Sequence record: OR896822.1
DNA: 64,000 nt
Reading direction: 5' to 3' (one strand)
DNA from: Salmonella phage vB_SenS-3
In this document: in pieces, positions 1 to 64,000 of the stretch
How positions within the stretch are numbered: the first letter of the stretch is position 1
Layout of the letters: every line of letters starts with the position of its first letter
The notes under the pieces: model-generated
What the model was told of the DNA's origin: nothing
Databases searched by the model: none
The model's input: only the letters and a program-made list of their open reading frames with translations
Program-made: the position numbers and the translations under genes

Positions 1-170
1 GTAGCATCCCACGTCCAGACTTTAACTTCATCAGTAAAAGGAACTGGAACCTTCAATTCACCTTTACCCCACATAACAGATAGGAACAGAGAATAAATGG
101 TAATCATACCGATTAGGTTGACAAACCATACTAGACCTTTCCAGATACCCTTAAAAATCTTCTTCACCAT
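1..170 (-). CDS. hypothetical membrane protein, partial (runs off window start)
   Basis: ATG at 170 on minus strand with AGGAGG RBS upstream; hydrophobic N-terminus; open to window edge. Confidence 0.35.
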   Translation of the reverse strand, partial: MVKKIFKGIWKGLVWFVNLIGMITIYSLFLSVMWGKGELKVPVPFTDEVKVWTWDA

Positions 171-333
171 ATTCTCCCTCCTTAATAAGGAACTCTTTCC
201 ATTCTGCTGTATCCTCATAGATAACGCAGAAATCATCACTCTTCCATGAGAAGTCATCAGTAGCAAATTCGAAACGGTAGCACCAACTACCGTCTGGCCA
301 TACTAAAAGATCACACATGCTTTTCTGGGACAT
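151..333 (-). CDS. hypothetical small acidic protein
   Basis: C-terminal part of track ORF 151..474; internal ATG at 333 has GGAGGG RBS; upstream part overlaps Sir2 gene. Confidence 0.3.
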   Translation of the reverse strand: MSQKSMCDLLVWPDGSWCYRFEFATDDFSWKSDDFCVIYEDTAEWKEFLIKEGEYGEEDF

Positions 334-1162
334 AAATATTTCCCTCCATAAAAGCTTCAACTTGATCAATAAAGTGTTTATTACCAAAAACTTCGGCAGC
401 TCCAGCACGCCATACAGTAACACCACGTTTCTCATATTCAAGCTGTTCATCATAGCGAACTTGAGGGTTAACAACCATCATCTTAGTTCCACGACATACA
501 GCAGGGAATAGTTCCCAGTTGAAGTCAATCACTTGGTTGCTACAACCTACTACAATAACCATATCATTGCTAGTAAGTGTATCAAACAGGTTAATCTGAC
601 CCATATACCACGGAGCCGTCTCACCAAAGAATGTTACGTTTGGTTTTACCCATTCGTAATCTTCAGGAACAATTGCAGTGTATCCAACATCTTCGATGAT
701 TTGATTGCGACCCCGACGATAGATCACCTCTTTCAAGTACCCGTGAGCGTGAATGATTTCATCACGAGGGATACCAGCACGTTCCAGAAGGTCATCAACG
801 TTAGTAGTGAAGTTCTTCACGCTATCCGCACCATAACGCTGGAACCATTCTGCAATTCGCAGATGGGCAATGTTAGGCTCAACAGTCTGTAATTCCTGAC
901 GACGCATGTTGTAGAACTCATGAGTCTTGAGATACAGATCGTTACCCTCTTCATCAATGCCAGGGAAACGAGCACTGAAGTAGTTAGGATCATCTTCACC
1001 ACAGAAGCGACGGAAGCCAGCTTCAAAGTTAGGCAAGCTACATACTTCCTCTAGATCGTACTCATCCCACAAAGATTTTCCACTAGCAGTATCAGTACGG
1101 AAAGCACGAACACCACTATCAACACTTAAACCAGCACCACTAACAATGATTAGTCTACGCAT
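311..1162 (-). CDS. Sir2-family (sirtuin-like) NAD-dependent protein
   Basis: 283 aa; GAGLSVDSG Rossmann motif, TTNVDDL and HAHG motifs typical of Sir2 fold; zinc-ribbon cysteines not obvious. Confidence 0.7.
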   Translation of the reverse strand: MRRLIIVSGAGLSVDSGVRAFRTDTASGKSLWDEYDLEEVCSLPNFEAGFRRFCGEDDPNYFSARFPGIDEEGNDLYLKTHEFYNMRRQELQTVEPNIAHLRIAEWFQRYGADSVKNFTTNVDDLLERAGIPRDEIIHAHGYLKEVIYRRGRNQIIEDVGYTAIVPEDYEWVKPNVTFFGETAPWYMGQINLFDTLTSNDMVIVVGCSNQVIDFNWELFPAVCRGTKMMVVNPQVRYDEQLEYEKRGVTVWRAGAAEVFGNKHFIDQVEAFMEGNIYVPEKHV

Positions 1163-1356
1163 TATACGATTCCTTGCTTGAATCCTTCGATGATATTTTG
1201 GAGCAGAATTGCTTCTTCTGGGCGAACCTTCTCTTGCTTAATAAGCATATCCAAACCAGCAATACAGGTAGCTACTCCAGCATTATACCCAGCATTCCAC
1301 TGCTCCATAAGCATATTTTCTAAATTACTTTTTAGATTCTGATTCAAGAAGTCCAT
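1162..1356 (-). CDS. hypothetical protein
   Basis: Internal ATG of track ORF 1162..1440 with GGAGGA RBS; overlaps next ORF. Confidence 0.35.
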   Translation of the reverse strand: MDFLNQNLKSNLENMLMEQWNAGYNAGVATCIAGLDMLIKQEKVRPEEAILLQNIIEGFKQGIV

Positions 1357-1528
1357 AAAGTTTTTCCTCCAATTCCATAATACGATTTTCGTAAGAAGCA
1401 CGCAGCTTCTCGATGGACAAAGCACGAACTGTAACTTCATCTGAATTGATCGCTAGCTGAGCTAGATCTTCTGTTTCCATACGTCCGTTGTAAATTAAGC
1501 GATATTTAAGATGTTTTACGTTTTTCAT
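1325..1528 (-). CDS. hypothetical protein
   Basis: 67-aa ORF, AAGGAA RBS upstream of ATG at 1528. Confidence 0.4.
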   Translation of the reverse strand: MKNVKHLKYRLIYNGRMETEDLAQLAINSDEVTVRALSIEKLRASYENRIMELEEKLYGLLESESKK

Positions 1529-1537
1529 TCTTGTTCC

Positions 1538-1819
1538 TTAGTTCTGTACTGTAAATTCATTCTTATCACAGTGAGCATAATAATACCCATACATACGATA
1601 AATTTTCACAGCCTTAGTAGACCCCTTCGATTCTTCATAATCAATCCAGAGCCACTTGTCTTTACCTACATAATGTACCCGAAACTTCTTAACTTTCTTA
1701 TCATTCCATGTTGCAACAACACGACGATAATCAAATCCGCCCAACCAATCTAGAGCCTTACGTTCTTCACTAGGCTCTCCAAGATGGGAAACATCTACTT
1801 TCGGAAGCAATTCGCTCAT
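1538..1819 (-). CDS. hypothetical protein
   Basis: 93-aa ORF directly downstream of nrdD on minus strand. Confidence 0.45.
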   Translation of the reverse strand: MSELLPKVDVSHLGEPSEERKALDWLGGFDYRRVVATWNDKKVKKFRVHYVGKDKWLWIDYEESKGSTKAVKIYRMYGYYYAHCDKNEFTVQN

Positions 1820-1917
1820 AGCTTTCTCCTCTCAAATTTATAAATCAATTATACATAAGTTTTAGCTCGAAAGCAAATAAAATAAAAGCCAGGTCGACTA
1901 GCAACCTGGCTGATTCA

Positions 1918-3792
1918 TTATTTAGCGCGAATGTCTTGATGTTTCACTCGACCCATAACCTCATGTTGTTTACCTGGGTTAAACGGACGAGCACCTGGAT
2001 TTCCAAGATATCCACAAACTCGACGAGTTACCTCAAGAGTCTCAGGATCATGATTGCCACAAATTGGGCATTTGAAACCATCCTCAGAAGCTATAGTTTC
2101 ACCCAAGAACCCACATTCCCCACAAGAGTCTACTGGAGTATTAATACCGAAGTAATGAACTTTACTTGCAGCATAGTTAATAACCCATTCCAGTGCATCA
2201 GGGAATCGTTTCATATCAGGCAATTCCACATAGGAAATGCACCCACCAGAAGCAATTGGGGTAAAGTTAGACTCATAATCGAACTTCACGTTCGGAGCAA
2301 CCTTACGCTCCACATCAAGGTGATGAGAGTTAGTGTAATATCCTTTAACCAGAATATCTTCATGCTCTGGGAAATACTCACGATCTAGACGACAGAAGCG
2401 ATCACATAGAGATTCAGATGGTGTAGCATACAGACTATACCCTAATTGAGTCTCTTCCTTCTTCTGATCAGCACGATCACGCATGTATTGTAGCACACGT
2501 TGAACGAACTTGATACAGGATTCAGACATTGTATCTACATCTTTACCAAACATGAACTGTAACATTTCGTGGCAGCCAATATATCCTAGAGATACAGAAG
2601 CACGCTTGTAGAAATGATCAAATACATATTCATCTGGCCCCAGACGTAATCCAAAGGCTCCTGACATATAGAGGATGGGCGCAGCTTTAGCTTGAATGTA
2701 CTTTAAGCGATCAACCCTCCACTCCAATGCTTTTAACGCGGTATCCACACGCAGCTCAAGCAGATCGAAGAATAGATCAATATTACCTTCCGCTTCGATA
2801 GCAATTCGAGGTAGGTTTACAGAAACAACGCCTAAGTTGTTACGACCAGAAGTTTCACCATCTTCCGCAGCAGCCAGGAATGAACGACAGCCCATAGAGA
2901 CTTTGTAGTCTCCCGTAACTTCTACAACCTTATCATAACTGATGTAGTCAGGATACATACGTTCAGCAGTACATTTCATAGCTAACTTCTTGATATCATA
3001 GTTAACATCACCAGGTTTCATGTTTACGCCATCACGCAAAACAAATACCAGTTTAGGGAAGATAGCTGTACGTTTATTGATACCCAAACCATCCATACGC
3101 ACTTCTAGGATTGCTTTCTGTACAAGACGTGCTTCCCAAGAAGTTCCTAGACCAAACCCAAAGGTAATAAACGGACTTTGACCATTAGAGTTGAACATCG
3201 TATTGATTTCATACTCCAGGCCCTGACAGGCATCGTAAACTTCTTTCTCAGTCATTTCCGTAGCCATTACAGATGCTTTAGCTTCATCCTTAGTCCAACG
3301 CTTTGCAAACGCATGATTCTTATCATAAGACTTACGAACATAAGGAGCCAATACTTCATCTAATCGGTCTACAGAAGTACCCCCATATTGATGTGAACTA
3401 ACCTGAGTGATAATCTGAGCTGTGATAGCAGCCGCAGTAGTAATAGAGTTTGGTGTACTGATTTCAGCATTACCAACCTTCATACCATTCTTCAACATAT
3501 CTTCCAAAGCAACCAGGCAACAGTTAGTCATACCTAACGCAGCGTAATCAGCATCATGGAAGTGAATATCACCAATCATGTGAGCATTTCGAATCTGGAT
3601 TGGCATTTCTTCCAGAATCAGATGTTTACTCAATTCCCCTGCAAGCATGTCCCTTTGTGTAGGGAAACGTTCGCTTGGTTTGTTCGCATTATTAAAGAGT
3701 AGCTCTTCATCTGCTGATCCTTCGATAATTTCTTTGCAGTTTCGAATTAAGGACTGCACTCCTTTATACTTTAGTTCTTCATTGCGATTCAT
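1918..3792 (-). CDS. nrdD: anaerobic ribonucleoside-triphosphate reductase (class III)
   Basis: 624 aa; C-terminal glycyl-radical motif RVCGYLG and CPICG zinc site. Confidence 0.9.
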   Translation of the reverse strand: MNRNEELKYKGVQSLIRNCKEIIEGSADEELLFNNANKPSERFPTQRDMLAGELSKHLILEEMPIQIRNAHMIGDIHFHDADYAALGMTNCCLVALEDMLKNGMKVGNAEISTPNSITTAAAITAQIITQVSSHQYGGTSVDRLDEVLAPYVRKSYDKNHAFAKRWTKDEAKASVMATEMTEKEVYDACQGLEYEINTMFNSNGQSPFITFGFGLGTSWEARLVQKAILEVRMDGLGINKRTAIFPKLVFVLRDGVNMKPGDVNYDIKKLAMKCTAERMYPDYISYDKVVEVTGDYKVSMGCRSFLAAAEDGETSGRNNLGVVSVNLPRIAIEAEGNIDLFFDLLELRVDTALKALEWRVDRLKYIQAKAAPILYMSGAFGLRLGPDEYVFDHFYKRASVSLGYIGCHEMLQFMFGKDVDTMSESCIKFVQRVLQYMRDRADQKKEETQLGYSLYATPSESLCDRFCRLDREYFPEHEDILVKGYYTNSHHLDVERKVAPNVKFDYESNFTPIASGGCISYVELPDMKRFPDALEWVINYAASKVHYFGINTPVDSCGECGFLGETIASEDGFKCPICGNHDPETLEVTRRVCGYLGNPGARPFNPGKQHEVMGRVKHQDIRAK

Positions 3793-3901
3793 TACACCCT
3801 CCTTCTCTAATTAAGACTACTATTATAACTCATTCGAAGGCGGATGTCAACAATATTTTACCATAAAGTTCTGTAACATGATCTGAGTCAAAAAATTTTA
3901 T

Positions 3902-3930
3902 TTGCCAACCTCTATTAAAAATAGTATAAT
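3902..3930 (+). promoter_or_regulatory. sigma70-type promoter (TTGCCA N17 TATAAT)
   Basis: In divergent nrdD/phoH intergenic region. Confidence 0.5.
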
Positions 3931-4042
3931 CACACGCCCGTGTACGCGATATAAAATGATTATCTAGTACCATACATCTCCCAATAAAAGCAAGTAAATT
4001 TTTTATTTAAAAGCAATATCATGGGTTTATTTAAAATTATAC

Positions 4043-4071
4043 TTGCTTTTTGCTGTAAACCTTGTTATAAT
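4043..4071 (+). promoter_or_regulatory. sigma70-type promoter (TTGCTT N17 TATAAT)
   Basis: Second tandem promoter upstream of phoH. Confidence 0.5.
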
Positions 4072-4147
4072 ATATTTGTAAGTTGATAAACAAGATCTCT
4101 TTGTTGATCCTCTGTTAGAAGCGAAGTACACTATAGGAGTGTTATTT

Positions 4148-4900
4148 ATGGGAAAAGCACGTCAAAAAAGAGAGAACCGCAATGGTTCAAGAAAGCGTGG
4201 CAACAAGTATGATAGTAACGTAATTCAAGCAGATTTCTCTGGTGATTACGCCAATCCAGTTGCTAAATCCCTAGTTGGTAAAAACCGTGAGCAAAAATCA
4301 TATATCAATATGATCAAGAACAACACAGTGACTGTTGGTATTGGTGAACCAGGTACTGGTAAAACCTTTATTCCGTCCGTTCTTGCAGCTCAGGAACTCG
4401 TAGACATTCACTCAGATATTGAGCAAGTGATCCTCGTGCGTCCGAACGAACCTCTAGGTAAATCTCTTGGTATGCTCCCAGGTGATCTGGCAGAAAAGCT
4501 AGAGCCTTGGTTGGAACCAATAGCCGATGGCATGAAATGGGCAATCGGTGATCACGCCTACAAAGGATATGTCGAACGTCAGAAAATTAAATTCCTGGCT
4601 ATCGAACATGCCCGTGGCCGAACTTTCAACAACTCCTATGTAATTGTCGATGAAGCTCAGAATATCTCCGTTGAAGCAATGATCTGTCTCCTGACTCGTG
4701 TAGGACAAGATTGTCGTTTAATTATCTGTGGGGATATAGCGCAGAAAGACATCAAGGGTGATTCAGGTCTAGCACTTCTTATGGAAGTCTATGAGAAGTA
4801 TGAAAACTCTCCTTTCTCTATGATCGAACTGATCGACAACGTTCGCTCACCAGAGTCTAAAGCATTCTACGATATCTTTAAGGATATGGGGAAGGTGTAA
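4148..4900 (+). CDS. phoH: PhoH-like ATPase
   Basis: Walker A GEPGTGKT and IVDEAQN Walker B; AGGAG RBS 8 nt upstream of ATG 4148. Confidence 0.85.
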   Translation: MGKARQKRENRNGSRKRGNKYDSNVIQADFSGDYANPVAKSLVGKNREQKSYINMIKNNTVTVGIGEPGTGKTFIPSVLAAQELVDIHSDIEQVILVRPNEPLGKSLGMLPGDLAEKLEPWLEPIADGMKWAIGDHAYKGYVERQKIKFLAIEHARGRTFNNSYVIVDEAQNISVEAMICLLTRVGQDCRLIICGDIAQKDIKGDSGLALLMEVYEKYENSPFSMIELIDNVRSPESKAFYDIFKDMGKV

Positions 4901-4901
4901 T

Positions 4902-5144
4902 ATGGGAAACGTCGTACATCTGCACCGCAAAACTAAGATTCACCGTACTTCACTGAGTGCTGCTAATATGATTACACGTAAGGAAGGGGAAGAAAGTCCT
5001 AAGACTACCCTAGCGTGGAAAATTGTAGCCTCTAATCCAAATCGGCCTTTTAATTATAACGAATTGAGTACTTCTATAGACATTCTTATGGCTAAGGAAA
5101 TACGACAGAAACTAACTGATATGACCGATAAACTTAAATGGTAA
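4902..5144 (+). CDS. hypothetical protein
   Basis: 80-aa ORF abutting phoH stop. Confidence 0.4.
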   Translation: MGNVVHLHRKTKIHRTSLSAANMITRKEGEESPKTTLAWKIVASNPNRPFNYNELSTSIDILMAKEIRQKLTDMTDKLKW

Positions 5145-5267
5145 GACAGACGAGCCTGGGTATGAAAATATCCGGGCTCTTTTTATCTGTAAAATTGTAC
5201 TTGCAAAATGACCCAAAACAAAGTAGAATATTTCCTAAATCCTGATAACTACAAAAAGGAAAGCCAA

Positions 5268-7598
5268 ATGAGCCATCGCATCGAAAAAGTAATTAAACGT
5301 GACGGTACTGTTCAGGACTTTGCTCCTGAAAAACTCAATGATTGGGCTGCATGGGCATGTAAAGATACTGACGTAAGTTGGTCTGCCGTAGTTATGGCTG
5401 CCCTGAAAAATCTACCCAAAGGTGTTGTAGACTCCGATACACTCCAAGATGTGTTAATTAAAGCCGCTGAAGGTCTTATCAAAGACAACCCAGCATATGA
5501 TACTGTAGCAAAGGAATTACGTCTTGCGCAGATGCGTAAACGCCTATATGATTCCTTTGAACCTCCTTCTCTGCGTTTCTTCCACGATCATATGATTCGT
5601 GTTGGCGCCTGGGAAGACATGAGTGCATGGATTAGCGATGATCAGTTTGATGCTCTGAATCAAGTTATTGATCATGATCGCGATCGTTTATTCACCAGTG
5701 GTGGACTGAAACAGTTCTTCGACAAGTATTCCCGTCGTAATATTGCAACTGGTGAAATTTATGAAACCCCGCAGTTTGCCTACATGGGTATGGCAATGGC
5801 GATGTTATCTCAACCTAACTGGACAATTCTCGATGCAATCGACCTCTACAACGCAATGTCACTCCATAAAATCAACGTGCCGACTCCACCTCTCGTGGGT
5901 CTTAGGAGCAGCGACCGCGGTTTTGCTTCTTGTTGTCTTGTTGATAGTACTGATACCCTCGATTCAATCGACACAGCCGAGCACATCGTCTTCAAAATGG
6001 TCGCAGCCAGAGCGGGAATCGGGTATCATCTTGAAAGCCGATCAATTGCTGATCCGGTGCGAAATGGGGCATTCCCGCATTCCGGAAAACTGCCATATTA
6101 TCGACACATTGACCGATCAGTAAAAGCTAACACTCAGCAAACCCGTGGTGGTTCTGCTACTGTGTCTTACCCATACTTCGATCCTGAAATCATTCAGTTG
6201 ATGCAGGTTAAGCAGCAACGTGCTACAGACGAGAATAAAATCGATAAGATGGATTACTCTCTGAGCTTTAACAACCTTCTGTTAAAACGTTACCTGAAAA
6301 ATGAAGATATTACGCTAATGTCCTACTTCTACGCACCAGAAGTTCATGAAGCGTTTTATGGCGAAGATGAGGCTAAGTTTGAAGAAATCTACGTGGCAGC
6401 GGAGAAACGTGTGGCATCTCTTACAAAGATCGACCACGAAGGAAAAACAATTCCAGCAGCTCCTAGAATCTCTGCAAAAGAAATCCTAGATACTTGGTTA
6501 CGTATCCGTATGGAAACAGGGCGTATGTATGCTCATCACATTGGTGAATCTAACCGTCATGGTAACTTCCTTGACCCGATTCGTATGACCAACCTTTGTG
6601 TTGAAATTACTCAGCCAACCCGTCCATTCCATCACATTACGGAGCTGTATAAGACCCAAGATCAGTTAGACGATATGCGTCCAGAAGATATTGGTGAAGT
6701 ATCTCTGTGTAACTTAGGTGGTGTTGTACTAGGTCGTATGGAATCTCTGGCTGAATGGGAGAAAACTTGCTACATTCTTCTGAAATTCGTTGATACAATC
6801 ATCGAGATTCAGGATTACCCATTCCCAACTATGGAGTACACGGCTAAGAAACGTCGTAACGTTGGTATTGGTCTGATGAACGCAGCAGGTGCAATGGCAG
6901 CAGAAGGTTTGGCTTACGAAGGTGTTGAAGCCCGTAACTGGATTCACCGTGAAGCTGAAAAGCTGTCCTACTTCCTACATAAAGCCTCTGTACGTCTGGC
7001 TAAAGAACAAGGTGCATGTGACTGGTTTAATCGTACTAAGCCTTCGCAAGGAACTCTGGTAATCGACACGTACAAGAAAACTGTTGATGAACTGGTAACT
7101 GTAGGTCTAGAAATGGATTGGGAATCTCTGCGTGCAGATATTCTGAAATATGGTATGCGCAACTCTGTTCTGACTGCTCAGATGCCAGGTGAAAGTTCCT
7201 CTGTACTGCTAGGTGTTACTAACTCTATCGAACCGCCCCGTAAGATCGTATCTATCAAGGGTAGTGCAGTGAATAAAGTAATTGCAATTGCTCCAGGTGC
7301 AACTGATTGGGATACATTAATGAGCTATAAACTGGCTTATGATGTAGATCGTATCGAGTGGATCAAATGGGTAGCAACCATGCAGAAATTATTCAGCCAG
7401 TCTATCAGTACGAATATGTACTATGACTACACCAAGTTCGAGAATGAAATCATTCCCGGCCCAGTAGTAGTTCGTGACTTTATGACTGCTGTTAAGTACG
7501 GTTGGAAAACTTGGTACTACGCTAACTTCAACACTGAAAATGGTGGTGGAGCTGGTGAAGAAGCAGCAGGTTGTGCATCAGGTGGTTGTAACCTATAA
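5268..7598 (+). CDS. nrdA: ribonucleoside-diphosphate reductase large subunit (class Ia)
   Basis: ATP-cone-like N-terminus (IEKVIKRDG), catalytic-core NxC/E motifs; C-terminal CxxC tail; start set at ATG 5268 with AGGAAA RBS. Confidence 0.9.
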   Translation: MSHRIEKVIKRDGTVQDFAPEKLNDWAAWACKDTDVSWSAVVMAALKNLPKGVVDSDTLQDVLIKAAEGLIKDNPAYDTVAKELRLAQMRKRLYDSFEPPSLRFFHDHMIRVGAWEDMSAWISDDQFDALNQVIDHDRDRLFTSGGLKQFFDKYSRRNIATGEIYETPQFAYMGMAMAMLSQPNWTILDAIDLYNAMSLHKINVPTPPLVGLRSSDRGFASCCLVDSTDTLDSIDTAEHIVFKMVAARAGIGYHLESRSIADPVRNGAFPHSGKLPYYRHIDRSVKANTQQTRGGSATVSYPYFDPEIIQLMQVKQQRATDENKIDKMDYSLSFNNLLLKRYLKNEDITLMSYFYAPEVHEAFYGEDEAKFEEIYVAAEKRVASLTKIDHEGKTIPAAPRISAKEILDTWLRIRMETGRMYAHHIGESNRHGNFLDPIRMTNLCVEITQPTRPFHHITELYKTQDQLDDMRPEDIGEVSLCNLGGVVLGRMESLAEWEKTCYILLKFVDTIIEIQDYPFPTMEYTAKKRRNVGIGLMNAAGAMAAEGLAYEGVEARNWIHREAEKLSYFLHKASVRLAKEQGACDWFNRTKPSQGTLVIDTYKKTVDELVTVGLEMDWESLRADILKYGMRNSVLTAQMPGESSSVLLGVTNSIEPPRKIVSIKGSAVNKVIAIAPGATDWDTLMSYKLAYDVDRIEWIKWVATMQKLFSQSISTNMYYDYTKFENEIIPGPVVVRDFMTAVKYGWKTWYYANFNTENGGGAGEEAAGCASGGCNL

Positions 7599-7705
7599 TA
7601 AAAACAAGGAGATCTTCGGGTCTCCTTTTTTCTTTGAAATTTTACTTGCTAATCTCTACCAGATTTGCTATAATATTCCTGAAATAGTGAGAAAGAGGAA
7701 AATCA

Positions 7706-8851
7706 ATGACTACTTTACTAAACCTGAATTGGGATCATACTAACGCTGACCTTTTCCTGGGCGATTCTCTTGGTATCGCAGATTACGTTCGTGTAGCACA
7801 TCCTGAACTTGAGCGTCTAGCACTTCTGCAACGTTCTCAATTTTGGACTGAAACTGAAATCAGTCTGGAAGCTGATAAGAAACAATGGCCAAACCTCCCG
7901 CGTGATATCCAGGAAATTACTCTCCTGAACTTAGCATGGCAAACTCAAACAGATTCTTTCATTAGTCGTGCTCCTGAGGCAGCTATTATGCCACTTGTAA
8001 GCCGTCCTGAATTGGAAGGTATGCTCAAGCAGTGGAGCTACTTCGAAGATCTACATAGCCGTGCGTATAGTAACATTATTCGTAACGTTCTGACTGACCC
8101 AGCAGAATTTATTGATTCTGTAACTAAAAACCAAGAAGCATTTGCACGTATCGCAGATTCTGTTGAACTGTTTGATGAATTGTATCTGTTAGGTCAGTAT
8201 TTCCTTGCAGTACGTGATCATCGTGGTGATAATACTTATCCAGAAACTGAGTTCCCTGAAGTTAAACGTGAAACTCAGGCTAAACTGTTAGACGCTTACT
8301 TTGCAATCTACGGTCTGGAAGCAATGCAGTTCTACGCATCCTTTGCATGTACCTTTGCTCTAGCAGAGAACGATATTCTGCAAGGTATTGCTAAGAACCT
8401 GCAATTAATCGCTAAAGATGAAGCTCTACATACTCAAATGTCTAAAGCTATCATCCAGATTATGTTCCAGCAGTTTGATAAAGATCTGGTAGATGAAGCA
8501 TTAGCTAAAGCACCAGCACAACTCCTAAAAACTCTGAAAACTGAGATTGAATGGGGCCACTTTATCTTTAAAGGCCGCAGTCTGATTGGTTTGAACGCAG
8601 AATTGCTTGAAGAATACCTTTACTTTGTAGGACGTAACGCATTTATGCACATTGGTGTAGAATGGCCAAGCCACTTACCTGTAATTACTAAGAACCCTAT
8701 TCCGTGGATTATGAACTGGTTGGATACTACATCTTTACAACCTGCTCCACAAGAGATTCAGATTGGTGCAGCGTACCGTGTAGGTCAAGTAACTGAAACC
8801 TCTGCTGATACTCTGAAAGATCTTGGCAACGAATTTGAGGATATGTTCTAA
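7706..8851 (+). CDS. nrdB: ribonucleoside-diphosphate reductase small subunit
   Basis: 381 aa directly after nrdA; ferritin-like diiron E/H motifs; acidic C-terminus. Confidence 0.9.
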   Translation: MTTLLNLNWDHTNADLFLGDSLGIADYVRVAHPELERLALLQRSQFWTETEISLEADKKQWPNLPRDIQEITLLNLAWQTQTDSFISRAPEAAIMPLVSRPELEGMLKQWSYFEDLHSRAYSNIIRNVLTDPAEFIDSVTKNQEAFARIADSVELFDELYLLGQYFLAVRDHRGDNTYPETEFPEVKRETQAKLLDAYFAIYGLEAMQFYASFACTFALAENDILQGIAKNLQLIAKDEALHTQMSKAIIQIMFQQFDKDLVDEALAKAPAQLLKTLKTEIEWGHFIFKGRSLIGLNAELLEEYLYFVGRNAFMHIGVEWPSHLPVITKNPIPWIMNWLDTTSLQPAPQEIQIGAAYRVGQVTETSADTLKDLGNEFEDMF

Positions 8852-9381
8852 TGATAGCAGCAATCTATGCAACTGGGCCGAATGGGGAGTTCGGCCTCAA
8901 TGGTAAGCTCCCCTGGGGTTCTTTCAAAGAAGAACTAGATATCTTCTATGCTACATTGGATTCTCTGGCACCTGACAATATTATTGTAGGAGCAGGAACT
9001 TGGTTAGCATTCCCTGAGACTCTGCAAAAAAGAATACTAGGAGATTCTGACCTATTTATTTATGCAAATAGACCACTACCGAACTCTATAAGATCAGCTA
9101 CACGCATAAGCAACATTGGATACCGTCTGCCTGATTTTCTCAAGGAAGAGGTAACTGTAGTATTAGGGGGAGCAACTCTGCTTCTTGAAATGTATGTCAA
9201 AAATCATCTAGATATGGCGTATATCTCTACTGTTACTTCAGCCACACCATTATCTGCTGATGTACATCTGCATCATCATATTACTTTAACTAATTCAATG
9301 GCAACTAGAATGGACTATGTGGCAGGACAGAATGCAGATAAAACGCTTTCATTCTTACAAGAATTGGTGATATTTAAATGA
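8851..9381 (+). CDS. dihydrofolate reductase-like protein
   Basis: 176 aa; N-terminal IAAIYATG...LPW resembles DHFR; sits between nrdB and thyA. Confidence 0.65.
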
Positions 9382-10232
9382 AGCAATATATTGAAACTGG
9401 AAAACGTATTCTTGAAGAGGGTGTATGGGTAACGAATCCTAGAACAGGGGTTCGTTGCCTAACCATTATTGATGCAGACTTTACCTTTAACGTAGGAGCA
9501 GGAGAACTGCCGCTAGTAACTACTCGTAAAGCATTTGCTAAACAAGCAATAATGGAAATGATCGGATATCTACGTGGGTACGACTCAGCAGCACAATTCC
9601 GCGCTATTGGTGTTAATACATGGAATGCTAATGCAAATGAAAATATTGCCTGGCTAGGTAATCCATTCCGTAAAGGCGAGGATGATATGGGACGAGTCTA
9701 TGGTGTTCAAGGACGTCATTGGACTAATTCTGATGGTATGGTATTTGATCAGTTAGCCAAAGTCTACCATAATTTGAAAAGAGGGATTGACGATCGTGGA
9801 GAAATTTTAACTTTTTGGAACCCTGGGGAATTTCGTAAAGGATGCCTACGTCCGTGTATGCATACCCATCAATTCTCTATTTTAGGTGATACACTATACC
9901 TAAACTCTTTCCAGAGGTCTAATGATTTCTTGCTGGGCCAAGTATTTAATATGGTGCAATGCTATGCACTTCTAGCTATTATGGCACAGATTACAGGTCT
10001 TAAGCCAGGTATTGCTCGTCAAAAGATTATTAATCTTCATATCTATGAAGATCAGTATAATGTTCTGATGGAGCACAAGCAATTCGATCGTGAACCTTTT
10101 GCACCTCCTACTTTAGAAATCAATCCAAATATTAGAACTTTGGATGATGTATTAACGTGGGTAAGTAAGGATGATTTTACTGTTCGTGGCTATGAACACC
10201 ATCCTGCTATTGCATATCCATTTACGGTGTAA
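9378..10232 (+). CDS. thyA: thymidylate synthase
   Basis: 284 aa; active-site [10 protein letters not shown] matches the ThyA PCH..QF signature. Confidence 0.85.
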
Positions 10233-10235
10233 CAT

Positions 10236-10589
10236 ATGTTAATTATACTATTATTTGTCATATTCTTTCTAAAACATTTTATGGCCGATTATCCACTCCA
10301 AACACCATATATGCTAAGAAAGACGCATAAAATAGGGTGGAAACTTCCATTATTAACCCATTCGCTAGTACATGCTGGATTAACATTTGCAATTCTAATC
10401 CTATTCACATCACCAGGAATGTCTATAGCTTTAGCTATTATGGAATTAATTCTACACTTTATTATAGATTATTGGAAAGCACAACGCTGTAAATACGCTA
10501 TAAGCGATGCTAAGTTTTGGATAGCTTTAGGATTTGATCAGTTACTGCATTATCTGACATACGCCCTAATAATCTTGATTATAATCTAA
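10236..10589 (+). CDS. hypothetical membrane protein
   Basis: 117 aa, several hydrophobic segments. Confidence 0.45.
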   Translation: MLIILLFVIFFLKHFMADYPLQTPYMLRKTHKIGWKLPLLTHSLVHAGLTFAILILFTSPGMSIALAIMELILHFIIDYWKAQRCKYAISDAKFWIALGFDQLLHYLTYALIILIII

Positions 10590-10687
10590 TTCAAATAGCC
10601 CTTCGGGGCTATTATATTTAAATTTCATTTGCTTACTGAGTGAAATTCAAATATAATATACTTCTAATTTGACAGAAGGATTTAATA

Positions 10688-11266
10688 ATGACAGCCATAG
10701 TAGCATTTAAATATAAAGATAAAGTATACTTAGCTGGTGATCGTATGGGTTCTAATGGCTATACGAAACTGCTGGTTAAAAATCCGAAAGTATTCAAAAT
10801 CTCTGATGATTTGTACTTCGGATACACTAGTTCCTTCTACATGGGACAATTACTAGAGCATAGCTTTACTGTACCACCACGTTTAGCAGATATTTCCGAT
10901 GATAAATATTTATATACGGAAATAGTACCTAAATTACGTGATATGTTTAACCAGAAAGATTTTGGCGAAAAGAAAAATGAAAAATATGCTGAACCTAATC
11001 TGGGACAATTTATTATGCTCTACAAAGGAAGAATCTTTATTTTCCAATCTAATGCTTCTATTCTAGAAGTTGAATATGCCGGTGTAGGCTGTGGAGGAGA
11101 AGATGTACTTTCCAGTATTCGTACAGGTTTAGCTATTGCGGATTGTCGAGCCACAGATTTAGATGTAGATGATATATTTGAAATCATTGATCTGGCTTTT
11201 ACGCATTGTGCAGATTATATGTGTGGTGTATCTTCCCAACATGATGTTTTAGTAATTGGAGAATAA
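10688..11266 (+). CDS. Ntn-hydrolase / HslV-like peptidase (putative)
   Basis: N-terminus MTAIVAFKYKDKVYLAGDRMGSNG resembles HslV/proteasome beta subunit with Thr at position 2. Confidence 0.4.
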   Translation: MTAIVAFKYKDKVYLAGDRMGSNGYTKLLVKNPKVFKISDDLYFGYTSSFYMGQLLEHSFTVPPRLADISDDKYLYTEIVPKLRDMFNQKDFGEKKNEKYAEPNLGQFIMLYKGRIFIFQSNASILEVEYAGVGCGGEDVLSSIRTGLAIADCRATDLDVDDIFEIIDLAFTHCADYMCGVSSQHDVLVIGE

Positions 11267-11268
11267 AT

Positions 11269-11538
11269 ATGTCTATTCTTTTATCTGCTTTAGAAGCAAA
11301 ACAAAATACTATTGCTAGCATTAAAAAGGAAGTAATTGACCTAGAATCACTTATTGCCGTAGAGATTGACAAAGCTATTAAAGATAAAGAATTTAACTGT
11401 CACATCCAGGGATTAACTGAATACTCAGAAAACGCTAGAAATAGCGTCATGCAAAAACTTAGCAAACTAGGTTATGTTGTAGAAGCTAAGTATGAACAGC
11501 GTGAAGGTTTTTGGCTTGAAATTGATTGGAGCAAATAA
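11269..11538 (+). CDS. hypothetical protein
   Basis: 89-aa ORF. Confidence 0.4.
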   Translation: MSILLSALEAKQNTIASIKKEVIDLESLIAVEIDKAIKDKEFNCHIQGLTEYSENARNSVMQKLSKLGYVVEAKYEQREGFWLEIDWSK

Positions 11539-12014
11539 TGTCGGTTTTCCACATATATACAGATGGTGCATGTAAGGGCAATCCTGGTTTAGGTGCGTGG
11601 GGATTCGTTGTCTATAATGATAATGATGATCGTATTGGCTCTAAATCTGGCTTCAGCCATAAAACTACTAATAACGAAATGGAACTTACTGCAATTGTTG
11701 AAGTTCTTCGTTGGTCTACTAAGAAAGATAATCGTCCAGTAATTATCTACACTGATTCTGCTTACTGCAAAAATGGTATGGAAAGCTGGATGTGGTCTTG
11801 GCAGAAGAAAGGATGGAAGAAAGGAGATGGTGAAACTCCTCTTAATCTAGAACTCTGGCAAGAAGCGTTTAAACTAACTCAACAGTATATTAATTTCCAT
11901 GATACTAACCCAACCTTTGTTAAGGTTAAAGGTCACTCAGGTATTCGTGGTAATGAAGAAGTTGATGCTCTATGCAATACTGTAATTACTGAGCAAGAAC
12001 TTGCTGAGATGTAA
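11538..12014 (+). CDS. rnhA: ribonuclease H
   Basis: IYTDGAC..G, NNEMEL, YTDS and GHSG..NEEVD motifs of RNase H1; ATG 11538. Confidence 0.8.
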   Translation: MSVFHIYTDGACKGNPGLGAWGFVVYNDNDDRIGSKSGFSHKTTNNEMELTAIVEVLRWSTKKDNRPVIIYTDSAYCKNGMESWMWSWQKKGWKKGDGETPLNLELWQEAFKLTQQYINFHDTNPTFVKVKGHSGIRGNEEVDALCNTVITEQELAEM

Positions 12015-12034
12015 TAAATAAATTAAAAATTCAC

Positions 12035-12063
12035 TTGCTTAAAGCCCTCGAATTTATTATAAT
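12035..12063 (+). promoter_or_regulatory. early-type promoter (TTGCTT N17 TATAAT)
   Basis: A-rich UP-like tract AAAAATTCA upstream. Confidence 0.55.
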
Positions 12064-12090
12064 ATTCGTATTGAAAGTGAGGAGGGCTTT

Positions 12091-12369
12091 ATGCGAATTT
12101 ACAACTCAAATTCATTAGGATTTAAACCTTTGAGAAAACGCGCACAATCTCCGCGTCAGATCAGAAAGGCAAATATTGGTGAGCCAGAAACTAGGCTTCC
12201 ACCACCTCCGGAGCAACGTCTAGTTTACTTAGACGAAGAATTAGCCGAAAGGGAACGTAAAGCTCAAGAAGAAATTGAGCGTAAGAAACTGTGTACTGCT
12301 CCTGCATATAATAAGGGTGGTTATCAGTACGTTTCCAGTGAGGAACAAGCTAAGATGATCGGCAGATAA
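12091..12369 (+). CDS. hypothetical basic protein
   Basis: 92 aa; own promoter upstream. Confidence 0.45.
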   Translation: MRIYNSNSLGFKPLRKRAQSPRQIRKANIGEPETRLPPPPEQRLVYLDEELAERERKAQEEIERKKLCTAPAYNKGGYQYVSSEEQAKMIGR

Positions 12370-12385
12370 TTTTTAAAAAATTCAT

Positions 12386-12414
12386 TTGCTAAACGCTTCA
12401 AAATTTCGTATAAT
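12386..12414 (+). promoter_or_regulatory. early-type promoter (TTGCTA N17 TATAAT)
   Basis: Same architecture. Confidence 0.55.
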
Positions 12415-12452
12415 ATATCTCATAAATTGATCAACAAAAAGGAAAACAAATA

Positions 12453-12968
12453 ATGGCTAAGCAGAAAAACGCAAAAACTCAGGCAGCTCCGGCAGTTAAA
12501 ACTTTCGCTCAGACCGAAGCCAATCGTAAGGCTCGTCTGGAACGTCATCTGCGTAAGCATCCTACTGATGCTCAGGCTCAGACTGCCCTGAAGTCTGCGG
12601 CTCCGGTTCGCCAGAAGCCGAAGGCCAAGAACTCTACTCGCGCAACTGCTAAGCAGGTTGTGTTCATCAAGGGTGAAGGTCATAAGTCTGTACCGGTAAC
12701 TCTGAGCTTTAACGGTGGTGCTGAGATGTTCGCCCGCAACGGTATGGCTCTGAAAGACTACGAAAAAGCAGTCAATCAGAAGCGTAAGCCAATGGCTGAC
12801 GTAATGCGTGAATCGCGTGGACAGTTTGGCTCCGTTAAACCGAATATCTTCGGTGTAGAGTACAGCCGTGACAACGTTCGCGCTCTGTGCTACGGTATCG
12901 GTATTAAGTTTACTGGTGCTTCTGATCGTAAATCCGCTAAACCTACTCGTAAGCGTAAAGCGAAGTAA
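12453..12968 (+). CDS. hypothetical highly basic protein (possible nucleic-acid binding)
   Basis: 171 aa, Lys/Arg/Ala rich; codon usage shifted to CGT/CTG/GGT; own promoter and GNRA hairpin downstream. Confidence 0.55.
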   Translation: MAKQKNAKTQAAPAVKTFAQTEANRKARLERHLRKHPTDAQAQTALKSAAPVRQKPKAKNSTRATAKQVVFIKGEGHKSVPVTLSFNGGAEMFARNGMALKDYEKAVNQKRKPMADVMRESRGQFGSVKPNIFGVEYSRDNVRALCYGIGIKFTGASDRKSAKPTRKRKAK

Positions 12969-12976
12969 TGATTGAT

Positions 12977-12990
12977 GGGGCGAAAGCCCC
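12977..12990 (+). terminator. GNRA-tetraloop hairpin GGGGC GAAA GCCCC (terminator/RNA-stability element candidate)
   Basis: Immediately after stop of 12453..12968; no clear U-tract. Confidence 0.4.
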
Positions 12991-13029
12991 ATATACTAAC
13001 TCTTTCTCTGACTAATCAAGGATATTTTT

Positions 13030-13245
13030 ATGTTCTCTAAGAAACCACGTTCCGTTACTGAAATCGTTGCTTCCTTTACCACTATTACTGATGAACTTCA
13101 AGCTCGTATTGAAGCTGACCAGAAAACTGCTGCTGATATTCAGAAACAGCAGGAAGAACTCGCTCTGAAACTGGCTGAAACCAATAAGAGTGAAAAATCT
13201 GCTCAAACTATTAAGGAAAATATCCTTAAACTGCTGGGCAAGTAA
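13030..13245 (+). CDS. hypothetical coiled-coil protein
   Basis: 71 aa; followed by GGGGGCGAAAGCCCCC hairpin. Confidence 0.45.
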   Translation: MFSKKPRSVTEIVASFTTITDELQARIEADQKTAADIQKQQEELALKLAETNKSEKSAQTIKENILKLLGK

Positions 13246-13254
13246 TTTAAATCA

Positions 13255-13271
13255 GGGGGCGAAAGCCCCTC
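13255..13271 (+). terminator. GNRA-tetraloop hairpin GGGGGC GAAA GCCCCC followed by T-rich tract
   Basis: After stop of 13030..13245. Confidence 0.45.
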
Positions 13272-13286
13272 TTATTTGGAGAAACT

Positions 13287-13499
13287 ATGCGTAACTTCGT
13301 TGCAAAGAATGATTTTAACCGTGCTAGCACTCACAAGTCTGCTAGAGACTACACTCGTCTTTCTAAACATGAGCTTCTAGAAGAAATCATGGAAGAAAAC
13401 TGGGATGTTAGTGAAAATGGAACAGACCTGTTTGAAGAAGAGGAACTTCCTCTGAAAGACCCCAAACAGTGGGAGTCTATTAAAGAGACAGCTCTTTAA
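13287..13499 (+). CDS. hypothetical acidic protein
   Basis: 70-aa ORF. Confidence 0.45.
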   Translation: MRNFVAKNDFNRASTHKSARDYTRLSKHELLEEIMEENWDVSENGTDLFEEEELPLKDPKQWESIKETAL

Positions 13500-13529
13500 T
13501 AGTTTTCTACAACAATAAAGGACATAATT

Positions 13530-14231
13530 ATGAAATTCAAGCCCTTTGGTATGCTGGACATTGAATCTCTAGGTACTCCAGGAAATTGCGGTACTACTCA
13601 TATTGCAATGCCTTCTTTCGCTTTTGTAGCGATGCACGGAATTGATAAAGATCCTGATCTGGTATTCGTTACTCTAGACGTTCAAGATCAGCTTAATGCG
13701 GGTGCTAAGGTAACTGCCTCTACTATTGCATTCTGGATGGATCAAGCTAAAAACAGTCCATCTGCGCTCCATATTATGGAGGCTCTAAATGGTCGTAATC
13801 CTAAACTGATTGCCTTCCGTGATGGTAAGCATCACTGCACTAATGACGTAGGCTCTAATTATGCTGCCTTCTCTATGGCTCAGAACATTATGGAATTGTC
13901 TCTAGGAGATAATGCTCTGTATTATGGCAATGGCCCAGAGTTTGATATGACAATCTACTCTGCAAATACGTTCCATGCCGGAACCCATGAAGAAATAGTT
14001 CCGTGGAAATTCTGGAACTTAGGTAACGTTCGATCTTTCCGTAATCAGTGGATGCAAGCTGGTTATAGCTATAAAGATCTAGAAGCCGAAGGTGCTAGCT
14101 GGGCAAAAGCTAAAATGGAAAAGATGGACACCATTCGTTATGGAATCTATCCTGTGAAGCATGATCCAGCATTCGATGCTTTAGTTGAAAGTTATTGTGT
14201 AGCCGTCATGATCGAAAAAATCAAAATTTGA
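13530..14231 (+). CDS. DEDDh-type 3'-5' exonuclease-like protein (putative)
   Basis: LDIES (Exo I-like D-x-E) near N-terminus and HDPAFDAL (Exo III-like H-x4-D) near C-terminus. Confidence 0.45.
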   Translation: MKFKPFGMLDIESLGTPGNCGTTHIAMPSFAFVAMHGIDKDPDLVFVTLDVQDQLNAGAKVTASTIAFWMDQAKNSPSALHIMEALNGRNPKLIAFRDGKHHCTNDVGSNYAAFSMAQNIMELSLGDNALYYGNGPEFDMTIYSANTFHAGTHEEIVPWKFWNLGNVRSFRNQWMQAGYSYKDLEAEGASWAKAKMEKMDTIRYGIYPVKHDPAFDALVESYCVAVMIEKIKI

Positions 14232-14232
14232 T

Positions 14233-14261
14233 TTGCTTTCAGCTCCAAAATTCTGTATAAT
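14233..14261 (+). promoter_or_regulatory. early-type promoter (TTGCTT N17 TATAAT)
   Basis: Same architecture. Confidence 0.55.
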
Positions 14262-14301
14262 ATATTCATAAATTTGAGAGAACAACAAAAGGAAAATAAT
14301 T

Positions 14302-14484
14302 ATGCCAGTATCTAAAAACGTCCGTAAAAATGGTAAAGTAGCAAAACGTAACCTGGGTCTGCGTCGTATGGCTGAGCGTCAGTCCGGCATCCAGAAAATC
14401 TTTAATGTGCTGAATCGCGCCAACCCGAATATTGATAACAGTTCTGATACTGTTCTGCGCACTCTGCTGGCAATCGGTCTGTAA
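14302..14484 (+). CDS. hypothetical small basic protein
   Basis: 60 aa; own promoter. Confidence 0.45.
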   Translation: MPVSKNVRKNGKVAKRNLGLRRMAERQSGIQKIFNVLNRANPNIDNSSDTVLRTLLAIGL

Positions 14485-14537
14485 TAGACCATTTTTAAAA
14501 CAAATTCAAATCTCAAACTTCATATAAGGAAGAAATA

Positions 14538-15176
14538 ATGACTACTCGTATCTCTAAAACTCGTGCTCTGGCAACTATCAAGTCTCTAGAAGCTAAAATC
14601 CGTAAAGCTACTGAACAACAGCTTTTGATTGCTGTTGGTGAAGGTAAGGATAAGAACCAAGTTGTAGTTGGCGCTGCAATCGAAGTAGATGCTCTGTCTA
14701 CTCGTATTAAGACTGATTTCCAGTCTCTGTTGGATATGATGTCCCAGCGTGATCATCTGAAAGCAGCGCTGATCAAGAGCAATGCTGAAACTGTTGTAGA
14801 GATCGGTTCCCGATCTATGACTGTTGCGGAAGCAATCGAAGCTAAGCGTTCTATGGAACTCAAAGCTCAGTTGCTGGCTAACATGCGTAAGCAGTTCCAT
14901 GCTGCTACTGTTAAGTTTAACACTCAGAAGGCTCAGTTTGATAACAAGTATGAGCGTTTGCAGGATACCATGGCTACCCGCGACAAGAAGACTTCTGAGG
15001 ATGAAGTTAAGATGCAGCTTAACCTGCTGGAACTCAAGAACACTCCGTTCCTGATCGATCCGCTGGAGCTGGAAAAGCTGATCAAGCAACACGACGAAGA
15101 ATACCAGGATTTTGCAACCAACGTTGACTTTGTTATGTCTGAGTCCAACGCCTCTACTTTTATCGAAGTAGAGTAA
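14538..15176 (+). CDS. hypothetical coiled-coil protein
   Basis: 212 aa, helical heptad-rich. Confidence 0.5.
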   Translation: MTTRISKTRALATIKSLEAKIRKATEQQLLIAVGEGKDKNQVVVGAAIEVDALSTRIKTDFQSLLDMMSQRDHLKAALIKSNAETVVEIGSRSMTVAEAIEAKRSMELKAQLLANMRKQFHAATVKFNTQKAQFDNKYERLQDTMATRDKKTSEDEVKMQLNLLELKNTPFLIDPLELEKLIKQHDEEYQDFATNVDFVMSESNASTFIEVE

Positions 15177-15566
15177 TGATTTAAAAGACTAGTAAATCGG
15201 TAGACGAAAGCCCAAGCATCTTACCTCGCAGCAGCGGTTGAAATACGAGGTTAAATAAGACCGCTGACCATACTATAAAGTATAATCTATTGGAGATTAT
15301 CTTAATTTATTTTTCGGCAGATGTTGCATCTGTCAAAATAAAACAAGACGTCGTTGGTAGTACCAACACAACTTCAAAGATCAACGCTCAAGTATGAAAG
15401 CTGAAAAGTTAAAAGCACTCAAACTTCTAACCTTCTAAAGCTAAAAGATGCAAAGTATTCGTTGATGATTCAAACCCTAGATCAAAGGTACATGGCTCAT
15501 AAGATATGGCCTGTGGCGCCTCTAGGCTATTTATCGGTTTACTAGTTTCACAATTTAAAAATGTAT

Positions 15567-15595
15567 TTGCTAATTAGTTTAGTTTTCTGTATAAT
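15567..15595 (+). promoter_or_regulatory. early-type promoter (TTGCTA N17 TATAAT)
   Basis: Same architecture. Confidence 0.55.
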
Positions 15596-15625
15596 ATATT
15601 TTTAAATTGATGAGACGAGGCTATT

Positions 15626-15943
15626 ATGATTTTTCATATTCTTATTGATGATGTGCGTAACCTTCATGGAATGGACATTATAATTCGAACCCCCGAAGCC
15701 GCTGTTGAGTTTCTGAATAAAACCGATACCACAGGTCATTTCGTTTATATGGATAACGATCTGGCTGTAGATGATATGGAAGGTTATCAAATTCTTCGTT
15801 TACTCCTAGAATTTGGTCAGAGACCCAAGAAAGTGGTACTAGTAACCTCGAACCCAGTAGCTAAAGAGACCATGCGTAATGATCTCTTAGACGAAGGGTA
15901 TCAAGAAAGCCCTAATCGTATTGAGTACGATTGGCCGGAGTAA
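15626..15943 (+). CDS. hypothetical protein
   Basis: 105 aa; promoter upstream. Confidence 0.45.
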   Translation: MIFHILIDDVRNLHGMDIIIRTPEAAVEFLNKTDTTGHFVYMDNDLAVDDMEGYQILRLLLEFGQRPKKVVLVTSNPVAKETMRNDLLDEGYQESPNRIEYDWPE

Positions 15944-15948
15944 ATAAA

Positions 15949-16398
15949 ATGAAGGCAGCTTTGCTTTTAATAGCTGCCCTAACCTATAGCTTCAATAGTC
16001 ATGCTACCTACGACGCTAAACAGATTGATTGCATTGCAAAAAATGTCTATTTTGAGAGCCGAGGTGAGGGCACGAAGGGAATGGTTGCAGTTGCACAGGT
16101 CACCAAAAACCGTGTTAACTCTGGTACATTCCCGGATTCTTACTGTAAAGTAGTATATCAGTCTAACCAGTTCTCTTGGGTATCTAAGAGACCAAAAGTT
16201 GATAAAACCGATGCGGCTTGGCAAACTGCTAAGAATGTAGCTAGAGTGATATACTACGTTGATTTACCCCATGATCCAACATATGGAGCGTTATACTTCC
16301 ATAGTGGTAAAGAAAAGCCGTACTGGACGAAAACGTTCAAGAAAACAACTAAAATTCAAGGCCACACGTTCTATAAGCCTGTGACTAAGAAAATTTAA
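15949..16398 (+). CDS. secreted cell-wall hydrolase (SleB-like)
   Basis: Signal peptide MKAALLLIAALTYSFNSHA; NVYFESRGE...VAQV..NRV core resembles SleB-type hydrolase domain. Confidence 0.55.
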   Translation: MKAALLLIAALTYSFNSHATYDAKQIDCIAKNVYFESRGEGTKGMVAVAQVTKNRVNSGTFPDSYCKVVYQSNQFSWVSKRPKVDKTDAAWQTAKNVARVIYYVDLPHDPTYGALYFHSGKEKPYWTKTFKKTTKIQGHTFYKPVTKKI

Positions 16399-16406
16399 AA
16401 ATTCAA

Positions 16407-16435
16407 TTGCTTTAAGCCTTAAAATTCTGTATAAT
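16407..16435 (+). promoter_or_regulatory. early-type promoter (TTGCTT N17 TATAAT)
   Basis: Same architecture. Confidence 0.55.
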
Positions 16436-16467
16436 AACTGTATAAATTGATGAGAGGAAAGCGAACA

Positions 16468-16638
16468 ATGAAAACCTTAGTAATTATTGGTGTTAATACT
16501 CATGGTATTCGTACTACGAAAACAGTTAAAACTACTAACATTGCTGAAATTACTACAAATCCTAAGAAGTTTGATTTCGCCAAAGTCTCAGCAGTTATGA
16601 CAGAACAATCTTTTAACCAAGCACTGGGAATTAAATAA
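16468..16638 (+). CDS. hypothetical small protein
   Basis: ATG 16468 after GAGAGGAAAG RBS. Confidence 0.35.
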   Translation: MKTLVIIGVNTHGIRTTKTVKTTNIAEITTNPKKFDFAKVSAVMTEQSFNQALGIK

Positions 16639-17081
16639 TGGAAGAGAATATTCTAGATGTTTTGCGTAGGGCTTTGCAGGAATCCAAGTTTGATGGTTCT
16701 GATAAAGAAGTAGCTAAAAGCTACCAGACCATAATCGGAGATCTTCAGCGTGTTGATAAAGACTTCATTACTTCTGAACAGTTTATATCTTATCTAAAAG
16801 CTCAACTGAAAAGCATTAATCAGACGAAAGCTAAACTTCACAGTCAAGATCTTGATAATTATAGCTTGCAGTCTGCTCAGTATGAATATATACTGAACAA
16901 ATGGTTACAGCAGTATTTGCCTCCTCAGCTATCTGATTCTGAGATTCGCAAATACTTCGCAGAATTAGTTAAGCTGAATCCTGGGATTACAAAGGGTATG
17001 CTGATGAAAGCGATTAAGGAAGAGTTTCCTGGTCGTTACGACGGTGGCATTGCTGCTCAGGTTGCTGGCGAATTTAATTAA
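16638..17081 (+). CDS. GatB/YqeY-domain-like protein (putative)
   Basis: C-terminus NPGITKGMLMKAIKEEFPGRYDGGIAAQV resembles YqeY/GatB C-terminal domain. Confidence 0.45.
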   Translation: MEENILDVLRRALQESKFDGSDKEVAKSYQTIIGDLQRVDKDFITSEQFISYLKAQLKSINQTKAKLHSQDLDNYSLQSAQYEYILNKWLQQYLPPQLSDSEIRKYFAELVKLNPGITKGMLMKAIKEEFPGRYDGGIAAQVAGEFN

Positions 17082-17089
17082 AAATTAAT

Positions 17090-17118
17090 TTGCTAAACGC
17101 TTCAAAATTCTGTATAAT
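17090..17118 (+). promoter_or_regulatory. early-type promoter (TTGCTA N17 TATAAT)
   Basis: Upstream of HNH gene. Confidence 0.5.
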
Positions 17119-17124
17119 ATATTC

Positions 17125-17607
17125 ATGAAAAGGAAAGAATACCCTACTAAAGAAATACTTGAAAAATATTTTGTAGCTGATCCTGATAATGGGATACTAT
17201 ATAGGAAAACAAAGAAAGGTTTGAAAGAGTGTTGTGCCAATAATAAGAAATCACATCCAGATGTGGGATTTCAGGGCGACACCTATCAACTGCATGTCTT
17301 ATTATTTATTATGTACTATGGATATATGCCTGAAGAAGTAGATCATAAGGATACTAATCCTAGAAATAATAGGAAAAATAATCTAAGGGACGCCTCTAGA
17401 TCGCAAAATAATGCGAATAGAAACCAACAATGCAATAATACTTCTTGGTACAAAGGAGTAAGTTGGGAAGGCTCTTCCTTGAGATACCAAGTAAGACATG
17501 AAGGAAAAAATTACAGTAAAAGAGGGTTTAAAACTGCGGAAGAGGCTTTCGAGGCCTCTAAGATATTAAGAGAATCCTTACATAAAGAATTTACTAACTT
17601 TGGTTAG
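17125..17607 (+). CDS. HNH homing endonuclease with AP2-like domain
   Basis: VDHKDTNPRNNRKNNL HNH motif; YKGVSW...RYQVRHEGK AP2-like DNA-binding segment. Confidence 0.7.
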   Translation: MKRKEYPTKEILEKYFVADPDNGILYRKTKKGLKECCANNKKSHPDVGFQGDTYQLHVLLFIMYYGYMPEEVDHKDTNPRNNRKNNLRDASRSQNNANRNQQCNNTSWYKGVSWEGSSLRYQVRHEGKNYSKRGFKTAEEAFEASKILRESLHKEFTNFG

Positions 17608-18237
17608 TAATAGTGGGGTGCCGAAACCACTTATGTAACAACACTGCCGTCCTAGTATAATAGGTATTATTAGGGCTTCACCGCCTGAAGATGTGGGTTC
17701 GAGTCCCACGGTCGGAAAGAGTTGGATAACTGGTGCTTCTAATGGCGAAGCAATCGCAGGCAGTTGCGCACTGCCAAAACCACGCGGTAGTTGGTTCCAG
17801 GCTAACCAACCACTCTTGAAAAGTATATACTACGGTTTTGCTTGTTCAGGAAGCTTCGCATCGAAAATCGGAGGTGCGATTTTATCAGACCGCGTGGAGG
17901 ACGTCTCTCCGTTAAGTGACGAAAAGTGGGACGATTCAGGTAGAGCTGGATATGGAACACCTATACATATGCGGAGTGCGCACAAAGCATATTGCGGTGG
18001 TACTAAACGAAATTAGGAGTCATGACCTGCACAAGTTTAGTATGTCATAACCGATGTACATTCAGTACAAAAACCACTGAAGCTAAGATAGATAGTCACC
18101 TTGACTTAAACTGGAAGATATTGTCTGACGGAAGGGCTGCAGAGCTTAATCTGAGGGGGCTGACCCTACCTACCGTCGGGTATCTTTAAGAGTTCTTACG
18201 AGAACTCTTAAAGATACCTAAACATTAAGGAATACTG
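17608..18237 (+). ncRNA. candidate structured RNA (GC-rich, tRNA-like T-arm at 5' end, several hairpins)
   Basis: No RBS or promoter-proximal start; GTGGGTTCGAGTCCCAC T-arm at 17693-17709 without matching acceptor stem; local GC rise; many stems. Confidence 0.3.
18179..18218 (+). other. perfect 18-bp stem / 4-nt loop hairpin
   Basis: GGTATCTTTAAGAGTTCT / AGAACTCTTAAAGATACC inverted repeat just upstream of the ORF at 18238. Confidence 0.7.
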
Positions 18238-18747
18238 ATGAATCTAGGAACTACTTGTATATTTGATCACAGAGAAATGTGTTGCCCACATATTCTGTAT
18301 GTAGTTCACTTTGCAGAACGTCTTACTCTGGATGAAGCTCGTGAGAAAATGGGTGGAATTACTGGATATGATTTCCGTGAAGGTGAATACTTTAGCATTG
18401 CTCTTGATTACATTGACAATACCCGTCTCTATCATCTAGTGCAGCTAGGGGAAGAAACTGATGAAGTGAAAATGGCGAAAGATACTCTACGTCGTTATCG
18501 TCCTCAGATTCTAGAACGTACACTTCGTGGAGAACGTAGTGACCCATTGTTCTTGAAGTGCTATGACGCAGATGTTAATGAGTATCTAGGACAGCAACGG
18601 TTTTACACTGAAATCAAAGAGTTTGTTCGTGAAAAATACGACGCTCTACTAATTGATTCCAGAGCACGACGTGCAGCTAAAAATGCTGAGAAATCTGCTA
18701 AAGCAGCACTAGAAAGCCAAACCAAACTGAACGAAATCGTTAAGTGA
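18238..18747 (+). CDS. hypothetical protein
   Basis: 169-aa ORF, AAGG RBS. Confidence 0.5.
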   Translation: MNLGTTCIFDHREMCCPHILYVVHFAERLTLDEAREKMGGITGYDFREGEYFSIALDYIDNTRLYHLVQLGEETDEVKMAKDTLRRYRPQILERTLRGERSDPLFLKCYDADVNEYLGQQRFYTEIKEFVREKYDALLIDSRARRAAKNAEKSAKAALESQTKLNEIVK

Positions 18748-18755
18748 TCTAATTT

Positions 18756-18830
18756 CGGGGTGTAGTCTAAGGGATAGGCAGGAGTCTTCTAAATTCCTTT
18801 ATGCAGGTTCGAATCCTGTCACCTCGGCCA
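18756..18830 (+). tRNA. tRNA-Arg (anticodon TCT)
   Basis: Hand-folded cloverleaf: acceptor CGGGGTG/CACCTCG, T-loop TTCGAAT, anticodon loop CTTCTAA, CCA encoded. Confidence 0.65.
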
Positions 18831-18856
18831 ATCTTATTACCTGTTAGGAAAATAAA

Positions 18857-19057
18857 ATGAAAACACGATATATAGTAAAAGTAGTAGGTGAACATTCGCA
18901 AGTAAATACCACGGATGTTACAGCACTAGCATTTGAGGTAGTCTCCGGTATAGTCATATTTCATAATGGGGATATCAAAGCTCCTGAATTTGCTGTGGAT
19001 GCTGGCCTGTTTATTTCTGCAACTAAAGTAACTGTAGTAGCTAACTCTTCTAAATAA
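18857..19057 (+). CDS. hypothetical protein
   Basis: 66-aa ORF. Confidence 0.35.
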   Translation: MKTRYIVKVVGEHSQVNTTDVTALAFEVVSGIVIFHNGDIKAPEFAVDAGLFISATKVTVVANSSK

Positions 19058-19068
19058 TAAGGAAATAT

Positions 19069-20013
19069 ATGTTTACTAAAAACACTAAAGAACTGACTTC
19101 TGAGCAAAAAGTAATTCGTACTATTAAACGTTGGGGTGTTGGTGCTGCTATTAGTCTTGGTGCTCTTATTCTGGCTCTCAATTCCTATACAGTTGTTCAG
19201 GATGGTACTGTTAAGACCCAAACCTTCCTGGGTAAAGTTAGCCCTAATCCTGTATTGCCAGGCTTCCATATTGTTAACCCATTTGCTTCTTTTGATACTT
19301 TTAGTACGAAAGATATTTCCATGAAACTGGATAAACTTCAGGTTCCTAGCCAGGATAAGTTTAAGTCCACTGTTGACATTACCGTTATGTTGCAGTTTGA
19401 TGGTGCTAAAGCTCCTATGAACCGTGTTAACGCAGGTACTCAGGATCAAGCTCTGAACAAGTACGTTGAAGAGAAGATGCTGTCTACGATTCGTGAGTTT
19501 GGTAAGTCTGTACCAAAAGCACAAGATCTGTTCGACGCTAAGATTCAGGCTCAACTGCAAACCGCTATTCAGCAAGAAGTAGAAGAGTATGCGCGTCCTT
19601 ATGGTTACACCGTTAAGCAAGTATTCCTTCAGGATATTACTCTGCCACCGGTAATCATGGAACAGGTACAGAACACCAAAGTTCGTGAAGAACAAGTTAA
19701 CGCTGCAAAAGCTGAACTGGCTCGTGTTGAACAAGAAGCACAGCAGAAAGTTAAGCAAGCTGAGGCGGATCGTTCCGCTCGTGAAAACATGGCAGTAGCT
19801 AACGAACGTGACGCAGATGCTAAACTGTACGCAGCTAAGAAAGAAGCTGAAGCTAACGCCGCTCTGCAACGTACCATTACTCCTGAAATGATTCGTTGGA
19901 AGCAGCTGGAAGTTGAAATGCTTCGTGCTGAAAAATACCAAGGTGGTGTACCACAGACTGTTGTCGGTACTGGCTACGATGGTCAAATGATCATGGATAT
20001 GCGTAACAAGTAA
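19069..20013 (+). CDS. SPFH/band-7 (prohibitin/HflK-like) membrane protein
   Basis: N-terminal TM then VVQDGTVKTQTFLGK band-7 core and long coiled-coil Ala/Glu/Gln-rich C-terminus. Confidence 0.65.
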   Translation: MFTKNTKELTSEQKVIRTIKRWGVGAAISLGALILALNSYTVVQDGTVKTQTFLGKVSPNPVLPGFHIVNPFASFDTFSTKDISMKLDKLQVPSQDKFKSTVDITVMLQFDGAKAPMNRVNAGTQDQALNKYVEEKMLSTIREFGKSVPKAQDLFDAKIQAQLQTAIQQEVEEYARPYGYTVKQVFLQDITLPPVIMEQVQNTKVREEQVNAAKAELARVEQEAQQKVKQAEADRSARENMAVANERDADAKLYAAKKEAEANAALQRTITPEMIRWKQLEVEMLRAEKYQGGVPQTVVGTGYDGQMIMDMRNK

Positions 20014-20046
20014 TAGTTACACGTAATCTTCGAACCAAGCCCGCGT

Positions 20047-20082
20047 TTCCTTCGAGAGCGCGGGCTTTTCTGTATTTAAGGC
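20047..20082 (+). terminator. rho-independent terminator
   Basis: GCCCGCG...CGCGGGC stem followed by TTTTCTGTATTT. Confidence 0.6.
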
Positions 20083-20217
20083 AAAAGAAAAAGCCCATAA
20101 GTTATTCAACTAAGGTCTTTAGTATTTAATTCTTTAGAATCATATACTATTATTGCAGCAACAACGTGCTAACCTTAAGTGCCCTGCGATTTTCCTCTAA
20201 AAAGTTAAAAAATTCGA

Positions 20218-20246
20218 TTGCTTGAATGCTAAATTCTCTGTATAAT
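20218..20246 (+). promoter_or_regulatory. early-type promoter (TTGCTT N17 TATAAT)
   Basis: Upstream of nadR-pnuC. Confidence 0.55.
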
Positions 20247-20276
20247 ATATTTATAAATTTGAGAGAGGAATCAAAT

Positions 20277-21332
20277 ATGATTAAGACTGGTCTAGTAATT
20301 GGTAAGTTCGCACCATTAACGCGTGGTCATATTAACCTAATAAACACAGCAGCAACTATGTGTGAACGAGTTATTGTTGTAGTTAGTCATGATAATCGTT
20401 GGCTGGATAAGCAGAACACACGTGATAAGGAAGTATTACAGTTAAAGAATCGACTTCGTTGGTTAGAACAAACTTACGCGGATATTGAGCACATTTCGGT
20501 AGAGTACATTATTGAAGATGATATTCCTGAATATCCGAATGGTTGGCCGGAATATGCTAGAATCCTTAATGAAAATTACGGACATTTGCCTGAGATCACC
20601 GTTTTCTCTAGCGAACTAGACTATGATGCAGAATATAAGAAATATCTGCCGAAGTTTGGTCATTATATTGTAGATTCTGATCGGACTCGTGTTCCAATCT
20701 CAGCTACAATGATTCGTAATGATCTTATGAAGTATTGGGAGTTTCTTCCTAGCGTAGTTCGTAAAGATTACGTGCGTAAGGTTGTAATCATTGGGACTGA
20801 AAGCTCGGGAAAGACTACTTTAACAAAATACCTTGCGAAGCTATACAACACTTCGTGGGTAGAAGAATATGGTCGAACGTATTGTGAAGTTGATCTAGTT
20901 GGTAACGAAAATCTGCTTACCAGCGAAGATTATAGTAAAATTGCGTTCAGACACAAAGAGCTAGAGTTTGAAGCAGAACGTACTGCAAATAAGATCATGT
21001 TTGTGGATACAAATGCTTTTATTACTGAGTTCTACCACAGACTTTATGAACATAGTAAGAATCCTGTGGTTACAGCAATTGCAAAAGAAGAACATTATGA
21101 TTTAGTAATTGTTCTAGCGCCTACTGTCAAGTGGGTAGATGATGGTTTACGTATTAACTCCGATCGTTCAATTACTTCTGAACTATTCGAGCAGATGAAG
21201 AAAGAATTTCCAAATCAGTTCCCTGAAGGGCGTACTGTTTACATCGACTCTCCGGACTACAAAGTTCGTATGGACGAAGCAGTAAACGCAGTAGACTGGC
21301 TGATTCATCACTTTAACGTTGGAGAGTTTTAA
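20277..21332 (+). CDS. nadR: NadR-like bifunctional NMN adenylyltransferase / ribosylnicotinamide kinase
   Basis: GKFAPLTRGH nucleotidyltransferase motif plus IIGTESSGKTT P-loop; ATG 20277. Confidence 0.75.
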   Translation: MIKTGLVIGKFAPLTRGHINLINTAATMCERVIVVVSHDNRWLDKQNTRDKEVLQLKNRLRWLEQTYADIEHISVEYIIEDDIPEYPNGWPEYARILNENYGHLPEITVFSSELDYDAEYKKYLPKFGHYIVDSDRTRVPISATMIRNDLMKYWEFLPSVVRKDYVRKVVIIGTESSGKTTLTKYLAKLYNTSWVEEYGRTYCEVDLVGNENLLTSEDYSKIAFRHKELEFEAERTANKIMFVDTNAFITEFYHRLYEHSKNPVVTAIAKEEHYDLVIVLAPTVKWVDDGLRINSDRSITSELFEQMKKEFPNQFPEGRTVYIDSPDYKVRMDEAVNAVDWLIHHFNVGEF

Positions 21333-21333
21333 T

Positions 21334-21990
21334 ATGACTAACTATCTCGTAAATGACTTTAAAAACTGGAAACCTCTGGAATATCTGTGGCTGTTCATAG
21401 CGGTTGTCTTCATTAGTTTAGCAAACTATAATGGTACAGCTCTAGATTGGGCTACTGCAATAACCAATGTGGTTTGTGTTATTCTGGTTGCAAAAGGACG
21501 TATTTCCAACTATATTTGGGGCTTAGTGGGTGTTCTTACATATGGTATTACAGCTTTAAACGCAGATCTTTATGGTAACGCTGCACTAAACCTGCTATAC
21601 TACGTTCCTATGCAGTTTTATGGAATGTACTTATGGCATAAAAATAAGCCAAGTAATCTGCCAGATGTTCCAACTAAGGTTCTGACTAAAGCCCAAGCTC
21701 TGCTGACTCTAGGGATTCTAGCAGTAGCCACGTTAGGGTATGGTAGTTTCTTAGCTACTACGGCTGATCCATTTCCAATGTTGGATGCATTTACTGCTGT
21801 AGGTAGTGTGATCGCTATGTGGCTTATGGTTAAGCAATATGCCGAGCAGTGGCTGATCTGGATTGCTATTAACATTGGTACTGTGTACATTTGGCTTGTA
21901 ACTGCTCAATCTACAGGTGCATCTTATGCAATCCTAGCAATGTGGCTAGTATTCTTAGGTAACTCTATTATAGGAGCCTATAAAGGATAA
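21334..21990 (+). CDS. pnuC: PnuC-family nicotinamide riboside transporter
   Basis: Multi-TM protein with PnuC-like NxxxWxxG and LYYVPMQFYGMYLWHKN segments; immediately after nadR. Confidence 0.75.
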   Translation: MTNYLVNDFKNWKPLEYLWLFIAVVFISLANYNGTALDWATAITNVVCVILVAKGRISNYIWGLVGVLTYGITALNADLYGNAALNLLYYVPMQFYGMYLWHKNKPSNLPDVPTKVLTKAQALLTLGILAVATLGYGSFLATTADPFPMLDAFTAVGSVIAMWLMVKQYAEQWLIWIAINIGTVYIWLVTAQSTGASYAILAMWLVFLGNSIIGAYKG

Positions 21991-22018
21991 TTTGTACGCG
22001 TTAACAAATAAAGTAGTT

Positions 22019-22040
22019 ATAGCCCTCGCTTAGAGGGCTA
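22019..22040 (+). terminator. hairpin terminator candidate
   Basis: TAGCCCTC GCTTA GAGGGCTA stem-loop after pnuC. Confidence 0.5.
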
Positions 22041-22058
22041 TTATACAGAAATTTTCAC

Positions 22059-22087
22059 TTGCTTAATATAGAAAATTTCTGTATAAT
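22059..22087 (+). promoter_or_regulatory. early-type promoter (TTGCTT N17 TATAAT)
   Basis: Same architecture. Confidence 0.55.
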
Positions 22088-22117
22088 ATATTTATAAATT
22101 TGAGAGAGGAATCAAAT

Positions 22118-22414
22118 ATGAAACGCATTGTACTTGCATTGACTCTAGTATCTACTTCTGTATTTGCTGCTCCACAACAGGAACTTTGTCAAGTTCAAGT
22201 TTGTAATAAGCTAGAACGATTTACTCTAGACATTTGGTCCCACATTAAAGATAATATGGGTGAACAGTGTTTTGATATTGTTCTGCCAAAAGAACAAGCT
22301 GTTCCTGGGGCTGTTCTCAGCTCAGAATCACGTTGGTGGCAAGGTTCTTCTATCAACCCAACTAAGAAGTCAGTGACACGTATCAAACAAGTATATCAGT
22401 GCAACGTTCAGTAA
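22118..22414 (+). CDS. hypothetical secreted protein
   Basis: Signal peptide MKRIVLALTLVSTSVFAAP; Cys-containing. Confidence 0.45.
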   Translation: MKRIVLALTLVSTSVFAAPQQELCQVQVCNKLERFTLDIWSHIKDNMGEQCFDIVLPKEQAVPGAVLSSESRWWQGSSINPTKKSVTRIKQVYQCNVQ

Positions 22415-22422
22415 AATTTCAC

Positions 22423-22451
22423 TTGCTTAATGCCTAAATTTTCTGTATAAT
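22423..22451 (+). promoter_or_regulatory. early-type promoter (TTGCTT N17 TATAAT)
   Basis: Upstream of HNH gene and tRNAs. Confidence 0.55.
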
Positions 22452-22484
22452 ATATTCATAAATTTGGAAGATTAGGAACTATTT

Positions 22485-22994
22485 ATGTTAGACTATGAGT
22501 CTATACTTTATAGATTCCGTTTAGAAGATGGTGTACTGGTGTGGAATCCGCTCTCCGGAAACTCCAGAGAGGAGAAGATATTTAATACTAAGTTTGCCAA
22601 TAAACCTGCGGGATCTTTGCACAAAAGCTCTGGGTATATCAGAGTTAACGTTGATCACCAAGATTACTTAGCTCATATCATAGTATTTATACTATATTAT
22701 GGGTATAGGCCGGAAATGGTTGATCATAAAGACTGCAATAAGTTAAATATACATCCTTTAAATTTAAGAGCAGCGGATAGTACCACTAATACTCATAATG
22801 CTAGTAAATCTTCTAGGAATACTAGCGGATTTAAGGGAGTATCCTACCACAAAGCATCTGGTCAGTGGCAGGGTAGAATAATGTTTAAAGGTAAGTCATA
22901 CTCCGCAGGGCTGCACAGTACTCCTGAAGCAGCAAATGAAGCTCTAATTCAACTGAGAGAGAAACTTCATGGGGAATATGCCCGAAATAATTAA
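22485..22994 (+). CDS. HNH homing endonuclease with AP2-like domain
   Basis: VDHKDCNKLN HNH motif and FKGVSYHKASGQWQGRI AP2-like segment; paralog of the 17125 gene. Confidence 0.7.
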   Translation: MLDYESILYRFRLEDGVLVWNPLSGNSREEKIFNTKFANKPAGSLHKSSGYIRVNVDHQDYLAHIIVFILYYGYRPEMVDHKDCNKLNIHPLNLRAADSTTNTHNASKSSRNTSGFKGVSYHKASGQWQGRIMFKGKSYSAGLHSTPEAANEALIQLREKLHGEYARNN

Positions 22995-23083
22995 GGAAGA
23001 ATAGCATAACGGTATTGCAGCAGATTGCTAATCTGTCGGTTTGAAACATAGCCTTGTGGGTTCGATTCCCACTTCTTCCGCCA
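22995..23083 (+). tRNA. tRNA-Ser (anticodon GCT)
   Basis: Acceptor GGAAGAA/TTCTTCC, long variable arm, anticodon loop TTGCTAA, T-loop TTCGATT, CCA. Confidence 0.7.
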
Positions 23084-23088
23084 AATTT

Positions 23089-23166
23089 GGTTCTCAAGCT
23101 CATTTGGTATGAGCCGTCGCCTCATAAGCGAAAGGTAGGTAGGTTCGAATCCTCCGGGAGCCACCA
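23089..23166 (+). tRNA. tRNA-Met/Ile2 type (anticodon CAT)
   Basis: Acceptor with two G-U pairs, anticodon loop CTCATAA, T-loop TTCGAAT, CCA; one T-stem mismatch. Confidence 0.5.
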
Positions 23167-23315
23167 GATAACTAGGAGACTTTATGTCACGCTTTCACGA
23201 AATTAAGCAAGAACTAGAAGAATGTATGTGTACTGAATGTTGGGGTTCTGGCACTTAATGTTCCAGTGACTGGATTCCCTGATTGGCTGCAAGGTTACGA
23301 ACTCTAACAAAATTT

Positions 23316-23401
23316 GGATCTGTGGTGGAATTGGCAATACACACCATGCTTAAAACGTGGCGCTTAAATGATTGAGGGTTCGAGCCCCTCCAGATCCACC
23401 A
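23316..23401 (+). tRNA. tRNA-Leu (anticodon TAA)
   Basis: Acceptor GGATCTG/CAGATCC, anticodon loop CTTAAAA, long variable arm, T-loop TTCGAGC, CCA. Confidence 0.65.
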
Positions 23402-23417
23402 AATTAAGGAAGTAAAA

Positions 23418-23552
23418 ATGAAATCTATTAAGAAAGCTATTCGTGAACTTATCCGTTGTCGCTTCCATAGCATCAAGGCTTCAACTAATGGTACTACTTA
23501 CGATCGCTACGATCGCTATGATCCTAAGTTTGGCTTACATTCTAAATAACTG
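23418..23552 (+). CDS. hypothetical small basic protein
   Basis: 44-codon ORF with AAGGAAG RBS directly after tRNA-Leu; not in ORF track (below 60 aa). Confidence 0.25.
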
Positions 23553-23562
23553 GAGAAAACAA

Positions 23563-23769
23563 ATGGCTAATCCTGAAATTACGGCACAACGTTTTATGCT
23601 GAAAGGAATTATTGCTGAAGCAGGCGTGACACAAGAAGTGGAAGATTTCCATAAGCAGTTCCTAAATATTCTCACTCAAGCCAAAGAGCTAGGAGAGAAA
23701 GAACATGGCGCGGCTATTATGGCAATCACATTGGTTGGGCTTGATCTGGCAGAAGAATCAGGAGTTTAA
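23563..23769 (+). CDS. hypothetical protein
   Basis: ATG with GGAG RBS inside track ORF 23443..23769. Confidence 0.3.
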   Translation: MANPEITAQRFMLKGIIAEAGVTQEVEDFHKQFLNILTQAKELGEKEHGAAIMAITLVGLDLAEESGV

Positions 23770-23798
23770 CTTCTCCAAGCAGAAATTTTAAAAATGTA

Positions 23799-23829
23799 CT
23801 TGCTTTTTACTTAAGATTTCTGCTATAAT
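23799..23829 (+). promoter_or_regulatory. early-type promoter (TTGCTT, TATAAT, 19-bp spacer)
   Basis: Slightly long spacer. Confidence 0.4.
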
Positions 23830-23858
23830 AGTTATATAAGTTGATGAGAGGAATCAGA

Positions 23859-24134
23859 ATGTTAAAACGTTTTGCAGCAACTGGTATTGAAAGCTCAGTA
23901 TGTAAATCCTGGGGTGGTTGGGAAGGTGAGATCGAGTGGCTTTATTTCTACAATGTAGAACTTCTTCCAGAGATCAAAGCTCAATGTATTAAGGCTGGTA
24001 TGGCTCCTGATGCTACGGCTGATGTTGAAATCAGCATGAATAAGCTAGAGGGTCGAGTAGTCACTGTTACTGATGAAGGTGAAGAGGTATTCGAACTTCC
24101 ATTCACTTTGAAAGTCACTCCTTCATTTGATTAA
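23859..24134 (+). CDS. hypothetical protein
   Basis: 92 aa; promoter at 23799. Confidence 0.45.
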   Translation: MLKRFAATGIESSVCKSWGGWEGEIEWLYFYNVELLPEIKAQCIKAGMAPDATADVEISMNKLEGRVVTVTDEGEEVFELPFTLKVTPSFD

Positions 24135-24142
24135 CTGATACA

Positions 24143-24183
24143 GCACTTGAGCAAGTTCTTTAAAATTTGACTTGCTCAAGTGC
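24143..24183 (+). promoter_or_regulatory. 13-bp inverted repeat overlapping the -35 of a promoter (candidate operator)
   Basis: GCACTTGAGCAAG ... CTTGCTCAAGTGC flanking TTGACT -35; TATAAT at 24196. Confidence 0.45.
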
Positions 24184-24325
24184 CTTAAAACTTGATATAA
24201 TAGTTACCTAATTTGGAAACATATCTGAATGAGAAGTAATTAAGCGAGTTGCTTTGAGGGATAAAGTCAGGATAGCCGGAAATATTCCACCTTGAGTTTA
24301 ACCGACTTACTTTTCATTCAAATAT

Positions 24326-24406
24326 GGGGGATTGGCTCAGTGGCGACGGCGCCTGGCTGTAGACCGGGTATATCACGCGGAGGTTCGAGTCCTCCATCCC
24401 CCACCA
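24326..24406 (+). tRNA. tRNA-Tyr (anticodon GTA)
   Basis: Acceptor GGGGGAT/ATCCCCC, anticodon loop CTGTAGA, T-loop TTCGAGT, CCA. Confidence 0.6.
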
Positions 24407-24414
24407 AAATTAAT

Positions 24415-24489
24415 GCACCTATCGTCTAATGGTTAGGACATCAGGATTTCAATCTGAGAATTGAACTCCGATTCTCCGTGGGTGTGCCA
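24415..24489 (+). tRNA. tRNA-Glu-like element (anticodon TTC), aberrant T-arm, possible pseudogene
   Basis: D-arm TCGTCTAATGGTTAGGACA and anticodon loop ATTTCAA look Glu-like; T-arm region forms a 6-bp stem with 9-nt loop instead of canonical T-arm. Confidence 0.35.
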
Positions 24490-24498
24490 ATTAATAAT

Positions 24499-24569
24499 TG
24501 GGGTACGCATAGGTTGCTAGTGGGCCTCCAAAACCCATGAAAAGGTTTCGAATACCTTTACCCCTGCCA
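24499..24569 (+). tRNA. tRNA-Trp (anticodon CCA), weak D-arm
   Basis: Anticodon loop CTCCAAA, T-arm AAGGT TTCGAAT ACCTT, acceptor 6/7 pairs, CCA. Confidence 0.5.
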
Positions 24570-24575
24570 ATATTT

Positions 24576-24650
24576 GCACCTTTAGCTGAGATGGATTAGC
24601 GCTTGCCTGAAGAGCTTGAGAGGTTCGTTCAATTCGAACAGGGTGCACCA
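24576..24650 (+). tRNA. tRNA-Phe-like element (GAA loop) with disrupted anticodon stem
   Basis: Perfect acceptor and T-arm (GTTCG TTCAATT CGAAC), loop CTGAAGA, but flanking CTTGC/GCTTG cannot pair. Confidence 0.4.
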
Positions 24651-24667
24651 ATTTGAAGGAGATGCTG

Positions 24668-24940
24668 ATGCATCCTGAAAACTTCTTTATATACTGTACT
24701 AGTCCTTTGCTTAAACGCCGGATTAATAAAGTATATCACTACAGAGCTAGTCAACAGCCTTATGTTTATGATTCTAGTGGAGATCATATTCCACTTGAGC
24801 AACTAGGGACTGATTATATGGTTTTGAAGCACTTTAATGAGGCGAAGATCTCTAGCGTTCATAACCGACAAAACTCTAAAACGTGGTGGCATAAGAAGCG
24901 TAAGAAAGGCATCAAATTTCTTAAAAATGTAGTTGCTTAA
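24668..24940 (+). CDS. hypothetical basic protein
   Basis: AAGGAG RBS, ATG 24668; 3' end overlaps next promoter. Confidence 0.35.
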   Translation: MHPENFFIYCTSPLLKRRINKVYHYRASQQPYVYDSSGDHIPLEQLGTDYMVLKHFNEAKISSVHNRQNSKTWWHKKRKKGIKFLKNVVA

Positions 24941-24961
24941 ATCCTTAAAGTTCTGTATAAT
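24933..24961 (+). promoter_or_regulatory. early-type promoter (TTGCTT N17 TATAAT)
   Basis: Same architecture. Confidence 0.55.
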
Positions 24962-24989
24962 TATTACATAAATTGAACTGGAGAACTAG

Positions 24990-25178
24990 ATGAAAGCACC
25001 TAAACCGAAATTAGTTAAGTTCGACTGCTGTGATACTGAAATCTTATTTACTAAGTTTGGTGAATTTAAGATGTGTGAATGTGGAACATGTGGTTACGAT
25101 CATGGTGATGGATATTATTGCAGAACCCTAGGGCCTTCTGAACTAATCCACTTCTCATGGCCGGAAAGTAAAGAATAA
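24990..25178 (+). CDS. hypothetical Cys-rich small protein
   Basis: 62 aa with CC..C.C..C..C pattern (possible zinc ribbon). Confidence 0.4.
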   Translation: MKAPKPKLVKFDCCDTEILFTKFGEFKMCECGTCGYDHGDGYYCRTLGPSELIHFSWPESKE

Positions 25179-25180
25179 TA

Positions 25181-25256
25181 CGACCGTTGGCTGAATGGCT
25201 TAGGCGGAGGCCTGCAAAACCTCCTTATGTGAGTTCGAATCTCATGCGGTCGTCCA
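25181..25256 (+). tRNA. tRNA-Cys (anticodon GCA)
   Basis: Anticodon loop CTGCAAA, T-loop TTCGAAT, discriminator T, CCA; 5' base C. Confidence 0.5.
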
Positions 25257-25408
25257 ATTTGCTGAAAGAATTGTTAAATCAATTCAGGCACGCGTAGGAA
25301 CACTGCCTCAGTAATTGAAAGATGAGGCACGGTTTGGAGAGGTATGCCGCTACACGCTACGGTGCTAACTCCGTCTAGGTGAAAATCCTAGTCAGCAATA
25401 TAAATTTA

Positions 25409-25491
25409 GGGTCGTTAGCCAAGCGGTTTGGCGGTGGACTGTTAATCCATGTCGAAAGACAACGTAGGTTCGAATCCTACACGGCCCGCCA
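25409..25491 (+). tRNA. tRNA with anticodon GTT (Asn), atypically long variable region
   Basis: Acceptor GGGTCGT/ACGGCCC, anticodon loop CTGTTAA, T-loop TTCGAAT, CCA. Confidence 0.45.
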
Positions 25492-25594
25492 TATTCTATG
25501 TAGGATTAAGTAAACCGGTAGCCAACCAGCTATCATTACTGATATCGAATTCAGTCACAGATACCATTTTTCACTAACAACTGAGGAAATAGAT

Positions 25595-25780
25595 ATGACA
25601 ACTCGTGCAATTGCTCGACTAGAAGCTGATCGTGATAATCTGATTAATAATATTAAGGTTCGTGGTAATATTATTAAGGCTCTGAAAGCTGAACTTCTTG
25701 AAGAACTTCAAGGTCAAGTAGAGCGTCGTGAAGCTCTAAAAGAGGTTGAGGAAGCTATCGAAAAACTCAAGGCTGAATAA
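25595..25780 (+). CDS. hypothetical coiled-coil protein
   Basis: 61-aa ORF. Confidence 0.4.
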   Translation: MTTRAIARLEADRDNLINNIKVRGNIIKALKAELLEELQGQVERREALKEVEEAIEKLKAE

Positions 25781-25783
25781 ATT

Positions 25784-26365
25784 ATGCACGGAATATCCTT
25801 ACCCATTCCAGGGTTTGAGGAGTACTTAGTAAGTTTGGATGGGTTAGTATTTAGTATCAAATCAAACAAAATACTAACCCCAATAACCAGTAATTACGGA
25901 TACTTATCTATACGTCTCCATAAAAATGGTCAACAGAGAAATACCGGTGTACATAGGATTTTAGCATGTGCATTTAAGAAATTACCAAGTCTAGACTCTG
26001 AACTAGAAGTTGACCATATTAACACAGACATTACTTATTGGGGTCTTAATAACTTACAAGTGCTCACAAAAGAGCAGCATCTAGAAAAGACTTTAAAAGA
26101 TAAAGGATTTAGTAAACTAAACCATGATAATTGTTGTAAGGATTGTGGTAAAGCTATTTCTTTAAAAGCTGAAAAATGTCAGGAGTGCTCTTCACATAAA
26201 CCAAAAGATATCTCTATAACTAAAGAAATAATCGAGGTTACAGTAAGAGAGCTAGGCTGGTCAGGTGCAGGGAGAAAGTTAAATTATTCAGATAATGGGT
26301 TGCGTAAAAGATACACTTCTTTAGGAGGCAATCCTAAAGAACTTAAAAAGTTAAAGGTACTATAG
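25784..26365 (+). CDS. HNH endonuclease (NUMOD-like N-terminus, Cys-rich C-terminus)
   Basis: EVDHINTDITYWGLNNLQVLTKEQH HNH motif; CCKDCGKA..C.EC zinc-finger-like tail; 3' end overlaps tRNA-Asp 5' end. Confidence 0.6.
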   Translation: MHGISLPIPGFEEYLVSLDGLVFSIKSNKILTPITSNYGYLSIRLHKNGQQRNTGVHRILACAFKKLPSLDSELEVDHINTDITYWGLNNLQVLTKEQHLEKTLKDKGFSKLNHDNCCKDCGKAISLKAEKCQECSSHKPKDISITKEIIEVTVRELGWSGAGRKLNYSDNGLRKRYTSLGGNPKELKKLKVL

Positions 26366-26430
26366 TCTAACGGTTAGGATACTCCCCTGTCACGGGAGAG
26401 GTAGGGTTTCGATTACCCTTAGTACCGCCA
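26356..26430 (+). tRNA. tRNA-Asp (anticodon GTC)
   Basis: Acceptor GGTACTA/TAGTACC, anticodon loop CTGTCAC, T-loop TTCGATT, CCA. Confidence 0.7.
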
Positions 26431-26436
26431 AATTAT

Positions 26437-26513
26437 ACATCCATAGCTCAACTGGTCAGAGCTACCGCCTCTTAAGCGGAGGGTTGAAGGTTCAAGTCCT
26501 TCTGGGAGTACCA
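26437..26513 (+). tRNA. tRNA-Lys (anticodon CTT)
   Basis: Anticodon loop CTCTTAA, T-arm GAAGG TTCAAGT CCTTC, acceptor 6/7 pairs, CCA. Confidence 0.5.
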
Positions 26514-26715
26514 AACAAATAGAGTAAAGGCTACAGTAGGTGCACCCTTACGGACTGCTACACCGGACTCTATTCATTAACAAACATTCTAGCGTGGTGG
26601 AGAGGGGACACCAGCTGTGCGAGGGTAGAAGCTTGTTCGATTCAAGTGAAAGAATGGTTCTCGTAAATCCGCAGCAGTGATAGTAGGTTCAAGTCCTACC
26701 TAGATTGACTTATTA

Positions 26716-26790
26716 TGCGTTCGTAGTTAAAAGGTATAATTTTTGGTTGCCAACCAGAAGTTGAGGGTTCGATTCCCTCCGACCGCACCA
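26716..26790 (+). tRNA. tRNA-Gly (anticodon GCC)
   Basis: Anticodon loop TTGCCAA, T-arm GAGGG TTCGATT CCCTC, acceptor 6/7, CCA. Confidence 0.55.
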
Positions 26791-27041
26791 AATTTAGGTT
26801 TCTGCTTCCTAGAGAACGGACTCCTAGATAAACAAGGCGATGAGTTTCCGGCCGGTTCTAGTCGCTGAAAATCCTCCCGACCAGGTAGGTGTAGGTAAAC
26901 GAAAGTTTACTTATTGAGTAGGTTCCGATAGATCGGCGGATCTATTCTGGCATTTAAGAGAAGTCTCGCAAACTTCTTTGTCAGCAGAGCGTTTGAAGCG
27001 TGAGGTGGCCTACACAATAAGTAAATTTATTAAAAACTCAT

Positions 27042-27070
27042 TTGCTATTTCACTTAATTCTCTTTATAAT
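27042..27070 (+). promoter_or_regulatory. early-type promoter (TTGCTA N17 TATAAT) driving tRNA operon
   Basis: tRNA-Pro begins 33 nt downstream. Confidence 0.55.
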
Positions 27071-27102
27071 ATATCTTATAAAGTGAGTTAACAAAGAATA
27101 TT

Positions 27103-27180
27103 CTCCGTGTAGCTCAGTTTGGCCAGAGCGTTCCGTTTGGGGCGGTAGGGTCGGGGGTTCAAATCCTCCCACGGAGACCA
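27103..27180 (+). tRNA. tRNA-Pro (anticodon TGG)
   Basis: Acceptor CTCCGTG/CACGGAG, anticodon loop TTTGGGG, T-loop TTCAAAT, CCA. Confidence 0.6.
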
Positions 27181-27186
27181 AACAAT

Positions 27187-27264
27187 TGCGGGTTAGATCT
27201 CTGGTAGAGATCGCTAGTCTCATAAGCTAGAAAGAGGTAGGTTAGATTCCTACACCCGCTTCCA
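27187..27264 (+). tRNA. tRNA-Met (anticodon CAT)
   Basis: D-stem GATC/GATC, anticodon arm CTAGT CTCATAA GCTAG, T-loop TTAGATT, CCA. Confidence 0.55.
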
Positions 27265-27283
27265 ATTTAATAGAGGATACGAA

Positions 27284-27447
27284 ATGAAATTATTTCGATT
27301 GGTAGTAAGTGATAGACGGTCTAGCAAAGATCGTTCGAAGTATACCTTAGCCCATTATGGGAAAGATGAAAATGAAGTAATGGCTGAATTTGGTATTAAT
27401 CATCGCTACTTAGAAGTTTACTCTATTAAGGAAGTTTATCCGTATTA
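27284..27447 (+). CDS. hypothetical small protein
   Basis: 54-codon ORF between tRNAs with AGAGGA RBS. Confidence 0.3.
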
Positions 27448-27448
27448 A

Positions 27449-27526
27449 GGGTCGTTAGCTCAATTGGTTAGTAGCACTTGCCTTTTAAGCAATAGGTTGA
27501 AGGTTCGAGTCCTTCACGACCCACCA
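27449..27526 (+). tRNA. tRNA-Lys (anticodon TTT)
   Basis: Acceptor GGGTCGT/ACGACCC, anticodon loop CTTTTAA, T-arm GAAGG TTCGAGT CCTTC, CCA. Confidence 0.65.
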
Positions 27527-27535
27527 AATTACTTT

Positions 27536-27609
27536 GCTCGGTTAGTTTAATGGGAGAACCCCGTCTTTACACGGCGGTTGCGATAGTTCGATTCTATCAC
27601 CGAGTACCA
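27536..27609 (+). tRNA. tRNA-Val (anticodon TAC)
   Basis: Anticodon arm CCGTC TTTACAC GGCGG, T-arm GATAG TTCGATT CTATC, CCA. Confidence 0.6.
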
Positions 27610-27634
27610 ATTAACTCAAAATAAGGAATTGCAA

Positions 27635-27988
27635 ATGCAATTATCAAGCAAGATTCAAGGCTATTTTGGTCATGTAACAATGGAGTTCGCTATCTCTAAA
27701 GGTTGGGATTTCGAGCAAGATCTAGCTGAGTTCTACAAAGATATTGATCTGAACGTACCATACATGGGACTCTCCACTGGTCAAGAGATCACAGAAGGCG
27801 ATGTGTTCAAGGCAAGTCAAGGTGAGGTAACACCTAGTTTTGCCAAGTTCTGGTTAGGACTTACTTTGAAGGAAGATGCACCAGAGGATGGTGTGGTTAT
27901 GCAGAGTATGCACTCTGGAAGCTCTGATTACCTTTTCGTTAGCGACGTTAAGGAACTACAAGAAATCGCTAAAAATGTACTTGCTTGA
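27635..27988 (+). CDS. hypothetical protein
   Basis: ATG 27635 after AAGGA RBS. Confidence 0.45.
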   Translation: MQLSSKIQGYFGHVTMEFAISKGWDFEQDLAEFYKDIDLNVPYMGLSTGQEITEGDVFKASQGEVTPSFAKFWLGLTLKEDAPEDGVVMQSMHSGSSDYLFVSDVKELQEIAKNVLA

Positions 27989-28009
27989 TGCTTAATTTCT
28001 TGTTATAAT
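27981..28009 (+). promoter_or_regulatory. early-type promoter (TTGCTT N17 TATAAT) driving 250-nt leader plus tRNAs
   Basis: No ORF for 260 nt downstream, then tRNA-Ala pair. Confidence 0.55.
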
Positions 28010-28271
28010 ATTTATATAAATTGATGAGGAGAAATCCTCATCAAAGTTCACTAAGGTATTAGCTCGACCTAGGGCTGGCTGCCAAAAAGCACAATTGCAA
28101 TTAGACCCCTAATGGCGGGGGATACTTTGCAATAAGTTCTAGATTAGTCCACTAGATTCAGTGGCAACTGAATAGTGTATCGGGTTTGTGAAGAGCGGTT
28201 ATCCTCTACTGGCTAATGTCTGAGGGTAATACGCACACCGAGCTAATAGCCTTAGTAAACTTAAAGATTTT

Positions 28272-28350
28272 GGGGAATGGGTCTGCTTGGAGTGGACACC
28301 TCGCTTGCACCGAGGATATCAGAAGAGTTCGAATCTCTTATTCTCCACCA
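28272..28350 (+). tRNA. tRNA-Ala (anticodon TGC), copy 1
   Basis: G3:U70 pair in acceptor, anticodon arm CCTCG CTTGCAC CGAGG, T-loop TTCGAAT, CCA. Confidence 0.55.
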
Positions 28351-28355
28351 AATTC

Positions 28356-28431
28356 GGGGTCATAGGTTATTTGGTTAAACTTACTGCCTTGCAAGCAGTG
28401 GAACTCAGTTCAATTCTGAGTGACTCCACCA
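28356..28431 (+). tRNA. tRNA-Ala (anticodon TGC), copy 2
   Basis: G3:U70 pair, anticodon arm ACTGC CTTGCAA GCAGT, T-arm CTCAG TTCAATT CTGAG, CCA. Confidence 0.6.
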
Positions 28432-28450
28432 AACAAATTAAGGAAATAAT

Positions 28451-28669
28451 ATGGTATTCTTAGCAGCCTCTGTAGTTCTTGCAGCTTTAGCACTAGCTAT
28501 CTATTTTAGAACTATTAAAGATTTAGCTAAAGAAAAGAAAACTTTCTTTACTGATTATTCTTGGGGCGCTCCATATAACGTCCGCTTTATCAGCTTAGAA
28601 GCTATGCTGATAATGGTATTCAGTGGCATAGGTTCCATTGTTGCAGGGTTACTATTTATTTCTAACTAA
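28451..28669 (+). CDS. hypothetical membrane protein
   Basis: 72 aa, two hydrophobic helices. Confidence 0.4.
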   Translation: MVFLAASVVLAALALAIYFRTIKDLAKEKKTFFTDYSWGAPYNVRFISLEAMLIMVFSGIGSIVAGLLFISN

Positions 28670-28685
28670 ATAAAATGGGGATGTG

Positions 28686-28766
28686 GCGAAATTGGCAGAC
28701 GCGCTAGATTTAGGTTCTAGTCTTCGGGTGTGGGTTCGAGTCCCTCCATCCCTACCAAACATTGGA
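28686..28766 (+). tRNA. tRNA-Leu (anticodon TAG)
   Basis: D-arm GGCGAAATTGGCAGACGC, anticodon arm CTAGA TTTAGGT TCTAG, long variable arm, CCA. Confidence 0.7.
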
Positions 28767-28782
28767 TTAACTCATGATGAAA

Positions 28783-28950
28783 ACTCCTATAACTGATATC
28801 TGGTTAGCTGTTAATACATCAACTAAAGAGTATGTGTTTATAGAGTATGGTCAGAGGTATGACCAAAAGATGTATAATCTCATACTTCCAGTATCTGCTA
28901 ATGAAGTTTATGATTTAATCCTGAGATCTACGGAAGAGCAAATCGATTAG
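28783..28950 (+). CDS. hypothetical small protein
   Basis: 55-codon ORF between tRNAs; 3' end overlaps next tRNA candidate. Confidence 0.25.
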   Translation, partial: TPITDIWLAVNTSTKEYVFIEYGQRYDQKMYNLILPVSANEVYDLILRSTEEQID

Positions 28951-29024
28951 GTGACGAAAACCGCTTGGAAAGTGGCTGACTTGTTAAAGCAGGCTTGAGA
29001 ATTCGAATCTCTCTTCTTCCGCCA
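28932..29024 (+). tRNA. class II tRNA, tentatively tRNA-Ser (anticodon GGA)
   Basis: Acceptor GGAAGAG/TTCTTCC, T-loop TTCGAAT, CCA; anticodon arm assignment uncertain. Confidence 0.4.
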
Positions 29025-29045
29025 AACAACTAATAGGGAATATAA

Positions 29046-29288
29046 ATGAAAGTCAAGATTATGATGTTGGATTTAGCTAATGATAAGTTTTTCTTGCGTC
29101 ATACATTCCCTAGTAAGCAAGCTTTAGAGTTTCATATCAAGTACGCAATAGGCATGAAACTTCCTGAGCGAGAAATATTTGATAAAGCATGTGATACTGG
29201 AGTTATTTATGTATGGCAAACAACCTATCATGATAATCCAGAAGATCTTCGAAAAGAAGTAGAACAAATACTAGAAGATAGGACGTAG
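29046..29288 (+). CDS. hypothetical protein
   Basis: 80-aa ORF; 3' end overlaps tRNA-Ser(TGA) 5' end. Confidence 0.4.
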   Translation: MKVKIMMLDLANDKFFLRHTFPSKQALEFHIKYAIGMKLPEREIFDKACDTGVIYVWQTTYHDNPEDLRKEVEQILEDRT

Positions 29289-29362
29289 TGGTATGTAACC
29301 GGTCTTGAAAACCGGCCCGCTGTAGTGATACGGTGATGGTTCGACTCCATTATCTTCTGCCA
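29273..29362 (+). tRNA. tRNA-Ser (anticodon TGA)
   Basis: Acceptor AGAAGAT/ATCTTCT, perfect anticodon arm CCGGT CTTGAAA ACCGG, long variable arm, T-loop TTCGACT, CCA. Confidence 0.6.
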
Positions 29363-29687
29363 AATCTTGAAGTATGCCGGAATCGGTAGACGGGGCTTCC
29401 TAAAGGGCGTAAGGGGAACATCCACTCCTCATAAGATACCCGAAAACGAGGCTGAGATAACTGGTCTATCTCGTGAAGGTTCGAGTCCTTCTGCTTCTTG
29501 ATATTCATCAATGGCTCAAAGTGTAACGGTGCTATTTGATGCTCTTAGTAAGACTTTCCCGACATGCGTTCGGGAGTAAGCTGCTAAGGCTAGAGTAGAA
29601 GAGTTTCGGAGAGCCGCCACAATTGAAGTCTTTAGAATGGGTATCGCCCTTTAGCCCCTCCGAAAGGGATAACTAGAGATTTCAATT

Positions 29688-29764
29688 GTGGTTATATCAT
29701 AATTGGTTAATGATCCTGATTGTGAATCAGGCCTATGTGGATTCGAATTCCACTAACCACCCCA
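29688..29764 (+). tRNA. tRNA-His (anticodon GTG)
   Basis: Acceptor GTGGTTA/TAACCAC, anticodon arm CCTGA TTGTGAA TCAGG, T-arm GTGGA TTCGAAT TCCAC, CCA. Confidence 0.7.
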
Positions 29765-29770
29765 AATATT

Positions 29771-29845
29771 GCGTCCTTATTTCAATGGAAAGAATGTAAA
29801 GCTACGAACTTTACGATCGGGGTTCGATTCCCTGAGGATGCACCA
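29771..29845 (+). tRNA. tRNA-Arg (anticodon ACG)
   Basis: Anticodon arm GTAAAG CTACGAA CTTTAC, T-loop TTCGATT, CCA. Confidence 0.65.
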
Positions 29846-29869
29846 ATTAACTTATACAGGAACTAAAAT

Positions 29870-30070
29870 ATGGCTGATTTCTGCAAAGAATGCTCTATCG
29901 ATATGTGGGGCAAAGATACTGGTGATCTTTCTGGTCTGATTACAGAAGCCGAAGTTAAAGAAGGCTATGGTGCTGTTGTAATCTGTGAAGGTTGTGGTAT
30001 TATTCGTGTTGACCATAATGGTAAACGTCTAGAAGAACCAGATCCAATTGCCACGGTTCCTGTAGAATAA
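29870..30070 (+). CDS. hypothetical Cys-containing protein
   Basis: 66 aa; CKEC...CEGC pairs. Confidence 0.4.
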   Translation: MADFCKECSIDMWGKDTGDLSGLITEAEVKEGYGAVVICEGCGIIRVDHNGKRLEEPDPIATVPVE

Positions 30071-30077
30071 AAATTAT

Positions 30078-30153
30078 TGGGATGTAGATCAATTGGCAGA
30101 TCGTCGGCCTCTGACTCCGAAGGTTCCACGTTCGATCCGTGGCATCCCAGCCA
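30078..30153 (+). tRNA. tRNA-Gln (anticodon CTG)
   Basis: 5' U start, D-stem GATC/GATC, anticodon loop CTCTGAC, T-arm CCACG TTCGATC CGTGG, CCA. Confidence 0.65.
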
Positions 30154-30159
30154 AACAAT

Positions 30160-30235
30160 TGGAGAGTAGTGTAACGGTTAGCACAACGGCCTTTGACTCC
30201 GTTAATGGTAGGTTCGATTCCTCCTTCTCCAGCCA
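30160..30235 (+). tRNA. tRNA-Gln (anticodon TTG)
   Basis: Acceptor TGGAGAG/TTCTCCA, anticodon loop CTTTGAC, T-loop TTCGATT, CCA. Confidence 0.6.
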
Positions 30236-30241
30236 ATTTAT

Positions 30242-30316
30242 GCGTGATTAGTTCAGTGGCTAGAATAACTGGCTTCCAACCAGTAGACACGAGTTCGACT
30301 CTCGTATCCCGCACCA
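30242..30316 (+). tRNA. tRNA-Gly (anticodon TCC)
   Basis: Anticodon arm ACTGG CTTCCAA CCAGT, T-arm ACGAG TTCGACT CTCGT, acceptor 6/7, CCA. Confidence 0.65.
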
Positions 30317-30332
30317 AATATAAGGAAACGTT

Positions 30333-30554
30333 ATGGACGTTTTTGAGTTTCGTAATAAAAACCCCAATAGACGAGTTTTAATTATTGGTGAAACATATAG
30401 AGCTTATGAGCAAGAAGATGGTTCGGTTTTATTAAATGATGAAAAACAAGGCTATAGCTTTCATCCAGAAGAAACATATGAAGAATTTCGTACTAAGTTT
30501 CTTTTACCAGACTGGCTAGCAATAGCTGAGCAAAGAGAATCCAAAGATGGCTGA
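30333..30554 (+). CDS. hypothetical protein
   Basis: 73-aa ORF after tRNA-Gly. Confidence 0.4.
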   Translation: MDVFEFRNKNPNRRVLIIGETYRAYEQEDGSVLLNDEKQGYSFHPEETYEEFRTKFLLPDWLAIAEQRESKDG

Positions 30555-30711
30555 TAATCTAAAGCTAAAAGTAGATAAACGAATGAAGTGCGTTGAGGTT
30601 GAGTTGGGTGAAGAACGTTTAAAACTCTCCTTCGAATTCTTACAGCAGTTGGCTATGACAGTAATGTCTGATAAGTCTCCTGTATTTGAAAAAGAAATCC
30701 CGTTGAAATAA
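30547..30711 (+). CDS. hypothetical small protein
   Basis: 54-codon ORF overlapping previous stop; followed by CCCGTTGAAATAACGGG hairpin. Confidence 0.25.
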   Translation: MADNLKLKVDKRMKCVEVELGEERLKLSFEFLQQLAMTVMSDKSPVFEKEIPLK

Positions 30712-30720
30712 CGGGTTTAT
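30698..30720 (+). terminator. hairpin terminator candidate
   Basis: CCCGTT GAAATA ACGGG followed by TTTATT. Confidence 0.5.
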
Positions 30721-30721
30721 T

Positions 30722-30796
30722 GCTCCTAAAGCATTGCTGGCGATGCAGTTGCCTTGTAAGCATCTGAACCGGGTTCGATTCCTGGTGGGAGCACCA
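30722..30796 (+). tRNA. tRNA-Thr (anticodon TGT)
   Basis: Acceptor GCTCCTA/TGGGAGC, anticodon loop CTTGTAA, T-arm CCGGG TTCGATT CCTGG, CCA. Confidence 0.6.
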
Positions 30797-30811
30797 AATT
30801 TAAAAATTCAT

Positions 30812-30840
30812 TTGCCTTCTCTCTTATTTCTTGTTATAAT
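30812..30840 (+). promoter_or_regulatory. early-type promoter (TTGCCT N17 TATAAT)
   Basis: Same architecture. Confidence 0.5.
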
Positions 30841-30870
30841 ATTTATATAAATTAATGAGAGGGAAACCAA

Positions 30871-31164
30871 ATGAAACGTTATCTTTCTGTCGTATTCCAA
30901 ACGGGTGGTCAACGCTACACTTATGAATTTCCTGAGTCCTGGAAAATTAAAGAAGGTGATCAAGTTGTTGTATTAACACCTCGTGAAGGCTTCAAAGTAG
31001 TAACGGTTAAACAAGTATTTCCAAAAGATCACGAACCATCTAAGTCTATTCAGTACAAGATGATTCATGGTCTAGTTCGTAAAGTACCACGAACTGAGGT
31101 AGAAGTAGATAAGACTGGTGAAGCTAAATACCAGTATACTTCTTACTTAGACGAGTTGTTATAA
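30871..31164 (+). CDS. hypothetical protein
   Basis: 97 aa; promoter at 30812. Confidence 0.45.
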   Translation: MKRYLSVVFQTGGQRYTYEFPESWKIKEGDQVVVLTPREGFKVVTVKQVFPKDHEPSKSIQYKMIHGLVRKVPRTEVEVDKTGEAKYQYTSYLDELL

Positions 31165-31370
31165 TGAGAATTACTTTCACAGAAAAGATTATGGGCAATG
31201 GTGTTATGATCATTACCGCATGGGATGGTAATCAGTGGTGTAGTGTTTCAGGTATTAAGCCTGAAGAACAAACACTAGAAAATATCTCAAAGATTAAGCG
31301 AAGAATGGCAGAACGTGCACGACTTCCAGGTGCTCCTAGAAATGGTAAACGTTCTGCAATTAAATGTTAA
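31164..31370 (+). CDS. hypothetical protein
   Basis: 68 aa, ATGA overlap with previous gene. Confidence 0.4.
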   Translation: MRITFTEKIMGNGVMIITAWDGNQWCSVSGIKPEEQTLENISKIKRRMAERARLPGAPRNGKRSAIKC

Positions 31371-31371
31371 T

Positions 31372-31448
31372 GCTTCGGTAGCTTAGCGATCTAAAGCACT
31401 CGGCTGATAACCGAGAGATCGGGGGTTTAAATCCCTCCCGGAGTACCA
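31372..31448 (+). tRNA. tRNA-Ile (anticodon GAT)
   Basis: Anticodon arm CTCGG CTGATAA CCGAG, T-loop TTTAAAT, acceptor with G-U pairs, CCA. Confidence 0.6.
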
Positions 31449-31544
31449 AATTTAGGAAGTAAGACTATGCGTCCAGGAAAGTTTAAAAAAGCTAATTGGT
31501 CTAAAGAGTATAAAGAATACTTACTTAGTCTAGTAAAACATAAT

Positions 31545-31617
31545 AGTTAGTTGGCAGAGAGGTTATGCACCTCCTTCATACGGAGCGCCTACAGTGGTTC
31601 AAATCCACTACTAACTA
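31545..31617 (+). tRNA. tRNA with anticodon CAT (third CAT tRNA), CCA not encoded
   Basis: Acceptor AGTTAGT/ACTAACT, anticodon loop TTCATAC, T-arm AGTGG TTCAAAT CCACT. Confidence 0.45.
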
Positions 31618-31984
31618 CTAAACAGAGGATCAGATCATTGTACCAGATCCTGCTGAGAAGAGAGTCCACATTCTATAAATGGCCGGGCGTGACAGCAGGA
31701 AGTAGACTGCAACTCCATGCTATACAGGAGTATAAATGTAGAAGCTAGGGCTTTAGATAGCCATTGTCTTAGCGTGAGCAATCACGTAGTTGCAACAGAC
31801 CAGGGGATAGCAACGTTAAAATCAAAGCTCCTGTGCTTATTAAACTGAATGGGACTATCAATCCACAAGCCGGACTACGAGCGATTATCGGGTATTCACT
31901 TAATAAGCAAGCCTGCCTTCCAGTTTTTATCTTGCTTCTGGGTTAACAAAAAGCTGAGCCAAATTCTAGCATCAGGGAGATCTA

Positions 31985-32353
31985 ATGAAAGCATATCAAA
32001 GTCTTAAGTCTGGCGTAATTAACCTTGTTCATAACAATCAGATCATTCAACTATATTCTAAAGATGGTGAACTTAAACAGAAAGTTCTAGTCGAAGATCT
32101 AGAAGGTATCACACCTCACTTTGACCCTGAGGCCTTTCGCATTGTAGATGTGGAAGTGATTCCTCAAGTCGAGGGTGGTCAGCACCTAAATGTCAACGTG
32201 TTAAGCCGTGATCAGCTTTTGGATGCACAGAAACATCCTGAAAAATATCCTCAGTTGACCATCCGTGTCTCTGGATATGCTGTTCGATTTAACGCATTGA
32301 CGCGTGAACAACAGAACGACGTTATTAGTCGTACATTTACTCAGGCGATATAA
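31985..32353 (+). CDS. grcA: GrcA/YfiD-like autonomous glycyl-radical cofactor protein
   Basis: 122 aa; C-terminal [25 protein letters not shown] matches glycyl-radical domain fingerprint. Confidence 0.7.
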
Positions 32354-32434
32354 TGGGGTTTGGATATGATTTCTCCCAGCTACGCAAGGTAGTCGAGCAA
32401 ACTCCATTTATCTCCCAAGTTTTAGGAGAAATGT

Positions 32435-32734
32435 GTGGATCGAGCATTAAGACGCCATCACCGGCAACGTGTGAAAAACAATCGCAAAAAGTATTGGACA
32501 GTCTTCCCACATGAAGAAAGTCCTAAGCGGTTAGGCATTATCACTACCACTCCTTGCATCTGTTCTTGTTGGATGTGTGGGAATCCTCGCAAATACTATA
32601 AGAATAGTAAAGCAGGTATGAAAATCTCGGAGATTAAAAAGATGGATGCAATGATTATGGGCATCACCTTTACAGGCGGTATCTCTGATGAATTCGACGG
32701 TTTTGTAACTCAGGATATTGTCGAAATTATCTAA
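32435..32734 (+). CDS. hypothetical Cys-cluster protein
   Basis: GTG start with AGGAG RBS; basic N-terminus, CICSCWMC cluster; not a canonical CxxxCxxC radical-SAM motif. Confidence 0.4.
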   Translation: MDRALRRHHRQRVKNNRKKYWTVFPHEESPKRLGIITTTPCICSCWMCGNPRKYYKNSKAGMKISEIKKMDAMIMGITFTGGISDEFDGFVTQDIVEII

Positions 32735-32743
32735 TTAATAATA

Positions 32744-32778
32744 AACCCCAGCTATTGAATAGGTAGTCTGGGGTTTTC
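32744..32778 (+). terminator. rho-independent terminator
   Basis: AACCCCAG...CTGGGGTTTTC. Confidence 0.6.
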
Positions 32779-32801
32779 TTGTAGTATGTAGGATTTTCGA
32801 A

Positions 32802-32987
32802 ATGAAAATTTTTAAAGTGAACTATAGCGGCCTGTGGTTAGGTGGTACAGCTATTGTCGTTGCAGAAACTGCAGAAGAAGCAATCGAACTGGCTAGAAAC
32901 CATAGAAGTTCTATAGAATTCGAGGATGTGACAGTAGAAGAACTCCCGAGCAGTGGGGTAGTATACAACGACAACGGAGATTACTGA
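32802..32987 (+). CDS. hypothetical protein
   Basis: 61-aa ORF. Confidence 0.35.
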   Translation: MKIFKVNYSGLWLGGTAIVVAETAEEAIELARNHRSSIEFEDVTVEELPSSGVVYNDNGDY

Positions 32988-33045
32988 TGTTATATTTTGA
33001 AGTTCGCCCACATTAAGTTAATTTAAAAGACTTAATGGAGGTAAT

Positions 33046-33441
33046 ATGAGCCGTACATATCGTAAACAATCTGGTGATCGTCACTGGCGTGATGCACATC
33101 GTTCTACTTATAATTTTCATAGCACTAATATCCGTATTCCGTATATCTACACGGATAGGGATGGTAGGCAGTGGAAGTATTATCAAGTTCGATCCAATGA
33201 AGCATGGGCTAAAACTTGGGATGAAATTGAGAAGGAGATTCAGGAAAATATCATCCGTAACGAGAAGAAAGATGGGCACTGGTGGGATTCTGTTAGTAGG
33301 AATGTTAAGTGGCATTCTAACAAAATGGTTCGTCAGGGAAACCGTCGCGAACTTCATCGTGTGATGAAAGATCCAGAAAATTACGACTATAATCGCGATC
33401 ATGATCTGCGTAAGCGTGGGTTATGGTGGTGCTACGACTAA
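33046..33441 (+). CDS. hypothetical Trp/Arg-rich protein
   Basis: 131-aa ORF. Confidence 0.45.
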   Translation: MSRTYRKQSGDRHWRDAHRSTYNFHSTNIRIPYIYTDRDGRQWKYYQVRSNEAWAKTWDEIEKEIQENIIRNEKKDGHWWDSVSRNVKWHSNKMVRQGNRRELHRVMKDPENYDYNRDHDLRKRGLWWCYD

Positions 33442-33458
33442 TTTCATAAATAATTCAT

Positions 33459-33487
33459 TTGCTAAAACCCTCTCCTTTTGATATAAT
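33459..33487 (+). promoter_or_regulatory. early-type promoter (TTGCTA N17 TATAAT)
   Basis: Same architecture. Confidence 0.55.
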
Positions 33488-33517
33488 ATTTATATAAATT
33501 GATGAGAGGGCTTTGAA

Positions 33518-33790
33518 ATGAAAGAAGCAGAAATTAATGAAATGGCTAGAATATTCATCGTTTCCTATATGCAAGGCAGTTGCAATAGTTTATTCGAGTC
33601 TGCTATAGTATTTCAGGAAATGTTAGCCGAGAAAGGCGTACATATGGAAGATACTGAAATTGAAGATCTTCTAATGGAAACTTGTAGTAGTGCTGAAGTC
33701 TTCCAGTGTGGTAACTGTAATTGGTGGTGTCCAGAGCATGATCGTTCTGAAGAAGGTTCCTACTGTTCCGATTGTGAAGGAGAAGAATAA
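33518..33790 (+). CDS. hypothetical Cys-rich acidic protein
   Basis: 90 aa; CGNCNWWC...CSDC. Confidence 0.45.
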   Translation: MKEAEINEMARIFIVSYMQGSCNSLFESAIVFQEMLAEKGVHMEDTEIEDLLMETCSSAEVFQCGNCNWWCPEHDRSEEGSYCSDCEGEE

Positions 33791-34089
33791 TGAATAAGTT
33801 TATTATTGCTCTAGTAATTTCAGCAGTTAGTTTCGGTTCTCTGGCATCTACCAAAGTTTCTATGAAAAATGGTAATGTTAAAGTTCAGCAGAATGGCATT
33901 ACCACCGAATATGGTAAAGTACGTGATGTAAAAGAACGTAATGGCAAAGTAGAAATATATACTAATAAAAACTTCTCTACTCCGGCTGTTACTGTTAGTA
34001 AACGTGGTGAAATCACTACTCAACGTACTAATAGTTCTGATTCTTTTACTTGCCGTTATGACTGCGGCTTTGAAGGTGAAGATGAGTAA
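33790..34089 (+). CDS. hypothetical secreted protein
   Basis: Signal peptide MNKFIIALVISAVSFGSLAS. Confidence 0.45.
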   Translation: MNKFIIALVISAVSFGSLASTKVSMKNGNVKVQQNGITTEYGKVRDVKERNGKVEIYTNKNFSTPAVTVSKRGEITTQRTNSSDSFTCRYDCGFEGEDE

Positions 34090-34501
34090 TTTAGACCCTA
34101 GAATTAAACATGCAGTTGAAGAAATCCAAGATCAAATCGATGAGGATTTCACTGTTTGGTCAAGATTTGGTAATGGTGAAGGTTGTCAGCTTTATAGCAT
34201 GAAAATGGGTATCTCGATTGAACTTAGTATCAATCCCGAGGGTAACGTAGAAGCCCAACCCATGTTCAGTGTTCCAGGCTTCTCTGGATTTGTTATGGGC
34301 ATGAAACTATGTCTACCAAATAAACATCTTTACCGCGTTATCTGTCAGCTAGAAACAATTAAACATTTCTTACCAGAAGATAACATTAATGACTACTATC
34401 ATGAAGTTGTAGCAGCTTACATGATGAAAGAACGCAAACGTCGGAGAGCAGAACGTGAAAGAGCTAAATCTCAACAGTCTAGTACAGATTCCAGCAACTG
34501 A
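34082..34501 (+). CDS. hypothetical protein
   Basis: In-frame ATG 34082 (ATGA overlap with previous stop); basic C-terminus. Confidence 0.45.
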   Translation: MSNLDPRIKHAVEEIQDQIDEDFTVWSRFGNGEGCQLYSMKMGISIELSINPEGNVEAQPMFSVPGFSGFVMGMKLCLPNKHLYRVICQLETIKHFLPEDNINDYYHEVVAAYMMKERKRRRAERERAKSQQSSTDSSN

Positions 34502-34751
34502 TGCTGTACTAGACTTCCCCAAGCAGGAACATATTAAGTTCTGGACTAACTATGCAGAACAGTACGAAGAAACTTCTAGTGCAATAACATTCGCGGATAA
34601 ACGAATAGCTGAGTATACAGATCCTAGAGTTAAAAATGGTATGATTACCTTACCACTTTGGGATGTAATGGAAAAGTTTGGTAAAGATTTGTGCCCAGGT
34701 TGTATACCATTGTTTGTTACTATTCTAATTGACGAAAAGGATCTTAAATGA
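34455..34751 (+). CDS. hypothetical protein (start uncertain)
   Basis: Track ORF; only non-ATG start available, 47-nt overlap with upstream gene. Confidence 0.3.
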   Translation: MKELNLNSLVQIPATDAVLDFPKQEHIKFWTNYAEQYEETSSAITFADKRIAEYTDPRVKNGMITLPLWDVMEKFGKDLCPGCIPLFVTILIDEKDLK

Positions 34752-35032
34752 TTATCTCTCCATTTGCTTTGTGGTTTGTTATTGGTGCAGTTGTCGCGAT
34801 TTACAGTCTGATTGATGATCTGTATATCTCTAAAAATAAAGATGTTATTCTTTATGTTATAAACAAATATCGTCCGCCAGAATTAACAGAATTTGACGAT
34901 GAAAAGATGTTCAAATTCATTATGTCAGGTATGCTTATTATGGATACCTTGTTCGGGCCAGTAGCTACTTATTTCTTCTTCCGTAAAACTCGTAAGATGA
35001 AAAAGTTCCGTGCTGAAATGCAGAGCAAGTAA
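34748..35032 (+). CDS. hypothetical membrane protein
   Basis: 94 aa, two TM helices. Confidence 0.45.
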   Translation: MIISPFALWFVIGAVVAIYSLIDDLYISKNKDVILYVINKYRPPELTEFDDEKMFKFIMSGMLIMDTLFGPVATYFFFRKTRKMKKFRAEMQSK

Positions 35033-35148
35033 AGAACTCGCGTAGGACCGAGTTGCGTCACCTGCAACTGTTACGGATAAGGGAGTCGTGCCCCTTAGTG
35101 CGGTAAGTGGTGAGTTGGTCGCTGACCTCAACTTTAACTGGAGATATC

Positions 35149-35496
35149 ATGAGCTTTATTTTATTCATTGTAGCAGCATGGTTTATTATTGGTTTAGGCT
35201 ATGCTATTGCAGTTATTCGTCATCTGGATGAATATTCTGCTGAATGGTTTATTAAGTACCTACGTTTAGACGATCAAGAACACGAGTTCGACAGTGCTGA
35301 GGAAAGACAGGCTGTCCAGTCAATGACTCCCAAAGAATGCTTGCTTTACATGCGTGTAATTGGTTTCTTTGGACTGTTGGTAGCGGGGCCGCTAGGTCTT
35401 ACTATTGCTCCCTACAAAGAAGTTGTTGACGACATTAAACTATGGAGAACCGCTGGATCGCTACGTCGTGCTAGAGAATTAAGTAAACAAGAGTGA
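35149..35496 (+). CDS. hypothetical membrane protein
   Basis: ATG 35149 after GGAG RBS; N-terminal TM. Confidence 0.45.
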   Translation: MSFILFIVAAWFIIGLGYAIAVIRHLDEYSAEWFIKYLRLDDQEHEFDSAEERQAVQSMTPKECLLYMRVIGFFGLLVAGPLGLTIAPYKEVVDDIKLWRTAGSLRRARELSKQE

Positions 35497-35529
35497 TGAT
35501 AATCACCTCCTAGCAAGAATAATAATGAC

Positions 35530-35566
35530 AAAGCCCAGCCTGCAATTTTGCGACTGGGCTATTTTT
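35530..35566 (+). terminator. rho-independent terminator
   Basis: GCCCAGCC...CTGGGCTATTTTT. Confidence 0.6.
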
Positions 35567-35580
35567 GTAATAAAATTTCA

Positions 35581-35609
35581 GTTGCTCAGATGCCACAAGT
35601 ATTGTATAA
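35581..35609 (+). promoter_or_regulatory. early-type promoter (TTGCTC N17 TATAAT)
   Basis: Follows terminator at 35530. Confidence 0.5.
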
Positions 35610-35641
35610 TATGTTTATAGATTGAGGCAAAAGGATAATTT

Positions 35642-36340
35642 ATGAGAATCATTTCAAAGTTCAATGATGTATACGATTTGCAGAATAGTTTATTTGATCC
35701 AGATCGTGTCTGGGAGCGTAAAACTGAAGAGCTGCTAGTAAAAGTAACTGACGATGTAGAAAAGAATATCGTTCATAATCGTCAGGTGTTTCGTGAGGGT
35801 TCCTTATCCTTCCGTGGTGACTTCGAATACTCAGTAAATCCACTGTTTATTGCAGGTGAAGTTTACTGGTTACATGAACTGTCCTGCTGGCATCCAGCAT
35901 TCAGTTTCAAAACGTTCAACATCGATGCTGTGTTCGATAAAATGGAAGAAATGGGATTACATGCCCGTTCTTACTTACTAGATAAGAATCGTGGTGATGT
36001 TCGTGAAACCATGCGAGATATGTTGGTTGAAGCAAAACCTAAAGCAGAACGTATCTTATCTGAACTGCGCGTACCAATTGCATATGTGAAAGGTATTAAG
36101 AAGAACGATAACGATGATGTTCGTAACTTCGTAATTCAGACAAACATTCGTTTCCATCAGTCAGGTATTCCGTGGCAGGAAATTGAAAGTAACTTATACC
36201 GTTTACACCAAGTTCTCGAACAGTATATTTTCGGTGTACTAGGAACTGGTGAGCCTGATATGATTACCGTATCAGATAAAGACAGGTTAGCAGCACATGG
36301 ATTTGATACAAAAACTTCTTTCAGGAATATGGCAAGGTAA
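35642..36340 (+). CDS. hypothetical protein
   Basis: 232-aa ORF; promoter at 35581. Confidence 0.5.
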   Translation: MRIISKFNDVYDLQNSLFDPDRVWERKTEELLVKVTDDVEKNIVHNRQVFREGSLSFRGDFEYSVNPLFIAGEVYWLHELSCWHPAFSFKTFNIDAVFDKMEEMGLHARSYLLDKNRGDVRETMRDMLVEAKPKAERILSELRVPIAYVKGIKKNDNDDVRNFVIQTNIRFHQSGIPWQEIESNLYRLHQVLEQYIFGVLGTGEPDMITVSDKDRLAAHGFDTKTSFRNMAR

Positions 36341-36746
36341 GTGGTATATCCTGGGAGCTGGTCTTGCGATAGGTATCGGATTCGGTGCTTATCACTTAGT
36401 AAATAAGGTTGAAACTCTAGCTGGGGATCTTGCAGTTGCGGCTAAAAAGATCTCCACTCTAGAGACTTCCCTTAATAAGGTGAAAACTGAAAGTGAACTT
36501 CGGGAGACTCGAATGAACCAGTATTTCACAATGAATAATATTTCGCAAGCAGATCTAGACAAAAAGATTAAGCAGTTAGATAAAGCTCTTAATCGTCAAG
36601 ATGTTATCGCTGCAAAGCCTGGATTGGTAACATTAATTGCTAAAAAGCAGAATAAAGAGTTCGAGGAAAGATTAGCGTGTTTAACTGGAAACTTGGAGTA
36701 CTGCTCGCAGCCGCAATCACAATCACAGGCTGTGCAGAAGAAATAA
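36297..36746 (+). CDS. candidate i-spanin (N-terminal TM, periplasmic coiled coil)
   Basis: TM WYILGAGLAIGIGFGAYHLV followed by helical Lys/Glu-rich domain; 3' end overlapped by lipoprotein gene. Confidence 0.4.
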   Translation: MDLIQKLLSGIWQGKWYILGAGLAIGIGFGAYHLVNKVETLAGDLAVAAKKISTLETSLNKVKTESELRETRMNQYFTMNNISQADLDKKIKQLDKALNRQDVIAAKPGLVTLIAKKQNKEFEERLACLTGNLEYCSQPQSQSQAVQKK

Positions 36747-37030
36747 AACCAGAGCCATCCCATGAGTTAAAGCAAGCTCATATCGATTGGCCTAAAGGAC
36801 TTCAGCCTTGTAGTTTTGATTTCAAATTCGAAAAGAAATTAGCTACAAATGGTGAAGATGGCGTAGTAGTTGTTGTACCTTACAAAGATTGGAATGCAAA
36901 AGCAAAATGCGAGGAAGCAGTTTACTCTTACATTTCACGACTGACCGGTATGGTTTGCTTCTATCGTCAGGATTTACAAGAAAAACGTTGCTTAGTTTAT
37001 TATCCACCCATTACAAATAGGAAAGATTAA
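36677..37030 (+). CDS. candidate o-spanin (lipoprotein)
   Basis: GTG start, lipobox ITGC after signal peptide; overlaps 3' end of upstream TM/coiled-coil gene in another frame. Confidence 0.4.
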   Translation: MFNWKLGVLLAAAITITGCAEEIKPEPSHELKQAHIDWPKGLQPCSFDFKFEKKLATNGEDGVVVVVPYKDWNAKAKCEEAVYSYISRLTGMVCFYRQDLQEKRCLVYYPPITNRKD

Positions 37031-37782
37031 TGTCAGTATTAGTCGGTTTACATGGTGAGGCTGGTGCGGGAAAAGATACTGTTGCAAAATTAATGATTGA
37101 CTGGTGTAATGACACGTTCCCAACGTGTTTATCCCGTCGTTATAGTTTTGCTAAACCCGTTTACGAACTTGCATCCGTAATCCTCGGGGTAACTCCAGAG
37201 TTTCTGGGAGAGCGCAGGAGAAAAGAGATTGACCAATGGTTTACGATCACACAATCTCAATTGGAGCGAGCTAGAGACGTATGGTTTAAGTATGGTATCG
37301 ATAAGTTTGAGGACTTCTCGTACGTTTGGCCGATTTTTGAAGGAAAATACCTTGATCCTCAGCAGTTAATTGGGCAAGCTGATGATGCGCTGTATAGCGT
37401 GTTTATCTCCCCAAGAAAAATGCTACAGCTTGTAGGTACTGAGTTAGGAAGGCAGCTGGTGCATGAACGCATTTGGCTCATAATTCTGGAGCAATCCATC
37501 GATAAAGACGACCCAGACGTCGCAATCGTTACCGATGTGCGTTTCCCCAATGAGGGAGAGCTAATCATGGAAACCAATACTCTAGATATGGATTCCATGC
37601 TTATTAAGGTTGAATCTGGTATTACTAATAAGTATCGCATCGAGACAGATCATCCGTCTGAAAGCGGTATTCCTGAAAAATACATTTCTCATAAATTTGA
37701 GAATACCTTCAACGGACTTGATGCACTTCGTACCGATGTGTACCACTTCTGTGACTTAGAGCTAGAACCACTAGTTGGATAA
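37030..37782 (+). CDS. dnk: deoxynucleoside monophosphate kinase
   Basis: P-loop GLHGEAGAGKDT; 250 aa, T5 dNMP-kinase-like size and position. Confidence 0.7.
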   Translation: MSVLVGLHGEAGAGKDTVAKLMIDWCNDTFPTCLSRRYSFAKPVYELASVILGVTPEFLGERRRKEIDQWFTITQSQLERARDVWFKYGIDKFEDFSYVWPIFEGKYLDPQQLIGQADDALYSVFISPRKMLQLVGTELGRQLVHERIWLIILEQSIDKDDPDVAIVTDVRFPNEGELIMETNTLDMDSMLIKVESGITNKYRIETDHPSESGIPEKYISHKFENTFNGLDALRTDVYHFCDLELEPLVG

Positions 37783-37794
37783 TTAAGGATCACT

Positions 37795-38394
37795 ATGACT
37801 AATAAGAAAGAAGAAAAGACTAACTTGTTTCACACTGTTCGCCAATCTAACGAATATACCTTTTTCTTTGATGAAGAATTAGGCTCACCGGATGAGTATC
37901 GTGACCTATCCATGATACTTATGCAGGCTGGTGAAGAAGATGAAATTAATCTGATGATTAATGGGCCTGGTGGTTACGTTGATACTGCTGCACAACTATC
38001 TAACCTAATCGCTAACTGTCGTGGAACGGTTATTGGACACCTGCTCGGTCCTAGTGCTTCTGCTTACTGTACAATCTTCCTGTCTTGCCACGGTTGGGTT
38101 GTACATCCACATGCTACGCTTATGGGACATACGTTCTCTGGCGGATTCTGCGAGAAAGGTCAAGAAATCAAGAAAGCCTATGAATCCTACAACCAGTTTG
38201 TAGAAGATATGATGCTAGATATTTACTTTCCGTTCTTCTCTGTCGACGAAATCGAGGATATGGTAAAAGAGAATAAGAATATCTATCTCAACAGCAAAGA
38301 AATCAATAAGCGTATTGAAATTTTGGCGAATTATCGTAAAGAGCAGTGTAGTAAAGCTCAAGCCCCGCATCCAGAAGAACATGGAGAAGTGTAA
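37795..38394 (+). CDS. ClpP-like serine peptidase (putative)
   Basis: INGPGGYVDTAAQL resembles ClpP/S14 fold motif. Confidence 0.5.
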   Translation: MTNKKEEKTNLFHTVRQSNEYTFFFDEELGSPDEYRDLSMILMQAGEEDEINLMINGPGGYVDTAAQLSNLIANCRGTVIGHLLGPSASAYCTIFLSCHGWVVHPHATLMGHTFSGGFCEKGQEIKKAYESYNQFVEDMMLDIYFPFFSVDEIEDMVKENKNIYLNSKEINKRIEILANYRKEQCSKAQAPHPEEHGEV

Positions 38395-38403
38395 GTAGTT
38401 TTA

Positions 38404-38438
38404 AGCCAGAGTTTAACGACTCTGGCTTTTCTTTTGCC
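38404..38438 (+). terminator. rho-independent terminator
   Basis: AGCCAGAGT...ACTCTGGCTTTTCTTTT. Confidence 0.65.
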
Positions 38439-38550
38439 TAAAATTCTTCTTGACAACGACAAAAAATTGTGCTCCAGAAGTGATCTTAAAAAACACATTG
38501 TAATTTTACTCTAGAATTAGTATAATGGTAGTGGTTAGAGGAGGTTACAA

Positions 38551-39207
38551 GTGGAAAAGTTTATACAACTATTAACGATACTGCTACAAGAAGCGAAAGA
38601 TCCAGCTTCGCTACTAAAACGTCTGCTAACTATCTTAGTTGCTGTCATTATTTTCTTGTTTATAAGTAACACTAGCGAGGTGATGTCATTTTTAAAGACT
38701 TTCTCCACGTCTTCGGTTTTACAGGATGTTCAAACCCAAAGGATAGATAACTTTCCTAATGTAGCACGAGAAAAGAGTATGGTTCTTTTCTCCCAGACTG
38801 GTGCGGATGCCGTTTTTGTAGTAAAGTATAAACCAGATGCTATAAATGATTATTCAAACATTATTGCATGGGAAAGCAATGCGCAATTGGATAGGGCTGA
38901 CTTGGCAGATAAAGCAGTAAACAAGACGTCTGAACTTTATAGACGTCACCTGGAAGGCTTTAACTATGCTGCGGATTTAAGTGTAAAAGTAAATAAATAT
39001 ACGGGGTCAAATATACCAGCGTTTAAGAACATTACTTTTAATTACGTCTACACTTGTCCATATTTCAACCTAAATAATATCTATGCTGGATACATAGGTA
39101 TTGCATGGAAGGATAAACCCGTAGATACAGCTGATTCGGAACAATTTAATGAGTACTTAGCAAAGCTCTGTTCCCCACAACGGAGATCATTAGGTAGATC
39201 TATATGA
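38551..39207 (+). CDS. putative holin (membrane protein upstream of endolysin)
   Basis: GTG start with GGAGG RBS; N-terminal TM LLTILVAVIIFLFI; position immediately 5' of endolysin. Confidence 0.45.
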   Translation: MEKFIQLLTILLQEAKDPASLLKRLLTILVAVIIFLFISNTSEVMSFLKTFSTSSVLQDVQTQRIDNFPNVAREKSMVLFSQTGADAVFVVKYKPDAINDYSNIIAWESNAQLDRADLADKAVNKTSELYRRHLEGFNYAADLSVKVNKYTGSNIPAFKNITFNYVYTCPYFNLNNIYAGYIGIAWKDKPVDTADSEQFNEYLAKLCSPQRRSLGRSI

Positions 39208-39617
39208 GTTTTAAATTTGGTAAAAATAGCGAAAAACAATTAGCAACTGTTAAGCCCGAGCTACAGAAGGTAGCTCGTAGGGCTTTAGAATTATCTCCAT
39301 ATGATTTCACAATCGTACAGGGTATTCGTACAGTAGCACAAAGTGCCCAAAACATTGCTAATGGTACTTCATTTTTGAAAGACCCTAGCAAAAGTAAGCA
39401 TGTAACTGGAGACGCTATCGATTTTGCACCATATATTAATGGTAAGATTGATTGGAAAGATCTGGAAGCATTTTGGGCTGTTAAGAAGGCTTTTGAACAA
39501 GCTGGTAAGGAACTTGGTGTCAAACTTCGTTTTGGTGCCGACTGGAATAGTTCTGGTGATTATCATGATGAGATCGATCGTGGTACTTACGACGGTGGTC
39601 ACGTAGAATTAGTCTGA
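39204..39617 (+). CDS. lys: endolysin, L-alanyl-D-glutamate peptidase type
   Basis: 137 aa; H..D...H zinc-peptidase pattern (SKHVTGDAIDF ... DGGHVE). Confidence 0.75.
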   Translation: MSFKFGKNSEKQLATVKPELQKVARRALELSPYDFTIVQGIRTVAQSAQNIANGTSFLKDPSKSKHVTGDAIDFAPYINGKIDWKDLEAFWAVKKAFEQAGKELGVKLRFGADWNSSGDYHDEIDRGTYDGGHVELV

Positions 39618-39628
39618 TAATAAATCAA

Positions 39629-39650
39629 GGCGGGGTAATTCCCGCCTTTT
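39629..39650 (+). terminator. rho-independent terminator
   Basis: GGCGGG GTAATT CCCGCC TTTT. Confidence 0.65.
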
Positions 39651-39692
39651 AAAGCAAAGGGGGCTTTAAAAACTTAATGATAGGAGAAAGCC

Positions 39693-40109
39693 ATGTTTGC
39701 AGAACTATTCACCATGATATTACTAGGAATATGGAAAATAAGCCTAGTAGTTTTCATCTTAATGATAATTCTCACTGTTGTCGCACTAGTTACCCAAAAT
39801 GATACATTAAAGAAAGTCGTTCATGGGCTAGAGTATATAATTATGGGCACATTCGGCGTTTGCAAATGCAACTGCCAGAGGAATACGAAATATTGTTGGC
39901 TTTGGATGGAGTTAGAGAACTGCATCACAGTAGCCTTGGCTGTCTCATTCGGTATGATTCTTATGGCCCTTACTCTAGCATTGATACCACTAATGTTAGC
40001 TGGGGGAGTCACGGCTTATTTCACCCTTTTCTCCCCTATACTTATGTATTCAATATACCCAATAACTATGTACTTAGTTAGGAAGAGATTCCCACATCAA
40101 GCACACTAA
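39693..40109 (+). CDS. hypothetical polytopic membrane protein
   Basis: 138 aa, 3-4 hydrophobic helices. Confidence 0.45.
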   Translation: MFAELFTMILLGIWKISLVVFILMIILTVVALVTQNDTLKKVVHGLEYIIMGTFGVCKCNCQRNTKYCWLWMELENCITVALAVSFGMILMALTLALIPLMLAGGVTAYFTLFSPILMYSIYPITMYLVRKRFPHQAH

Positions 40110-40122
40110 TATAAAAAAGTAG

Positions 40123-40151
40123 TTGACTTTCCGCTGAAATTTTTATATAAT
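40123..40151 (+). promoter_or_regulatory. sigma70 promoter (TTGACT N17 TATAAT)
   Basis: Near-consensus -35. Confidence 0.6.
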
Positions 40152-40184
40152 ATTTGTATAAATTGAATCAGAGGAGTTTCACAA

Positions 40185-40595
40185 ATGTCAGATCGTTACT
40201 ATACTCAGATGGCTAACCATTACAATATGGCTCCGTATGAATTGAACATCGCATTACGTGACCTAGATTCACCAGAGCGTGCAAAACTTGAGAAAAAGGC
40301 GGGAATTCGTATGTCTAGCAAGGGCAAGAAACTTACTCGTATTGACTTAAATACCATGCTAATGGAAGAGCTTGGCGTGAATATTGAAGGTCAGAAGTTG
40401 CCTCTCAATGTTCTTGAAACGATGCTGGATAAAGTCAAGAAGAAAACCTATAAGAAAGTACAAGTACCGGAAGGCAGGCTAAAAGCCCCTTATCAAGCTG
40501 CTGTATCCGAGTGCTTAGGTGCTACCTTAGATCTTAGCACTGCAACTGTCAAGGTAATGAAAGGCTTTTTGGAGGCCATTAATAAACATGAGTAA
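40185..40595 (+). CDS. hypothetical protein
   Basis: 136-aa ORF; TTGACT/TATAAT promoter upstream. Confidence 0.45.
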   Translation: MSDRYYTQMANHYNMAPYELNIALRDLDSPERAKLEKKAGIRMSSKGKKLTRIDLNTMLMEELGVNIEGQKLPLNVLETMLDKVKKKTYKKVQVPEGRLKAPYQAAVSECLGATLDLSTATVKVMKGFLEAINKHE

Positions 40596-40878
40596 ATTAA
40601 TATATCTATTAAAAGGTTCCACTTGCAACCCATGTAAACTTTTCGAGCCTGTATTCGATAAAGTAGTACAGGGCTACAGTCTAGAAGTTCATAAAGAGAC
40701 TGATAATACAGAACTTATGCAGAAGTTCGGTGTTAGACAAGTTCCTGTAGTAGTTCTAGCAGATCGTCTACCGAATGGTCGTGTGGAAGCCAACCACATT
40801 CTGATTGATCGTCAGCTTCGTAAGGAAACTATGCACGATGCAATCAAAAACTTCCTGGAAGATAATCCAGAAGATTAA
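40588..40878 (+). CDS. thioredoxin/glutaredoxin-like protein
   Basis: CNPC redox motif near N-terminus, ~96 aa. Confidence 0.5.
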   Translation: MSKLIYLLKGSTCNPCKLFEPVFDKVVQGYSLEVHKETDNTELMQKFGVRQVPVVVLADRLPNGRVEANHILIDRQLRKETMHDAIKNFLEDNPED

Positions 40879-40886
40879 TAAATCCA

Positions 40887-40916
40887 ACCCAGATCTTAGC
40901 TGATCTGGGTTTTTCT
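40887..40916 (+). terminator. rho-independent terminator
   Basis: ACCCAGATC TTAGCT GATCTGGGT TTTTC. Confidence 0.65.
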
Positions 40917-40920
40917 TTAT

Positions 40921-40949
40921 TTGCTAAACGCTTAAAATTTTGATATAAT
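40921..40949 (+). promoter_or_regulatory. early-type promoter (TTGCTA N17 TATAAT)
   Basis: Upstream of phosphatase gene. Confidence 0.55.
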
Positions 40950-40980
40950 ATACCTATAAACTTGAGAAAGGAACCAGATA

Positions 40981-41844
40981 ATGAAAAAAGAATTTAACCT
41001 GCATGAAATGTTAGTAGTACCAGACGATGTTAACCTGTTCTTCGTAGGAGATATTCACGGCTGTAATGATATGCTGGAAGATGCTCTTAAACTAGCAGGA
41101 TATAAAGAGAAGCGTGACTATGTTGTCTGTGTTGGCGACTTAATTGACCGTGGCCCGCAGAACTTACAGGTTCTAGCCAAATTCTTATATAACCCACGCT
41201 TCCGCAGCGTTCGTGGCAACCATGATCAGTTTATGATTGCTGGTGACTACGCCAACTGGATGTATAATGGTGGAATGTGGGCAATGAATGATCTAGATAC
41301 CGATACAATTAAAGGTATCGCAGAAGATATGGCAGTTAAAATGCCAGTATTCATGACTGTACTCCATCGTGGCAAGAAATATGGTGTTGTTCATGGTGGA
41401 ATACCATTCCAATATAAAGATGCGGGATTCGATGTACATACACCTAATTGGGATGATATTATTGATCATATCGCTGCAAGTGAAAATGATCCTAATGATC
41501 ATCCTAGTTATTACATTGAGCCATATCTATGGGATCGTGATGTAATTCAGGAAATTGGTTTTCATCTGTCTAAGCAAGGTGCAGAGCACCCCTATTTCCA
41601 GCGTTATGCAGGATTTAAAGATGAATTGACGGTGGAAGTACCAGAAGTTGAAAGTGTGGATTTCGTATTCCACGGCCACACTGGTGTTCCTTACCCGATT
41701 CTATATAAGAACCGTGTTTATCTTGATACTGGCGGTGTTTTCAACGGGCAGTTGACGGTTGCGCAAGTTAATGATGAAGCCGGTAAAATCATGACATTTA
41801 CCACAGATAAAAATGATAGCTGTGGTGTACAGAGGATTCTATAA
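40981..41844 (+). CDS. Ser/Thr protein phosphatase (calcineurin-like metallophosphoesterase)
   Basis: GDIHGC, GDLIDRGP, RGNHD, GH motifs. Confidence 0.8.
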   Translation: MKKEFNLHEMLVVPDDVNLFFVGDIHGCNDMLEDALKLAGYKEKRDYVVCVGDLIDRGPQNLQVLAKFLYNPRFRSVRGNHDQFMIAGDYANWMYNGGMWAMNDLDTDTIKGIAEDMAVKMPVFMTVLHRGKKYGVVHGGIPFQYKDAGFDVHTPNWDDIIDHIAASENDPNDHPSYYIEPYLWDRDVIQEIGFHLSKQGAEHPYFQRYAGFKDELTVEVPEVESVDFVFHGHTGVPYPILYKNRVYLDTGGVFNGQLTVAQVNDEAGKIMTFTTDKNDSCGVQRIL

Positions 41845-42212
41845 TGGAACGTGAAGAACGTTATGTAGTAATAAAGTTGTCTGATATTGAGAAAGCCCTA
41901 GAATTAGGGCATATCACTCAAAGCAACTTTACCACTTTGGAACATATCTTATCCAAACTGTGGTATAGTCGAGCACAACGTGGAAAAGAGGATCTCAAAA
42001 CCGTTGTGGTAGAGCATGACTGGCCAGAGTATGAAGAAGTCTGGAAAATGCTAGAGAATCGTGTTGATTTTGAGCAAGCACGACAAGAAGAACTTGACAA
42101 AGGATATCAAGAAGCAAAAGAACATCATGAGATTCATGATGAAATATTCAAACTTCGTGGTATTAGTAGTTATTGTCAGGGTTGGAATAAATATGCGGAG
42201 GAAGTTCTGTAA
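41844..42212 (+). CDS. hypothetical acidic protein
   Basis: 122-aa ORF. Confidence 0.45.
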   Translation: MEREERYVVIKLSDIEKALELGHITQSNFTTLEHILSKLWYSRAQRGKEDLKTVVVEHDWPEYEEVWKMLENRVDFEQARQEELDKGYQEAKEHHEIHDEIFKLRGISSYCQGWNKYAEEVL

Positions 42213-42730
42213 TGAAAGTTTATTTTTGGAGCGACCTACACTTAGGGCATGTTAATATCCCTAAGTTTCGAACTATGTTCTCTAGTATGGAAGAGCACGA
42301 CGAATTTATCATGGATACTATTACGTCTATGAAGGATAAACGTACTGTATTTTTCATTTTAGGGGACGCATTTGTATCTAGAAAGGGTCTGGAGAAGTTT
42401 GAAAAACTATTTAGCAATGTTAGGACTACTTTAGTTCTGGGAAACCACGATTTGGAACGAGAAGGCTTATCTTTTACAGACTTAGTAGGTGTAGTAGATA
42501 ATGTGCAGTCTTTAGTTAAATATAAGAACTTCTGGCTTTCTCATGCCCCCGTGCACCCAGGAGAGTTAAGGGGTAAAAAGAATTTACATGGGCATACTCA
42601 CTTTGAATTAATGGGAGATCCACGTTACATTAACGTTTGTGTTGAGTATGCAAAGTCGCCTGTACGATTAGAAGATATTATGAGTGGTAAGTATACTTCT
42701 CATGATAAAACTAGCTGGATGTTGGAATGA
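42212..42730 (+). CDS. metallophosphoesterase
   Basis: SDLHLGH, GDAF, GNHD, HGHTH motifs. Confidence 0.65.
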   Translation: MKVYFWSDLHLGHVNIPKFRTMFSSMEEHDEFIMDTITSMKDKRTVFFILGDAFVSRKGLEKFEKLFSNVRTTLVLGNHDLEREGLSFTDLVGVVDNVQSLVKYKNFWLSHAPVHPGELRGKKNLHGHTHFELMGDPRYINVCVEYAKSPVRLEDIMSGKYTSHDKTSWMLE

Positions 42731-43194
42731 TATGGATACAAATTACAGAATATCCTAACTATGCTGTATCAGAAGATGGTGAAGTTAAGAATATATCACG
42801 AGGTAGACTTTTAACTCCCCATATAGATAGAGATGGATATGTTATTTATACACTATATAACAAGGGTAAACCTAAAAAGTTAAAAGCCCATAGATTAGTC
42901 GCGCAATACCATCTAGATTTACCAGATAACTGGGAAAACCTACCTGTTAATCACAAGGATGGGGATAAGCAGAATAACCATAAATCTAATGTAGAATGGT
43001 CTACTATACTGGAAAATAATAGACATACTAGAATTAATGGGTTAACTACAGATGCGCTTACAGTAGAACAAGTATGGGAAATTAGAAGTCTGCTTATACA
43101 AGGCAGATCTAATACCGAAATTGCCAAAATCTATAAAGTAGATCAGTCTACTATCAGTAATATAAAGACAGGAAGAACGTGGAATTATGTTTGA
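42727..43194 (+). CDS. HNH homing endonuclease
   Basis: NUMOD-like N-terminus, NHKDGDKQNNHKSN HNH motif, C-terminal HTH-like segment. Confidence 0.65.
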   Translation: MIWIQITEYPNYAVSEDGEVKNISRGRLLTPHIDRDGYVIYTLYNKGKPKKLKAHRLVAQYHLDLPDNWENLPVNHKDGDKQNNHKSNVEWSTILENNRHTRINGLTTDALTVEQVWEIRSLLIQGRSNTEIAKIYKVDQSTISNIKTGRTWNYV

Positions 43195-43296
43195 TTTTGA
43201 TGGCATGGCTCGTGAGATATTTATAGCAATAGGGATAGTAGTTCTTATCTCTTTCTTTACGGGCCTAGGCTTAGGCCTTTTATTTTAAAACTTCAT

Positions 43297-43325
43297 TTGC
43301 TAAAATGCTTAGTTTTCTGTATAAT
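43297..43325 (+). promoter_or_regulatory. early-type promoter (TTGCTA N17 TATAAT)
   Basis: Same architecture. Confidence 0.55.
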
Positions 43326-43356
43326 TACTTTATAAATTGATGAGAAGGAATCAAAA

Positions 43357-43788
43357 ATGCAAAAGATTGATAAAGCACTTTTAATCGCAACAGCAGATAA
43401 GTTTGAGCAAGTTAAAACTACTTTTAAGGCAGTCTTTCAGTCCTATGTTCAAGACAAATCGAACCCGATTTCTGAGCGTTTGATGATGTGGGAATGTTTT
43501 ACTTGCAATGCTCTGCTAATTTCCGATTATAGGGGAGAAGTATCTGAGGAATTGCAGGAGATCTTTATTAATGAAGATACTACACGCTATCAGTTAGTGA
43601 ACTTCCAGGATCTAGCCGAGCAAGTTATTCCAGATGATCTTTGGGACAAGTATTACGGTGATCCTGAAGAAGATGGTATGGAACCTGAGAAGTGCATCGA
43701 ACTGATCTGTAAGGATTATCCTGAAATTGCTGAGAAATTTGAGTTAGTATTTGCTTCGGAGTTCTCAGGTTTCGTTAACGATTGGTAA
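43357..43788 (+). CDS. hypothetical acidic protein
   Basis: 143-aa ORF; promoter at 43297. Confidence 0.45.
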   Translation: MQKIDKALLIATADKFEQVKTTFKAVFQSYVQDKSNPISERLMMWECFTCNALLISDYRGEVSEELQEIFINEDTTRYQLVNFQDLAEQVIPDDLWDKYYGDPEEDGMEPEKCIELICKDYPEIAEKFELVFASEFSGFVNDW

Positions 43789-43801
43789 ATAAATAATTTA
43801 C

Positions 43802-43830
43802 TTGCTAAATGTCCAGAAATCTTATATAAT
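43802..43830 (+). promoter_or_regulatory. early-type promoter (TTGCTA N17 TATAAT)
   Basis: Same architecture. Confidence 0.55.
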
Positions 43831-43862
43831 ATATTTATAAATTAATGAGAGAGGAAGTTCAA

Positions 43863-44123
43863 ATGGAAAACATGACTAAAACTGAAATGGCAAACGTATT
43901 GGCTATCCTGCTGGACATGCAAGGGTTTGAAGGTCAGCTCATGAAGATGTCTATTCCGGCAATGAAAAAGATGTATGATTCTCTGAACAAGAATGCTATG
44001 GCATTCAACCTAGCAAAACAGGAAGCACGTTTTGCGAAAGAGCATCAGGCAACTGCCGAACGTCGTGCAGCATCTTTTGAGCGTGAAGTTAAGCAACTGA
44101 AAGGTAAGAAAAATGGAAGCTAA
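43863..44123 (+). CDS. hypothetical protein
   Basis: ATG 43863 after GAGAGGAAG RBS. Confidence 0.45.
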   Translation: MENMTKTEMANVLAILLDMQGFEGQLMKMSIPAMKKMYDSLNKNAMAFNLAKQEARFAKEHQATAERRAASFEREVKQLKGKKNGS

Positions 44124-44271
44124 ACTAGCTATATTAGTAGTATTAGCTTTCCAAGCAATGGTATTAGGATTTATTCATGGTAAAGTGTCCCATTTAGAGA
44201 ATTCAGTGAAGGAATTAAAAGTAGAAATGTGCAAAAATATCCCAGATAATGAAAAATGCAGGAGCACTTAA
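44113..44271 (+). CDS. hypothetical small membrane protein
   Basis: 52-codon ORF, hydrophobic N-terminus. Confidence 0.25.
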   Translation: MEAKLAILVVLAFQAMVLGFIHGKVSHLENSVKELKVEMCKNIPDNEKCRST

Positions 44272-44552
44272 TGATTATAGAAATTTTAATTGGATTGCTG
44301 GTTCTTACTACTTTAGCAGCAATTGGAGGAATCATTGGCATTCTTAATGCTAGTAAAAATATGGAAGCAATGAAGGCTACCAACAATGCGCTTTGGGAAA
44401 AATATATAGCTGCGGAAAAAGATATCGAGGACACACAAAGACGTTCAGATCTTCTTAAAGAAAAGCTAAAGAATGTTGAAACTCTTGTTGGTAACACTAA
44501 ACTTCCTATTAAAGTCCTGCGCGCTCAGGTAATCACGGAGATTAAGAAATGA
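44271..44552 (+). CDS. hypothetical membrane protein
   Basis: ATG 44271 after AGGAG; TM then coiled coil. Confidence 0.4.
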   Translation: MIIEILIGLLVLTTLAAIGGIIGILNASKNMEAMKATNNALWEKYIAAEKDIEDTQRRSDLLKEKLKNVETLVGNTKLPIKVLRAQVITEIKK

Positions 44553-44794
44553 TGTTAATTATCTTAGCTTTTTATCTGGTTATTGTTGGTGTTCTGGTTA
44601 CTAAGTATCACACCTGGACTCCGAAGAACGTTGGTAAAGTAGCACTGTTTGTTCTGCCAGTTCCTATCATCATCGTTGCAATGCTGTTCACGATGTTGGC
44701 CGGTAAAGTGACAAAAACTGACGTTAAACGCATTGTAGACGAACTACAGCAATCTTCTGACATGATCGAGGATATTCTGAAAGATGAAGCTTAA
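44549..44794 (+). CDS. hypothetical membrane protein
   Basis: 81 aa, two TM helices. Confidence 0.4.
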   Translation: MMLIILAFYLVIVGVLVTKYHTWTPKNVGKVALFVLPVPIIIVAMLFTMLAGKVTKTDVKRIVDELQQSSDMIEDILKDEA

Positions 44795-45116
44795 TTTTAG
44801 TGAATTAACCCTGCTGGACGAGTTTCTAGGTTTTGTTACTGAACGTGGGTTTATTAACGTAGACCACCAGACACTAGAAGTCCTTCAATCTATCCAGAAT
44901 AAAACTAAAACAGATCTGGAAGACTTATGGCGACCGCTTTCTGAGTTAACTCCTCTTAATATGAAAGTGATTATTAAAAATATTGAAACTGGTGAAGAAC
45001 GTGAGATGGTTCGTAAAGAACTGGCTAATAGTTATTCTCCAGAGTCCCTAGTGATGCATCATGACGATGAACCAGAAACACTTTGGACAGCCCATTATAT
45101 TTGGCGTCTGCCTTGA
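44784..45116 (+). CDS. hypothetical protein
   Basis: 110-aa ORF. Confidence 0.45.
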   Translation: MKLNFSELTLLDEFLGFVTERGFINVDHQTLEVLQSIQNKTKTDLEDLWRPLSELTPLNMKVIIKNIETGEEREMVRKELANSYSPESLVMHHDDEPETLWTAHYIWRLP

Positions 45117-45215
45117 TTGATTTAACAACTGTTACGGCAATCTTAATCTTCGGTTTAGTGGTTGCAGTTTTCATAATCGTTGAGCAGGCCAAAGTAATAC
45201 GGAGACTTAAAAACA

Positions 45216-45416
45216 ATGCTAAGACTTCTTAGTTCCAAGCTCTCCCAATCCATTTGGGAGTATTTTATAATTCTACCAGCTTTTATGTTAAGTTGTGCAA
45301 TCATTAACATTATGTATCAAGAAGCTGGTTGGACAGTCCAAGATTTCCACATTTCACAAGTTCTTCCCTTCATGTATGAAGGCGTTATCGCAGCAATAAA
45401 TGGAGTTCGTAAATGA
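45216..45416 (+). CDS. hypothetical protein
   Basis: 66-aa ORF. Confidence 0.35.
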   Translation: MLRLLSSKLSQSIWEYFIILPAFMLSCAIINIMYQEAGWTVQDFHISQVLPFMYEGVIAAINGVRK

Positions 45417-45880
45417 CAGCACTGCAAAGATTACAAAATTACTGGTTTGATGGCCAATTTAATGATTTATTCATCCAGTTGTTTGTCGAAACGAATGGAC
45501 GCTTTAACTACCGCTTCTTTAATACCTTCCATGAAACGAAGTTCTCACATACAGAGATTAATGCGGCGATTCAAGATCTCACCGGTTCTAAGGTAGTTCC
45601 TTATCGTGATGTAGATTTTGCACCTGACTGTTTTGGTTTTGAACTGTTCAAGAAAGCATATAAGTTCGGTAAGTTTGAAAATGCACGACATTGGGTTCAT
45701 GACTTCTGGTATAATACCGATATCGTTCCTAGCCGTGTACTGATCCTCAACTGGATTGCTAAACAACATCCGCCGAAAGCACAATCGGCATTCCTTCCAA
45801 CTGATACAGGAAACCTTTACCATGACACAAAAGAAAAATCCAGTGCTAGAGCAGATGAAGCAGTTGGAGAAGCAGATTGA
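45413..45880 (+). CDS. hypothetical protein
   Basis: 155-aa ORF. Confidence 0.45.
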   Translation: MTALQRLQNYWFDGQFNDLFIQLFVETNGRFNYRFFNTFHETKFSHTEINAAIQDLTGSKVVPYRDVDFAPDCFGFELFKKAYKFGKFENARHWVHDFWYNTDIVPSRVLILNWIAKQHPPKAQSAFLPTDTGNLYHDTKEKSSARADEAVGEAD

Positions 45881-46205
45881 GGAAGGAAGCGTTGATGGGC
45901 AGTCAATTGTCAATCATGCTTTCGATCTTACAGTAGGATGTGCTAATCCGCTGGTGGCAGGTGAAACAACAGATATTCTTGGGCTTTTAATGGCTGTTGG
46001 CCAGTTAATTGAGATTACCAAAGAAGAGTTAGACAAGGATGAAGAAGTAACTGTTCATGATGTTCTTGGTGCTCTAGATCTGATTGTTAATGCTTATGCC
46101 TATAAACGCCGCCACTCAATTGATGAATATCTAGTTTCTCGAGAGATTACCGAATCTCTTCTGGAAACCGCTGATATGGCCTTAAACGGCAAGCAACTTC
46201 ACTAA
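45822..46205 (+). CDS. hypothetical acidic protein
   Basis: In-frame ATG 45822 within track ORF 45756..46205; overlaps upstream gene. Confidence 0.35.
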   Translation: MTQKKNPVLEQMKQLEKQIEEGSVDGQSIVNHAFDLTVGCANPLVAGETTDILGLLMAVGQLIEITKEELDKDEEVTVHDVLGALDLIVNAYAYKRRHSIDEYLVSREITESLLETADMALNGKQLH

Positions 46206-46210
46206 TCCTA

Positions 46211-46240
46211 GAGGCCAGGACTTAATTGTTCTGGCCTTTC
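46211..46240 (+). terminator. rho-independent terminator
   Basis: AGGCCAG...CTGGCCTTTC. Confidence 0.55.
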
Positions 46241-46249
46241 GTGTATGCT

Positions 46250-46768
46250 ATGAGAGATAAAATAAACGAATTACTTTATGAGGAAGCATTACAATTCCCC
46301 ATAAATAGCTTCACTAAATCAGATGGATCTATTAATAGAACTAAGCTCAAACAACTTCATCCAGACTTCCAGCAAGACGCACTTAATCTTATCTTTATCA
46401 GGAGAGCTGTAGAAGCACATGGTAAGTTCTTTGGATATGAAAGAGTTAAGTATAGAACTATGCAGCAGCAGGTTGAGATCTATTGCCCAGATCACGATGG
46501 TTACTTCTTGCAAACTGCACGGTCTCACTTAGAAGGACATGGTTGCCGATTATGCGCTCATAAAGTTGTGACACGCTTAACAGAGTATGGAGTGTACACC
46601 GTACCAGCACCTTTCCACAAATTTGTAGTTGACGGTGAGCATATAATTTGGTATAATAAAGATCAAAAGTTAAAACAGGAGTTAAAGAAAGATGGAGTAC
46701 GTAGTCTGGTCAAACCCATTAGCTCTACTCTCCCACAAACTGTTCAAGACGACGTGGGGAAGGCATGA
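46250..46768 (+). CDS. hypothetical protein with Cys/His cluster
   Basis: ATG 46250; CPDHDG...HGCRLCAH. Confidence 0.45.
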   Translation: MRDKINELLYEEALQFPINSFTKSDGSINRTKLKQLHPDFQQDALNLIFIRRAVEAHGKFFGYERVKYRTMQQQVEIYCPDHDGYFLQTARSHLEGHGCRLCAHKVVTRLTEYGVYTVPAPFHKFVVDGEHIIWYNKDQKLKQELKKDGVRSLVKPISSTLPQTVQDDVGKA

Positions 46769-46976
46769 AGTCTTTATAGATACAAATCCTTATCCAAATA
46801 GCCCTCCATTAGTTCCTACATTATTTAAGGTAAAAATTGATGGTAAAGAATATTTACTAGATTCTTTTGGGCATGAGTTTGTAATAGAAGCTGTAGAAAA
46901 TAATAGTATCTCTATGCGTGAAGTAATTAATAGAGTAGCCACCTTTGATAAGAGTTGGATGTTAATCTGGGGTTAA
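46692..46976 (+). CDS. hypothetical protein (start uncertain)
   Basis: Track ORF with 77-nt overlap on upstream gene. Confidence 0.3.
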   Translation: MEYVVWSNPLALLSHKLFKTTWGRHEVFIDTNPYPNSPPLVPTLFKVKIDGKEYLLDSFGHEFVIEAVENNSISMREVINRVATFDKSWMLIWG

Positions 46977-47202
46977 TATGGAAATTATAGTAAGTGTCTT
47001 AGTAGTTATGTTATTCATCGTAATACTCGTATCTTTCGCTATTATGCGTAGAACTAGCAGCAGATCTAACAAAGTTACGTGGCGAAGTAGCTGGTTTTAA
47101 ACTACAACGTGAAGCTCTCAAGTTATTCGTGGCTCAAGGTAGCCTAGAACATAAAGCGGAAGACTTTATCGTATATCTTAAACATTACATGGGAATCAAA
47201 TA

Positions 47203-47388
47203 ATGGAAACATTACTTCTTGTATTACTAGGCGGCTCACTCTTAACCATCCTAGGCTTGATAATTGTGTGCAGTCGCCTCAATACTAAGAATCTAGAGTT
47301 AATCTGTGAGAATGAAATTCTCAATAATGAACTCTTTCAATATAACATCGCAGCTCATAAACTGTTAGACAAACTGGAGAATATATAA
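47203..47388 (+). CDS. hypothetical membrane protein
   Basis: 61 aa, N-terminal TM. Confidence 0.35.
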   Translation: METLLLVLLGGSLLTILGLIIVCSRLNTKNLELICENEILNNELFQYNIAAHKLLDKLENI

Positions 47389-47993
47389 TGTTTACACAAC
47401 AACCTATTCAAGTAGTACCGGATCATGAACTGAACACATGGGATTATAGCTTTAAAGATTTAACTGCTACTGTACAATTCAAATCTATGAAGCTAACATT
47501 TGCACACAATGACCTTAGAGCATGTAAAGATCTTGAGGGTAAGCTCGAAGATGCTCGCAAGATTTTTGGTAAGGCCCGCATCCCGGCGGATAATCTGATT
47601 AATGCACTGATCGATGCAGGATACAAACTCGTGAAGACTGAGGTGAACCGCCCGAGTACTACAACTATTCCTCGTAATGACCCTTGGCATATTACTGCAC
47701 TGACTAATTCTGATAAAAGATTAATGTCTGATATGCACAATGTTCCTTGTGGTGGCGTGGTAAGCAATACGCAATCATATAAGTTTGGGGAGGATTGCAG
47801 TCCTTCTGTACAATTGAAACATACTCAAGAAGCTCTTGAATCTGATATGCGAAGCGTAGCACCAGCGGATACTGGAGTTTCTAGGAACTCATACACCATT
47901 CATCTGAGTACACCATCTAGTAGAAATGAGAGCTTTGCTGATGCAGTTATGGAAGCTCTTGTTGATCTGACTAATAGTAAGGGTTTTAATTAA
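47388..47993 (+). CDS. hypothetical protein
   Basis: 201-aa ORF. Confidence 0.5.
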   Translation: MFTQQPIQVVPDHELNTWDYSFKDLTATVQFKSMKLTFAHNDLRACKDLEGKLEDARKIFGKARIPADNLINALIDAGYKLVKTEVNRPSTTTIPRNDPWHITALTNSDKRLMSDMHNVPCGGVVSNTQSYKFGEDCSPSVQLKHTQEALESDMRSVAPADTGVSRNSYTIHLSTPSSRNESFADAVMEALVDLTNSKGFN

Positions 47994-48343
47994 TGGAACT
48001 AGTTACTGAATTTACTATAGGCCACTGCAAGGTGGCTTTTCTCAATGAAAAGTCTTTTAATAACGAAGAAACTATTGGGATCTTTGAAATTAAGGAGGAT
48101 GAATATGAACGTGTGGAAAGGCTAGCGTATTTATTCTTTGCTGATGGTCATTTAATGAATGATCTCAAAGAGCTAGTATTTAGGCTGCCAAAAGATATAC
48201 CTTTCACAGCTAGAAACATGTCTCATATTGTTGCTCAACTAAATCTAATATGGATTAAATTAGATCCCGCTATAGATAGAGTCATAACATTAAAAGAAAG
48301 ACCAGTTAAAAAATTTACAGGTGATCAAGCCTGTGATATCTAG
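47993..48343 (+). CDS. hypothetical protein
   Basis: 116-aa ORF. Confidence 0.45.
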   Translation: MELVTEFTIGHCKVAFLNEKSFNNEETIGIFEIKEDEYERVERLAYLFFADGHLMNDLKELVFRLPKDIPFTARNMSHIVAQLNLIWIKLDPAIDRVITLKERPVKKFTGDQACDI

Positions 48344-48354
48344 TAATAAAGCAT

Positions 48355-48377
48355 GAGCCTCTACGGAGGCTCTAAAA
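48355..48377 (+). terminator. hairpin terminator candidate
   Basis: GAGCCTC TACG GAGGCTC then TAAAATAAAAA. Confidence 0.5.
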
Positions 48378-48419
48378 TAAAAAGAAGGTCACAATGACCT
48401 TAAAAACGAGATATAACTA

Positions 48420-49301
48420 ATGTATAACTTTAAAGATAAACTAAGACAAAATGCTGGTAAAGGAAAAGCTAAAGAGAACAATAATATTCCTAGTGCTAAA
48501 ATATTACCTTTTCCTGAACTAACACAGGAAGAAAAAGATAAACTAGCATTTATGTTCGATGCACTTATAGGATTAAGTGGACGCCTATATTCCACTCTTA
48601 GTATTAATGAGAAACGTCTAGTAGAGATGTTCTGCAAACGTTATCAAGTTACTTCAAAAGGTAACTCTTATAAAGAAGGTGAAAAAGCATTCACAGTCTT
48701 AAAAATCAGTGCGTATGCACATCGTTTCTTAGTTTATGGATTACAGATGGAATACTTCACCCTCCCACCATTTAAATCATTCCATATCTTTGAGGATGAA
48801 CGAATGAATATTGATGATCTTTATGGAGATACGTACAAATATTCAGGAAGCCCATTCCATGATGCATTAAGAAGCTACCCTACTAGTTACCTACCAGTTA
48901 GAGCATCACAAGGCAAAGCTAGCATCTTTGCTGTATACTCAGGATCTAAAGCATCTGATCTAGAAACTTATATATTTAAAGAGCGTAAATCTGCAATTCC
49001 AGATGAAGCATTATATAATAATCCACTTCTTCCAGAAGAACCGGAGAAAATTGATGTAACTCCCCCAACCCCATCCGAATCTCAATATTTAGTCTATGAA
49101 AAACAAGTTAAGTTGTCTCTAGACATTGGGTTGGTTACACCGCTTGCTGCAGCATTCATAAATAAGTATCTAGAAATTCCTGACGAGTTCCATGCACGTT
49201 ATAACACGAATATTCAGATCACAGATGAACTAGTTGCATTAGCAAAAGATACACCTACTGACACTGAGGCGTATCAAAAAGCATACCAAGAGTTACTGTA
49301 A
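48420..49301 (+). CDS. hypothetical protein
   Basis: 293-aa ORF, last + strand early-type gene before repeat region. Confidence 0.5.
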   Translation: MYNFKDKLRQNAGKGKAKENNNIPSAKILPFPELTQEEKDKLAFMFDALIGLSGRLYSTLSINEKRLVEMFCKRYQVTSKGNSYKEGEKAFTVLKISAYAHRFLVYGLQMEYFTLPPFKSFHIFEDERMNIDDLYGDTYKYSGSPFHDALRSYPTSYLPVRASQGKASIFAVYSGSKASDLETYIFKERKSAIPDEALYNNPLLPEEPEKIDVTPPTPSESQYLVYEKQVKLSLDIGLVTPLAAAFINKYLEIPDEFHARYNTNIQITDELVALAKDTPTDTEAYQKAYQELL

Positions 49302-49310
49302 GATCCTGCA

Positions 49311-49340
49311 AGTCTCGGTGCACAATACCTGTACCGAGAC
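49311..49340 (+). terminator. hairpin after last early gene
   Basis: GTCTCGGT...ACCGAGAC 8-bp stem. Confidence 0.45.
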
Positions 49341-49829
49341 TCAAATACAAACTCTCGTTGACAGATAACTAAATGTATGTTATCATAACTCTATGAGTTA
49401 ATAAAATTAACCATTTAGAGTTGCCACACAGAAGGTGTGGTGGTTCAGGAATCTTAAATTACTGACTTGTAGCGTAGGTTACGGAGCGACAGGACAAGTC
49501 AACAGGTAATTTAATAAAGATTACTAGAAACATCACGAGACCTTCTGGCGGGGGCAAAGCTCTATATGAGAACCCTGGGGGATCTTATACTTATATAAAA
49601 ACTAATACTGTTGAATAGATAAATTAACGTTCAAGATGATACACTCGGTTGCCGCTCATCTGCTAGGATGGCACAACACTTTCTTCTAGACTCCTAAGTT
49701 TCTAGGAGAACTCTCGTCAACTCAGGCGGTTTTCATTGTTCCTAGAAACTCTAGCAATAGGCGGTTAATACAGGGCGGTTATAGGGAGGGCGGTTATTTC
49801 TAGGAGTCATTTTTTGAAAACACATTTCT

Positions 49830-50445
49830 GGAGATTGCTATCGGATTTGCACATTATGTTTCTAGAAATTTATGGTCGGATTTGCACAATTGCCTAAGTT
49901 TTTAGGAACATATAATCTCCCGAAAATAGCAGCATTATTTCGGGCCGAAGGCCCATGATTGCCTGAGTTTTTAGAGCCACAGGAATTTTCACTTGTCAAG
50001 CTATTTTGCCCCATTTTGCTAATAAAATTTCGCTTTATCTCCCCCAATCTCAATTCTAGCCAAAACATCCCGCATTATCCCCAAAAACGCAGCAAACCGG
50101 TGCTAAAGCACCATCACCGCTGCTCCTTCCGTAGTTACTCCCAAAATCTCATCGGATTCGCACTTCTCCCCAAACCCACACAATCACACACCCTCCAATC
50201 GAAGTCACAAAAATCTTGTCGGATTCGCACACCTTAACACTTGTCGGTTTTGCACATATTCTAGTAAATCCAGCTGGATTGCATCGCAGTTGCGGATTGC
50301 TAGAGTTTTTAGGAAAATTCATTGTCGGATTCGCACACTATAAAAATATTTGCCATCGGATTTGCACACTACCAAAAATTGTCGGATTCGCACATGCACG
50401 CTGGCACGTAATCCGTGGGGGCAAATGTCGGATTTGCACAAAAGC
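49830..50445. repeat. iteron array: about 9-10 copies of TCGGATT(C/T)GCACA plus TTTCTAGGAG-like and GGCGGTTA repeats
   Basis: Copies near 49843, 49876, 50146, 50220, 50245, 50326, 50353, 50379, 50428; motif resembles a degenerate DnaA box (ATTTGCACA). Confidence 0.8.
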
Positions 50446-50464
50446 GCAGGGCAAATAGAAAATG

Positions 50465-50640
50465 CCCTGCCTGCCGAAATGCGAATGATAATGAGATTGA
50501 TTCGCATTTGAGAAGTTGAATGCGAATGATAATGATTCGCGTTTAGAAAGGGGAATGAGAATGGTTATCCTTTACAGAGTTGAATGCGAATGAGTTGCGT
50601 AATGAGAATGATTCGCATTTAGAAAGGGAAGTGAGAAACA
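50465..50640. repeat. cluster of GAATGCGAATGA / ATTCGCATT inverted and direct repeats
   Basis: At least four TGAATGCGAATGA-like units alternating with ATTCGCATTT/ATTCGCGTTT. Confidence 0.75.
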
Positions 50641-50652
50641 CTATTATTTAAG

Positions 50653-50661
50653 TTATCCACA
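50653..50661 (+). promoter_or_regulatory. consensus DnaA box TTATCCACA
   Basis: Exact 9-mer; TTATCAACA variants follow at 50715-50740. Confidence 0.5.
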
Positions 50662-50742
50662 GGTTTATTAACAGCACGATCTGACTTGACAAAATCCTAG
50701 TGATTTTGAGGCGTTATCAACAGACTTATCAACAGGTTATTC

Positions 50743-50762
50743 TACTGTATATTTATACAGTA
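50743..50762. repeat. 20-bp perfect palindrome TACTGTATATTTATACAGTA (core also at 54516)
   Basis: Self-complementary; CTGTATATTTATACAG core recurs at 54516-54531. Confidence 0.8.
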
Positions 50763-50792
50763 TTACTGCGTAGTGAATAACTCTAATATAGC

Positions 50793-50822
50793 TCTAAAAC
50801 GCTCTGTAACTCATTCTAAGCG
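50793..50822 (+). repeat. 30-bp direct repeat copy A (TCTAAAACGCTCTGTAACTCATTCTAAGCG)
   Basis: 29/30 identical to 54942-54971, same orientation. Confidence 0.8.
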
Positions 50823-50907
50823 ATTTAATTTTGGAGGAGGTATTTTAATAGGGGGAATTTGAGGAAGGCCAGAAAAAGCGGGGCCAGATAGTTGCACCCC
50901 GTTATTA

Positions 50908-51102
50908 TTAGTCTGGTAGTCGATGTGTGATCTTTTCGCTTTCGCCGTAGGAGTCTACCAAATGTTGATAGTAACCATCGTTATCATAAATCACTTTATC
51001 ATAATCGCCACGCTCCACCGCTTGCCGATTTTCCAGCGTATCAGGCACAAAGAAAGTATCAACGGTAACAGTAGTTTTAGTTACAACAATTTTATCACTC
51101 AT
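50908..51102 (-). CDS. hypothetical protein
   Basis: 64-aa ORF, minus-strand block. Confidence 0.3.
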   Translation of the reverse strand: MSDKIVVTKTTVTVDTFFVPDTLENRQAVERGDYDKVIYDNDGYYQHLVDSYGESEKITHRLPD

Positions 51103-51232
51103 AACGCCATCGCTCCTAGAATGAGAATGATTATCAATATCATTGTAAAGCCATTACCAAATCGTAAACGCTGGGAATGTTTCCCAGCGGTATTATTAGA
51201 TTTATGGCTTTGTGTTTTTCGCCACCAGCTAT

Positions 51233-51445
51233 TCACGGTTTTAAATTCTCTATAGTTAATTTTGCGCGAATAGTGATTCCATATAATTCGCCTCCCTTGT
51301 TTCTTACATCAGGTAGCCAGTCCCACAATTCAGGGTATCCGCTTAAAATTCCTAGCGATGCAAGATTAGCAATAAAACCGGCTATAGTAACCGCTTCCAG
51401 TGAAATAGTTACACGATTATTAATAACTAAAGTAAACTTTTTCAT
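51233..51445 (-). CDS. hypothetical protein
   Basis: 70-aa ORF, minus-strand block. Confidence 0.35.
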   Translation of the reverse strand: MKKFTLVINNRVTISLEAVTIAGFIANLASLGILSGYPELWDWLPDVRNKGGELYGITIRAKLTIENLKP

Positions 51446-51786
51446 TGCGCCACCTTTCGAAACGCTGTTTCGATACTTTCAGCGGTTGATTGAATATACG
51501 CGCCTTTCATAATCAGGCGCTCTGTACACACTTTGCGGAAAATGTCAATAAATTCATTTTCATTTTCCGCTATTAACGCTTCCCCCATAACCTGAACGTC
51601 ACAAGACCCAAAAGTTAAAAATTGAAATGCTAGTTCACGGGCGACAACGGCAGAAATTTTATAATGTGCTTTGCCCTCATAGATATTAACCACGCCTTTA
51701 TAAACTGGTGAAAGCTGATTTAAATAGTTTGCTAATAATGCCGGACGGCAATTAGTAATAAAGCGATTGCCCTCATAAATTACCAT
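51442..51786 (-). CDS. hypothetical protein
   Basis: 114-aa ORF, ATGA-type overlap with downstream ORF. Confidence 0.4.
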   Translation of the reverse strand: MVIYEGNRFITNCRPALLANYLNQLSPVYKGVVNIYEGKAHYKISAVVARELAFQFLTFGSCDVQVMGEALIAENENEFIDIFRKVCTERLIMKGAYIQSTAESIETAFRKVAQ

Positions 51787-51909
51787 CTGCCAACCTCCCT
51801 AGCAAATAGCCAAAACAAATCGAATAAACGCCTAACAGTGCAGGATCACTTTTAAAGTAGGTAGCAATAAAGCCACCAGCAGCACCGAGCAAAATAGAAA
51901 ATAAAGTTT

Positions 51910-52122
51910 TCATAATACCCCACGAAACGCAGCGTAAAAGGTGGCAAAGTGTTTAACCGTTTCGGCTACCAAATTGCCGCGCTTGTCAAATTTCTTTTCT
52001 GTAACACGGAAAGCGTTTTTGTTGCGTGCTACATATTCGATTTTACAATCTGGACGCTCGAACGTGTTAACATCCACCAGCTTAAAACCTTTGGAACGGG
52101 CAAGGGAAACATTCTTTAACAT
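51910..52122 (-). CDS. hypothetical protein
   Basis: 70-aa ORF. Confidence 0.35.
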   Translation of the reverse strand: MLKNVSLARSKGFKLVDVNTFERPDCKIEYVARNKNAFRVTEKKFDKRGNLVAETVKHFATFYAAFRGVL

Positions 52123-52124
52123 TT

Positions 52125-52274
52125 TTATTCCCCTTTACCAGTCATACAGCCTAACAAGTAAGAAAACCCCGCGATACCTGCTCCGATAATAACCACGTGA
52201 ACGCCGAAAGCTATTACAAACAGCGATAAAATAGCGCCCAAGATACTAGCCAGAATAGATCGAAAAATAACCAT
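52125..52274 (-). CDS. hypothetical small membrane protein
   Basis: 49-codon ORF with AGGAGG RBS; hydrophobic; below ORF-track cutoff. Confidence 0.3.
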   Translation of the reverse strand: MVIFRSILASILGAILSLFVIAFGVHVVIIGAGIAGFSYLLGCMTGKGE

Positions 52275-52381
52275 TTTAACGCCTCCTAGAAATTAGGGAA
52301 AATTTTCAGTCCACCGTTTCGGTGTAAAGGCATTATAACAAAAAAGGCCGCCGATTAGGGCGACCTTTACAAAACTTTACA

Positions 52382-52876
52382 TTAGACTATTTCTAGTGCT
52401 TCCACGCCGAAACAGCGTTTTAATTCTTTCTGTAAAACGGCATATTCATCCCAACGGGAATTATCAGGAATATAAACAAGCTGTTTTAGTCGATTTGCAT
52501 ATAATAACGCCTTGTTACCAATTATTTCCGCGCCACCGTGTTTAATAATTAGTTTCATAACGGTATTAATAGGATCGCCGCCATTTACATAAGTACCGGA
52601 CTTACTCAATTGATAATGATAAAGACTCGCATATACATTATCATTTTCAATCCATTCCCCTGTTTCTTCATCTTCTTCCCCATCGCTACCGAAACGAGAA
52701 GCATTATCATATGCGTGTTCGTTTGCGAAAGCGTCCAGATCACAGCCAGCGGGAACAAAATGTTCCTCCGTCCAGCCTTCCCCACAATAGCCAGTGTGAC
52801 AATCAACTAAAACGATCATATCGTGTTTAGCTTCATTCACACTTTCTAGAGAAAAGCCATATTTTTCTTCTGACAT
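52382..52876 (-). CDS. hypothetical acidic protein
   Basis: 164 aa with Asp/Glu-rich stretch SDGEEDEETGEWIEND. Confidence 0.45.
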   Translation of the reverse strand: MSEEKYGFSLESVNEAKHDMIVLVDCHTGYCGEGWTEEHFVPAGCDLDAFANEHAYDNASRFGSDGEEDEETGEWIENDNVYASLYHYQLSKSGTYVNGGDPINTVMKLIIKHGGAEIIGNKALLYANRLKQLVYIPDNSRWDEYAVLQKELKRCFGVEALEIV

Positions 52877-52889
52877 AACTAGACTCCTA

Positions 52890-53198
52890 TTAATTAGCAG
52901 GGAAATAAAGAGAATTTGCTACACTGTAAAATCCTTTATTTAAGAAAATTACGTCATCACGGACTATTTCATCCATTCCATAATCCAGCAAAGTTTCGTC
53001 TACAAAAATACATAGCCAGCCATAACCACGATCAAAGAAAGCATGATAATTATTAGCGCTTTCTACATGTTCCCATAAAAAGGGACGGCCTTGTTTTTCC
53101 CATATAGGAATATTGCTTTGATCGTCCGAATAATTAACATGGGGGCTATTCGGCATTTTTTCGGCTAATTGCGTCAACATGATTTGATTCAGTTGCAT
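52890..53198 (-). CDS. hypothetical protein
   Basis: 102-aa ORF. Confidence 0.45.
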   Translation of the reverse strand: MQLNQIMLTQLAEKMPNSPHVNYSDDQSNIPIWEKQGRPFLWEHVESANNYHAFFDRGYGWLCIFVDETLLDYGMDEIVRDDVIFLNKGFYSVANSLYFPAN

Positions 53199-53264
53199 AA
53201 TAAGTAGTCTCCTAACAATTAACAGGGAAATAGTAAAGCGGGAAATAATCCCCGCTAGTAATTA

Positions 53265-54266
53265 TTACTCTGTTTCGGCGCTTTGGGTAAAGGTAGAAAT
53301 GTCAATGCCTTTTACCATTTCATCGATCATTTCAGCAATATTGAAACTCTGTACCATTTCCAGCATTGCCGCTTCCATTGCCGCGCCTGCTACCGCTTTC
53401 GCTTTCGCATTAGTCGGGGCGTACTGGTCAACCGCTACGCTTAACAGGTTAGCGATCACTACGCGACCGATCGGCGTATCGATATAACCTTTAATCATAA
53501 ACGGCGCTTTTTTCGCCGCTACTTTTGTGATTTGAGTCAGTGCAATTTTACCCGCTTCCAATTTAGCAGCGTTAACAACGGCGGATTTATTAGCGGCAAC
53601 GATAGAAGATACTTTAGACATAATATTTCCTTTATTTTCAGTAGTTTGCGCATTTGCGCTTGAAGTTTGAGATTGTACAGCCTGTTTTGTTACATTGTCA
53701 AGCGATTTTAATGTAAATCCAGCGTTTGCAACGTTTGATTCATTCCCATACTCTAAATAATCGTTAGGAATCAACATGTTACCGCTAGCGCGTTCAAAAC
53801 ACAATACGCCAGTTGTTTCGATTGCGTCACTATCCGCACCTTTATAACTGGATGATAATTCACGCCAGATACTATTTAATAACGATCCGACACTATCCAG
53901 TCTGATATTATTTACTTTTGTTGCTGTTACCTGCTCTTTTTCTTGCACGTTATATAATCGCGCAATGTAACCACTATGAGACTCACTATAACCAACAATG
54001 ATAAAATCAATATCAGTTCCCCGACTATTACGGAAAATGTGATAATCACGGTTGAAAATTACTAGCGCCCTTGTCTGGTCTAGTAATAGCGTGAAATCAT
54101 CGACTGAATAATGAGTATCATTATTATCTAAAATTTCATCGTGAATCTTTTCAACCATTGCCGCCGTATGTTGTACGCTTGCCACACTACTACCATCTAG
54201 CAGGTTGCGCAAACTACCCTTAATAATAGTGGCGTTTGCTGGTACTGCAATTCTTACAGTAGACAT
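53265..54266 (-). CDS. hypothetical protein
   Basis: 333-aa ORF, first gene of minus-strand block, Ala/Lys-rich C-terminal half. Confidence 0.5.
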   Translation of the reverse strand: MSTVRIAVPANATIIKGSLRNLLDGSSVASVQHTAAMVEKIHDEILDNNDTHYSVDDFTLLLDQTRALVIFNRDYHIFRNSRGTDIDFIIVGYSESHSGYIARLYNVQEKEQVTATKVNNIRLDSVGSLLNSIWRELSSSYKGADSDAIETTGVLCFERASGNMLIPNDYLEYGNESNVANAGFTLKSLDNVTKQAVQSQTSSANAQTTENKGNIMSKVSSIVAANKSAVVNAAKLEAGKIALTQITKVAAKKAPFMIKGYIDTPIGRVVIANLLSVAVDQYAPTNAKAKAVAGAAMEAAMLEMVQSFNIAEMIDEMVKGIDISTFTQSAETE

Positions 54267-54515
54267 TTCTTTGTCTCCCTCGTTAATCGGTGAGTGAATG
54301 ATATAGATAATTGTTCGCTAGGGGCAAGAAAAAAGAAAAGGTTTTTTATTCCTTGCCTACTGCCCGTTTTTATGATAATCGCGCGTTTTCTATTTCTAGC
54401 TCTCTGTAAGCGTACACAAGGCTTTATTATAATAAGGGTAGCAGTGAGAAAACGCCGTGTAGCGCGTTCTAGGCCGCTTAAATTTGATTGCGGTTGTTAC
54501 TGCTACCATTCTACC

Positions 54516-54531
54516 CTGTATATTTATACAG
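54516..54531. repeat. palindrome core CTGTATATTTATACAG (second copy)
   Basis: Identical core to 50745-50760. Confidence 0.8.
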
Positions 54532-54553
54532 TAGGATAACCTGTATATAAGTC

Positions 54554-54611
54554 TGTGGATAAGTCACCAAAACGTCGCCTATTGCGTCAAGTTATTTTGT
54601 GCTGTGGATAA
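54554..54611 (-). promoter_or_regulatory. two DnaA boxes in minus orientation (TGTGGATAA at 54554 and 54603)
   Basis: Reverse complements of TTATCCACA; a third AGTGGATAA at 54888. Confidence 0.5.
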
Positions 54612-54941
54612 CTTTGTGCATAACCTAAATGATAGTGGTTCTCACTTAGCCCGATAGTTTCTCATAGTTATTATTTCTCATTAATTTATGTGTATATTAT
54701 ATATTATGAAATAGTTAGTTGGCTAATAGATTTTTAGGGTATTAATAGTCTGCTAACTGTTTCGGCTGTTACAATCCACCAGCGTGATTATCGTCCTAGC
54801 GATTATTAGTCTGCTAATGCTCTGATGCACGTCCAGACTTATTTGTCAATGAAAAATAACAGCAGAAAATACTTTTTTGAAAAATCAAGTGGATAACTCA
54901 TTAAATTTCATTTTTGCTTTTTGTATAAGTTATTAACAGGG

Positions 54942-54971
54942 TCTAAAACGCTCTGTAACGCATTCTAAGCG
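54942..54971 (+). repeat. 30-bp direct repeat copy B (TCTAAAACGCTCTGTAACGCATTCTAAGCG)
   Basis: 29/30 identical to 50793-50822. Confidence 0.8.
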
Positions 54972-55316
54972 CCTCAAAGGAAAAGATAGGCAATCATAAG
55001 GGGTACACCGAGAAAACCTCACCACGAGGATTTTAGATTTTGTCAAGTACCCTAGAGCAGATATAAATGAAAAAATTACTTGCTAAAATGGTTGTTTTGG
55101 TGTTATTCGCGCGCCCGTTTCATTAAATTTAATGCGCCGCTGGACGTTTGCGAGTAGTGGTTTTCTTTACGTTTCTTTACAAAAATACGCTTGCGCCCTT
55201 CTCGGTATTCTCCTATTATTTATCACGTAGGGCGGCAATGACGAACTACACGGCGGGGATAACAGCGATTGACAGTCTGTTTGACCTTTCAAAACCCTGC
55301 CATGCTCTTTAAAAAT

Positions 55317-55342
55317 TAGGGAACATCTTAAAGCCTATCGGC
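55317..55342. repeat. 26-bp inverted repeat, left arm
   Basis: TAGGGAACATCTTAAAGCCTATCGGC; partner at 55593-55618 (25/26 complementary). Confidence 0.75.
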
Positions 55343-55374
55343 GGTAAACTTAGATATTATAAGGAATCGACGAT

Positions 55375-55584
55375 ATGAAACAAACGCTTTTGATCACTGG
55401 CAAGCCTATCAAGTCGCTTGATAGCAGAACAAAAAATTTGTTGACAGTAGCGCAACGATCTGTAAAATACAGATTCAAGCAATACAAGAAAGGCAAGCAA
55501 CAAGGGCTGGAAATGGTGTGGCGTAATATAATGATTGATTTATATAACTCCCATCAAATCGAAAAAAGTTTAAAAAACGATTGA
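55375..55584 (+). CDS. hypothetical small basic protein enclosed by 26-bp inverted repeats
   Basis: 69-aa ORF, GGAATCGACGAT then ATG; flanked by IR arms. Confidence 0.3.
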   Translation: MKQTLLITGKPIKSLDSRTKNLLTVAQRSVKYRFKQYKKGKQQGLEMVWRNIMIDLYNSHQIEKSLKND

Positions 55585-55592
55585 CACGCTAG

Positions 55593-55618
55593 CCGATAGG
55601 TTTTAAGATGTTCCCTAG
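55593..55618. repeat. 26-bp inverted repeat, right arm
   Basis: GCCGATAGGTTTTAAGATGTTCCCTA. Confidence 0.75.
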
Positions 55619-55815
55619 TTTTTAAATAGTGATAACTTGATAAAATTTGACGGTCGGCACTTACCATAATGTGCCTCGCCCCCTAACTGGGATATAGCGG
55701 CCCGCGCGGAGTTCTTTAAATTTATTATATTGGCGAGCGGATTATAATCTAATAGCGTTTCAAAGTATCGAGGCGCTATTGTGGAATAATCCCACAATAA
55801 ACCGGAGTATTAAAA

Positions 55816-56067
55816 ATGCAAAACGTTATCACCGCACCGAAAGTAGGTCAATCCGTTTTTATTCCTTTCGTTACTAAAACGGATGAATTAACTGGAAAAG
55901 CTGAACGTATTAAAGGTGCGGCGCTTGATCCCTTTGATAAAATTGAAGCGGTATACGCGGAAACGGAACGCAGTAACAACGGCAAGCCAATTTATAACGT
56001 TCGCGTTAAATCTGGCGACGTTGTAAAAATCATTCAGAAAGATGATAAATGGCAAGCTATTAGCTAA
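55816..56067 (+). CDS. hypothetical protein
   Basis: 83-aa ORF with GGAG RBS. Confidence 0.4.
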   Translation: MQNVITAPKVGQSVFIPFVTKTDELTGKAERIKGAALDPFDKIEAVYAETERSNNGKPIYNVRVKSGDVVKIIQKDDKWQAIS

Positions 56068-56166
56068 TTAGTGTTACTTTTATATTCCCCTGAAATATGG
56101 GGAATATATGGATTAACATTAGTTAATCATAATCCCTTAATTAATAATTGAATGGAGTATTAAATT

Positions 56167-56583
56167 ATGTCTAACGTTAAAACCGAAAAAACCGCAAAAT
56201 TCGCTTGGAACGAAGAAAACACTGAAAAAGCTGTTTCTATGTATTCTGAAATGGTCGCTAAAAGCGGAATTGAATTTGCTAACAGTGACGGCCTGAAAGA
56301 AATTGCCGCCGCCGTTGGTGCTGCTAGTCCGGTGTCTGTACGTTCTAAACTGACAAGCGCAAAAGCCTATCAGAAAAGCGATAAACCTCGCAAAGTTGGC
56401 GGCGGTAGCTCAATTCGTAAAGCTCACTATGTGCGTGTTATTGCAAAACATGCCATCGACGCTGGCGTTATTAAAGACGCTGATGACTTGGCAAGCCTTG
56501 AAAGTGCTAAACTGGAAACACTGGACGCCGTAGCGCAATTATTAGGCGTAGCGGAGGAAGTAAAACAGGCCGCAGGTGAATAA
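56167..56583 (+). CDS. hypothetical protein
   Basis: 138-aa ORF, Ala-rich; hairpin AGCGGGG AATATT CCCCGCT follows. Confidence 0.45.
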   Translation: MSNVKTEKTAKFAWNEENTEKAVSMYSEMVAKSGIEFANSDGLKEIAAAVGAASPVSVRSKLTSAKAYQKSDKPRKVGGGSSIRKAHYVRVIAKHAIDAGVIKDADDLASLESAKLETLDAVAQLLGVAEEVKQAAGE

Positions 56584-56633
56584 ATTTTAATTAGCGGGGA
56601 ATATTCCCCGCTAACCCTTAAAGGAGAATAATC

Positions 56634-56861
56634 TTGATCTTTTATCCTAGCGAAGCGTTTATTTTAGGTTTATTTATTATTGCCGCTATATTTATATTTA
56701 ATTACGGCAAATATATAATTTCTATTATCGGCATTAATTCAGCTTATGCCGCTGATATGTTTAAACGTCAAGCTAATAAACAAAAATATCTGGCGATTAT
56801 ATTTTTAACGCTGGCTATTAGTTGCGGTTTTAGTTCTAGTCTTATGCCAATTCTAGAATAA
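56634..56861 (+). CDS. hypothetical membrane protein
   Basis: TTG start after AGGAG RBS; two TM helices. Confidence 0.3.
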   Translation: MIFYPSEAFILGLFIIAAIFIFNYGKYIISIIGINSAYAADMFKRQANKQKYLAIIFLTLAISCGFSSSLMPILE

Positions 56862-56969
56862 TATTGCAAATTATAACGCCTTTTAAATTGTCCTCACTTC
56901 AGGCAAGGCGTTATATTTGGCAATATTGCCAGTATTAATATTTATCCCTTTATAGGAGTTGATTTAGTT

Positions 56970-58634
56970 ATGAATATTTCCGCAGAAAAACAAGCTCAAA
57001 TTTTGAAAATGGCCGCTGATTTCAATTTCTACGGTAAGCGTTTACGCGCTACTAAGCTGGAAGTTTGCGACGATATTTCAAAAGCTGTTTATGATACGCC
57101 GAAACATTCAACCGCAATTTGTGACTGGCTGGAAGCAAACAAGCCAGCGAAACCGAAAGCGGCAAAAGCTGAAAAGGCGATTAAAAATGATGATCGCCCC
57201 GAGGCGGCGGGAATTGTTTCTAGCACCGTTGAGCAATGGGAAGTTAAATCCGGTCGCCGTTTTATTCTAACGTCGATTCAGAATAATACTTTCCCGCATA
57301 AAAACTTTTTAGCAAGTCTGGAAAAATTCGCTGAATATTGCGGCGCTGAATTACTTGTTAGCAAATTCATTTACAACAAAAACGGATTTCAGAACGGGGA
57401 AGGGGCAAACGGTATTAAATACGATCCCGCATTTGATAAATATGTTTGTGATAAAAACGTATTTTTAAATAACCGCCGCTTTGCCTTCATGGCTGAAATT
57501 AACGTTTTACCAACGGCAGATTATCCGCTTTCAGGATTCGCAGAAACCGCCACGGCTTTAAATATCGAAGGTCTGGCAATTGGTCACGCAAAAATTACCG
57601 CTGAAAGTGTTCCCGCGCTTAAAGGTGAAGTAGTGCGCCGTATGTATTCAACCGGAACGGCTACGCTTAAAAACTACATTCAGCAGAAAGCAGGACAAAA
57701 GGCCGAGGCTTTACATAACTACGGCGCTTTGCTGGTAGAATTTGACGACGGCGGAGAATTTTTCGTGCGCCAGCTTGAAACAATGGACGAAAGCGGAATG
57801 TTCTATGATCTGAATATTTGCGCCACTCCTAGCGGTTGCAAAGAAATTACCGGACACATTTTAGGCTTACAATATGGCGATATTCACGCCGAAAAATTAG
57901 ATGATGAATGCGCCGTCGCTTCATGGGCTAGTGAAAATTCATTGCTTGATATTCTTAAACCGAAATATCAGTTTATTCATGATGTGCATGATTTTACATC
58001 GCGTAACCATCACAACCGCGCTAGTGGTGTATTCCTTGCTAAACAGTACGCCGCAGGACGTGATAAAGTTATTGATGATCTCATTGATACCGGTCGCGTG
58101 TTGGAATCTATGGAACGTGAATTTAGTCAAACAATCATTGTGGAATCCAACCATGATTTAGCTCTTTCACGCTGGCTTGATGATCGTAACGCAAACATTA
58201 AGGACGATCCCGCAAACGCCGAGCTATATCACAGCCTAAACGCTGCGATTTACGCCGCAATTGCAAAACAAGATGATACCTTTAACGTATTGGATTACGC
58301 GCTTAGAAACGTTGCAGGTTGCGAATTTAACGCTATTTTCCTGACTACTGACCAGTCATTTAAAATCGCTGGCATTGAATGTGGCGTACATGGTCACAAC
58401 GGCATTAATGGCAGTCGGGGCAATCCTAAACAGTTTAAAAAGTTGGGACGCCTTAACACTGGTCACACTCACACGGCTAGCATATACGGCGGCGTTTATA
58501 CCGCTGGCGTGGCGGGGTCGCTTGATATGGGCTATAACGTGGGCGCGTCAAGCTGGACGCAAACGCATTTAATTACCTATGCAAACGGGCAACGTACTTT
58601 GATTGATTTCAAAAACGGTAAATTCTTTGCATAA
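56970..58634 (+). CDS. A1: pre-early A1-like protein (metallophosphoesterase domain)
   Basis: 554 aa; GDIHAE, HDVHD, GHNG, GHTH metallophosphatase motifs in C-terminal half; size matches T5 A1 as recalled. Confidence 0.65.
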   Translation: MNISAEKQAQILKMAADFNFYGKRLRATKLEVCDDISKAVYDTPKHSTAICDWLEANKPAKPKAAKAEKAIKNDDRPEAAGIVSSTVEQWEVKSGRRFILTSIQNNTFPHKNFLASLEKFAEYCGAELLVSKFIYNKNGFQNGEGANGIKYDPAFDKYVCDKNVFLNNRRFAFMAEINVLPTADYPLSGFAETATALNIEGLAIGHAKITAESVPALKGEVVRRMYSTGTATLKNYIQQKAGQKAEALHNYGALLVEFDDGGEFFVRQLETMDESGMFYDLNICATPSGCKEITGHILGLQYGDIHAEKLDDECAVASWASENSLLDILKPKYQFIHDVHDFTSRNHHNRASGVFLAKQYAAGRDKVIDDLIDTGRVLESMEREFSQTIIVESNHDLALSRWLDDRNANIKDDPANAELYHSLNAAIYAAIAKQDDTFNVLDYALRNVAGCEFNAIFLTTDQSFKIAGIECGVHGHNGINGSRGNPKQFKKLGRLNTGHTHTASIYGGVYTAGVAGSLDMGYNVGASSWTQTHLITYANGQRTLIDFKNGKFFA

Positions 58635-58686
58635 TTAAATTTAATCGGCGGTTGAAATATACCGCCATTAATAAAAGGTTTATTAA

Positions 58687-58965
58687 ATGGCTAGTAAAAT
58701 TAATATATCTATCCCTGATAGCAATTGTTTAGAAGATATTGCATGGTCTGAAATGTCTTTTGATAGTTGCGTTTATTTAGTTACCCGTGGAATGTACGCG
58801 GGAATGTACGCCGTATGGGATAGTAATATTGGCGAAAATATGATCTTTTTCGGAAAAGATTCTATTCAGGTAATGACAGGCGATTACCTTAATCAAGAAA
58901 GGAAAGACGGCGACGAAACATATTTTCGTAAAACTGATTTATCTTTAAATGTATTTTTTCAATAA
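58687..58965 (+). CDS. hypothetical protein
   Basis: 92-aa ORF. Confidence 0.4.
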   Translation: MASKINISIPDSNCLEDIAWSEMSFDSCVYLVTRGMYAGMYAVWDSNIGENMIFFGKDSIQVMTGDYLNQERKDGDETYFRKTDLSLNVFFQ

Positions 58966-58997
58966 ATCCCGTAATTAAATAATCTGGAGTCATAAAC

Positions 58998-59390
58998 ATG
59001 AAAAACCAAAACATTCCTTTTGATCGTGCTACTTCTTCCATCGTTCTAGTTTATTCTAATGGCGAACGTTATCACGTCGAAGCGGGGCAAGTTAATTTCG
59101 ATTTGCTGAATTATAACGACGCTTTGCAGGTTACTACCTTTGCTTATGATACCGGCAAAGTGGCAAGCCATACGAAAGCAAAAGGCGTTTACGCTGATAC
59201 TTTGACAGTGCAAACAATCATTATTGATGCGCTTAAATCCGGTCTAGCGTTTGCGGTTGTTAAGCCGTGTCCGGTCTGCAATCCCGAAGCTAGCGCAATG
59301 GTTTATACTTGCGCGGGTATCCGTTCTAGCGTACATGGTGAAGATCTTTCCTTTATCGGTGACGCGCTAGCGTATGGCCTCACTAACTAA
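58998..59390 (+). CDS. hypothetical protein (possible A2-like pre-early protein)
   Basis: 130 aa adjacent to A1-like gene; assignment by position and size only. Confidence 0.35.
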   Translation: MKNQNIPFDRATSSIVLVYSNGERYHVEAGQVNFDLLNYNDALQVTTFAYDTGKVASHTKAKGVYADTLTVQTIIIDALKSGLAFAVVKPCPVCNPEASAMVYTCAGIRSSVHGEDLSFIGDALAYGLTN

Positions 59391-59477
59391 TAGTTAATTG
59401 AACATTGCCAGCTAATCTAATATAATTAGCTGGCAAGATTGAATTAACCTAAATCCCTTAAATGGAGAATGTAACAA

Positions 59478-60212
59478 ATGAATCAAGTCAACATGAATAT
59501 TACCCGCACTTTCTCGCATATTTCCCGCGTTATGATTTGGGATTTAGACGGGACAATCATTAATTCATTCCATCGTGTAGCGCCTTGCTTTGATGATAAC
59601 GGGAATTTAGATTTAAATAAGTATTCCCGCGAAGCCTGCAAACATGAATTAATTATGCAGGATTCCTTATTACCATTGGTTGAATATATGCGCCAATGTA
59701 TGAATGATCCCAATACCTTAAACCTTATTTGTACCGCTCGCTTAATGGGTAAATCTGATTATTATTTCTTGCGTAAACAAAGTCTAAGAGGACGCGGAAA
59801 TAGTAATATTCGCGTATTTTCCCGCGATACTTTGCATAAATACTTTGAAGCGGATAAGGTTAGCGAAATATACCACAGCAAAGATGCTGTATATAAATCT
59901 TATTACTTTGAACTGTTTAAACAGCTATATCCTAACGCTGATTTTACGATGATTGATGATCATAAAGGTGTATTATCGGCGGCGGCAAGTGCTGGATTTA
60001 AAACGCTGGACGCTCAAGCCGTTAATGATATCCTATCAATCGGCGTAACATTGATCGGTGAAACCTTTATTGATGAATCACTTGATGATGATAACGATTA
60101 TCAATTCCTAGCCGAACGTTTAAAAATGTGTTGGGAAGGTATGACCGAGGAAGAACGAGCGGAATATAGTACCACACCGCAACAATTCATTGATAAATTA
60201 AAAGTCGCGTAA
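59478..60212 (+). CDS. dmp: 5'-deoxyribonucleotidase (HAD-like), dmp-like
   Basis: 244 aa; N-terminal WDLDGT HAD motif I; size matches T5 dmp as recalled. Confidence 0.65.
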   Translation: MNQVNMNITRTFSHISRVMIWDLDGTIINSFHRVAPCFDDNGNLDLNKYSREACKHELIMQDSLLPLVEYMRQCMNDPNTLNLICTARLMGKSDYYFLRKQSLRGRGNSNIRVFSRDTLHKYFEADKVSEIYHSKDAVYKSYYFELFKQLYPNADFTMIDDHKGVLSAAASAGFKTLDAQAVNDILSIGVTLIGETFIDESLDDDNDYQFLAERLKMCWEGMTEEERAEYSTTPQQFIDKLKVA

Positions 60213-60375
60213 TAATTAAAAATAAAATAGTCACACTGTGTTATCATCACATAGTGTGACTATTAGCTTGCTAAGTACCGGGGCGGTAATGAGACTCATT
60301 CTCATCTAGGGAACCTCTGGGCACACCTTCATGTGTAATCTTATGAAATTTCGAGAATTGGTAATTAGCGCTAAC

Positions 60376-60621
60376 TTAGGAAGAACACCGGTCTACTGGC
60401 TTGTCTCCTGATTCTGACATACGAAATCTCCTCCGCGACGCCCGAGATCCATCAGACCATTCTCGCTCAAACTCCGCACGTTTCTCCGCAAACCTCCGCT
60501 CTCTTTCCGAAAGCTCCCGCGATACTCCCGCAATATATTCACGATGCTTATTAATCGCCCCGAGTGTTCCGAAGATTCCCGCAAGTACCCCGATAATGAA
60601 GATAGCTACAAAGCTAAACAT
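60376..60621 (-). CDS. hypothetical membrane protein
   Basis: 81 aa, N-terminal TM, Arg/Glu-rich tail. Confidence 0.35.
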   Translation of the reverse strand: MFSFVAIFIIGVLAGIFGTLGAINKHREYIAGVSRELSERERRFAEKRAEFEREWSDGSRASRRRFRMSESGDKPVDRCSS

Positions 60622-60808
60622 CTAATTCCCTCTCAAGTTGGTGAATACGTGCCCGATCATTACGTTGGGAGTCCAGTAACTTATCCATATTAATGTTTAG
60701 TTGGGTGACTTTATCCTCTAGCCGCTGTATACGATTACGATGTGACGTCATATATCCAACAATCCAGACAAGCCATACTACAAGTGTAATAAGTCCTAGC
60801 CAATCCAT
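60614..60808 (-). CDS. hypothetical membrane protein
   Basis: 64 aa, N-terminal TM then coiled coil. Confidence 0.35.
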   Translation of the reverse strand: MDWLGLITLVVWLVWIVGYMTSHRNRIQRLEDKVTQLNINMDKLLDSQRNDRARIHQLERELDV

Positions 60809-61376
60809 TATTTATCTCCCCGCAGCTTACGTTCGATATGAGCTAAGTGGTTATCTAAAATGCACTGCCCGATAATTACCACAACTAGTAAAGCAATAAT
60901 TACTACTTCCATTATAACCACCCCGCCATAGCTGCTAACCAAAAGAGTACAAAGATAAAGAATAACACAGTCCCGAATCCGAAACTATTTATCCAACTTT
61001 CGTACACTTCCCCGCGTCTGTTCTTTCTTCTGTTGTCGCCTGACATCTCTTTGCTTCTCCTGTAAGTCCGGTATTTGGAATACCCTAGCAAATTGCACGA
61101 ACCATTATGACTGTCCCGATAAGATCCATTACTTCGTCGAAGCCGGATTCTTCTAGTAAGAAGGATGTTCCCATCACGTCTTCTATTGTATCTTCTATGA
61201 CGTCTTGAATGATTTCATCAATTGCATCATGTATTGCTTTTTAGTCCTGGGATCTATTTCAAAGTTAACAGGTTCCTGAAAGGACTTTTCTTCATCTTGC
61301 ATTGTGTTTGCTACCTGTACCTCATCCCAGAAATAAAAATTTTTGTTTACTTCGAGATCTTTTTACTTTATACTAA

Positions 61377-61643
61377 TTACAAGTGACCAGATTGTTCTAG
61401 TTTAAATTTGCAATCGCCATATTTGAGATCAAACTGTGACAGATCCCACCACCCAAACTTAGTGCGTAACTGAGTTTTAGGGAATCGATAGCCCACAGTA
61501 CGTGCTTCTCGAATATCTAAAGCATAGTGTTCTTCACCAACATGACCATAAGACTTCACGTATGCCTTACAGAACGGCTTAGGAGCTGGTACACAACCAG
61601 TCAACACTACTGCTGCAACTACGATAGCTAGTAACTTTTTCAT
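61377..61643 (-). CDS. lipoprotein, candidate lytic-conversion / receptor-blocking protein (Llp-like)
   Basis: Signal peptide with lipobox LTGC; divergent from and adjacent to the receptor-binding-like gene. Confidence 0.45.
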   Translation of the reverse strand: MKKLLAIVVAAVVLTGCVPAPKPFCKAYVKSYGHVGEEHYALDIREARTVGYRFPKTQLRTKFGWWDLSQFDLKYGDCKFKLEQSGHL

Positions 61644-61726
61644 AATCGTTCCTCTGTTTAATTTATAAATATATTATAGCAAAATAGAGGGATCTAAGCA
61701 AATACATTTTTAAAGAAGGAGATTGT

Positions 61727-63508
61727 ATGAGTTTTTTCGCAGGAAAATTTAGTGATGGTAAAACTGTATTATCTCTAAACGCTGCTAATGGTGGTGATGT
61801 AAATCAGCACTACTCTCCAAATACTAATAGTATCTTCCACTCAGATATGCCATTTGTCCTAGTTGATGGGACTTACGAGGCTGCTCTAGGTGATGCAGGT
61901 AATGGGTATTTTGTTACTCAGATGCCTTGGGATATTATAAACATTAAATCCAATGATCCTGGTAGAGTTATATTAACTGCTATTGAGATAAATGGTACTC
62001 ATAGGGGTTTCCTTAATGGTACACAATCTCAGGTTGGCCAGTTCTTATCATTCTTTGAAGACCAACCACGTGCTGGTGCTGAATTATCTGTAACATCTGC
62101 TTTTGCGATCGGTGATAGTTTAGCTCATGGTACCTATATCTATAATGGTGGTCTTGGCCATGAGGAATCTATTGCTCGGCAAGGTTCTGGAGGCAGTTTA
62201 CTACAGTCCTCTGGTTTCCAGATCTTTAGACCTGGTGGTGTTTCTGCTGGTGAAGCCATTGCCAGAGCCTGGAGTCTTATGGGTTTTCCAACTGGTGTCT
62301 CTACTGTTCCTTTAGATGGTGGTAACGCAGATTATTGGGAACCTAACTGGCAGGCGCCTGTTGGTTCTGCGGGTAGAGGCCATGATTGGTTTTATGTTTG
62401 TAGTTCTAATATTCGTGGCTTCGCAGGTAAAAAAGGCGTACTACCAGATAACGTAAACGTTCTTTACCAATCTCCTGCATATCCAGAAAAAATATATGTT
62501 TGTAGAGGTTCTACTTCTAATATGGCTGCTCAGTCCGCTAGAAAGGTATATGTACAGGACTGGTATAATGTTACGCCAACTAAGGTTATTTGGTATGTGC
62601 TAAATCTGCGCTATTCTAATGGTAGTATGGGAGTTTCTGGTAATCCATTTACCGGTTCAGATATCCTAATATCTCCATCTAACTTTACTATTAAAGGGGT
62701 TAGTTTACCAAATACAGGATATAAATTCATTAACCAGAATGCCTTTGGAAACTTAGGCTATCGCCCTGATATGGAGTATGTTGGTAATAATGCTGCGTAT
62801 ACCGGAGTTTTTGGTGATAATACTGCACGATGTGAATTTATCGGCTCTAGTAATGGTGGGTTGTGGTCGCCCGTTAACTACGGGGGTGCAGCTTCTCAAA
62901 TTAGCTTATATAAATTTGGTGTAGGTAAACAATGGTATGTAGATACTAATACCAACTCCATTGGTAATGAACATGGACCTGTGTGGAGTCCTAGTACTGT
63001 ACCACTCAGGTTATTCCCAGGCAACGTTGCAAGTACTTATGTAGGGGACGATATAACTCCATCCTACCCTGGTGCTGGTGACTTCTACACACCTTTGGCC
63101 ACAGTTTGGTTGGGATTACCGAATGCTCACTCTACTGTTATATTAACTACTGAAGTTATTATGGGTAATCTTAATACTGCTGGAATGCCTGTGCGTACTT
63201 ACGGCGGTAGCGCTTGGCAGGTACAAGGTAGACGTCAACAAAGTTATACAGCTGGTGATGGTGTATTCCATCAGATTCTTACTCTGCCACCTGGATATCT
63301 AGTACCTTATCACAGTACAACTTCCTATAGTTATACACAAACTTGGGCTAGTAGGCCTGATGAGTTTGCTTTCCGTAGGAACGGATATATTTATACTATT
63401 AAAAACCTTGGTAATGGCAACGTTGAGTTGGGTGTTATCATTCACGCTGCAGAAGCGGCAGCTGTTTTCTTGCCAAGACTACGTGTAACAGTTCAACGCC
63501 TAACCTAA
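61727..63508 (+). CDS. tail receptor-binding protein candidate (pb5/Oad-like)
   Basis: 593 aa, Gly/Asn/Thr/Ser-rich, no enzymatic motifs; adjacent divergent lipoprotein as in T5 llp-oad arrangement. Confidence 0.45.
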
Positions 63509-63528
63509 AGGAGGATATATGGCAAATG

Positions 63529-64000
63529 ATGTATTAGTTCCCGATCTCATGTCTCCCGAAGGCATGGATGTTATTGAAGCCTATTTACAGTGTGGTAGTG
63601 ATATTCCTGCCGCTGCTCGTAGTCTTGGGATGTCCGAGATTGCATTCCGTGATATAATGAATCGTGGGGAAGTTAAAAACTATCTCAACGATATCTTTAT
63701 GGAAAGTGGCTTCCGTAATCGTGACCGCTTATTCGGAGTTCTTGATGAAGTTATCAAGCGCAAGTTGGAAGAACTCGAAGAAACTGGCATGGGTTCTGAC
63801 CAGGATATCATGGATATTCTCTGGAAGGCGCACAAGATGAAAATGGAAGAAATGAAAATGATGGTAGAACTGGAGAAAGTGAAGGCAGCAGCCCGTACTC
63901 CGGCTAACCAGACTAACATTCAGAATAATATTATTGCTGGAAGTGGTGACGAAAACTATATGAATCTTATTACCGCTCTAGCAGGAGGAGGTAAGAGATA
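63529..64000 (+). CDS. hypothetical protein, partial (runs off window end)
   Basis: ATG 63529 after AGGAGG RBS; no stop before window end; helix-turn-helix-like N-terminus. Confidence 0.4.

What the first reader, a model, noticed from the sequence alone, without database searches (positions are those of the whole stretch)
36297..37030. Candidate overlapped i-spanin / o-spanin pair 1.5 kb upstream of holin-endolysin
ORF 36297-36746 has an N-terminal TM helix followed by a long helical periplasmic-type domain. ORF 36677-37030 starts 70 nt before its stop in another frame and encodes a lipoprotein (lipobox ITGC). This matches the overlapped two-component spanin architecture, and no other spanin candidate is obvious near the lysis genes.
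Basis: inference. Interest (0 to 1): 0.5.

Follow-up and report, generated by a model that had tools for sequence, protein, structure and literature searches.

The report
T5-type overlapped spanin gene pair

Summary
Both ORFs exist exactly as described: 36297-36746 (149 aa, ATG) and 36677-37030 (117 aa, GTG). They overlap by 70 nt in different frames, 1.5 kb upstream of the holin-endolysin pair. The window is an Epseptimavirus (T5-like, Demerecviridae) genome, 100% identical here to Salmonella phages vB_SenS-3, RA40 and polluks. Several GenBank and RefSeq records already annotate the same two ORFs as i-spanin and o-spanin, phage TrudiRoth with identical boundaries. Kongari et al. 2018 list a "T5 family" of overlapped spanins that includes EPS7 and overlaps by 70 bp. 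Both proteins match PHROG spanin families (E 2e-37 and 7e-30). Those families also contain T4 PseT.3 and PseT.2, a pair shown by experiment to replace lambda Rz/Rz1. The lipobox Cys19 and the two cysteines essential in T4 PseT.2 (here C94 and C105) are invariant across six Demerecviridae phages (five named genera) and two T4-like phages. The overlap, its frame and the gene order are conserved across the family. Neither protein matches any Pfam family, so they are not sequence relatives of lambda Rz/Rz1. Only minor points are added here: the homology to T4, family-specific extra cysteines, and several database records that omit the o-spanin or mis-start it. No lysis experiment on a T5-family spanin was found. 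Novelty: already known; interest low.

The parts
36297..36746 (+). i-spanin gene (149 aa). It has a short N-terminal cytoplasmic stub, a TMD at about residues 17-35, a helical/coiled-coil periplasmic domain, and a conserved C-terminal C128-x7-C136 motif followed by a variable Gln/Ser tail.
   Evidence: ORF. phrog_739 at E 2.2e-37. 85% identical to T5 T5p044; BLASTP E 5e-6 to T4 PseT.3. Hydropathy, heptad and AF2 results. Annotated i-spanin in polluks and TrudiRoth.
36677..37030 (+). o-spanin gene (117 aa precursor, 99-aa mature lipoprotein). GTG start, SPII signal with lipobox ITGC (Cys19), and four further periplasmic Cys (45, 78, 94, 105).
   Evidence: ORF. phrog_812 at E 7.4e-30. 90% identical to T5 T5p043; BLASTP E 2e-7 to T4 PseT.2. 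The homologous start codon is ATG in T5, Sugarland, DU_PP_V, the Proteus phage and KKP_3711. Annotated o-spanin with identical boundaries in TrudiRoth.
36677..36746 (+). 70-nt dual-coding overlap. It encodes the i-spanin C-terminus (LACLTGNLEYCSQPQSQSQAVQKK) and, in frame +2, the o-spanin signal peptide (MFNWKLGVLLAAAITITGCAEEI).
   Evidence: Window versus T5 substitutions are 0.043 per nt here, against 0.11 and 0.176 in the flanking single-coding parts. An overlap in the same frame is present in five other Demerecviridae phages, at 34-88 nt.
36653..36662 (+). Shine-Dalgarno-like GAGGAAAG upstream of the o-spanin GTG, lying inside the i-spanin coding sequence.
   Evidence: Read directly from the sequence. 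The 20 nt upstream are identical in T5, and DU_PP_V carries a similar GAGGAAAG. Inference only.
35642..38394 (+). Presumed operon that carries the spanins: 232-aa ORF of unknown function, i-spanin, o-spanin, dNMP kinase, Clp-like protease. The genes are tightly packed: a 44-nt overlap, the 70-nt overlap, and a TAATG stop/start overlap.
   Evidence: ORFs and PHROGs. The same gene order occurs in T5, Sugarland, DU_PP_V, the Proteus phage and KKP_3711.
38403..38428 (+). Terminator-like hairpin that separates the spanin-containing operon from the holin-endolysin operon.
   Evidence: A terminator is annotated at the equivalent place in phage Sugarland.
38551..39617 (+). Holin (218 aa, T4 gpt-like class III) and L-Ala-D-Glu peptidase endolysin (137 aa). 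These are the functional partners of the spanin in the three-step lysis pathway.
   Evidence: phrog_860 at E 2.8e-77 and phrog_465 at E 4.8e-54. A promoter-like site lies at 38498-38526. A promoter is annotated at the same place in T5.

Best explanation
The two ORFs encode the two-component spanin of an Epseptimavirus (T5-like) phage.

The 149-aa protein is a type II inner-membrane protein (N-in, C-out). Its periplasmic domain is a helical, partly coiled-coil rod.

The 117-aa protein is exported, lipidated at Cys19 by the Lgt/LspA/Lnt pathway, and sorted by Lol to the inner leaflet of the outer membrane, because the +2 residue is Ala.

The C-terminal regions of the two proteins bind each other through the peptidoglycan meshwork, so the complex spans the periplasm. 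Disulfide bonds made by the host Dsb system covalently stabilise homodimers. The o-spanin C94/C105 pair is equivalent to the essential T4 PseT.2 C87/C98. Family-specific extra cysteines are C45/C78 in the o-spanin and C128/C136 in the i-spanin.

The holin permeabilises the inner membrane and the L-Ala-D-Glu peptidase destroys the murein. The freed complexes can then cluster and collapse, pull the two membranes together and fuse them. This removes the outer membrane as the last barrier to virion release.

Shown here: the ORFs, the membrane and lipoprotein signals, homology to the validated T4 spanins, conservation of the key residues, and the overlap with dual-coding constraint. Inferred from lambda and T4 work: topology, complex formation, disulfide chemistry and membrane fusion.
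For: ORFs and the 70-nt overlap. TMD and lipobox.

PHROG 739 and 812, both 'Rz-like spanin', at E 2e-37 and 7e-30. T4 PseT.3 and PseT.2 hit the same two PHROGs at E 1e-37 and 5e-42. Direct BLASTP to the T4 proteins gives E 5e-6 and 2e-7.

T4 pseT.3/pseT.2 complement a lambda Rz-am/Rz1-am lysis defect, and PseT.2 C87 and C98 are both essential (PMC6139136 section 12). These align with C94 and C105 here. They are invariant in 8 of 8 sequences, as are lipobox G18-C19.

Identity to the T5 proteins is 85% and 90%. T5 and EPS7 are listed in the published 'T5' i- and o-spanin families, with a 70-bp overlap.

The same ORFs are annotated i-spanin/o-spanin or 'Rz-like spanin' in TrudiRoth, S147, polluks and Sugarland; the Sugarland note reads 'LipoP SPII signal cleavage at residues 18-19'.

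The pairing, the frame and the synteny with dnk, Clp protease, holin and endolysin are conserved in six Demerecviridae phages from five named genera.

Natural split in phage Shivani: a homing endonuclease gene separates the two genes and both stay intact, so they are independent genes. The i-spanin keeps its Cys motif and the o-spanin keeps its lipobox.

Secondary structure: the i-spanin is nearly all helical. The o-spanin is beta-alpha-beta-beta, matching the beta1-alpha-beta2 pattern published for T4 PseT.2.
Against: No experiment on any T5-family spanin turned up in the paper library searched. Function therefore rests on homology to T4 at about 25-30% identity, and on signals.

The TMD hydropathy of 1.55 is borderline. 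The positive-inside rule does not discriminate orientation, with a net +1 charge on both flanks. The Sugarland record even notes 'N out C in'.

No Pfam or NCBIfam family matches.

The AF2 models are low confidence, pLDDT 55 and 62.

The genes lie in a different transcription unit from the holin and endolysin, in what the T5 record calls the early C-region. Their timing relative to lysis has not been shown.
Confidence: 0.93

Rival explanations
1. The 117-aa lipoprotein is a superinfection-exclusion or receptor-blocking lipoprotein, like T5 Llp or phi80/N15 Cor, and not an o-spanin. On this reading the 149-aa protein is an unrelated membrane protein.
For: T5-like phages do encode small exclusion lipoproteins (PMC4342426). 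The gene lies in an early-type operon, away from the holin.
Against: The window already has a separate Cor/Llp-type lipoprotein at 61377-61643(-), matching phrog_1119 at E 1e-23. The 117-aa protein instead matches the PseT.2 o-spanin family and carries its essential Cys pair. It is always paired with, and overlapped by, the PseT.3 homolog.
Confidence: 0.03
2. It is a spanin pair, but the o-spanin is translated from a different start than GTG 36677. One candidate is the codon 24 nt downstream that RefSeq uses for phage S147. That would give a shorter signal peptide and a 46-nt overlap.
For: RefSeq NC_048012 annotates the o-spanin from the position equivalent to window 36701.
Against: That codon is CTG in both S147 and the window, and it would leave a signal peptide with no charged n-region. 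T5, Sugarland, DU_PP_V, the Proteus phage and KKP_3711 all have ATG at the position homologous to 36677, and the N-terminus M-x-N/K-W-K/R is conserved. A GAGG motif lies 10 nt upstream of the GTG. TrudiRoth is annotated with the GTG start.
Confidence: 0.03
3. The ORFs are chance open frames or degenerate remnants with no function.
For: None beyond the general frequency of short ORFs in AT-rich phage DNA.
Against: Both ORFs are intact and conserved at 23-90% amino-acid identity across six Demerecviridae phages and the T4-like phages, with invariant functional residues. More than 530 phage records carry them. Substitutions are fewer in the dual-coding stretch.
Confidence: 0.01

Closest known systems
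T5 spanin family of the SpaninDataBase (Kongari et al. 2018, PMC6139136): T5 T5p044/T5p043 and their equivalents in EPS7, SPC35, DT57C, AKFV33, FFH1 and Stitch
   Same: 85% (i-spanin) and 90% (o-spanin) amino-acid identity to the T5 proteins. The overlap is the same 70 nt in the same frame, the lipobox is the same ITGC, the cysteines are the same, and dnk, Clp protease, holin and endolysin follow downstream in the same order. EPS7, the founding member of this window's genus, gives a 98.7% identical i-spanin tblastn match.
   Different: The i-spanin N-terminal 14 residues differ from T5. T5 has an HNH endonuclease gene inserted directly upstream; in the window the i-spanin start instead overlaps the 232-aa upstream ORF by 44 nt. 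The o-spanin start is GTG here and ATG in T5.
T4 PseT.3 / PseT.2, a separated two-component spanin that is experimentally validated
   Same: Same PHROG families, 739 and 812. The i-spanin shares the conserved 'DV(I/V)AxKPGLV' helix-linker motif. The o-spanin shares the W-P linker, the beta-alpha-beta core and the C-terminal 'C(F/Y)YRQ(D/E)LxExxC' motif with both essential cysteines. The holin partner is also T4 gpt-like class III (PMC12894885).
   Different: Identity is only about 23-24% in the alignments. In T4 the genes overlap by just 4 nt ('separated'), and PseT.3 has no periplasmic Cys and ends before the C-x7-C motif. The Demerecviridae i-spanin is extended by about 10-40 residues into the o-spanin signal-peptide coding region. 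The Demerecviridae o-spanin has a second Cys pair (C45, C78), and in Markadamsvirinae a Y-Y-P-P tail.
Lambda Rz / Rz1, the prototype embedded two-component spanin
   Same: Same functional class and the same logic: a type II inner-membrane protein with a coiled-coil periplasmic domain, plus an outer-membrane lipoprotein encoded in another frame of the same DNA, with periplasmic cysteines for homotypic disulfides (established knowledge; PMC6139136).
   Different: No detectable sequence similarity: no Pfam family was matched. Rz1 is fully embedded in Rz and is short, proline-rich and unstructured. Here the o-spanin only overlaps the 3' end, its mature form is 99 aa, and it is predicted to fold. 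Lambda's spanin genes sit inside the lysis cassette; here they are 1.5 kb upstream in another operon.
T1 gp11, a unimolecular spanin
   Same: An N-terminal outer-membrane lipoprotein signal.
   Different: A u-spanin has a C-terminal TMD in the same polypeptide. The 117-aa protein ends in the hydrophilic LVYYPPITNRKD and has no second hydrophobic segment.

Membership tests
Two-component spanin (functional class, criteria of Kongari et al. 2018) | i-spanin: a single N-terminal TMD with a substantial, mostly helical periplasmic domain | tested here: met
   There is one hydrophobic segment, residues 17-35, with KD 1.55. AF2 helices at 2-79, 84-99 and 108-129. Heptad signal at 36-63, reached by 1 of 500 shuffles. 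The N-in/C-out orientation itself is inferred, not shown.
Two-component spanin (functional class, criteria of Kongari et al. 2018) | o-spanin: a signal peptidase II signal with a lipobox Cys, and no Asp at +2 (outer-membrane sorting) | tested here: met
   MFNWKLGVLLAAAITITG|C-A: lipobox ITGC, K5 in the n-region, Ala at +2. G18-C19 are invariant in 8 homologs. This was a rule-based test only; LipoP and SignalP were not available, though the Sugarland homolog carries a LipoP SPII note.
Two-component spanin (functional class, criteria of Kongari et al. 2018) | Adjacent genes in embedded, overlapped or separated architecture | tested here: met
   Overlapped: 70 nt, frame +2.
Two-component spanin (functional class, criteria of Kongari et al. 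2018) | At least one periplasmic cysteine available for intermolecular disulfides (507 of 528 known systems) | tested here: met
   The i-spanin has C128 and C136. The mature o-spanin has C45, C78, C94 and C105, in addition to the lipidated C19. All are conserved within Demerecviridae.
Two-component spanin (functional class, criteria of Kongari et al. 2018) | Required for outer-membrane disruption, or able to complement lambda Rz-am/Rz1-am | not testable with these tools
   This needs a wet-lab experiment. It has been done for the T4 homologs, not for any T5-family member found in the library.
T5 i-/o-spanin families (SpaninDataBase threshold: at least 40% identity over at least 40% of the length) | Sequence identity to the T5 representative above the threshold | tested here: met
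   85% (i-spanin) and 90% (o-spanin) over the full length. tblastn gives 89.7% for the o-spanin against T5.
PseT.3 / PseT.2 superfamily (PHROG 739 / 812) | A significant profile match over most of the profile, shared with the T4 proteins | tested here: met
   Window proteins: E 2.2e-37 (profile positions 5-122 of 122) and 7.4e-30 (1-100 of 102). T4 proteins: E 1.3e-37 and 5e-42 against the same profiles.
PseT.3 / PseT.2 superfamily (PHROG 739 / 812) | The o-spanin C-terminal Cys pair that is essential in T4 (C87, C98) | tested here: met
   C94 and C105 align with them and are invariant.
Lambda Rz / Rz1 sequence families (Pfam) | A match to a Pfam Rz-type or Rz1-type model above the gathering score | tested here: not met
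   No spanin-related Pfam family appears even at E <= 1; only sub-threshold chance hits were listed. NCBIfam likewise gives nothing. The pair works like Rz/Rz1 but is not a member of those sequence families.
Unimolecular spanin (T1 gp11 type) | A lipobox signal and a C-terminal TMD in one polypeptide | tested here: not met
   The 117-aa protein has no C-terminal hydrophobic segment.

The most novel reading that the evidence does not exclude
The most novel reading not excluded has two parts.

First, the Demerecviridae spanin may be an overlapped derivative of a T4-type separated spanin. On this view the overlap arose when the i-spanin reading frame extended about 10-40 codons into the o-spanin signal-peptide coding region and recruited a new, now conserved C-x7-C motif. 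A second Cys pair (C45/C78) appeared in parallel in the o-spanin. That would be a concrete, datable case of overprinting adding function to a spanin.

Second, and more speculative, the six periplasmic cysteines could permit a heterotypic i-spanin to o-spanin disulfide. Only homotypic linkages have been seen in lambda and T4.

The T4-T5 homology is implicit in the PHROG clustering but is not discussed in the 2018 spanin survey, which treats the two as separate families.
Probability: 0.3. Interest if true: 0.3.

Novelty: already known. Interest (0 to 1): 0.08.

Why it matters
It matters little for discovery, because this is a catalogued spanin family. There is some practical value for annotation. 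Several public records of identical or near-identical phages lack the o-spanin CDS (polluks), call both genes hypothetical (RA40, S147 GenBank, PMBT36), or start the o-spanin at a CTG (RefSeq S147). The pair is a useful check case for pipelines that miss genes overlapped in another frame. The link to the validated T4 spanins gives the T5-family annotation firmer footing than signals alone. The Demerecviridae-specific cysteines are testable targets for anyone studying how spanin function depends on disulfide bonds.

Tried and rejected
- Pfam and NCBIfam scans of both proteins gave only sub-threshold chance hits.
- Profile searches of the PDB gave no homolog with a solved structure. The i-spanin profile hit only generic coiled coils such as Lpp, GCN4 and tropomyosin. 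The o-spanin profile hit only signal-peptide-level noise.
- Single-sequence AlphaFold2 models were too weak for fold searching (pLDDT 54.7 and 62.5), so I used them for secondary structure only and ran no fold search.
- The positive-inside rule could not orient the i-spanin TMD, with a net +1 charge on both flanks.
- I looked for an alternative spanin, including a u-spanin, with a six-frame lipobox screen of the whole window. The only other hit is a Cor/Llp-like exclusion lipoprotein.
- I tried to read Summer et al. 2007 (J Mol Biol 373:1098), the first survey of Rz/Rz1 equivalents, but it is not held.
- Three library searches found no lysis experiment on a T5-family spanin.
- I did not run the large protein-database searches (search for homologous proteins, the search of protein representatives), because the answer was already settled by cheaper evidence.
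Full report
**1. Observation**

The ORF list contains exactly the two ORFs reported:
- 36297..36746, + strand, 149 aa, ATG start.
- 36677..37030, + strand, 117 aa, GTG start.

They share 70 nt (36677-36746). The second ORF lies in frame +2 relative to the first.

The 149-aa product has one hydrophobic segment, residues 17-35 (YILGAGLAIGIGFGAYHLV). Its 19-residue Kyte-Doolittle mean is 1.55. A Lys/Leu/Ala/Gln/Glu-rich region follows.
- A single-sequence AlphaFold2 model makes this region almost entirely helical: helices 2-79, 84-99 and 108-129, with a disordered tail. Confidence is low to moderate (pLDDT 62.5).
- A heptad score over residues 36-63 is reached by only 1 of 500 shuffles.

The 117-aa product begins MFNWKLGVLLAAAITITGC.
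- It has a basic n-region (K5) and an uncharged hydrophobic core.
- The lipobox is I-T-G-C with Cys19, and Ala sits at +2.
- By the Lol sorting rule (established knowledge), this predicts an outer-membrane lipoprotein.

The holin (38551-39207, phrog_860, E 3e-77) and the L-Ala-D-Glu peptidase endolysin (39204-39617, phrog_465, E 5e-54) start 1,520 nt downstream of the o-spanin stop.

A six-frame screen of the whole window for lipoprotein signals finds only one other candidate, 61377-61643(-). That ORF matches the Cor-type superinfection-exclusion family phrog_1119 at E 1e-23.

**2. What the window is**

Megablast of 35600-39700 finds 460 phage records. The segment is 100% identical to Salmonella phages vB_SenS-3, RA40 and polluks, and 98-99.9% identical to many others. 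All belong to genus Epseptimavirus (Demerecviridae, Markadamsvirinae), which are T5-like siphophages.

Existing annotation of the two ORFs:
- Escherichia phage TrudiRoth annotates them with identical boundaries as 'i-spanin' and 'o-spanin'.
- RefSeq S147 calls both 'Rz-like spanin'.
- polluks annotates only the i-spanin.

**3. Family assignment**

Against PHROGs, the 149-aa protein matches phrog_739 (E 2.2e-37) and the 117-aa protein matches phrog_812 (E 7.4e-30). Both families are labelled 'Rz-like spanin'. Pfam and NCBIfam give nothing significant, so the proteins are not sequence relatives of lambda Rz/Rz1.

The spanin survey of Kongari et al. 2018 (PMC6139136) lists a 'T5' i-spanin family and a 'T5' o-spanin family. 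Members are T5, EPS7, SPC35, DT57C, AKFV33, FFH1, Stitch, My1, phiR201 and Shivani. The survey classes them as overlapped and states that 'the T5 spanins overlap by 70 bp'.

The window proteins are 85% and 90% identical to T5 T5p044 and T5p043. EPS7, the founding member of this window's genus, gives a 98.7% identical i-spanin match by tblastn. The finding is therefore already in the literature and in the databases.

**4. Link to experimentally validated spanins**

A weak tblastn hit of the o-spanin to pseT.2 of a T4-like Edwardsiella phage led me to compare with T4 itself.
- BLASTP gives E 2e-7 for the o-spanin against PseT.2, and E 5e-6 for the i-spanin against PseT.3.
- The T4 proteins hit the same PHROGs at E 5e-42 and 1.3e-37.

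Kongari et al. showed that pseT.3/pseT.2 complement a lambda Rz-am/Rz1-am lysis defect. They also showed that PseT.2 C87 and C98 are each essential.

I aligned six Demerecviridae phages, five of them from named genera (Epseptimavirus, Tequintavirus, Sugarlandvirus, Hongcheonvirus, Novosibvirus) plus the unclassified Markadamsvirinae phage KKP_3711, together with T4 and PEi26.
- The invariant o-spanin positions are M1, G18, C19, P25, P39, P68, Y85, C94, Y96, E102 and C105.
- These include the lipobox and the two cysteines equivalent to T4 C87 and C98.
- The low-confidence AF2 model of the o-spanin (pLDDT 54.7) gives strand 63-69, helix 72-86 and strands 91-97 and 102-108. This agrees with the beta1-alpha-beta2 pattern published for PseT.2. 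It places C94 and C105 on neighbouring strands.
- The i-spanins share the motif (D/E)(V/I)(V/I)AxKPGLV, with P108 invariant.

**5. Features specific to Demerecviridae**

- All six Demerecviridae o-spanins have a second cysteine pair, C45 and C78, which the T4-like proteins lack.
- All six i-spanins end with C-L-(T/V/S)-G-(N/D)-x3-C (C128, C136), whereas T4 PseT.3 stops just before it.
- This motif is encoded inside the overlap, opposite the o-spanin signal peptide.
- In the five other phages the overlap is 70, 43, 88, 34 and 34 nt, always in the same frame, with an ATG at the position of the window's GTG.
- Between the window and T5 the substitution density is 0.043 per nt in the overlap. In the adjacent single-coding parts it is 0.11 and 0.176. 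This is what dual coding predicts.

Phage Shivani provides a natural control, because a homing endonuclease gene has split the pair.
- Its i-spanin keeps C128 and C136 but loses the SQPQSQSQAVQKK tail.
- Its o-spanin N-terminus changes from MFNWK to MHKIK, and the rest is unchanged.
- So the two genes are independent. The Cys motif is selected in the i-spanin frame. The 'FNW' of the signal peptide is conserved only because of the overlap.

**6. Operon context**

The spanin genes sit in a tightly packed run:
- The 232-aa ORF (35642-36340, phrog_4243, unknown function) overlaps the i-spanin start by 44 nt.
- The o-spanin stop and the dNMP kinase start share TAATG.
- A Clp-like protease gene follows.
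- A terminator-like hairpin at 38403-38428 and a promoter-like site at 38498-38526 precede the holin. This matches the terminator annotated in Sugarland and the promoter annotated in T5.

The spanins are therefore probably transcribed separately from the holin-endolysin operon. [quoted passage not shown] Both groups thus share a holin type and a spanin type.

**7. Mechanism**

This is inferred from lambda and T4 work and was not tested here.
1. The i-spanin is anchored N-in/C-out in the inner membrane. The o-spanin is lipidated at C19 and delivered to the outer membrane.
2. Their C-terminal parts bind across the periplasm, threaded through the murein. Dsb-dependent disulfides lock homodimers.
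3. After holin triggering and murein degradation, the complexes cluster and collapse. This fuses the inner and outer membranes.

**8. Caveats**

- No T5-family spanin has been tested experimentally in the literature I could search.
- The TMD is only moderately hydrophobic, and flanking charges do not settle its orientation.
- The structure models are weak, and no solved homolog exists.
- The RefSeq S147 o-spanin start, 24 nt downstream, is a CTG. It is almost certainly a mis-call, given the conserved ATG/GTG upstream.

**9. Verdict**

The feature is an already known member of the T5 spanin family. Interest is low. The modest additions are:
- the explicit homology to the validated T4 spanins;
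- the family-specific cysteines;
- the evidence that the overlap reflects an i-spanin C-terminal extension;
- the note that many public records still miss or mis-start the o-spanin.

Noticed in passing
window 61377-61643 (-): An 88-aa lipoprotein ORF (MKKLLAIVVAAVVLTGC...) matches phrog_1119, 'Cor superinfection exclusion protein', at E 1e-23. It is probably this phage's receptor-blocking lytic-conversion lipoprotein, analogous to T5 Llp. It is the only other lipobox ORF in the window.
   Followed up: partly
window 17645-31618 (+): A cluster of 28 tRNA genes, typical of T5-like phages. It includes one that ARAGORN calls tRNA-SeC, with the UGA-reading anticodon tca, at 17645-17718. There are also duplicated tRNA-Ala(tgc) genes and three tRNA-Met(cat) genes.
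   Followed up: no
window 39693-40109 (+): A 138-aa multi-pass membrane protein (phrog_5944, unknown function) lies immediately downstream of the endolysin. It is conserved at the same place in T5 (T5p038), Sugarland and DU_PP_V. Its position suggests a possible lysis-associated role such as a holin regulator, but nothing was tested.
   Followed up: no
window 35642-36340 (+): A 232-aa ORF of unknown function (phrog_4243) overlaps the i-spanin start by 44 nt. It sits directly upstream of the spanins in Epseptimavirus, Sugarland, KKP_3711 and Shivani. In T5 an HNH endonuclease gene is inserted between it and the i-spanin, which changes the i-spanin N-terminus.
   Followed up: partly
L001 (polluks MT074456), L002 (S147 NC_048012); hits H2, H7, H11: The annotation of identical sequence is inconsistent across records. 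polluks has no o-spanin CDS. RefSeq S147 starts the o-spanin at a CTG 24 nt downstream of the GTG. RA40, S147 (GenBank) and PMBT36 label both genes hypothetical.
   Followed up: yes
L011 (Shivani NC_028754) 1115-1813; L004 (T5 AY692264) 2630-3127: Homing endonuclease genes have inserted at two different junctions of the spanin locus in different T5-like phages: a GIY-YIG gene between the i- and o-spanin in Shivani, and an HNH gene upstream of the i-spanin in T5. This suggests the locus is a recurrent target.
   Followed up: partly
window 38403-38428 and 38498-38526 (+): A terminator-like hairpin with 11 pairs lies after the Clp-like protease gene. A promoter-like site (TTGTAA-17-TATAAT) lies 25 nt before the holin start. 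Together they mark the holin-endolysin genes as a separate transcription unit.
   Followed up: partly
search hits H57, H77, H103: Records named 'Campylobacter phage C13/A148' and 'Listeria phage LM 4-11-1' carry near-identical T5-like spanin genes. Their host labels look doubtful: the cause may be contamination or misattribution.
   Followed up: no

What the first reader, a model, noticed from the sequence alone, without database searches (positions are those of the whole stretch)
49302..50907. 1.6-kb non-coding region packed with iterons, DnaA-box-like motifs and inverted repeats
No ORF with an RBS is present, yet the region holds about ten copies of TCGGATT(C/T)GCACA, about six TTTCTAGGAG-like units, three GGCGGTTA, a GAATGCGAATGA/ATTCGCATT inverted-repeat cluster, a consensus DnaA box (TTATCCACA at 50653) and a 20-bp perfect palindrome. 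It lies exactly between the last early gene and the pre-early-type block. In T5-type phages the first-step-transfer injection stop signal at the inner edge of the terminal repeat is reported to be repeat- and DnaA-box-rich, so this is a candidate injection-stop / terminal-repeat boundary, or alternatively a replication origin.
Basis: partly seen in the sequence, partly recalled or inferred. Interest (0 to 1): 0.75.

Follow-up and report, generated by a model that had tools for sequence, protein, structure and literature searches.

The report
T5-type injection-stop / terminal-repeat boundary region
This 1.6-kb gene-free stretch is the counterpart, in a Salmonella T5-like phage, of the long-described repeat-rich "injection stop signal" region of phage T5 that straddles the inner end of the terminal repeat, so the finding is real but already known.

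Summary
Window 49302-50907 has no conserved ORF. It holds nine same-strand TCGGATTYGCACA units, three GGCGGTTA, an AATGCGAATGA repeat cluster, four DnaA-type boxes in two pairs, and a 9+2+9 palindrome.

The window is a T5-like Epseptimavirus, 99.9% identical to Salmonella phage RA40. This gap is collinear with T5's untranslated region between its last pre-early gene (T5.017) and first early gene (T5.018). T5 records annotate that region as the injection stop signal.

By homology to five other phage records, the inner end of the terminal repeat lies inside the region at 49973|49974. The repeat runs from there to 60322. The injection-stop / repeat-boundary reading is therefore supported. The replication-origin alternative is not.

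How the stop works is still unresolved in papers up to 2026. Binding of host DnaA to the boxes is an untested proposal.

Three side results of mine:
- The DnaA-box pair plus palindrome is invariant out to Vibrio and Pectobacterium phages, while the other repeats drift.
- The 13-mer array flanks the genome end in every relative checked down to Pectobacterium.
- An unannotated promoter followed by a covarying three-hairpin RNA candidate lies at 49358-49521.

Novelty: already known. Interest: low.

The parts
49311..49341 (.). 12-nt-arm hairpin just after the stop codon of the first early gene (T5.018 homologue). Probably the 3' end structure of that operon.
   Evidence: Inverted repeat I11. Nearly identical in T5 and vB_SenS-3. 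No T-run follows, so a terminator role is inferred only.
49358..49386 (+). Near-consensus sigma-70 promoter, TTGACA-17-TATCAT with a TG extended -10. It fires towards the terminal repeat.
   Evidence: 11 of 12 consensus matches plus the TG. Both hexamers and the TG are kept in all eight aligned relatives, apart from one -10 base in the Klebsiella phage at about 70% identity (TATTAT for TATCAT). Not annotated in three T5 records.
49387..49521 (+). Candidate structured non-coding RNA of three hairpins. The apical sequence TAGCGNAGNNTACGGAGCG is invariant.
   Evidence: Minimum free energy z-score -5.9. 99.1% of cells paired. 10 pairs changed on both sides, against 2.4 +/- 1.1 in shuffles (0 of 500) and 0-3 in slid controls. 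G-U wobbles favour the + strand. No Rfam match. Found in roughly 100 phage records, against 542 that match the whole region.
49690..49910 (.). Repeat cluster on the unique side of the boundary: TTTCTAGGA-type inverted repeats, GGCGGTTA x3 (49760-49796), and two TCGGATTTGCACA units (49841, 49876; T5 direct repeat D copies 8 and 7).
49973..49974 (.). Inner end of the terminal repeat, which is the physical right end of the virion DNA (TTTTTA|GAGCCACAGG). The repeat runs from 49974 to 60322.
   Evidence: Four sources map here: the T5 left terminal repeat end, the PhageTerm repeat end of Sepoy, the phiR201 repeat end, and the actual last bases of the vB_SenS-3 record. In BF23 the PhageTerm repeat end lies at the same distance from the DnaA module. 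This is inferred by homology; no reads were available.
49974..50150 (+). C-rich tract just inside the genome end, with the T5 direct repeat A-like units (50049-50087).
   Evidence: GC skew of -0.30 to -0.35. Mapping of T5 features.
50152..50440 (+). Seven same-strand TGTCGGATTYGCACA units. Six correspond to T5 direct repeat D copies 1-6; the copy at 50152 is extra.
50443..50450 (+). Exact match to the T5 major-nick consensus R/GCGCRGG (A|GCGCAGG). It is orthologous to the T5 7.9% nick.
   Evidence: The T5 nick at 9748/9749 maps to 50444/50443. The consensus is taken from PMC3517423. The PhageTerm 'repeat end' of phage Seabear falls exactly here, which suggests a pile-up of read ends at a real nick. 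The nick itself cannot be tested here.
50446..50470 (.). Hairpin GCAGGGCA...TGCCCTGC (T5 palindrome J).
50478..50627 (.). AATGCGAATGA / ATTCGCATT direct and inverted repeat cluster (T5 direct repeat C copies 1-4; Davison's 66-bp DRE repeats). The calculated T5 first-step shear point (9618) maps to 50502.
   Evidence: Davison 2020.
50630..50762 (+). T5 inverted repeat C' - spacer - inverted repeat D' module. It holds two pairs of DnaA-type boxes (50653 and 50665; 50714 and 50726), all on the + strand, and the 9+2+9 palindrome (50743-50762).
   Evidence: The roughly 50-nt core is invariant in nine sequences from Escherichia, Salmonella, Yersinia, Citrobacter, Klebsiella, Pectobacterium and Vibrio phages. 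It is present in 529 phage records.
50872..50903 (-). GGGG...CCCC hairpin followed by a T-run: the terminator of the pre-early operon that ends at 50908.
   Evidence: The T5 terminator at 9275-9296 maps to 50901-50874. The sequence was read.
54516..54647 (-). Distant inverted partner of the DnaA-box module (T5 'Repeat Region 2'), with three consensus DnaA boxes.
   Evidence: 132-nt inverted repeat, 76% complementary. Boxes at 54554, 54603 and 54615.
60322..60323 (.). The other end of the terminal repeat, which is the genome's left terminus (...CCTCTGGGC|ACACC). It is flanked by single copies of GGCGGTAA, ATGAGA..TCTCAT and TCTAGGGAAC.
   Evidence: Position 1 of vB_SenS-3 and of Sepoy map here. 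The window runs collinear through the junction between unique DNA and the right terminal repeat.

Best explanation
The region is the orthologue of phage T5's 'Repeat Region 3', the untranslated junction between the terminal repeat (first-step-transfer, pre-early DNA) and the unique early region.

It is a composite. Reading rightwards on the window + strand:
- the 3' hairpin of the early operon;
- a strong promoter and a structured RNA candidate;
- repeats on the unique side of the boundary;
- the genome's physical right end, which is the terminal-repeat boundary, at 49973|49974;
- a C-rich tract;
- seven 13-mer iterons;
- the 7.9%-type nick site;
- the AATGCGAATGA repeat cluster, where the T5 shear point maps;
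- a 132-bp module with two pairs of DnaA-type boxes and a palindrome, which has an inverted partner 3.8 kb deeper in the repeat;
- the terminator of the pre-early operon.

Mechanism known from T5, carried over here by homology: on infection the left repeat enters first, and DNA transfer pauses when about 8% is inside. That point is within or just past the DnaA-box / AATGCGAATGA cluster. Pre-early genes are then expressed, and proteins A1 and A2 release the pause.

Mechanism inferred: the invariant DnaA-box module is the part that contacts a host factor, most plausibly DnaA, to hold the DNA. The faster-drifting iterons (the 13-mer, GGCGGTTA, AATGAGAAT) flank the genome end, and two of these classes (GGCGGTWA, AATGAGAAT) recur at the other end. 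They are more likely sites for phage-encoded proteins that make or handle the genome ends, or that restart transfer.
For: Identity of the region:
- It is 99.9% identical to Salmonella phage RA40, and 542 T5-like records share it.
- It is collinear with T5 9158-10935 at 87% mean column identity.
- T5 records annotate the injection stop signal, the nick and the repeat end there.
- AY587007 names most of the motif classes, all but GGCGGTTA and the TTTCTAGGAG-type units, and the named features map one to one onto the window.

Boundary:
- Four independent sources map to 49974.
- The BF23 spacing agrees.
- The other end maps to 60322.

Stop site:
- The T5 shear point maps to 50502.
- Literature.

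Host-factor inference:
- The box pair plus palindrome is invariant in nine sequences spanning seven host genera.
- The Vibrio phage has replaced the neighbouring iterons with different ones.

Phage-protein inference:
- The 13-mer array (7-11 copies, one strand) brackets the repeat end in T5, Cit2, DT57C, phiR201, K15, Klebsiella PWKp9S and Pectobacterium My1.
- GGCGGTWA and AATGAGAAT-type motifs recur within 50 nt of the left terminus, including in My1.
Against: - Nothing here tests function. Two-step transfer has not been shown for this phage.
- The position of the stop in T5 is known only from shear mapping, to about 7.9%.
- DnaA binding is Davison's untested hypothesis. A June 2026 paper still calls the mechanism poorly understood.
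- Consensus DnaA boxes are not enriched in the window as a whole: 10 found against 8.3 expected.
- Invariance of the module could equally reflect a conserved phage protein.
- One T5 record (AY692264) and the Seabear record place the repeat end at the nick rather than 470 bp beyond it.
- GGCGGTWA enrichment is modest; 4 of 100 shuffles reach six matches.
Confidence: 0.85

Rival explanations
1. The iterons are mainly a packaging / end-generation signal. The small terminase subunit, or another phage protein, would bind the 13-mer array and the GGCGGTTA and AATGAGAAT motifs on the replicating concatemer. It would direct the cut at 49973|49974 and its counterpart at 60322|60323, and start packaging from the right end. 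The injection pause would then be a secondary function or a separate one. This is compatible with the best explanation for the DnaA module.
For: The 13-mer array brackets the repeat end in seven phages from four genera and two subfamilies. Two motif classes of the region recur beside the left terminus. The left end enters the cell first, which implies the right end is packaged first (general knowledge of tailed-phage packaging). Sequence beside the right terminus is conserved out to My1.
Against: No 13-mer copy lies near the left terminus. Spacing between copies is irregular: 25 to 276 bp between successive units. I found no T5 terminase recognition site described in the literature. Termini in public records are not all exact.
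Confidence: 0.3
2. The region is a DnaA-dependent, iteron-type replication origin.
For: It has four DnaA-type boxes, a nine-copy iteron array, and a strong promoter with a structured transcript pointing into the region. On the surface this resembles primer-RNA or iteron origins.
Against: There is no AT-rich unwinding element; GC is 0.37-0.44. No initiator gene lies adjacent. T5 origins were mapped near the genome centre, and the replication genes are not expressed while only the first-step DNA is in the cell (Davison 2020). The boxes are duplicated in inverted order 3.8 kb away, which no known origin requires.
Confidence: 0.05
3. The pause is caused by the site-specific nick at 50443|50444, or by DNA secondary structure from the many palindromes, rather than by any bound protein.
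For: The 7.9% nick and the 7.9% shear point coincide within about 60 bp. The nick motif is conserved in every member of the T5 subfamily (Markadamsvirinae) and the Klebsiella phage that I checked.
Against: My1 and the Vibrio phage lack the nick motif but keep the rest of the architecture. From my own knowledge of the older T5 literature, not checked here, interruption-deficient T5 mutants are viable and still transfer in two steps.
Confidence: 0.07

Closest known systems
Phage T5 injection stop signal / 'Repeat Region 3' (Heusterspreute et al. 1987; Wang et al. 2005, GenBank AY587007 9194-10409; Davison 2020, bioRxiv 10.1101/866236)
   Same: Orthologous position and sequence, 87% mean column identity. 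The order of elements is the same: terminator, DnaA-box module, AATGCGAATGA cluster, nick, 13-mer array, repeat end, two more 13-mers. There are nine 13-mers, the inverted partner lies deeper in the repeat, and the gap between the two inverted repeats is 51 nt in both phages.
   Different: Minor differences only. There is one extra 13-mer at 50152, and T5's ninth copy is missing because it sits in a 39-bp T5 insertion. All four boxes are intact, whereas T5 has TTATCCCCA at one of them. The AATGCGAATGA cluster carries indels, and there are three GGCGGTTA copies against two in T5.
Chromosomal DnaA-box clusters (E. coli oriC, datA)
   Same: TTATCCACA-type 9-mers are clustered and closely spaced in one orientation.
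   Different: There is no unwinding element and no evidence of replication initiation. The boxes sit in tandem pairs 3 bp apart, the pairs start 61 bp apart, and the whole module is duplicated as a distant inverted repeat. DnaA binding has not been tested.
Concatemer-junction / packaging-signal regions of phages with exact terminal repeats (T7 pac sites, lambda cosB) - compared from my own knowledge
   Same: Arrays of short repeats flank a sequence-specific genome end, and a promoter points at the cut site.
   Different: No terminase binding data exist for T5-type phages. The repeat is 10 kb rather than 160 bp. This is a resemblance only.

Membership tests
T5-type injection-stop region (Repeat Region 3) | Untranslated gap between the last pre-early ORF and the first early ORF, straddling the inner end of the long terminal repeat | tested here: met
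   Flanking genes align to T5.017-side and T5.018. The repeat end maps to 49974, inside the gap.
T5-type injection-stop region (Repeat Region 3) | Sequence homology to the T5 region annotated as the injection stop signal | tested here: met
   87% mean column identity over about 1.7 kb in the three-way alignment. The T5 misc_feature 9140-10149 covers window positions from about 50044 to 50907.
T5-type injection-stop region (Repeat Region 3) | A roughly 131-bp inverted-repeat module carrying two pairs of DnaA / DnaA-like boxes 3 bp apart, with an inverted partner copy deeper in the repeat | tested here: met
   Module at 50629-50760 and partner at 54516-54647, 132 nt, 76% complementary. Boxes at 50653/50665 and 50714/50726. 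The partner carries three consensus boxes.
T5-type injection-stop region (Repeat Region 3) | Adjacent AATGCGAATGA-type repeats and a series of about nine TGTCGGATTYGCACA direct repeats | tested here: met
T5-type injection-stop region (Repeat Region 3) | Major single-strand interruption (7.9% nick) at R/GCGCRGG next to the first 13-mer | tested here: inconclusive
   The motif is exact and orthologous at 50443. Seabear's PhageTerm boundary falls on it. The nick itself is a property of virion DNA and cannot be seen in the sequence.
T5-type injection-stop region (Repeat Region 3) | DNA transfer actually pauses here until A1/A2 are made | not testable with these tools
   This needs infection experiments. 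A1, A2 and dmp homologues are annotated in the repeat of the collinear relative vB_SenS-3, and the window has the matching ORFs.
DnaA-dependent iteron replication origin | AT-rich unwinding element next to the DnaA boxes | tested here: not met
   GC is 0.37-0.44 across the region, no lower than the flanks.
DnaA-dependent iteron replication origin | Initiator gene adjacent to its iterons, and initiation mapped at the locus | tested here: not met
   Only small pre-early ORFs and the T5.018 homologue flank the region. The literature maps T5 origins near the genome centre. Initiation itself cannot be tested here.
Rfam RNA families (for the 49387-49521 element) | Match to any curated covariance model | tested here: not met
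   The only hit was a chance-level miRNA match elsewhere in the stretch, E = 0.49.

The most novel reading that the evidence does not exclude
Two readings go beyond the literature I could find and are not excluded.

(1) The repeat families are not all 'stop signal'. Only the deeply invariant DnaA-box / palindrome module would be the host-contact element. The 13-mer array, GGCGGTTA and AATGAGAAT motifs bracket the right end, and the latter two classes recur at the left end. They would be the recognition system for making the 10-kb terminal repeat ends, possibly sharing specificity with the enzyme that makes the virion nicks.

(2) A previously unannotated structured RNA of about 135-200 nt is made from an invariant strong promoter at 49358 and is transcribed towards the genome end.
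Probability: 0.3. Interest if true: 0.5.

Novelty: already known. Interest (0 to 1): 0.2.

Why it matters
As a finding it mainly confirms that this window comes from a T5-type phage assembled with a single copy of its terminal repeat. It also lets the repeat be delimited at 49974-60322, which matters for correct annotation and for counting restriction sites exposed during first-step transfer.

The wider question, how a phage stops and restarts its own DNA injection, is a 50-year-old open problem. The comparative results here sharpen which bases to mutate. The 50-nt box-plus-palindrome core is invariant, whereas the iterons drift and bracket the genome end. No new kind of element is revealed.

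Tried and rejected
- **Rfam scan of 49000-51200:** nothing above chance.
- **tRNA scan:** all 28 tRNAs lie at 17.6-31.6 kb, and none is in the region.
- **Small ORFs of 53-92 aa:** rejected as genes. For each, most of ten relatives show a lost start codon, a frameshift or an internal stop. Several public records nonetheless annotate 'hypothetical proteins' there.
- **Replication origin:** rejected for lack of an unwinding element and against the literature.
- **Long-range outer stem of the RNA (RNAalifold prediction):** rejected. It breaks in the Klebsiella homologue, whereas a local hairpin, CCACAC/GTGTGG changing to CACCAC/GTGGTG, covaries.
- **IMG/VR scan with the RNA's apical motif:** it gave 17 loci but no new sequence variants. 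About half (8 of 17) were chance hits in unrelated contigs.
- **Genome termini as an imperfect terminal inverted repeat resembling the nick consensus** (5'-GCCCAGAGG at the left, 5'-GAGCCACAGG at the right, 5'-GCGCAGG at nicks): left as a weak observation. T5, My1 and phiR201 termini do not line up exactly.
- **Helical phasing of the 13-mers:** spacings of 25 to 276 bp show none.
- **Literature searches for a T5 terminase recognition site or a T5 non-coding RNA:** nothing found.
Full report
**What the window is.** The 1.6-kb stretch is 99.9% identical to Salmonella phage RA40. It is shared, at 70-97% identity, by more than 500 T5-like phage records of the family Demerecviridae. The window also carries a 28-gene tRNA block typical of these phages. 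Its orientation is the reverse of the T5 reference records.

**Checking the observation.**
- There are nine TCGGATTYGCACA units, seven exact and two with one mismatch. All are on the + strand, between 49841 and 50440. No shuffle of the window reaches the observed count.
- There are three GGCGGTTA copies.
- TTTCTAGGA-type units occur in both orientations.
- An AATGCGAATGA / ATTCGCATT cluster lies at 50470-50650.
- TTATCCACA is at 50653.
- The '20-bp palindrome' at 50743-50762 is really two 9-nt arms around TT.
- Mechanical ORFs of 53-92 aa exist. For each, most of ten relatives show a lost start codon, a frameshift or an internal stop, so none is kept across the set and the region is non-coding.

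**What it is.** A three-way alignment of the region with T5 (AY543070 9100-10990) and Salmonella phage vB_SenS-3 is collinear from end to end, with 87% mean column identity. In T5 this is the untranslated gap between T5.017 and T5.018. AY543070 and AY692264 annotate 9140-10149 (or 9140-10144) as 'injection stop signal', 9748/9749 as a major single-chain interruption, and 10219 as the end of the left terminal repeat.

The third T5 record, AY587007, annotates the fine structure: palindromes C-J, inverted repeats D' and C', direct repeats A, B, C and D (nine D copies), and 'major single-stranded nick 1, 7.9%'. Mapping those features through a pairwise alignment puts each on a window element:
- Direct repeat D is the TGTCGGATTYGCACA unit.
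- Direct repeat C is the AATGCGAATGA cluster.
- Direct repeat B is the pair of DnaA boxes.

GGCGGTTA and the TTTCTAGGAG-type units have no named T5 counterpart, although T5 carries both motifs.

Davison's 2020 comparison of 25 T5-like phages calls this 'Repeat Region 3'. It describes the same architecture, including eight DnaA-type boxes in four pairs. So the finding is a known, named element.

**The terminal-repeat boundary.** I mapped repeat ends from six records onto the window.
- T5, Sepoy (PhageTerm), phiR201 and the actual last bases of the vB_SenS-3 record all fall at 49973|49974 (TTTTTA|GAGCCACAGG).
- Kenya-K15 is 19 bp away.
- In BF23, whose repeat was sized by PhageTerm, the repeat end lies 733 bp beyond the DnaA module. 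The corresponding distance here is 732 bp.
- Seabear's PhageTerm 'repeat end' and the AY692264 annotation both fall on the nick site instead (50443|50444). I read these as read-end pile-ups, or an annotation choice, at a real nick. AY543070 annotates the right-repeat copy of the nick 470 bp before the genome end, so the repeat must extend past it.

The other repeat end maps to 60322|60323. The window runs straight through the junction between the late-gene end and the repeat. It therefore holds one collapsed repeat copy, 49974-60322, or 10,349 bp.

**The nick.** The published consensus for T5 major nicks is R/GCGCRGG (PMC3517423). Window 50443 reads A|GCGCAGG on the + strand, which is the strand nicked in T5. 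The two other + strand matches in the window (37211, 20057) are orthologous to T5's annotated nicks 2 and 3. They lie at 19.0% and 33.0% of a 121,960-bp genome, against 18.3% and 32.6% in T5.

**How it works: what is shown and what is inferred.** Shown in T5 and BF23, and taken here from the literature: the left repeat enters first, transfer halts at about 7.9-8%, and proteins A1 and A2 are needed to resume. T5's calculated shear point, 9618, maps to window 50502 in the AATGCGAATGA cluster. That is just outside the DnaA module.

Why the DNA stops is not shown anywhere. Davison proposed that membrane-bound host DnaA binds the boxes. Papers from 2023 to June 2026 still describe the mechanism as unknown.

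**My comparative results bearing on the mechanism.**

First, a roughly 50-nt core (GTTATCNACAGACTTATNNACAGGTTATCCTACTGTATAWWTATACAG) is invariant in nine sequences. These are the window, T5, the Yersinia phage phiR201, the Salmonella phage Kenya-K15, and Citrobacter, Klebsiella, Pectobacterium and Vibrio phages, plus the window's own inverted partner. The core is present in 529 records. In the Vibrio phage the boxes are even closer to consensus, and the two pairs keep their 61-62 bp start-to-start spacing. Its neighbouring iterons, however, are different sequences. That pattern fits a site read by a factor conserved across these hosts, such as DnaA. It does not prove it.

Second, the 13-mer array (7-11 copies, always one strand) brackets the repeat end in every relative down to Pectobacterium My1. 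My1 belongs to a different subfamily and has three copies outside and six inside its annotated repeat.

Third, the 50 nt inside the left terminus carry single copies of GGCGGTAA, ATGAGA..TCTCAT and TCTAGGGAAC. The block AATGAGAATRAGTCTCATTACCGCCC is shared by the Salmonella-type phages and My1, and T5 keeps TAACCGCC.

These last two points suggest that the drifting iterons serve phage proteins that make or handle the genome ends. That is a rival, or complementary, role to 'stop signal'.

**Replication origin.** This is not supported. There is no AT-rich unwinding element and no initiator gene nearby. The literature places T5 origins centrally and notes that the replication genes are absent from the first-step DNA.

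At 49358-49386 there is a TTGACA-17-TATCAT promoter with a TG extended -10. It scores 11 of 12 and is the best in the stretch. Both hexamers and the TG are kept in all eight aligned relatives; the Klebsiella phage, which is only about 70% identical, differs by one -10 base (TATTAT).

The transcript it would make folds far better than shuffles, with z = -5.9. On 12 distinct homologues, a three-hairpin structure spanning 49387-49521 has 99.1% of cells paired. Ten pairs changed on both sides, against 2.4 +/- 1.1 in shuffles (0 of 500) and 0-3 in slid controls. G-U pairs favour the + strand.

It has no Rfam match and is not annotated in the three T5 records. It occurs in roughly 100 phage records, against 542 that match the whole region. 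Only three sequence types exist, so the covariation rests on few independent events. Expression is untested.

**Verdict.** The element is already known and named, so interest is low. The open part is the mechanism. The comparative split between an invariant DnaA-box core and end-bracketing iterons, together with the RNA candidate, is the only material here that goes beyond the literature I could read.

Noticed in passing
window 49358-49521 (+): A near-consensus promoter, conserved in every relative aligned, is followed by a three-hairpin element with compensatory base changes. It has no Rfam match and is not annotated in the T5 records. It is a candidate non-coding RNA transcribed towards the genome end, present in roughly 100 phage records against 542 that match the whole region.
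   Followed up: partly
window 50443, 37211, 20057 (+): The three + strand matches to the T5 nick consensus R/GCGCRGG are orthologous to T5's annotated major nicks 1-3. They sit at 8.1, 19.0 and 33.0% of the predicted genome.
   Followed up: partly
window 60270-60323: The genome's left terminus is predicted at 60322|60323. The last 50 nt of the repeat carry GGCGGTAA, ATGAGA..TCTCAT and TCTAGGGAAC, which echo the motifs of the 1.6-kb region. The block is conserved in Pectobacterium phage My1.
   Followed up: partly
window 49974-60322: The window holds a single copy of the 10,349-bp terminal repeat, flanked by late-gene DNA on one side and early-gene DNA on the other. The source assembly is therefore collapsed or circularly permuted, not the virion form.
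   Followed up: yes
L005 (Salmonella phage Seabear MK728824) 1468; AY692264 9749: Two public records place the terminal-repeat end exactly at the 7.9% nick rather than about 470 bp further on. This is probably because read ends pile up at the nick. It is a likely recurring annotation error in T5-like genomes.
   Followed up: partly
L013 (Vibrio phage VCPH AP014889) 100-570: This distant relative keeps the two DnaA-box pairs and the palindrome. It replaces the AATGCGAATGA cluster with about ten CAACAGTTGYC-type units, and the 13-mers with ATTTCGCACT-type units.
   Followed up: no
window 49974-50215 (+): There is a strongly C-rich strand bias (GC skew about -0.3) in the first 240 bp inside the right genome end. 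It is unexplained.
   Followed up: no
window 17645-17718 (+): ARAGORN calls one of the 28 phage tRNAs as tRNA-SeC with anticodon TCA. It may be a suppressor-like or miscalled tRNA.
   Followed up: no

Follow-up and report, generated by a model that had tools for sequence, protein, structure and literature searches.

Within the 64,000-nucleotide stretch of DNA analyzed here (the window), a single copy of a T5-type terminal repeat of ~10.3 kb very probably lies between the late and the early genes. The initial annotation had proposed that two repeat copies were merged in this sequence, and the proposal was borne out: the genome ends of related phages mapped inside the window, and the sequence continued with high identity past both boundaries, reaching llp, the receptor-binding protein (RBP) gene, and the terminase small subunit gene on the late side and, on the early side, the T5.018 homologue as well as the tRNA-rich early region.

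Judged by its sequence, the window belongs to a T5-like phage of Salmonella, in the genus Epseptimavirus, and is written in reverse-complement orientation relative to the T5 map. All BLAST matches to T5 were on the minus strand, confirming the reversed orientation that had been proposed for it. Read from right to left, the genes were the terminase small subunit, a pb5-like RBP, an Llp/Cor lipoprotein, small membrane ORFs, dmp, A1, A2, and a second pre-early operon, followed by the repeat-rich injection-stop region and the early genes. The order given in the initial annotation (RBP, lipoprotein, dmp, A1, small ORFs, repeats, early genes) therefore held, with identifications far above chance, but A2 and the divergent pre-early operon were not named in it, and three or four small membrane-protein ORFs separate the lipoprotein gene from the repeat. 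Gene identities were based on PHROGs and on direct comparison with T5 proteins; when the main proteins were compared with Pfam, DUF7566 was the sole match. The coordinates of all features are listed in the table.

Table. Features of the terminal-repeat region and its flanks (window coordinates; T5 names refer to homologues)
Feature	Position	Strand	Basis or remark
T5.018 homologue, 293 aa, first gene of the early region, beside the repeat	48420-49301	+	PHROG 8583, E = 1.8e-150; unique DNA outside the repeat
13-mer TCGGATTYGCACA ("DRD" repeats of the T5 injection-stop region), 9 copies	49841-50440	+	
Long direct terminal repeat, single copy of 10,349 bp, reverse complement of T5 map	49974-60322		Homologous record ends
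Homologue of the T5 major single-strand interruption (7.9% nick), between CCCTGCGC and TTTTGTGCAAATCC in T5 orientation	50443-50444	-	
Direct repeats AATG(A/C)GAATGAT..., "DRE"-type of the injection-stop region	50478-50650	+	
Arm of 132-nt inverted repeat (T5 IRD'-spacer-IRC')	50629-50760		76% complementary to partner
DnaA box TTATCCACA in this arm	50653-50661		
Divergent pre-early operon, transcribed toward the injection-stop region	50908-54266	-	PHROG and Pfam matches
T5.015-like ORF	51442-51786	-	
T5.014-like ORF	51910-52122	-	
DUF7566 ORF, 333 aa, of the minus-strand operon	53265-54266	-	
Other ORFs of the minus-strand operon	50908-51102, 51233-51445, 52382-52876, 52890-53198	-	
Partner arm (IRC-spacer-IRD), between both divergent pre-early operons	54516-54647		
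DnaA boxes in partner arm	54554 and 54603	-	
Pre-early operon, transcribed toward the genome end	55375-60212	+	PHROGs 1745, 1725, 415
Small ORFs of the plus-strand operon	55375-55584, 55816-56067, 56634-56861, 58687-58965, 58998-59390	+	
A2	56167-56583	+	PHROG 1725, E = 2e-50
A1	56970-58634	+	90% amino-acid identity to T5 A1; PHROG 1745, E = 3.5e-242
dmp	59478-60212	+	89% amino-acid identity to T5 Dmp
Conserved 24-nt motif CATAAGATTACACATGAAGGTGTG, adjoining the dmp-side terminus	60322-60345	-	Unique in window, 0 expected
Small membrane-protein ORFs, unique DNA between repeat and llp	60376-61091	-	Homologues of T5.159-162
Receptor-blocking lipoprotein, Llp/Cor type	61377-61643	-	PHROG 1119 "Cor superinfection exclusion protein", E = 1.3e-23
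Receptor-binding tail protein, pb5-like, 593 aa	61727-63508	+	PHROG 4815 "receptor binding tail protein", E = 1.1e-282
Terminase small subunit, truncated by window end	63519-64000	+	160-codon open frame

Termini annotated in T5, Stitch, Sepoy, Seafire, and vB_SenS-3 (MT004791) were placed on the window to the exact base; for Seafire and Sepoy, the record starts are PhageTerm-based. The dmp-side terminus fell at 60321–60323 from all five phages, with position 1 of Stitch, Seafire, and vB_SenS-3 at 60322, the start of Sepoy at 60321, and that of T5 at 60323. The early-side terminus fell at 49969–49974 from four phages: the T5 genome end (121750), the T5 left-repeat end (10219), Sepoy 10295, and the right end of vB_SenS-3 all corresponded to 49974, and the end of Stitch to 49969. 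The span of ~50.3–60.3 kb first suggested for the repeat was thus right in its length of ~10 kb and in its 60.3-kb end, but placed the early-side boundary ~0.3 kb too far in. Both boundaries were homologous to annotated genome ends of the relatives with exact motifs, the terminus-flanking motifs being identical to those of T5 in surrounding DNA that was merely 75–84% identical. The motif CATAAGATTACACATGAAGGTGTG was found exactly at the junction of late region and repeat in seven of the seven retrieved loci containing that junction, T5 included, and is probably a terminase recognition or cleavage context; a by-eye comparison of the two terminus contexts for a common sequence (a shared terminase site) gave none that was convincing. 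Contig breaks in public assemblies were dropped as boundary evidence, because identical terminal repeats form an unbranched cycle in the assembly graph and no breaks are expected. By homology, the left physical end of the phage DNA (in T5 orientation) would lie at 60322, ~110 nt beyond the dmp stop codon, and the right end at 49974, within the repeat-rich injection-stop region, with a predicted twofold read depth between them.

Records that contain both repeat copies showed how the single copy relates to them. In T5 (NC_005859), Stitch (KM236244), and vB_SenS-3 (MT004791), the right repeat begins next to the late-side genes oad and llp, and the left repeat ends next to the early genes. The alignments of the left and right ends of these genomes overlapped on 49974–60322 of the window and overhung this interval on opposite sides; for T5, both copies shared one window interval, the left-copy alignment extending into early DNA and the right-copy alignment into late DNA. 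When a second repeat copy or a long duplication was sought across the 64-kb window, only a family of early promoters of ~70–90 nt was found. Among the 40 best match rows, in which some phages occur twice (GenBank and RefSeq), 38 crossed both boundaries in one place, and the records of these rows are ~111–116 kb long, near the sum of the unique DNA and one repeat (for T5, 121,750 − 10,219 = 111,531). Because linear T5-type virion DNA cannot hold late region, repeat, and early region contiguously, only a single-copy, circularized or permuted representation is consistent with this arrangement.

The genes on both sides of the boundaries agreed with this placement, with llp and the RBP gene outside the late-side boundary and the T5.018 homologue outside the early-side boundary. 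On the early side, a BLAST match to T5 11889–9287 ran unbroken across the T5 left-repeat boundary. On the late side, the RBP region shared 96.9% DNA identity with a stretch of Stitch in which one gene carries the annotation “receptor-binding protein, T5 Pb5-like.” The gene for the terminase small subunit shared 85% DNA identity with T5.156 and is also annotated in rokbiter. The lipoprotein has a lipobox, LTG/C, in its N-terminus (MKKLLAIVVAAVVLTG/C), and the small membrane ORFs matched the annotation in T5, Stitch, and rokbiter.

Inside the repeat, dmp, A1, and A2 occurred in order, with the dmp stop codon 110 nt from the terminus homologue at 60322, and the minus-strand operon matched the annotation in rokbiter, Stitch, and T5. 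In a protein look-up, the exact A1 protein was found only in RA40, falkor, and SE18. The 13-mer TCGGATTYGCACA had nine matches compared with 0.08 expected, all on a single strand and none elsewhere in the window; two of the nine lay outside the repeat boundary at 49974. Each of the three copies of the consensus DnaA box TTATCCACA was located within the inverted-repeat arms. The DRD and DRE-type repeats, the paired inverted arms, and the DnaA boxes fit the published description (~131-nt arms) of the inverted-repeat and injection-stop architecture, which has been reported for 25 T5-like phages (Davison). The arm at 50629–50760, with its DnaA box, is a candidate for the injection stop signal, which the repeat would hold together with the first-step-transfer genes dmp, A1, and A2.

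We propose that the virion DNA is linear, with an identical sequence of ~10.3 kb at each end. Because both copies are identical, the assembler would have linked a single repeat to the late region on one side and to the early region on the other, and the outcome would be a circle-like contig with one repeat copy, an arbitrary opening point, and the orientation of the reverse complement of the T5 map. The same order, late region, repeat, and early region, is expected in a head-to-tail concatemer of a terminal-repeat phage, and the sequence might accordingly be a faithful replicative concatemer junction or circular intermediate, with one repeat shared between neighbors and no assembler artifact involved. 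Such concatemers are established for T7-type phages and are inferred for T5. Circularization through the repeats has been proposed by Davison. Concatemer and collapse look alike in the sequence alone; virion DNA is the normal template when phage genomes of this group are sequenced, and published accounts ascribe the layout to assembly, which makes a concatemer or circular intermediate highly unlikely. It is extremely improbable that the phage has no terminal repeat (for example, with circularly permuted DNA and headful packaging) and that the region is single-copy in the virion. Nothing positive favors this reading, although the duplication itself is deduced from relatives, whose terminal repeats have been confirmed by PhageTerm, depth, and PFGE; both terminus contexts match T5 to the base, the terminase small subunit is T5-like, and the complete pre-early gene set and injection-stop architecture make sense only at a genome end.

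A further reading accepts the collapsed repeat but places its inner end at 50444 instead of 49974, giving a repeat of ~9,879 bp. The PhageTerm repeat ends of Seafire (9592) and Seabear (8522) lie ~470 bp further in, at 50445 and 50444, respectively, and the rokbiter record was opened near there, at ~50487. However, position 50444 is the exact homologue of the T5 nick, since T5 9748/9749, annotated as “major DNA single-chain interruption,” corresponds to window 50444/50443. Nichols and Donelson, in 1977, reportedly gave the T5 nick consensus as Pu/GCGC. The coincidence of the Seafire and Seabear ends with the nick homologue suggests that PhageTerm probably located the nick in these two phages instead of the end of the genome; the program could take fragment ends made by the nick for a terminus. 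Furthermore, the ends of T5, Stitch, and the near-identical vB_SenS-3 all fall at 49969–49974, as does that of Sepoy (by PhageTerm), and Seafire also has a T5-type end motif, at 10056–10079. A shorter repeat in the window is therefore unlikely. That the inner end in some Epseptimaviruses, possibly including the phage of the window, is truly the 7.9% nick site at 50444 is similarly doubtful, and a shade more so, despite two independent PhageTerm calls that coincide at the homologue of this site; if it were true, the nicking site and the repeat boundary would be mechanistically linked, and PhageTerm would not have been misled.

Under the preferred reading, a single collapsed repeat copy at 49974–60322, the virion genome should exceed the source contig by ~10.3 kb, and the pre-early genes should be present in two copies per virion. 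The preferred coordinate start would be window position 60322 on the minus strand, and the permuted, reversed state of the contig matters for counts of restriction or defense targets and for gene-order comparison with T5. The single-copy layout is already well documented: it is usual in short-read assemblies, is described in several papers, and occurs in nearly all of the closest GenBank records. The result thus adds no new biology, and its value is one of bookkeeping.

In T5 (NC_005859), the left (1–10219) and right (111532–121750) repeats constitute the first-step-transfer region, and the record has both copies whereas the window has one. The two agree in the order dmp, two small ORFs, A1, small membrane ORF, and A2, followed by the divergent operon with DUF7566, the injection-stop repeats, and T5.018; oad, llp, and the small membrane ORFs likewise lie directly outside the right repeat, and both have identical terminus contexts. 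In contrast, the T5 HNH endonuclease gene hegG is missing from the window, two ORFs at 52385–53259 have no counterpart in T5, and at the DNA level the RBP and lipoprotein genes do not resemble T5 oad and llp (no BLAST match at 61097–63492). The Epseptimaviruses vB_SenS-3 (MT004791; 119,586 bp) and Stitch (KM236244; 123,475 bp) are linear records with a repeat at each end, and vB_SenS-3 shares 99.8% identity with the window in the early region adjoining the repeat. Their repeats are 9,455 and 9,982 bp long, respectively, compared with 10,349 bp in the window, a difference that arises from the variable middle part of the repeat. RA40 (OR242313; 111,611 bp) is single-copy like the window; the region is matched over its full length (100% coverage, 97.1% identity) within the interior of the RA40 record, and the A1 protein is identical. 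In Seafire (MK050846), for which the published description states that the contig holds only one repeat copy, and in many other T5-like records of ~111–116 kb, late region, repeat, and early region are contiguous, as in the window. These records differ from the window in their arbitrary opening point and strand, with those of Seafire, Sepoy, and Seabear opening at the dmp-side terminus.

The region at 49302–64000 appears to hold one copy of a T5-type terminal repeat, with late genes on one side and early genes on the other. The ends of T5 (NC_005859), Stitch (KM236244), the separately deposited vB_SenS-3 record (MT004791), Seafire, and Sepoy were placed on the window by BLAST and global alignments. 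T5 has annotated repeats at 1–10219 (left) and 111532–121750 (right), with dmp 123 nt from the left end, T5.018 directly beyond the left repeat, and oad, llp, and four small ORFs directly ahead of the right repeat. The other four genomes share this layout, the repeat being deposited twice in Stitch (9,982 bp each) and vB_SenS-3 (9,455 bp each) and once in Seafire and Sepoy, whose ends were assigned by PhageTerm. On the window, alignments from left-end loci extend into early DNA (T5, for instance, as far as 48352), those from right-end loci continue into llp, the receptor-binding protein gene, and the terminase gene (for example, Stitch to 64000), and the two sets overlap on 49974–60322. The overlap therefore delimits one repeat copy of 10,349 bp, and from homology we infer its physical ends and a twofold depth. 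The initial annotation had placed a collapsed repeat at about 50.3–60.3 kb; the 60.3-kb boundary stands, but the inner one was about 0.3 kb too far in.

Mapped repeat ends and features of the region (window coordinates)
Feature	Coordinates	Strand	Details
T5 ends	60323; 49974		position 1; left-repeat end 10219 and right end 121750
Stitch ends	60322; 49969		position 1; inner end
vB_SenS-3 (MT004791) ends	60322; 49974		position 1; right end
Seafire ends	60322; 50445		position 1; inner end
Sepoy ends	60321; 49974		position 1; 10295
T5.018 homologue	48420–49301	+	early side
DRD 13-mer TCGGATTYGCACA	49841–50440		nine copies
DRE-type repeats	50478–50650
Inverted pair	50629–50760; 54516–54647		132 nt
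Second pre-early operon	50908–54266		divergent; includes DUF7566 protein; absent from the initial annotation
A2	56167–56583	+	PHROG 1725
A1	56970–58634	+	PHROG 1745, E = 3.5e-242; 90% identity to T5 A1
dmp	59478–60212	+	89% identity to T5 Dmp
Small membrane ORFs	60376–61091		absent from the initial annotation
Cor/Llp-type lipoprotein	61377–61643	−	PHROG 1119; lipobox LTG/C
pb5-like receptor-binding protein	61727–63508	+	PHROG 4815, E = 1e-282
Terminase small subunit	63519–64000	+	truncated by window end

In a T5-type linear genome, late DNA meets the repeat at the right end alone and the repeat meets early DNA at the left end alone, so no piece of virion DNA can cross both junctions with a single repeat copy in between. 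The window does cross both in this way and is therefore a single-copy representation. The continuity through both mapped boundaries and the absence of a second copy of the repeat DNA from the 64-kb window support the collapsed repeat proposed earlier; the observation is thus confirmed and its interpretation supported, with the boundaries refined.

The 24-mer CATAAGATTACACATGAAGGTGTG (60322–60345, minus strand) terminates precisely at the dmp-side terminus; it occurs once in the window (0 expected) and is located where late DNA meets the repeat in each of the seven fetched loci that contain this junction, including T5. At the inner boundary, about 100 nt around CTGTGGCTC/TAAAAACTCAGGCAA (49940–50040) are near-identical in the window, T5, Stitch, and vB_SenS-3. 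Because these blocks are conserved within flanking DNA of just 75–84% identity to T5, their sequence argues that both boundary sites would function in this phage, and the two are candidate contexts for recognition or cleavage by the terminase. The inner block also holds TTGACA and a GGGCCTTCGGCCC hairpin just outside the repeat.

The PhageTerm repeat ends of Seafire (9592, mapping to 50445) and Seabear (8522, mapping to 50444) fall short of the T5-type end by about 470 bp, as they would if the repeat truly ended there in some lineages. This is improbable, since the same position, within one base (50443–50445, CCCTGCGC/TTTTG), is the homologue of the T5 annotated “major DNA single-chain interruption” (9748/9749, window 50444/50443), the major 7.9% single-strand nick, in conserved CCCTGCGC/TTTTGTGCAAATCC, and Seafire still carries the T5-type end motif farther out, at 10056–10079. 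We infer that both calls mark the conserved nick and not the genome end, so that the published lengths (Seafire, 9,592 bp; Seabear, 8,522 bp) probably understate the repeat by about 470 bp.

The repeat regions match the injection-stop architecture that is canonical for T5 and was reviewed by Davison (bioRxiv 10.1101/866236). Two of the nine DRD copies (49841–49888) lie beyond the inner boundary, on the early-gene side; the array therefore straddles the terminus, and copy number differs between the genome ends. All three consensus DnaA boxes fall inside the inverted-repeat arms. Farther into the early region, at least 14 plus-strand copies of an element of about 73–90 nt (AAAAATTCATTTGCT...TCTGTATAATATATTTATAAATTGATGAGAGG, then ATG; 14220–43880), each upstream of early genes, resemble the strong early promoters of T5, complete with conserved leader and ribosome-binding site. 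ARAGORN also reported a TCA-anticodon tRNA (“tRNA-SeC”, 17645–17718) that would decode UGA; this call may be an error within the phage tRNA cluster or may represent a tRNA of the suppressor type.

This cluster (28 plus-strand tRNA genes, 17.6–31.6 kb), the megablast matches of 49302–64000 to 554 phage records, mainly Salmonella and Escherichia T5-like phages, and near-identity to Salmonella phage RA40 and vB_SenS-3 assign the phage to Epseptimavirus (Demerecviridae). All T5 BLAST matches are minus-strand; relative to the conventional T5 map, the window is thus reverse-complemented, in agreement with the orientation read earlier from gene order. RA40, the top match, shares 97.1% identity (100% coverage) over the repeat-plus-receptor region, whereas over 25000–49999 identity reaches 99.9% (99.8% for vB_SenS-3, which drops to 86–92% in places on the repeat and late side); this contrast points to mosaic exchange of pre-early and receptor modules. 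RA40, falkor, and SE18 each encode an identical A1 protein and differ from the window in overall sequence.

The layout recurs widely: both boundaries are crossed in one place by 38 of the best 40 megablast rows, in which some phages are counted twice (GenBank and RefSeq records). The records behind these 38 rows are about 111–116 kb long, near the length of the unique DNA and a single repeat copy together (for T5, 121,750 − 10,219 = 111,531). The single-copy layout is of bookkeeping value only and is an already well-known result of assembling T5-like genomes: dmp, A1, and A2 are oddly placed in many GenBank T5-like records, which Davison attributed to the difficulty that assembly software has with large terminal repeats (bioRxiv 10.1101/866236).
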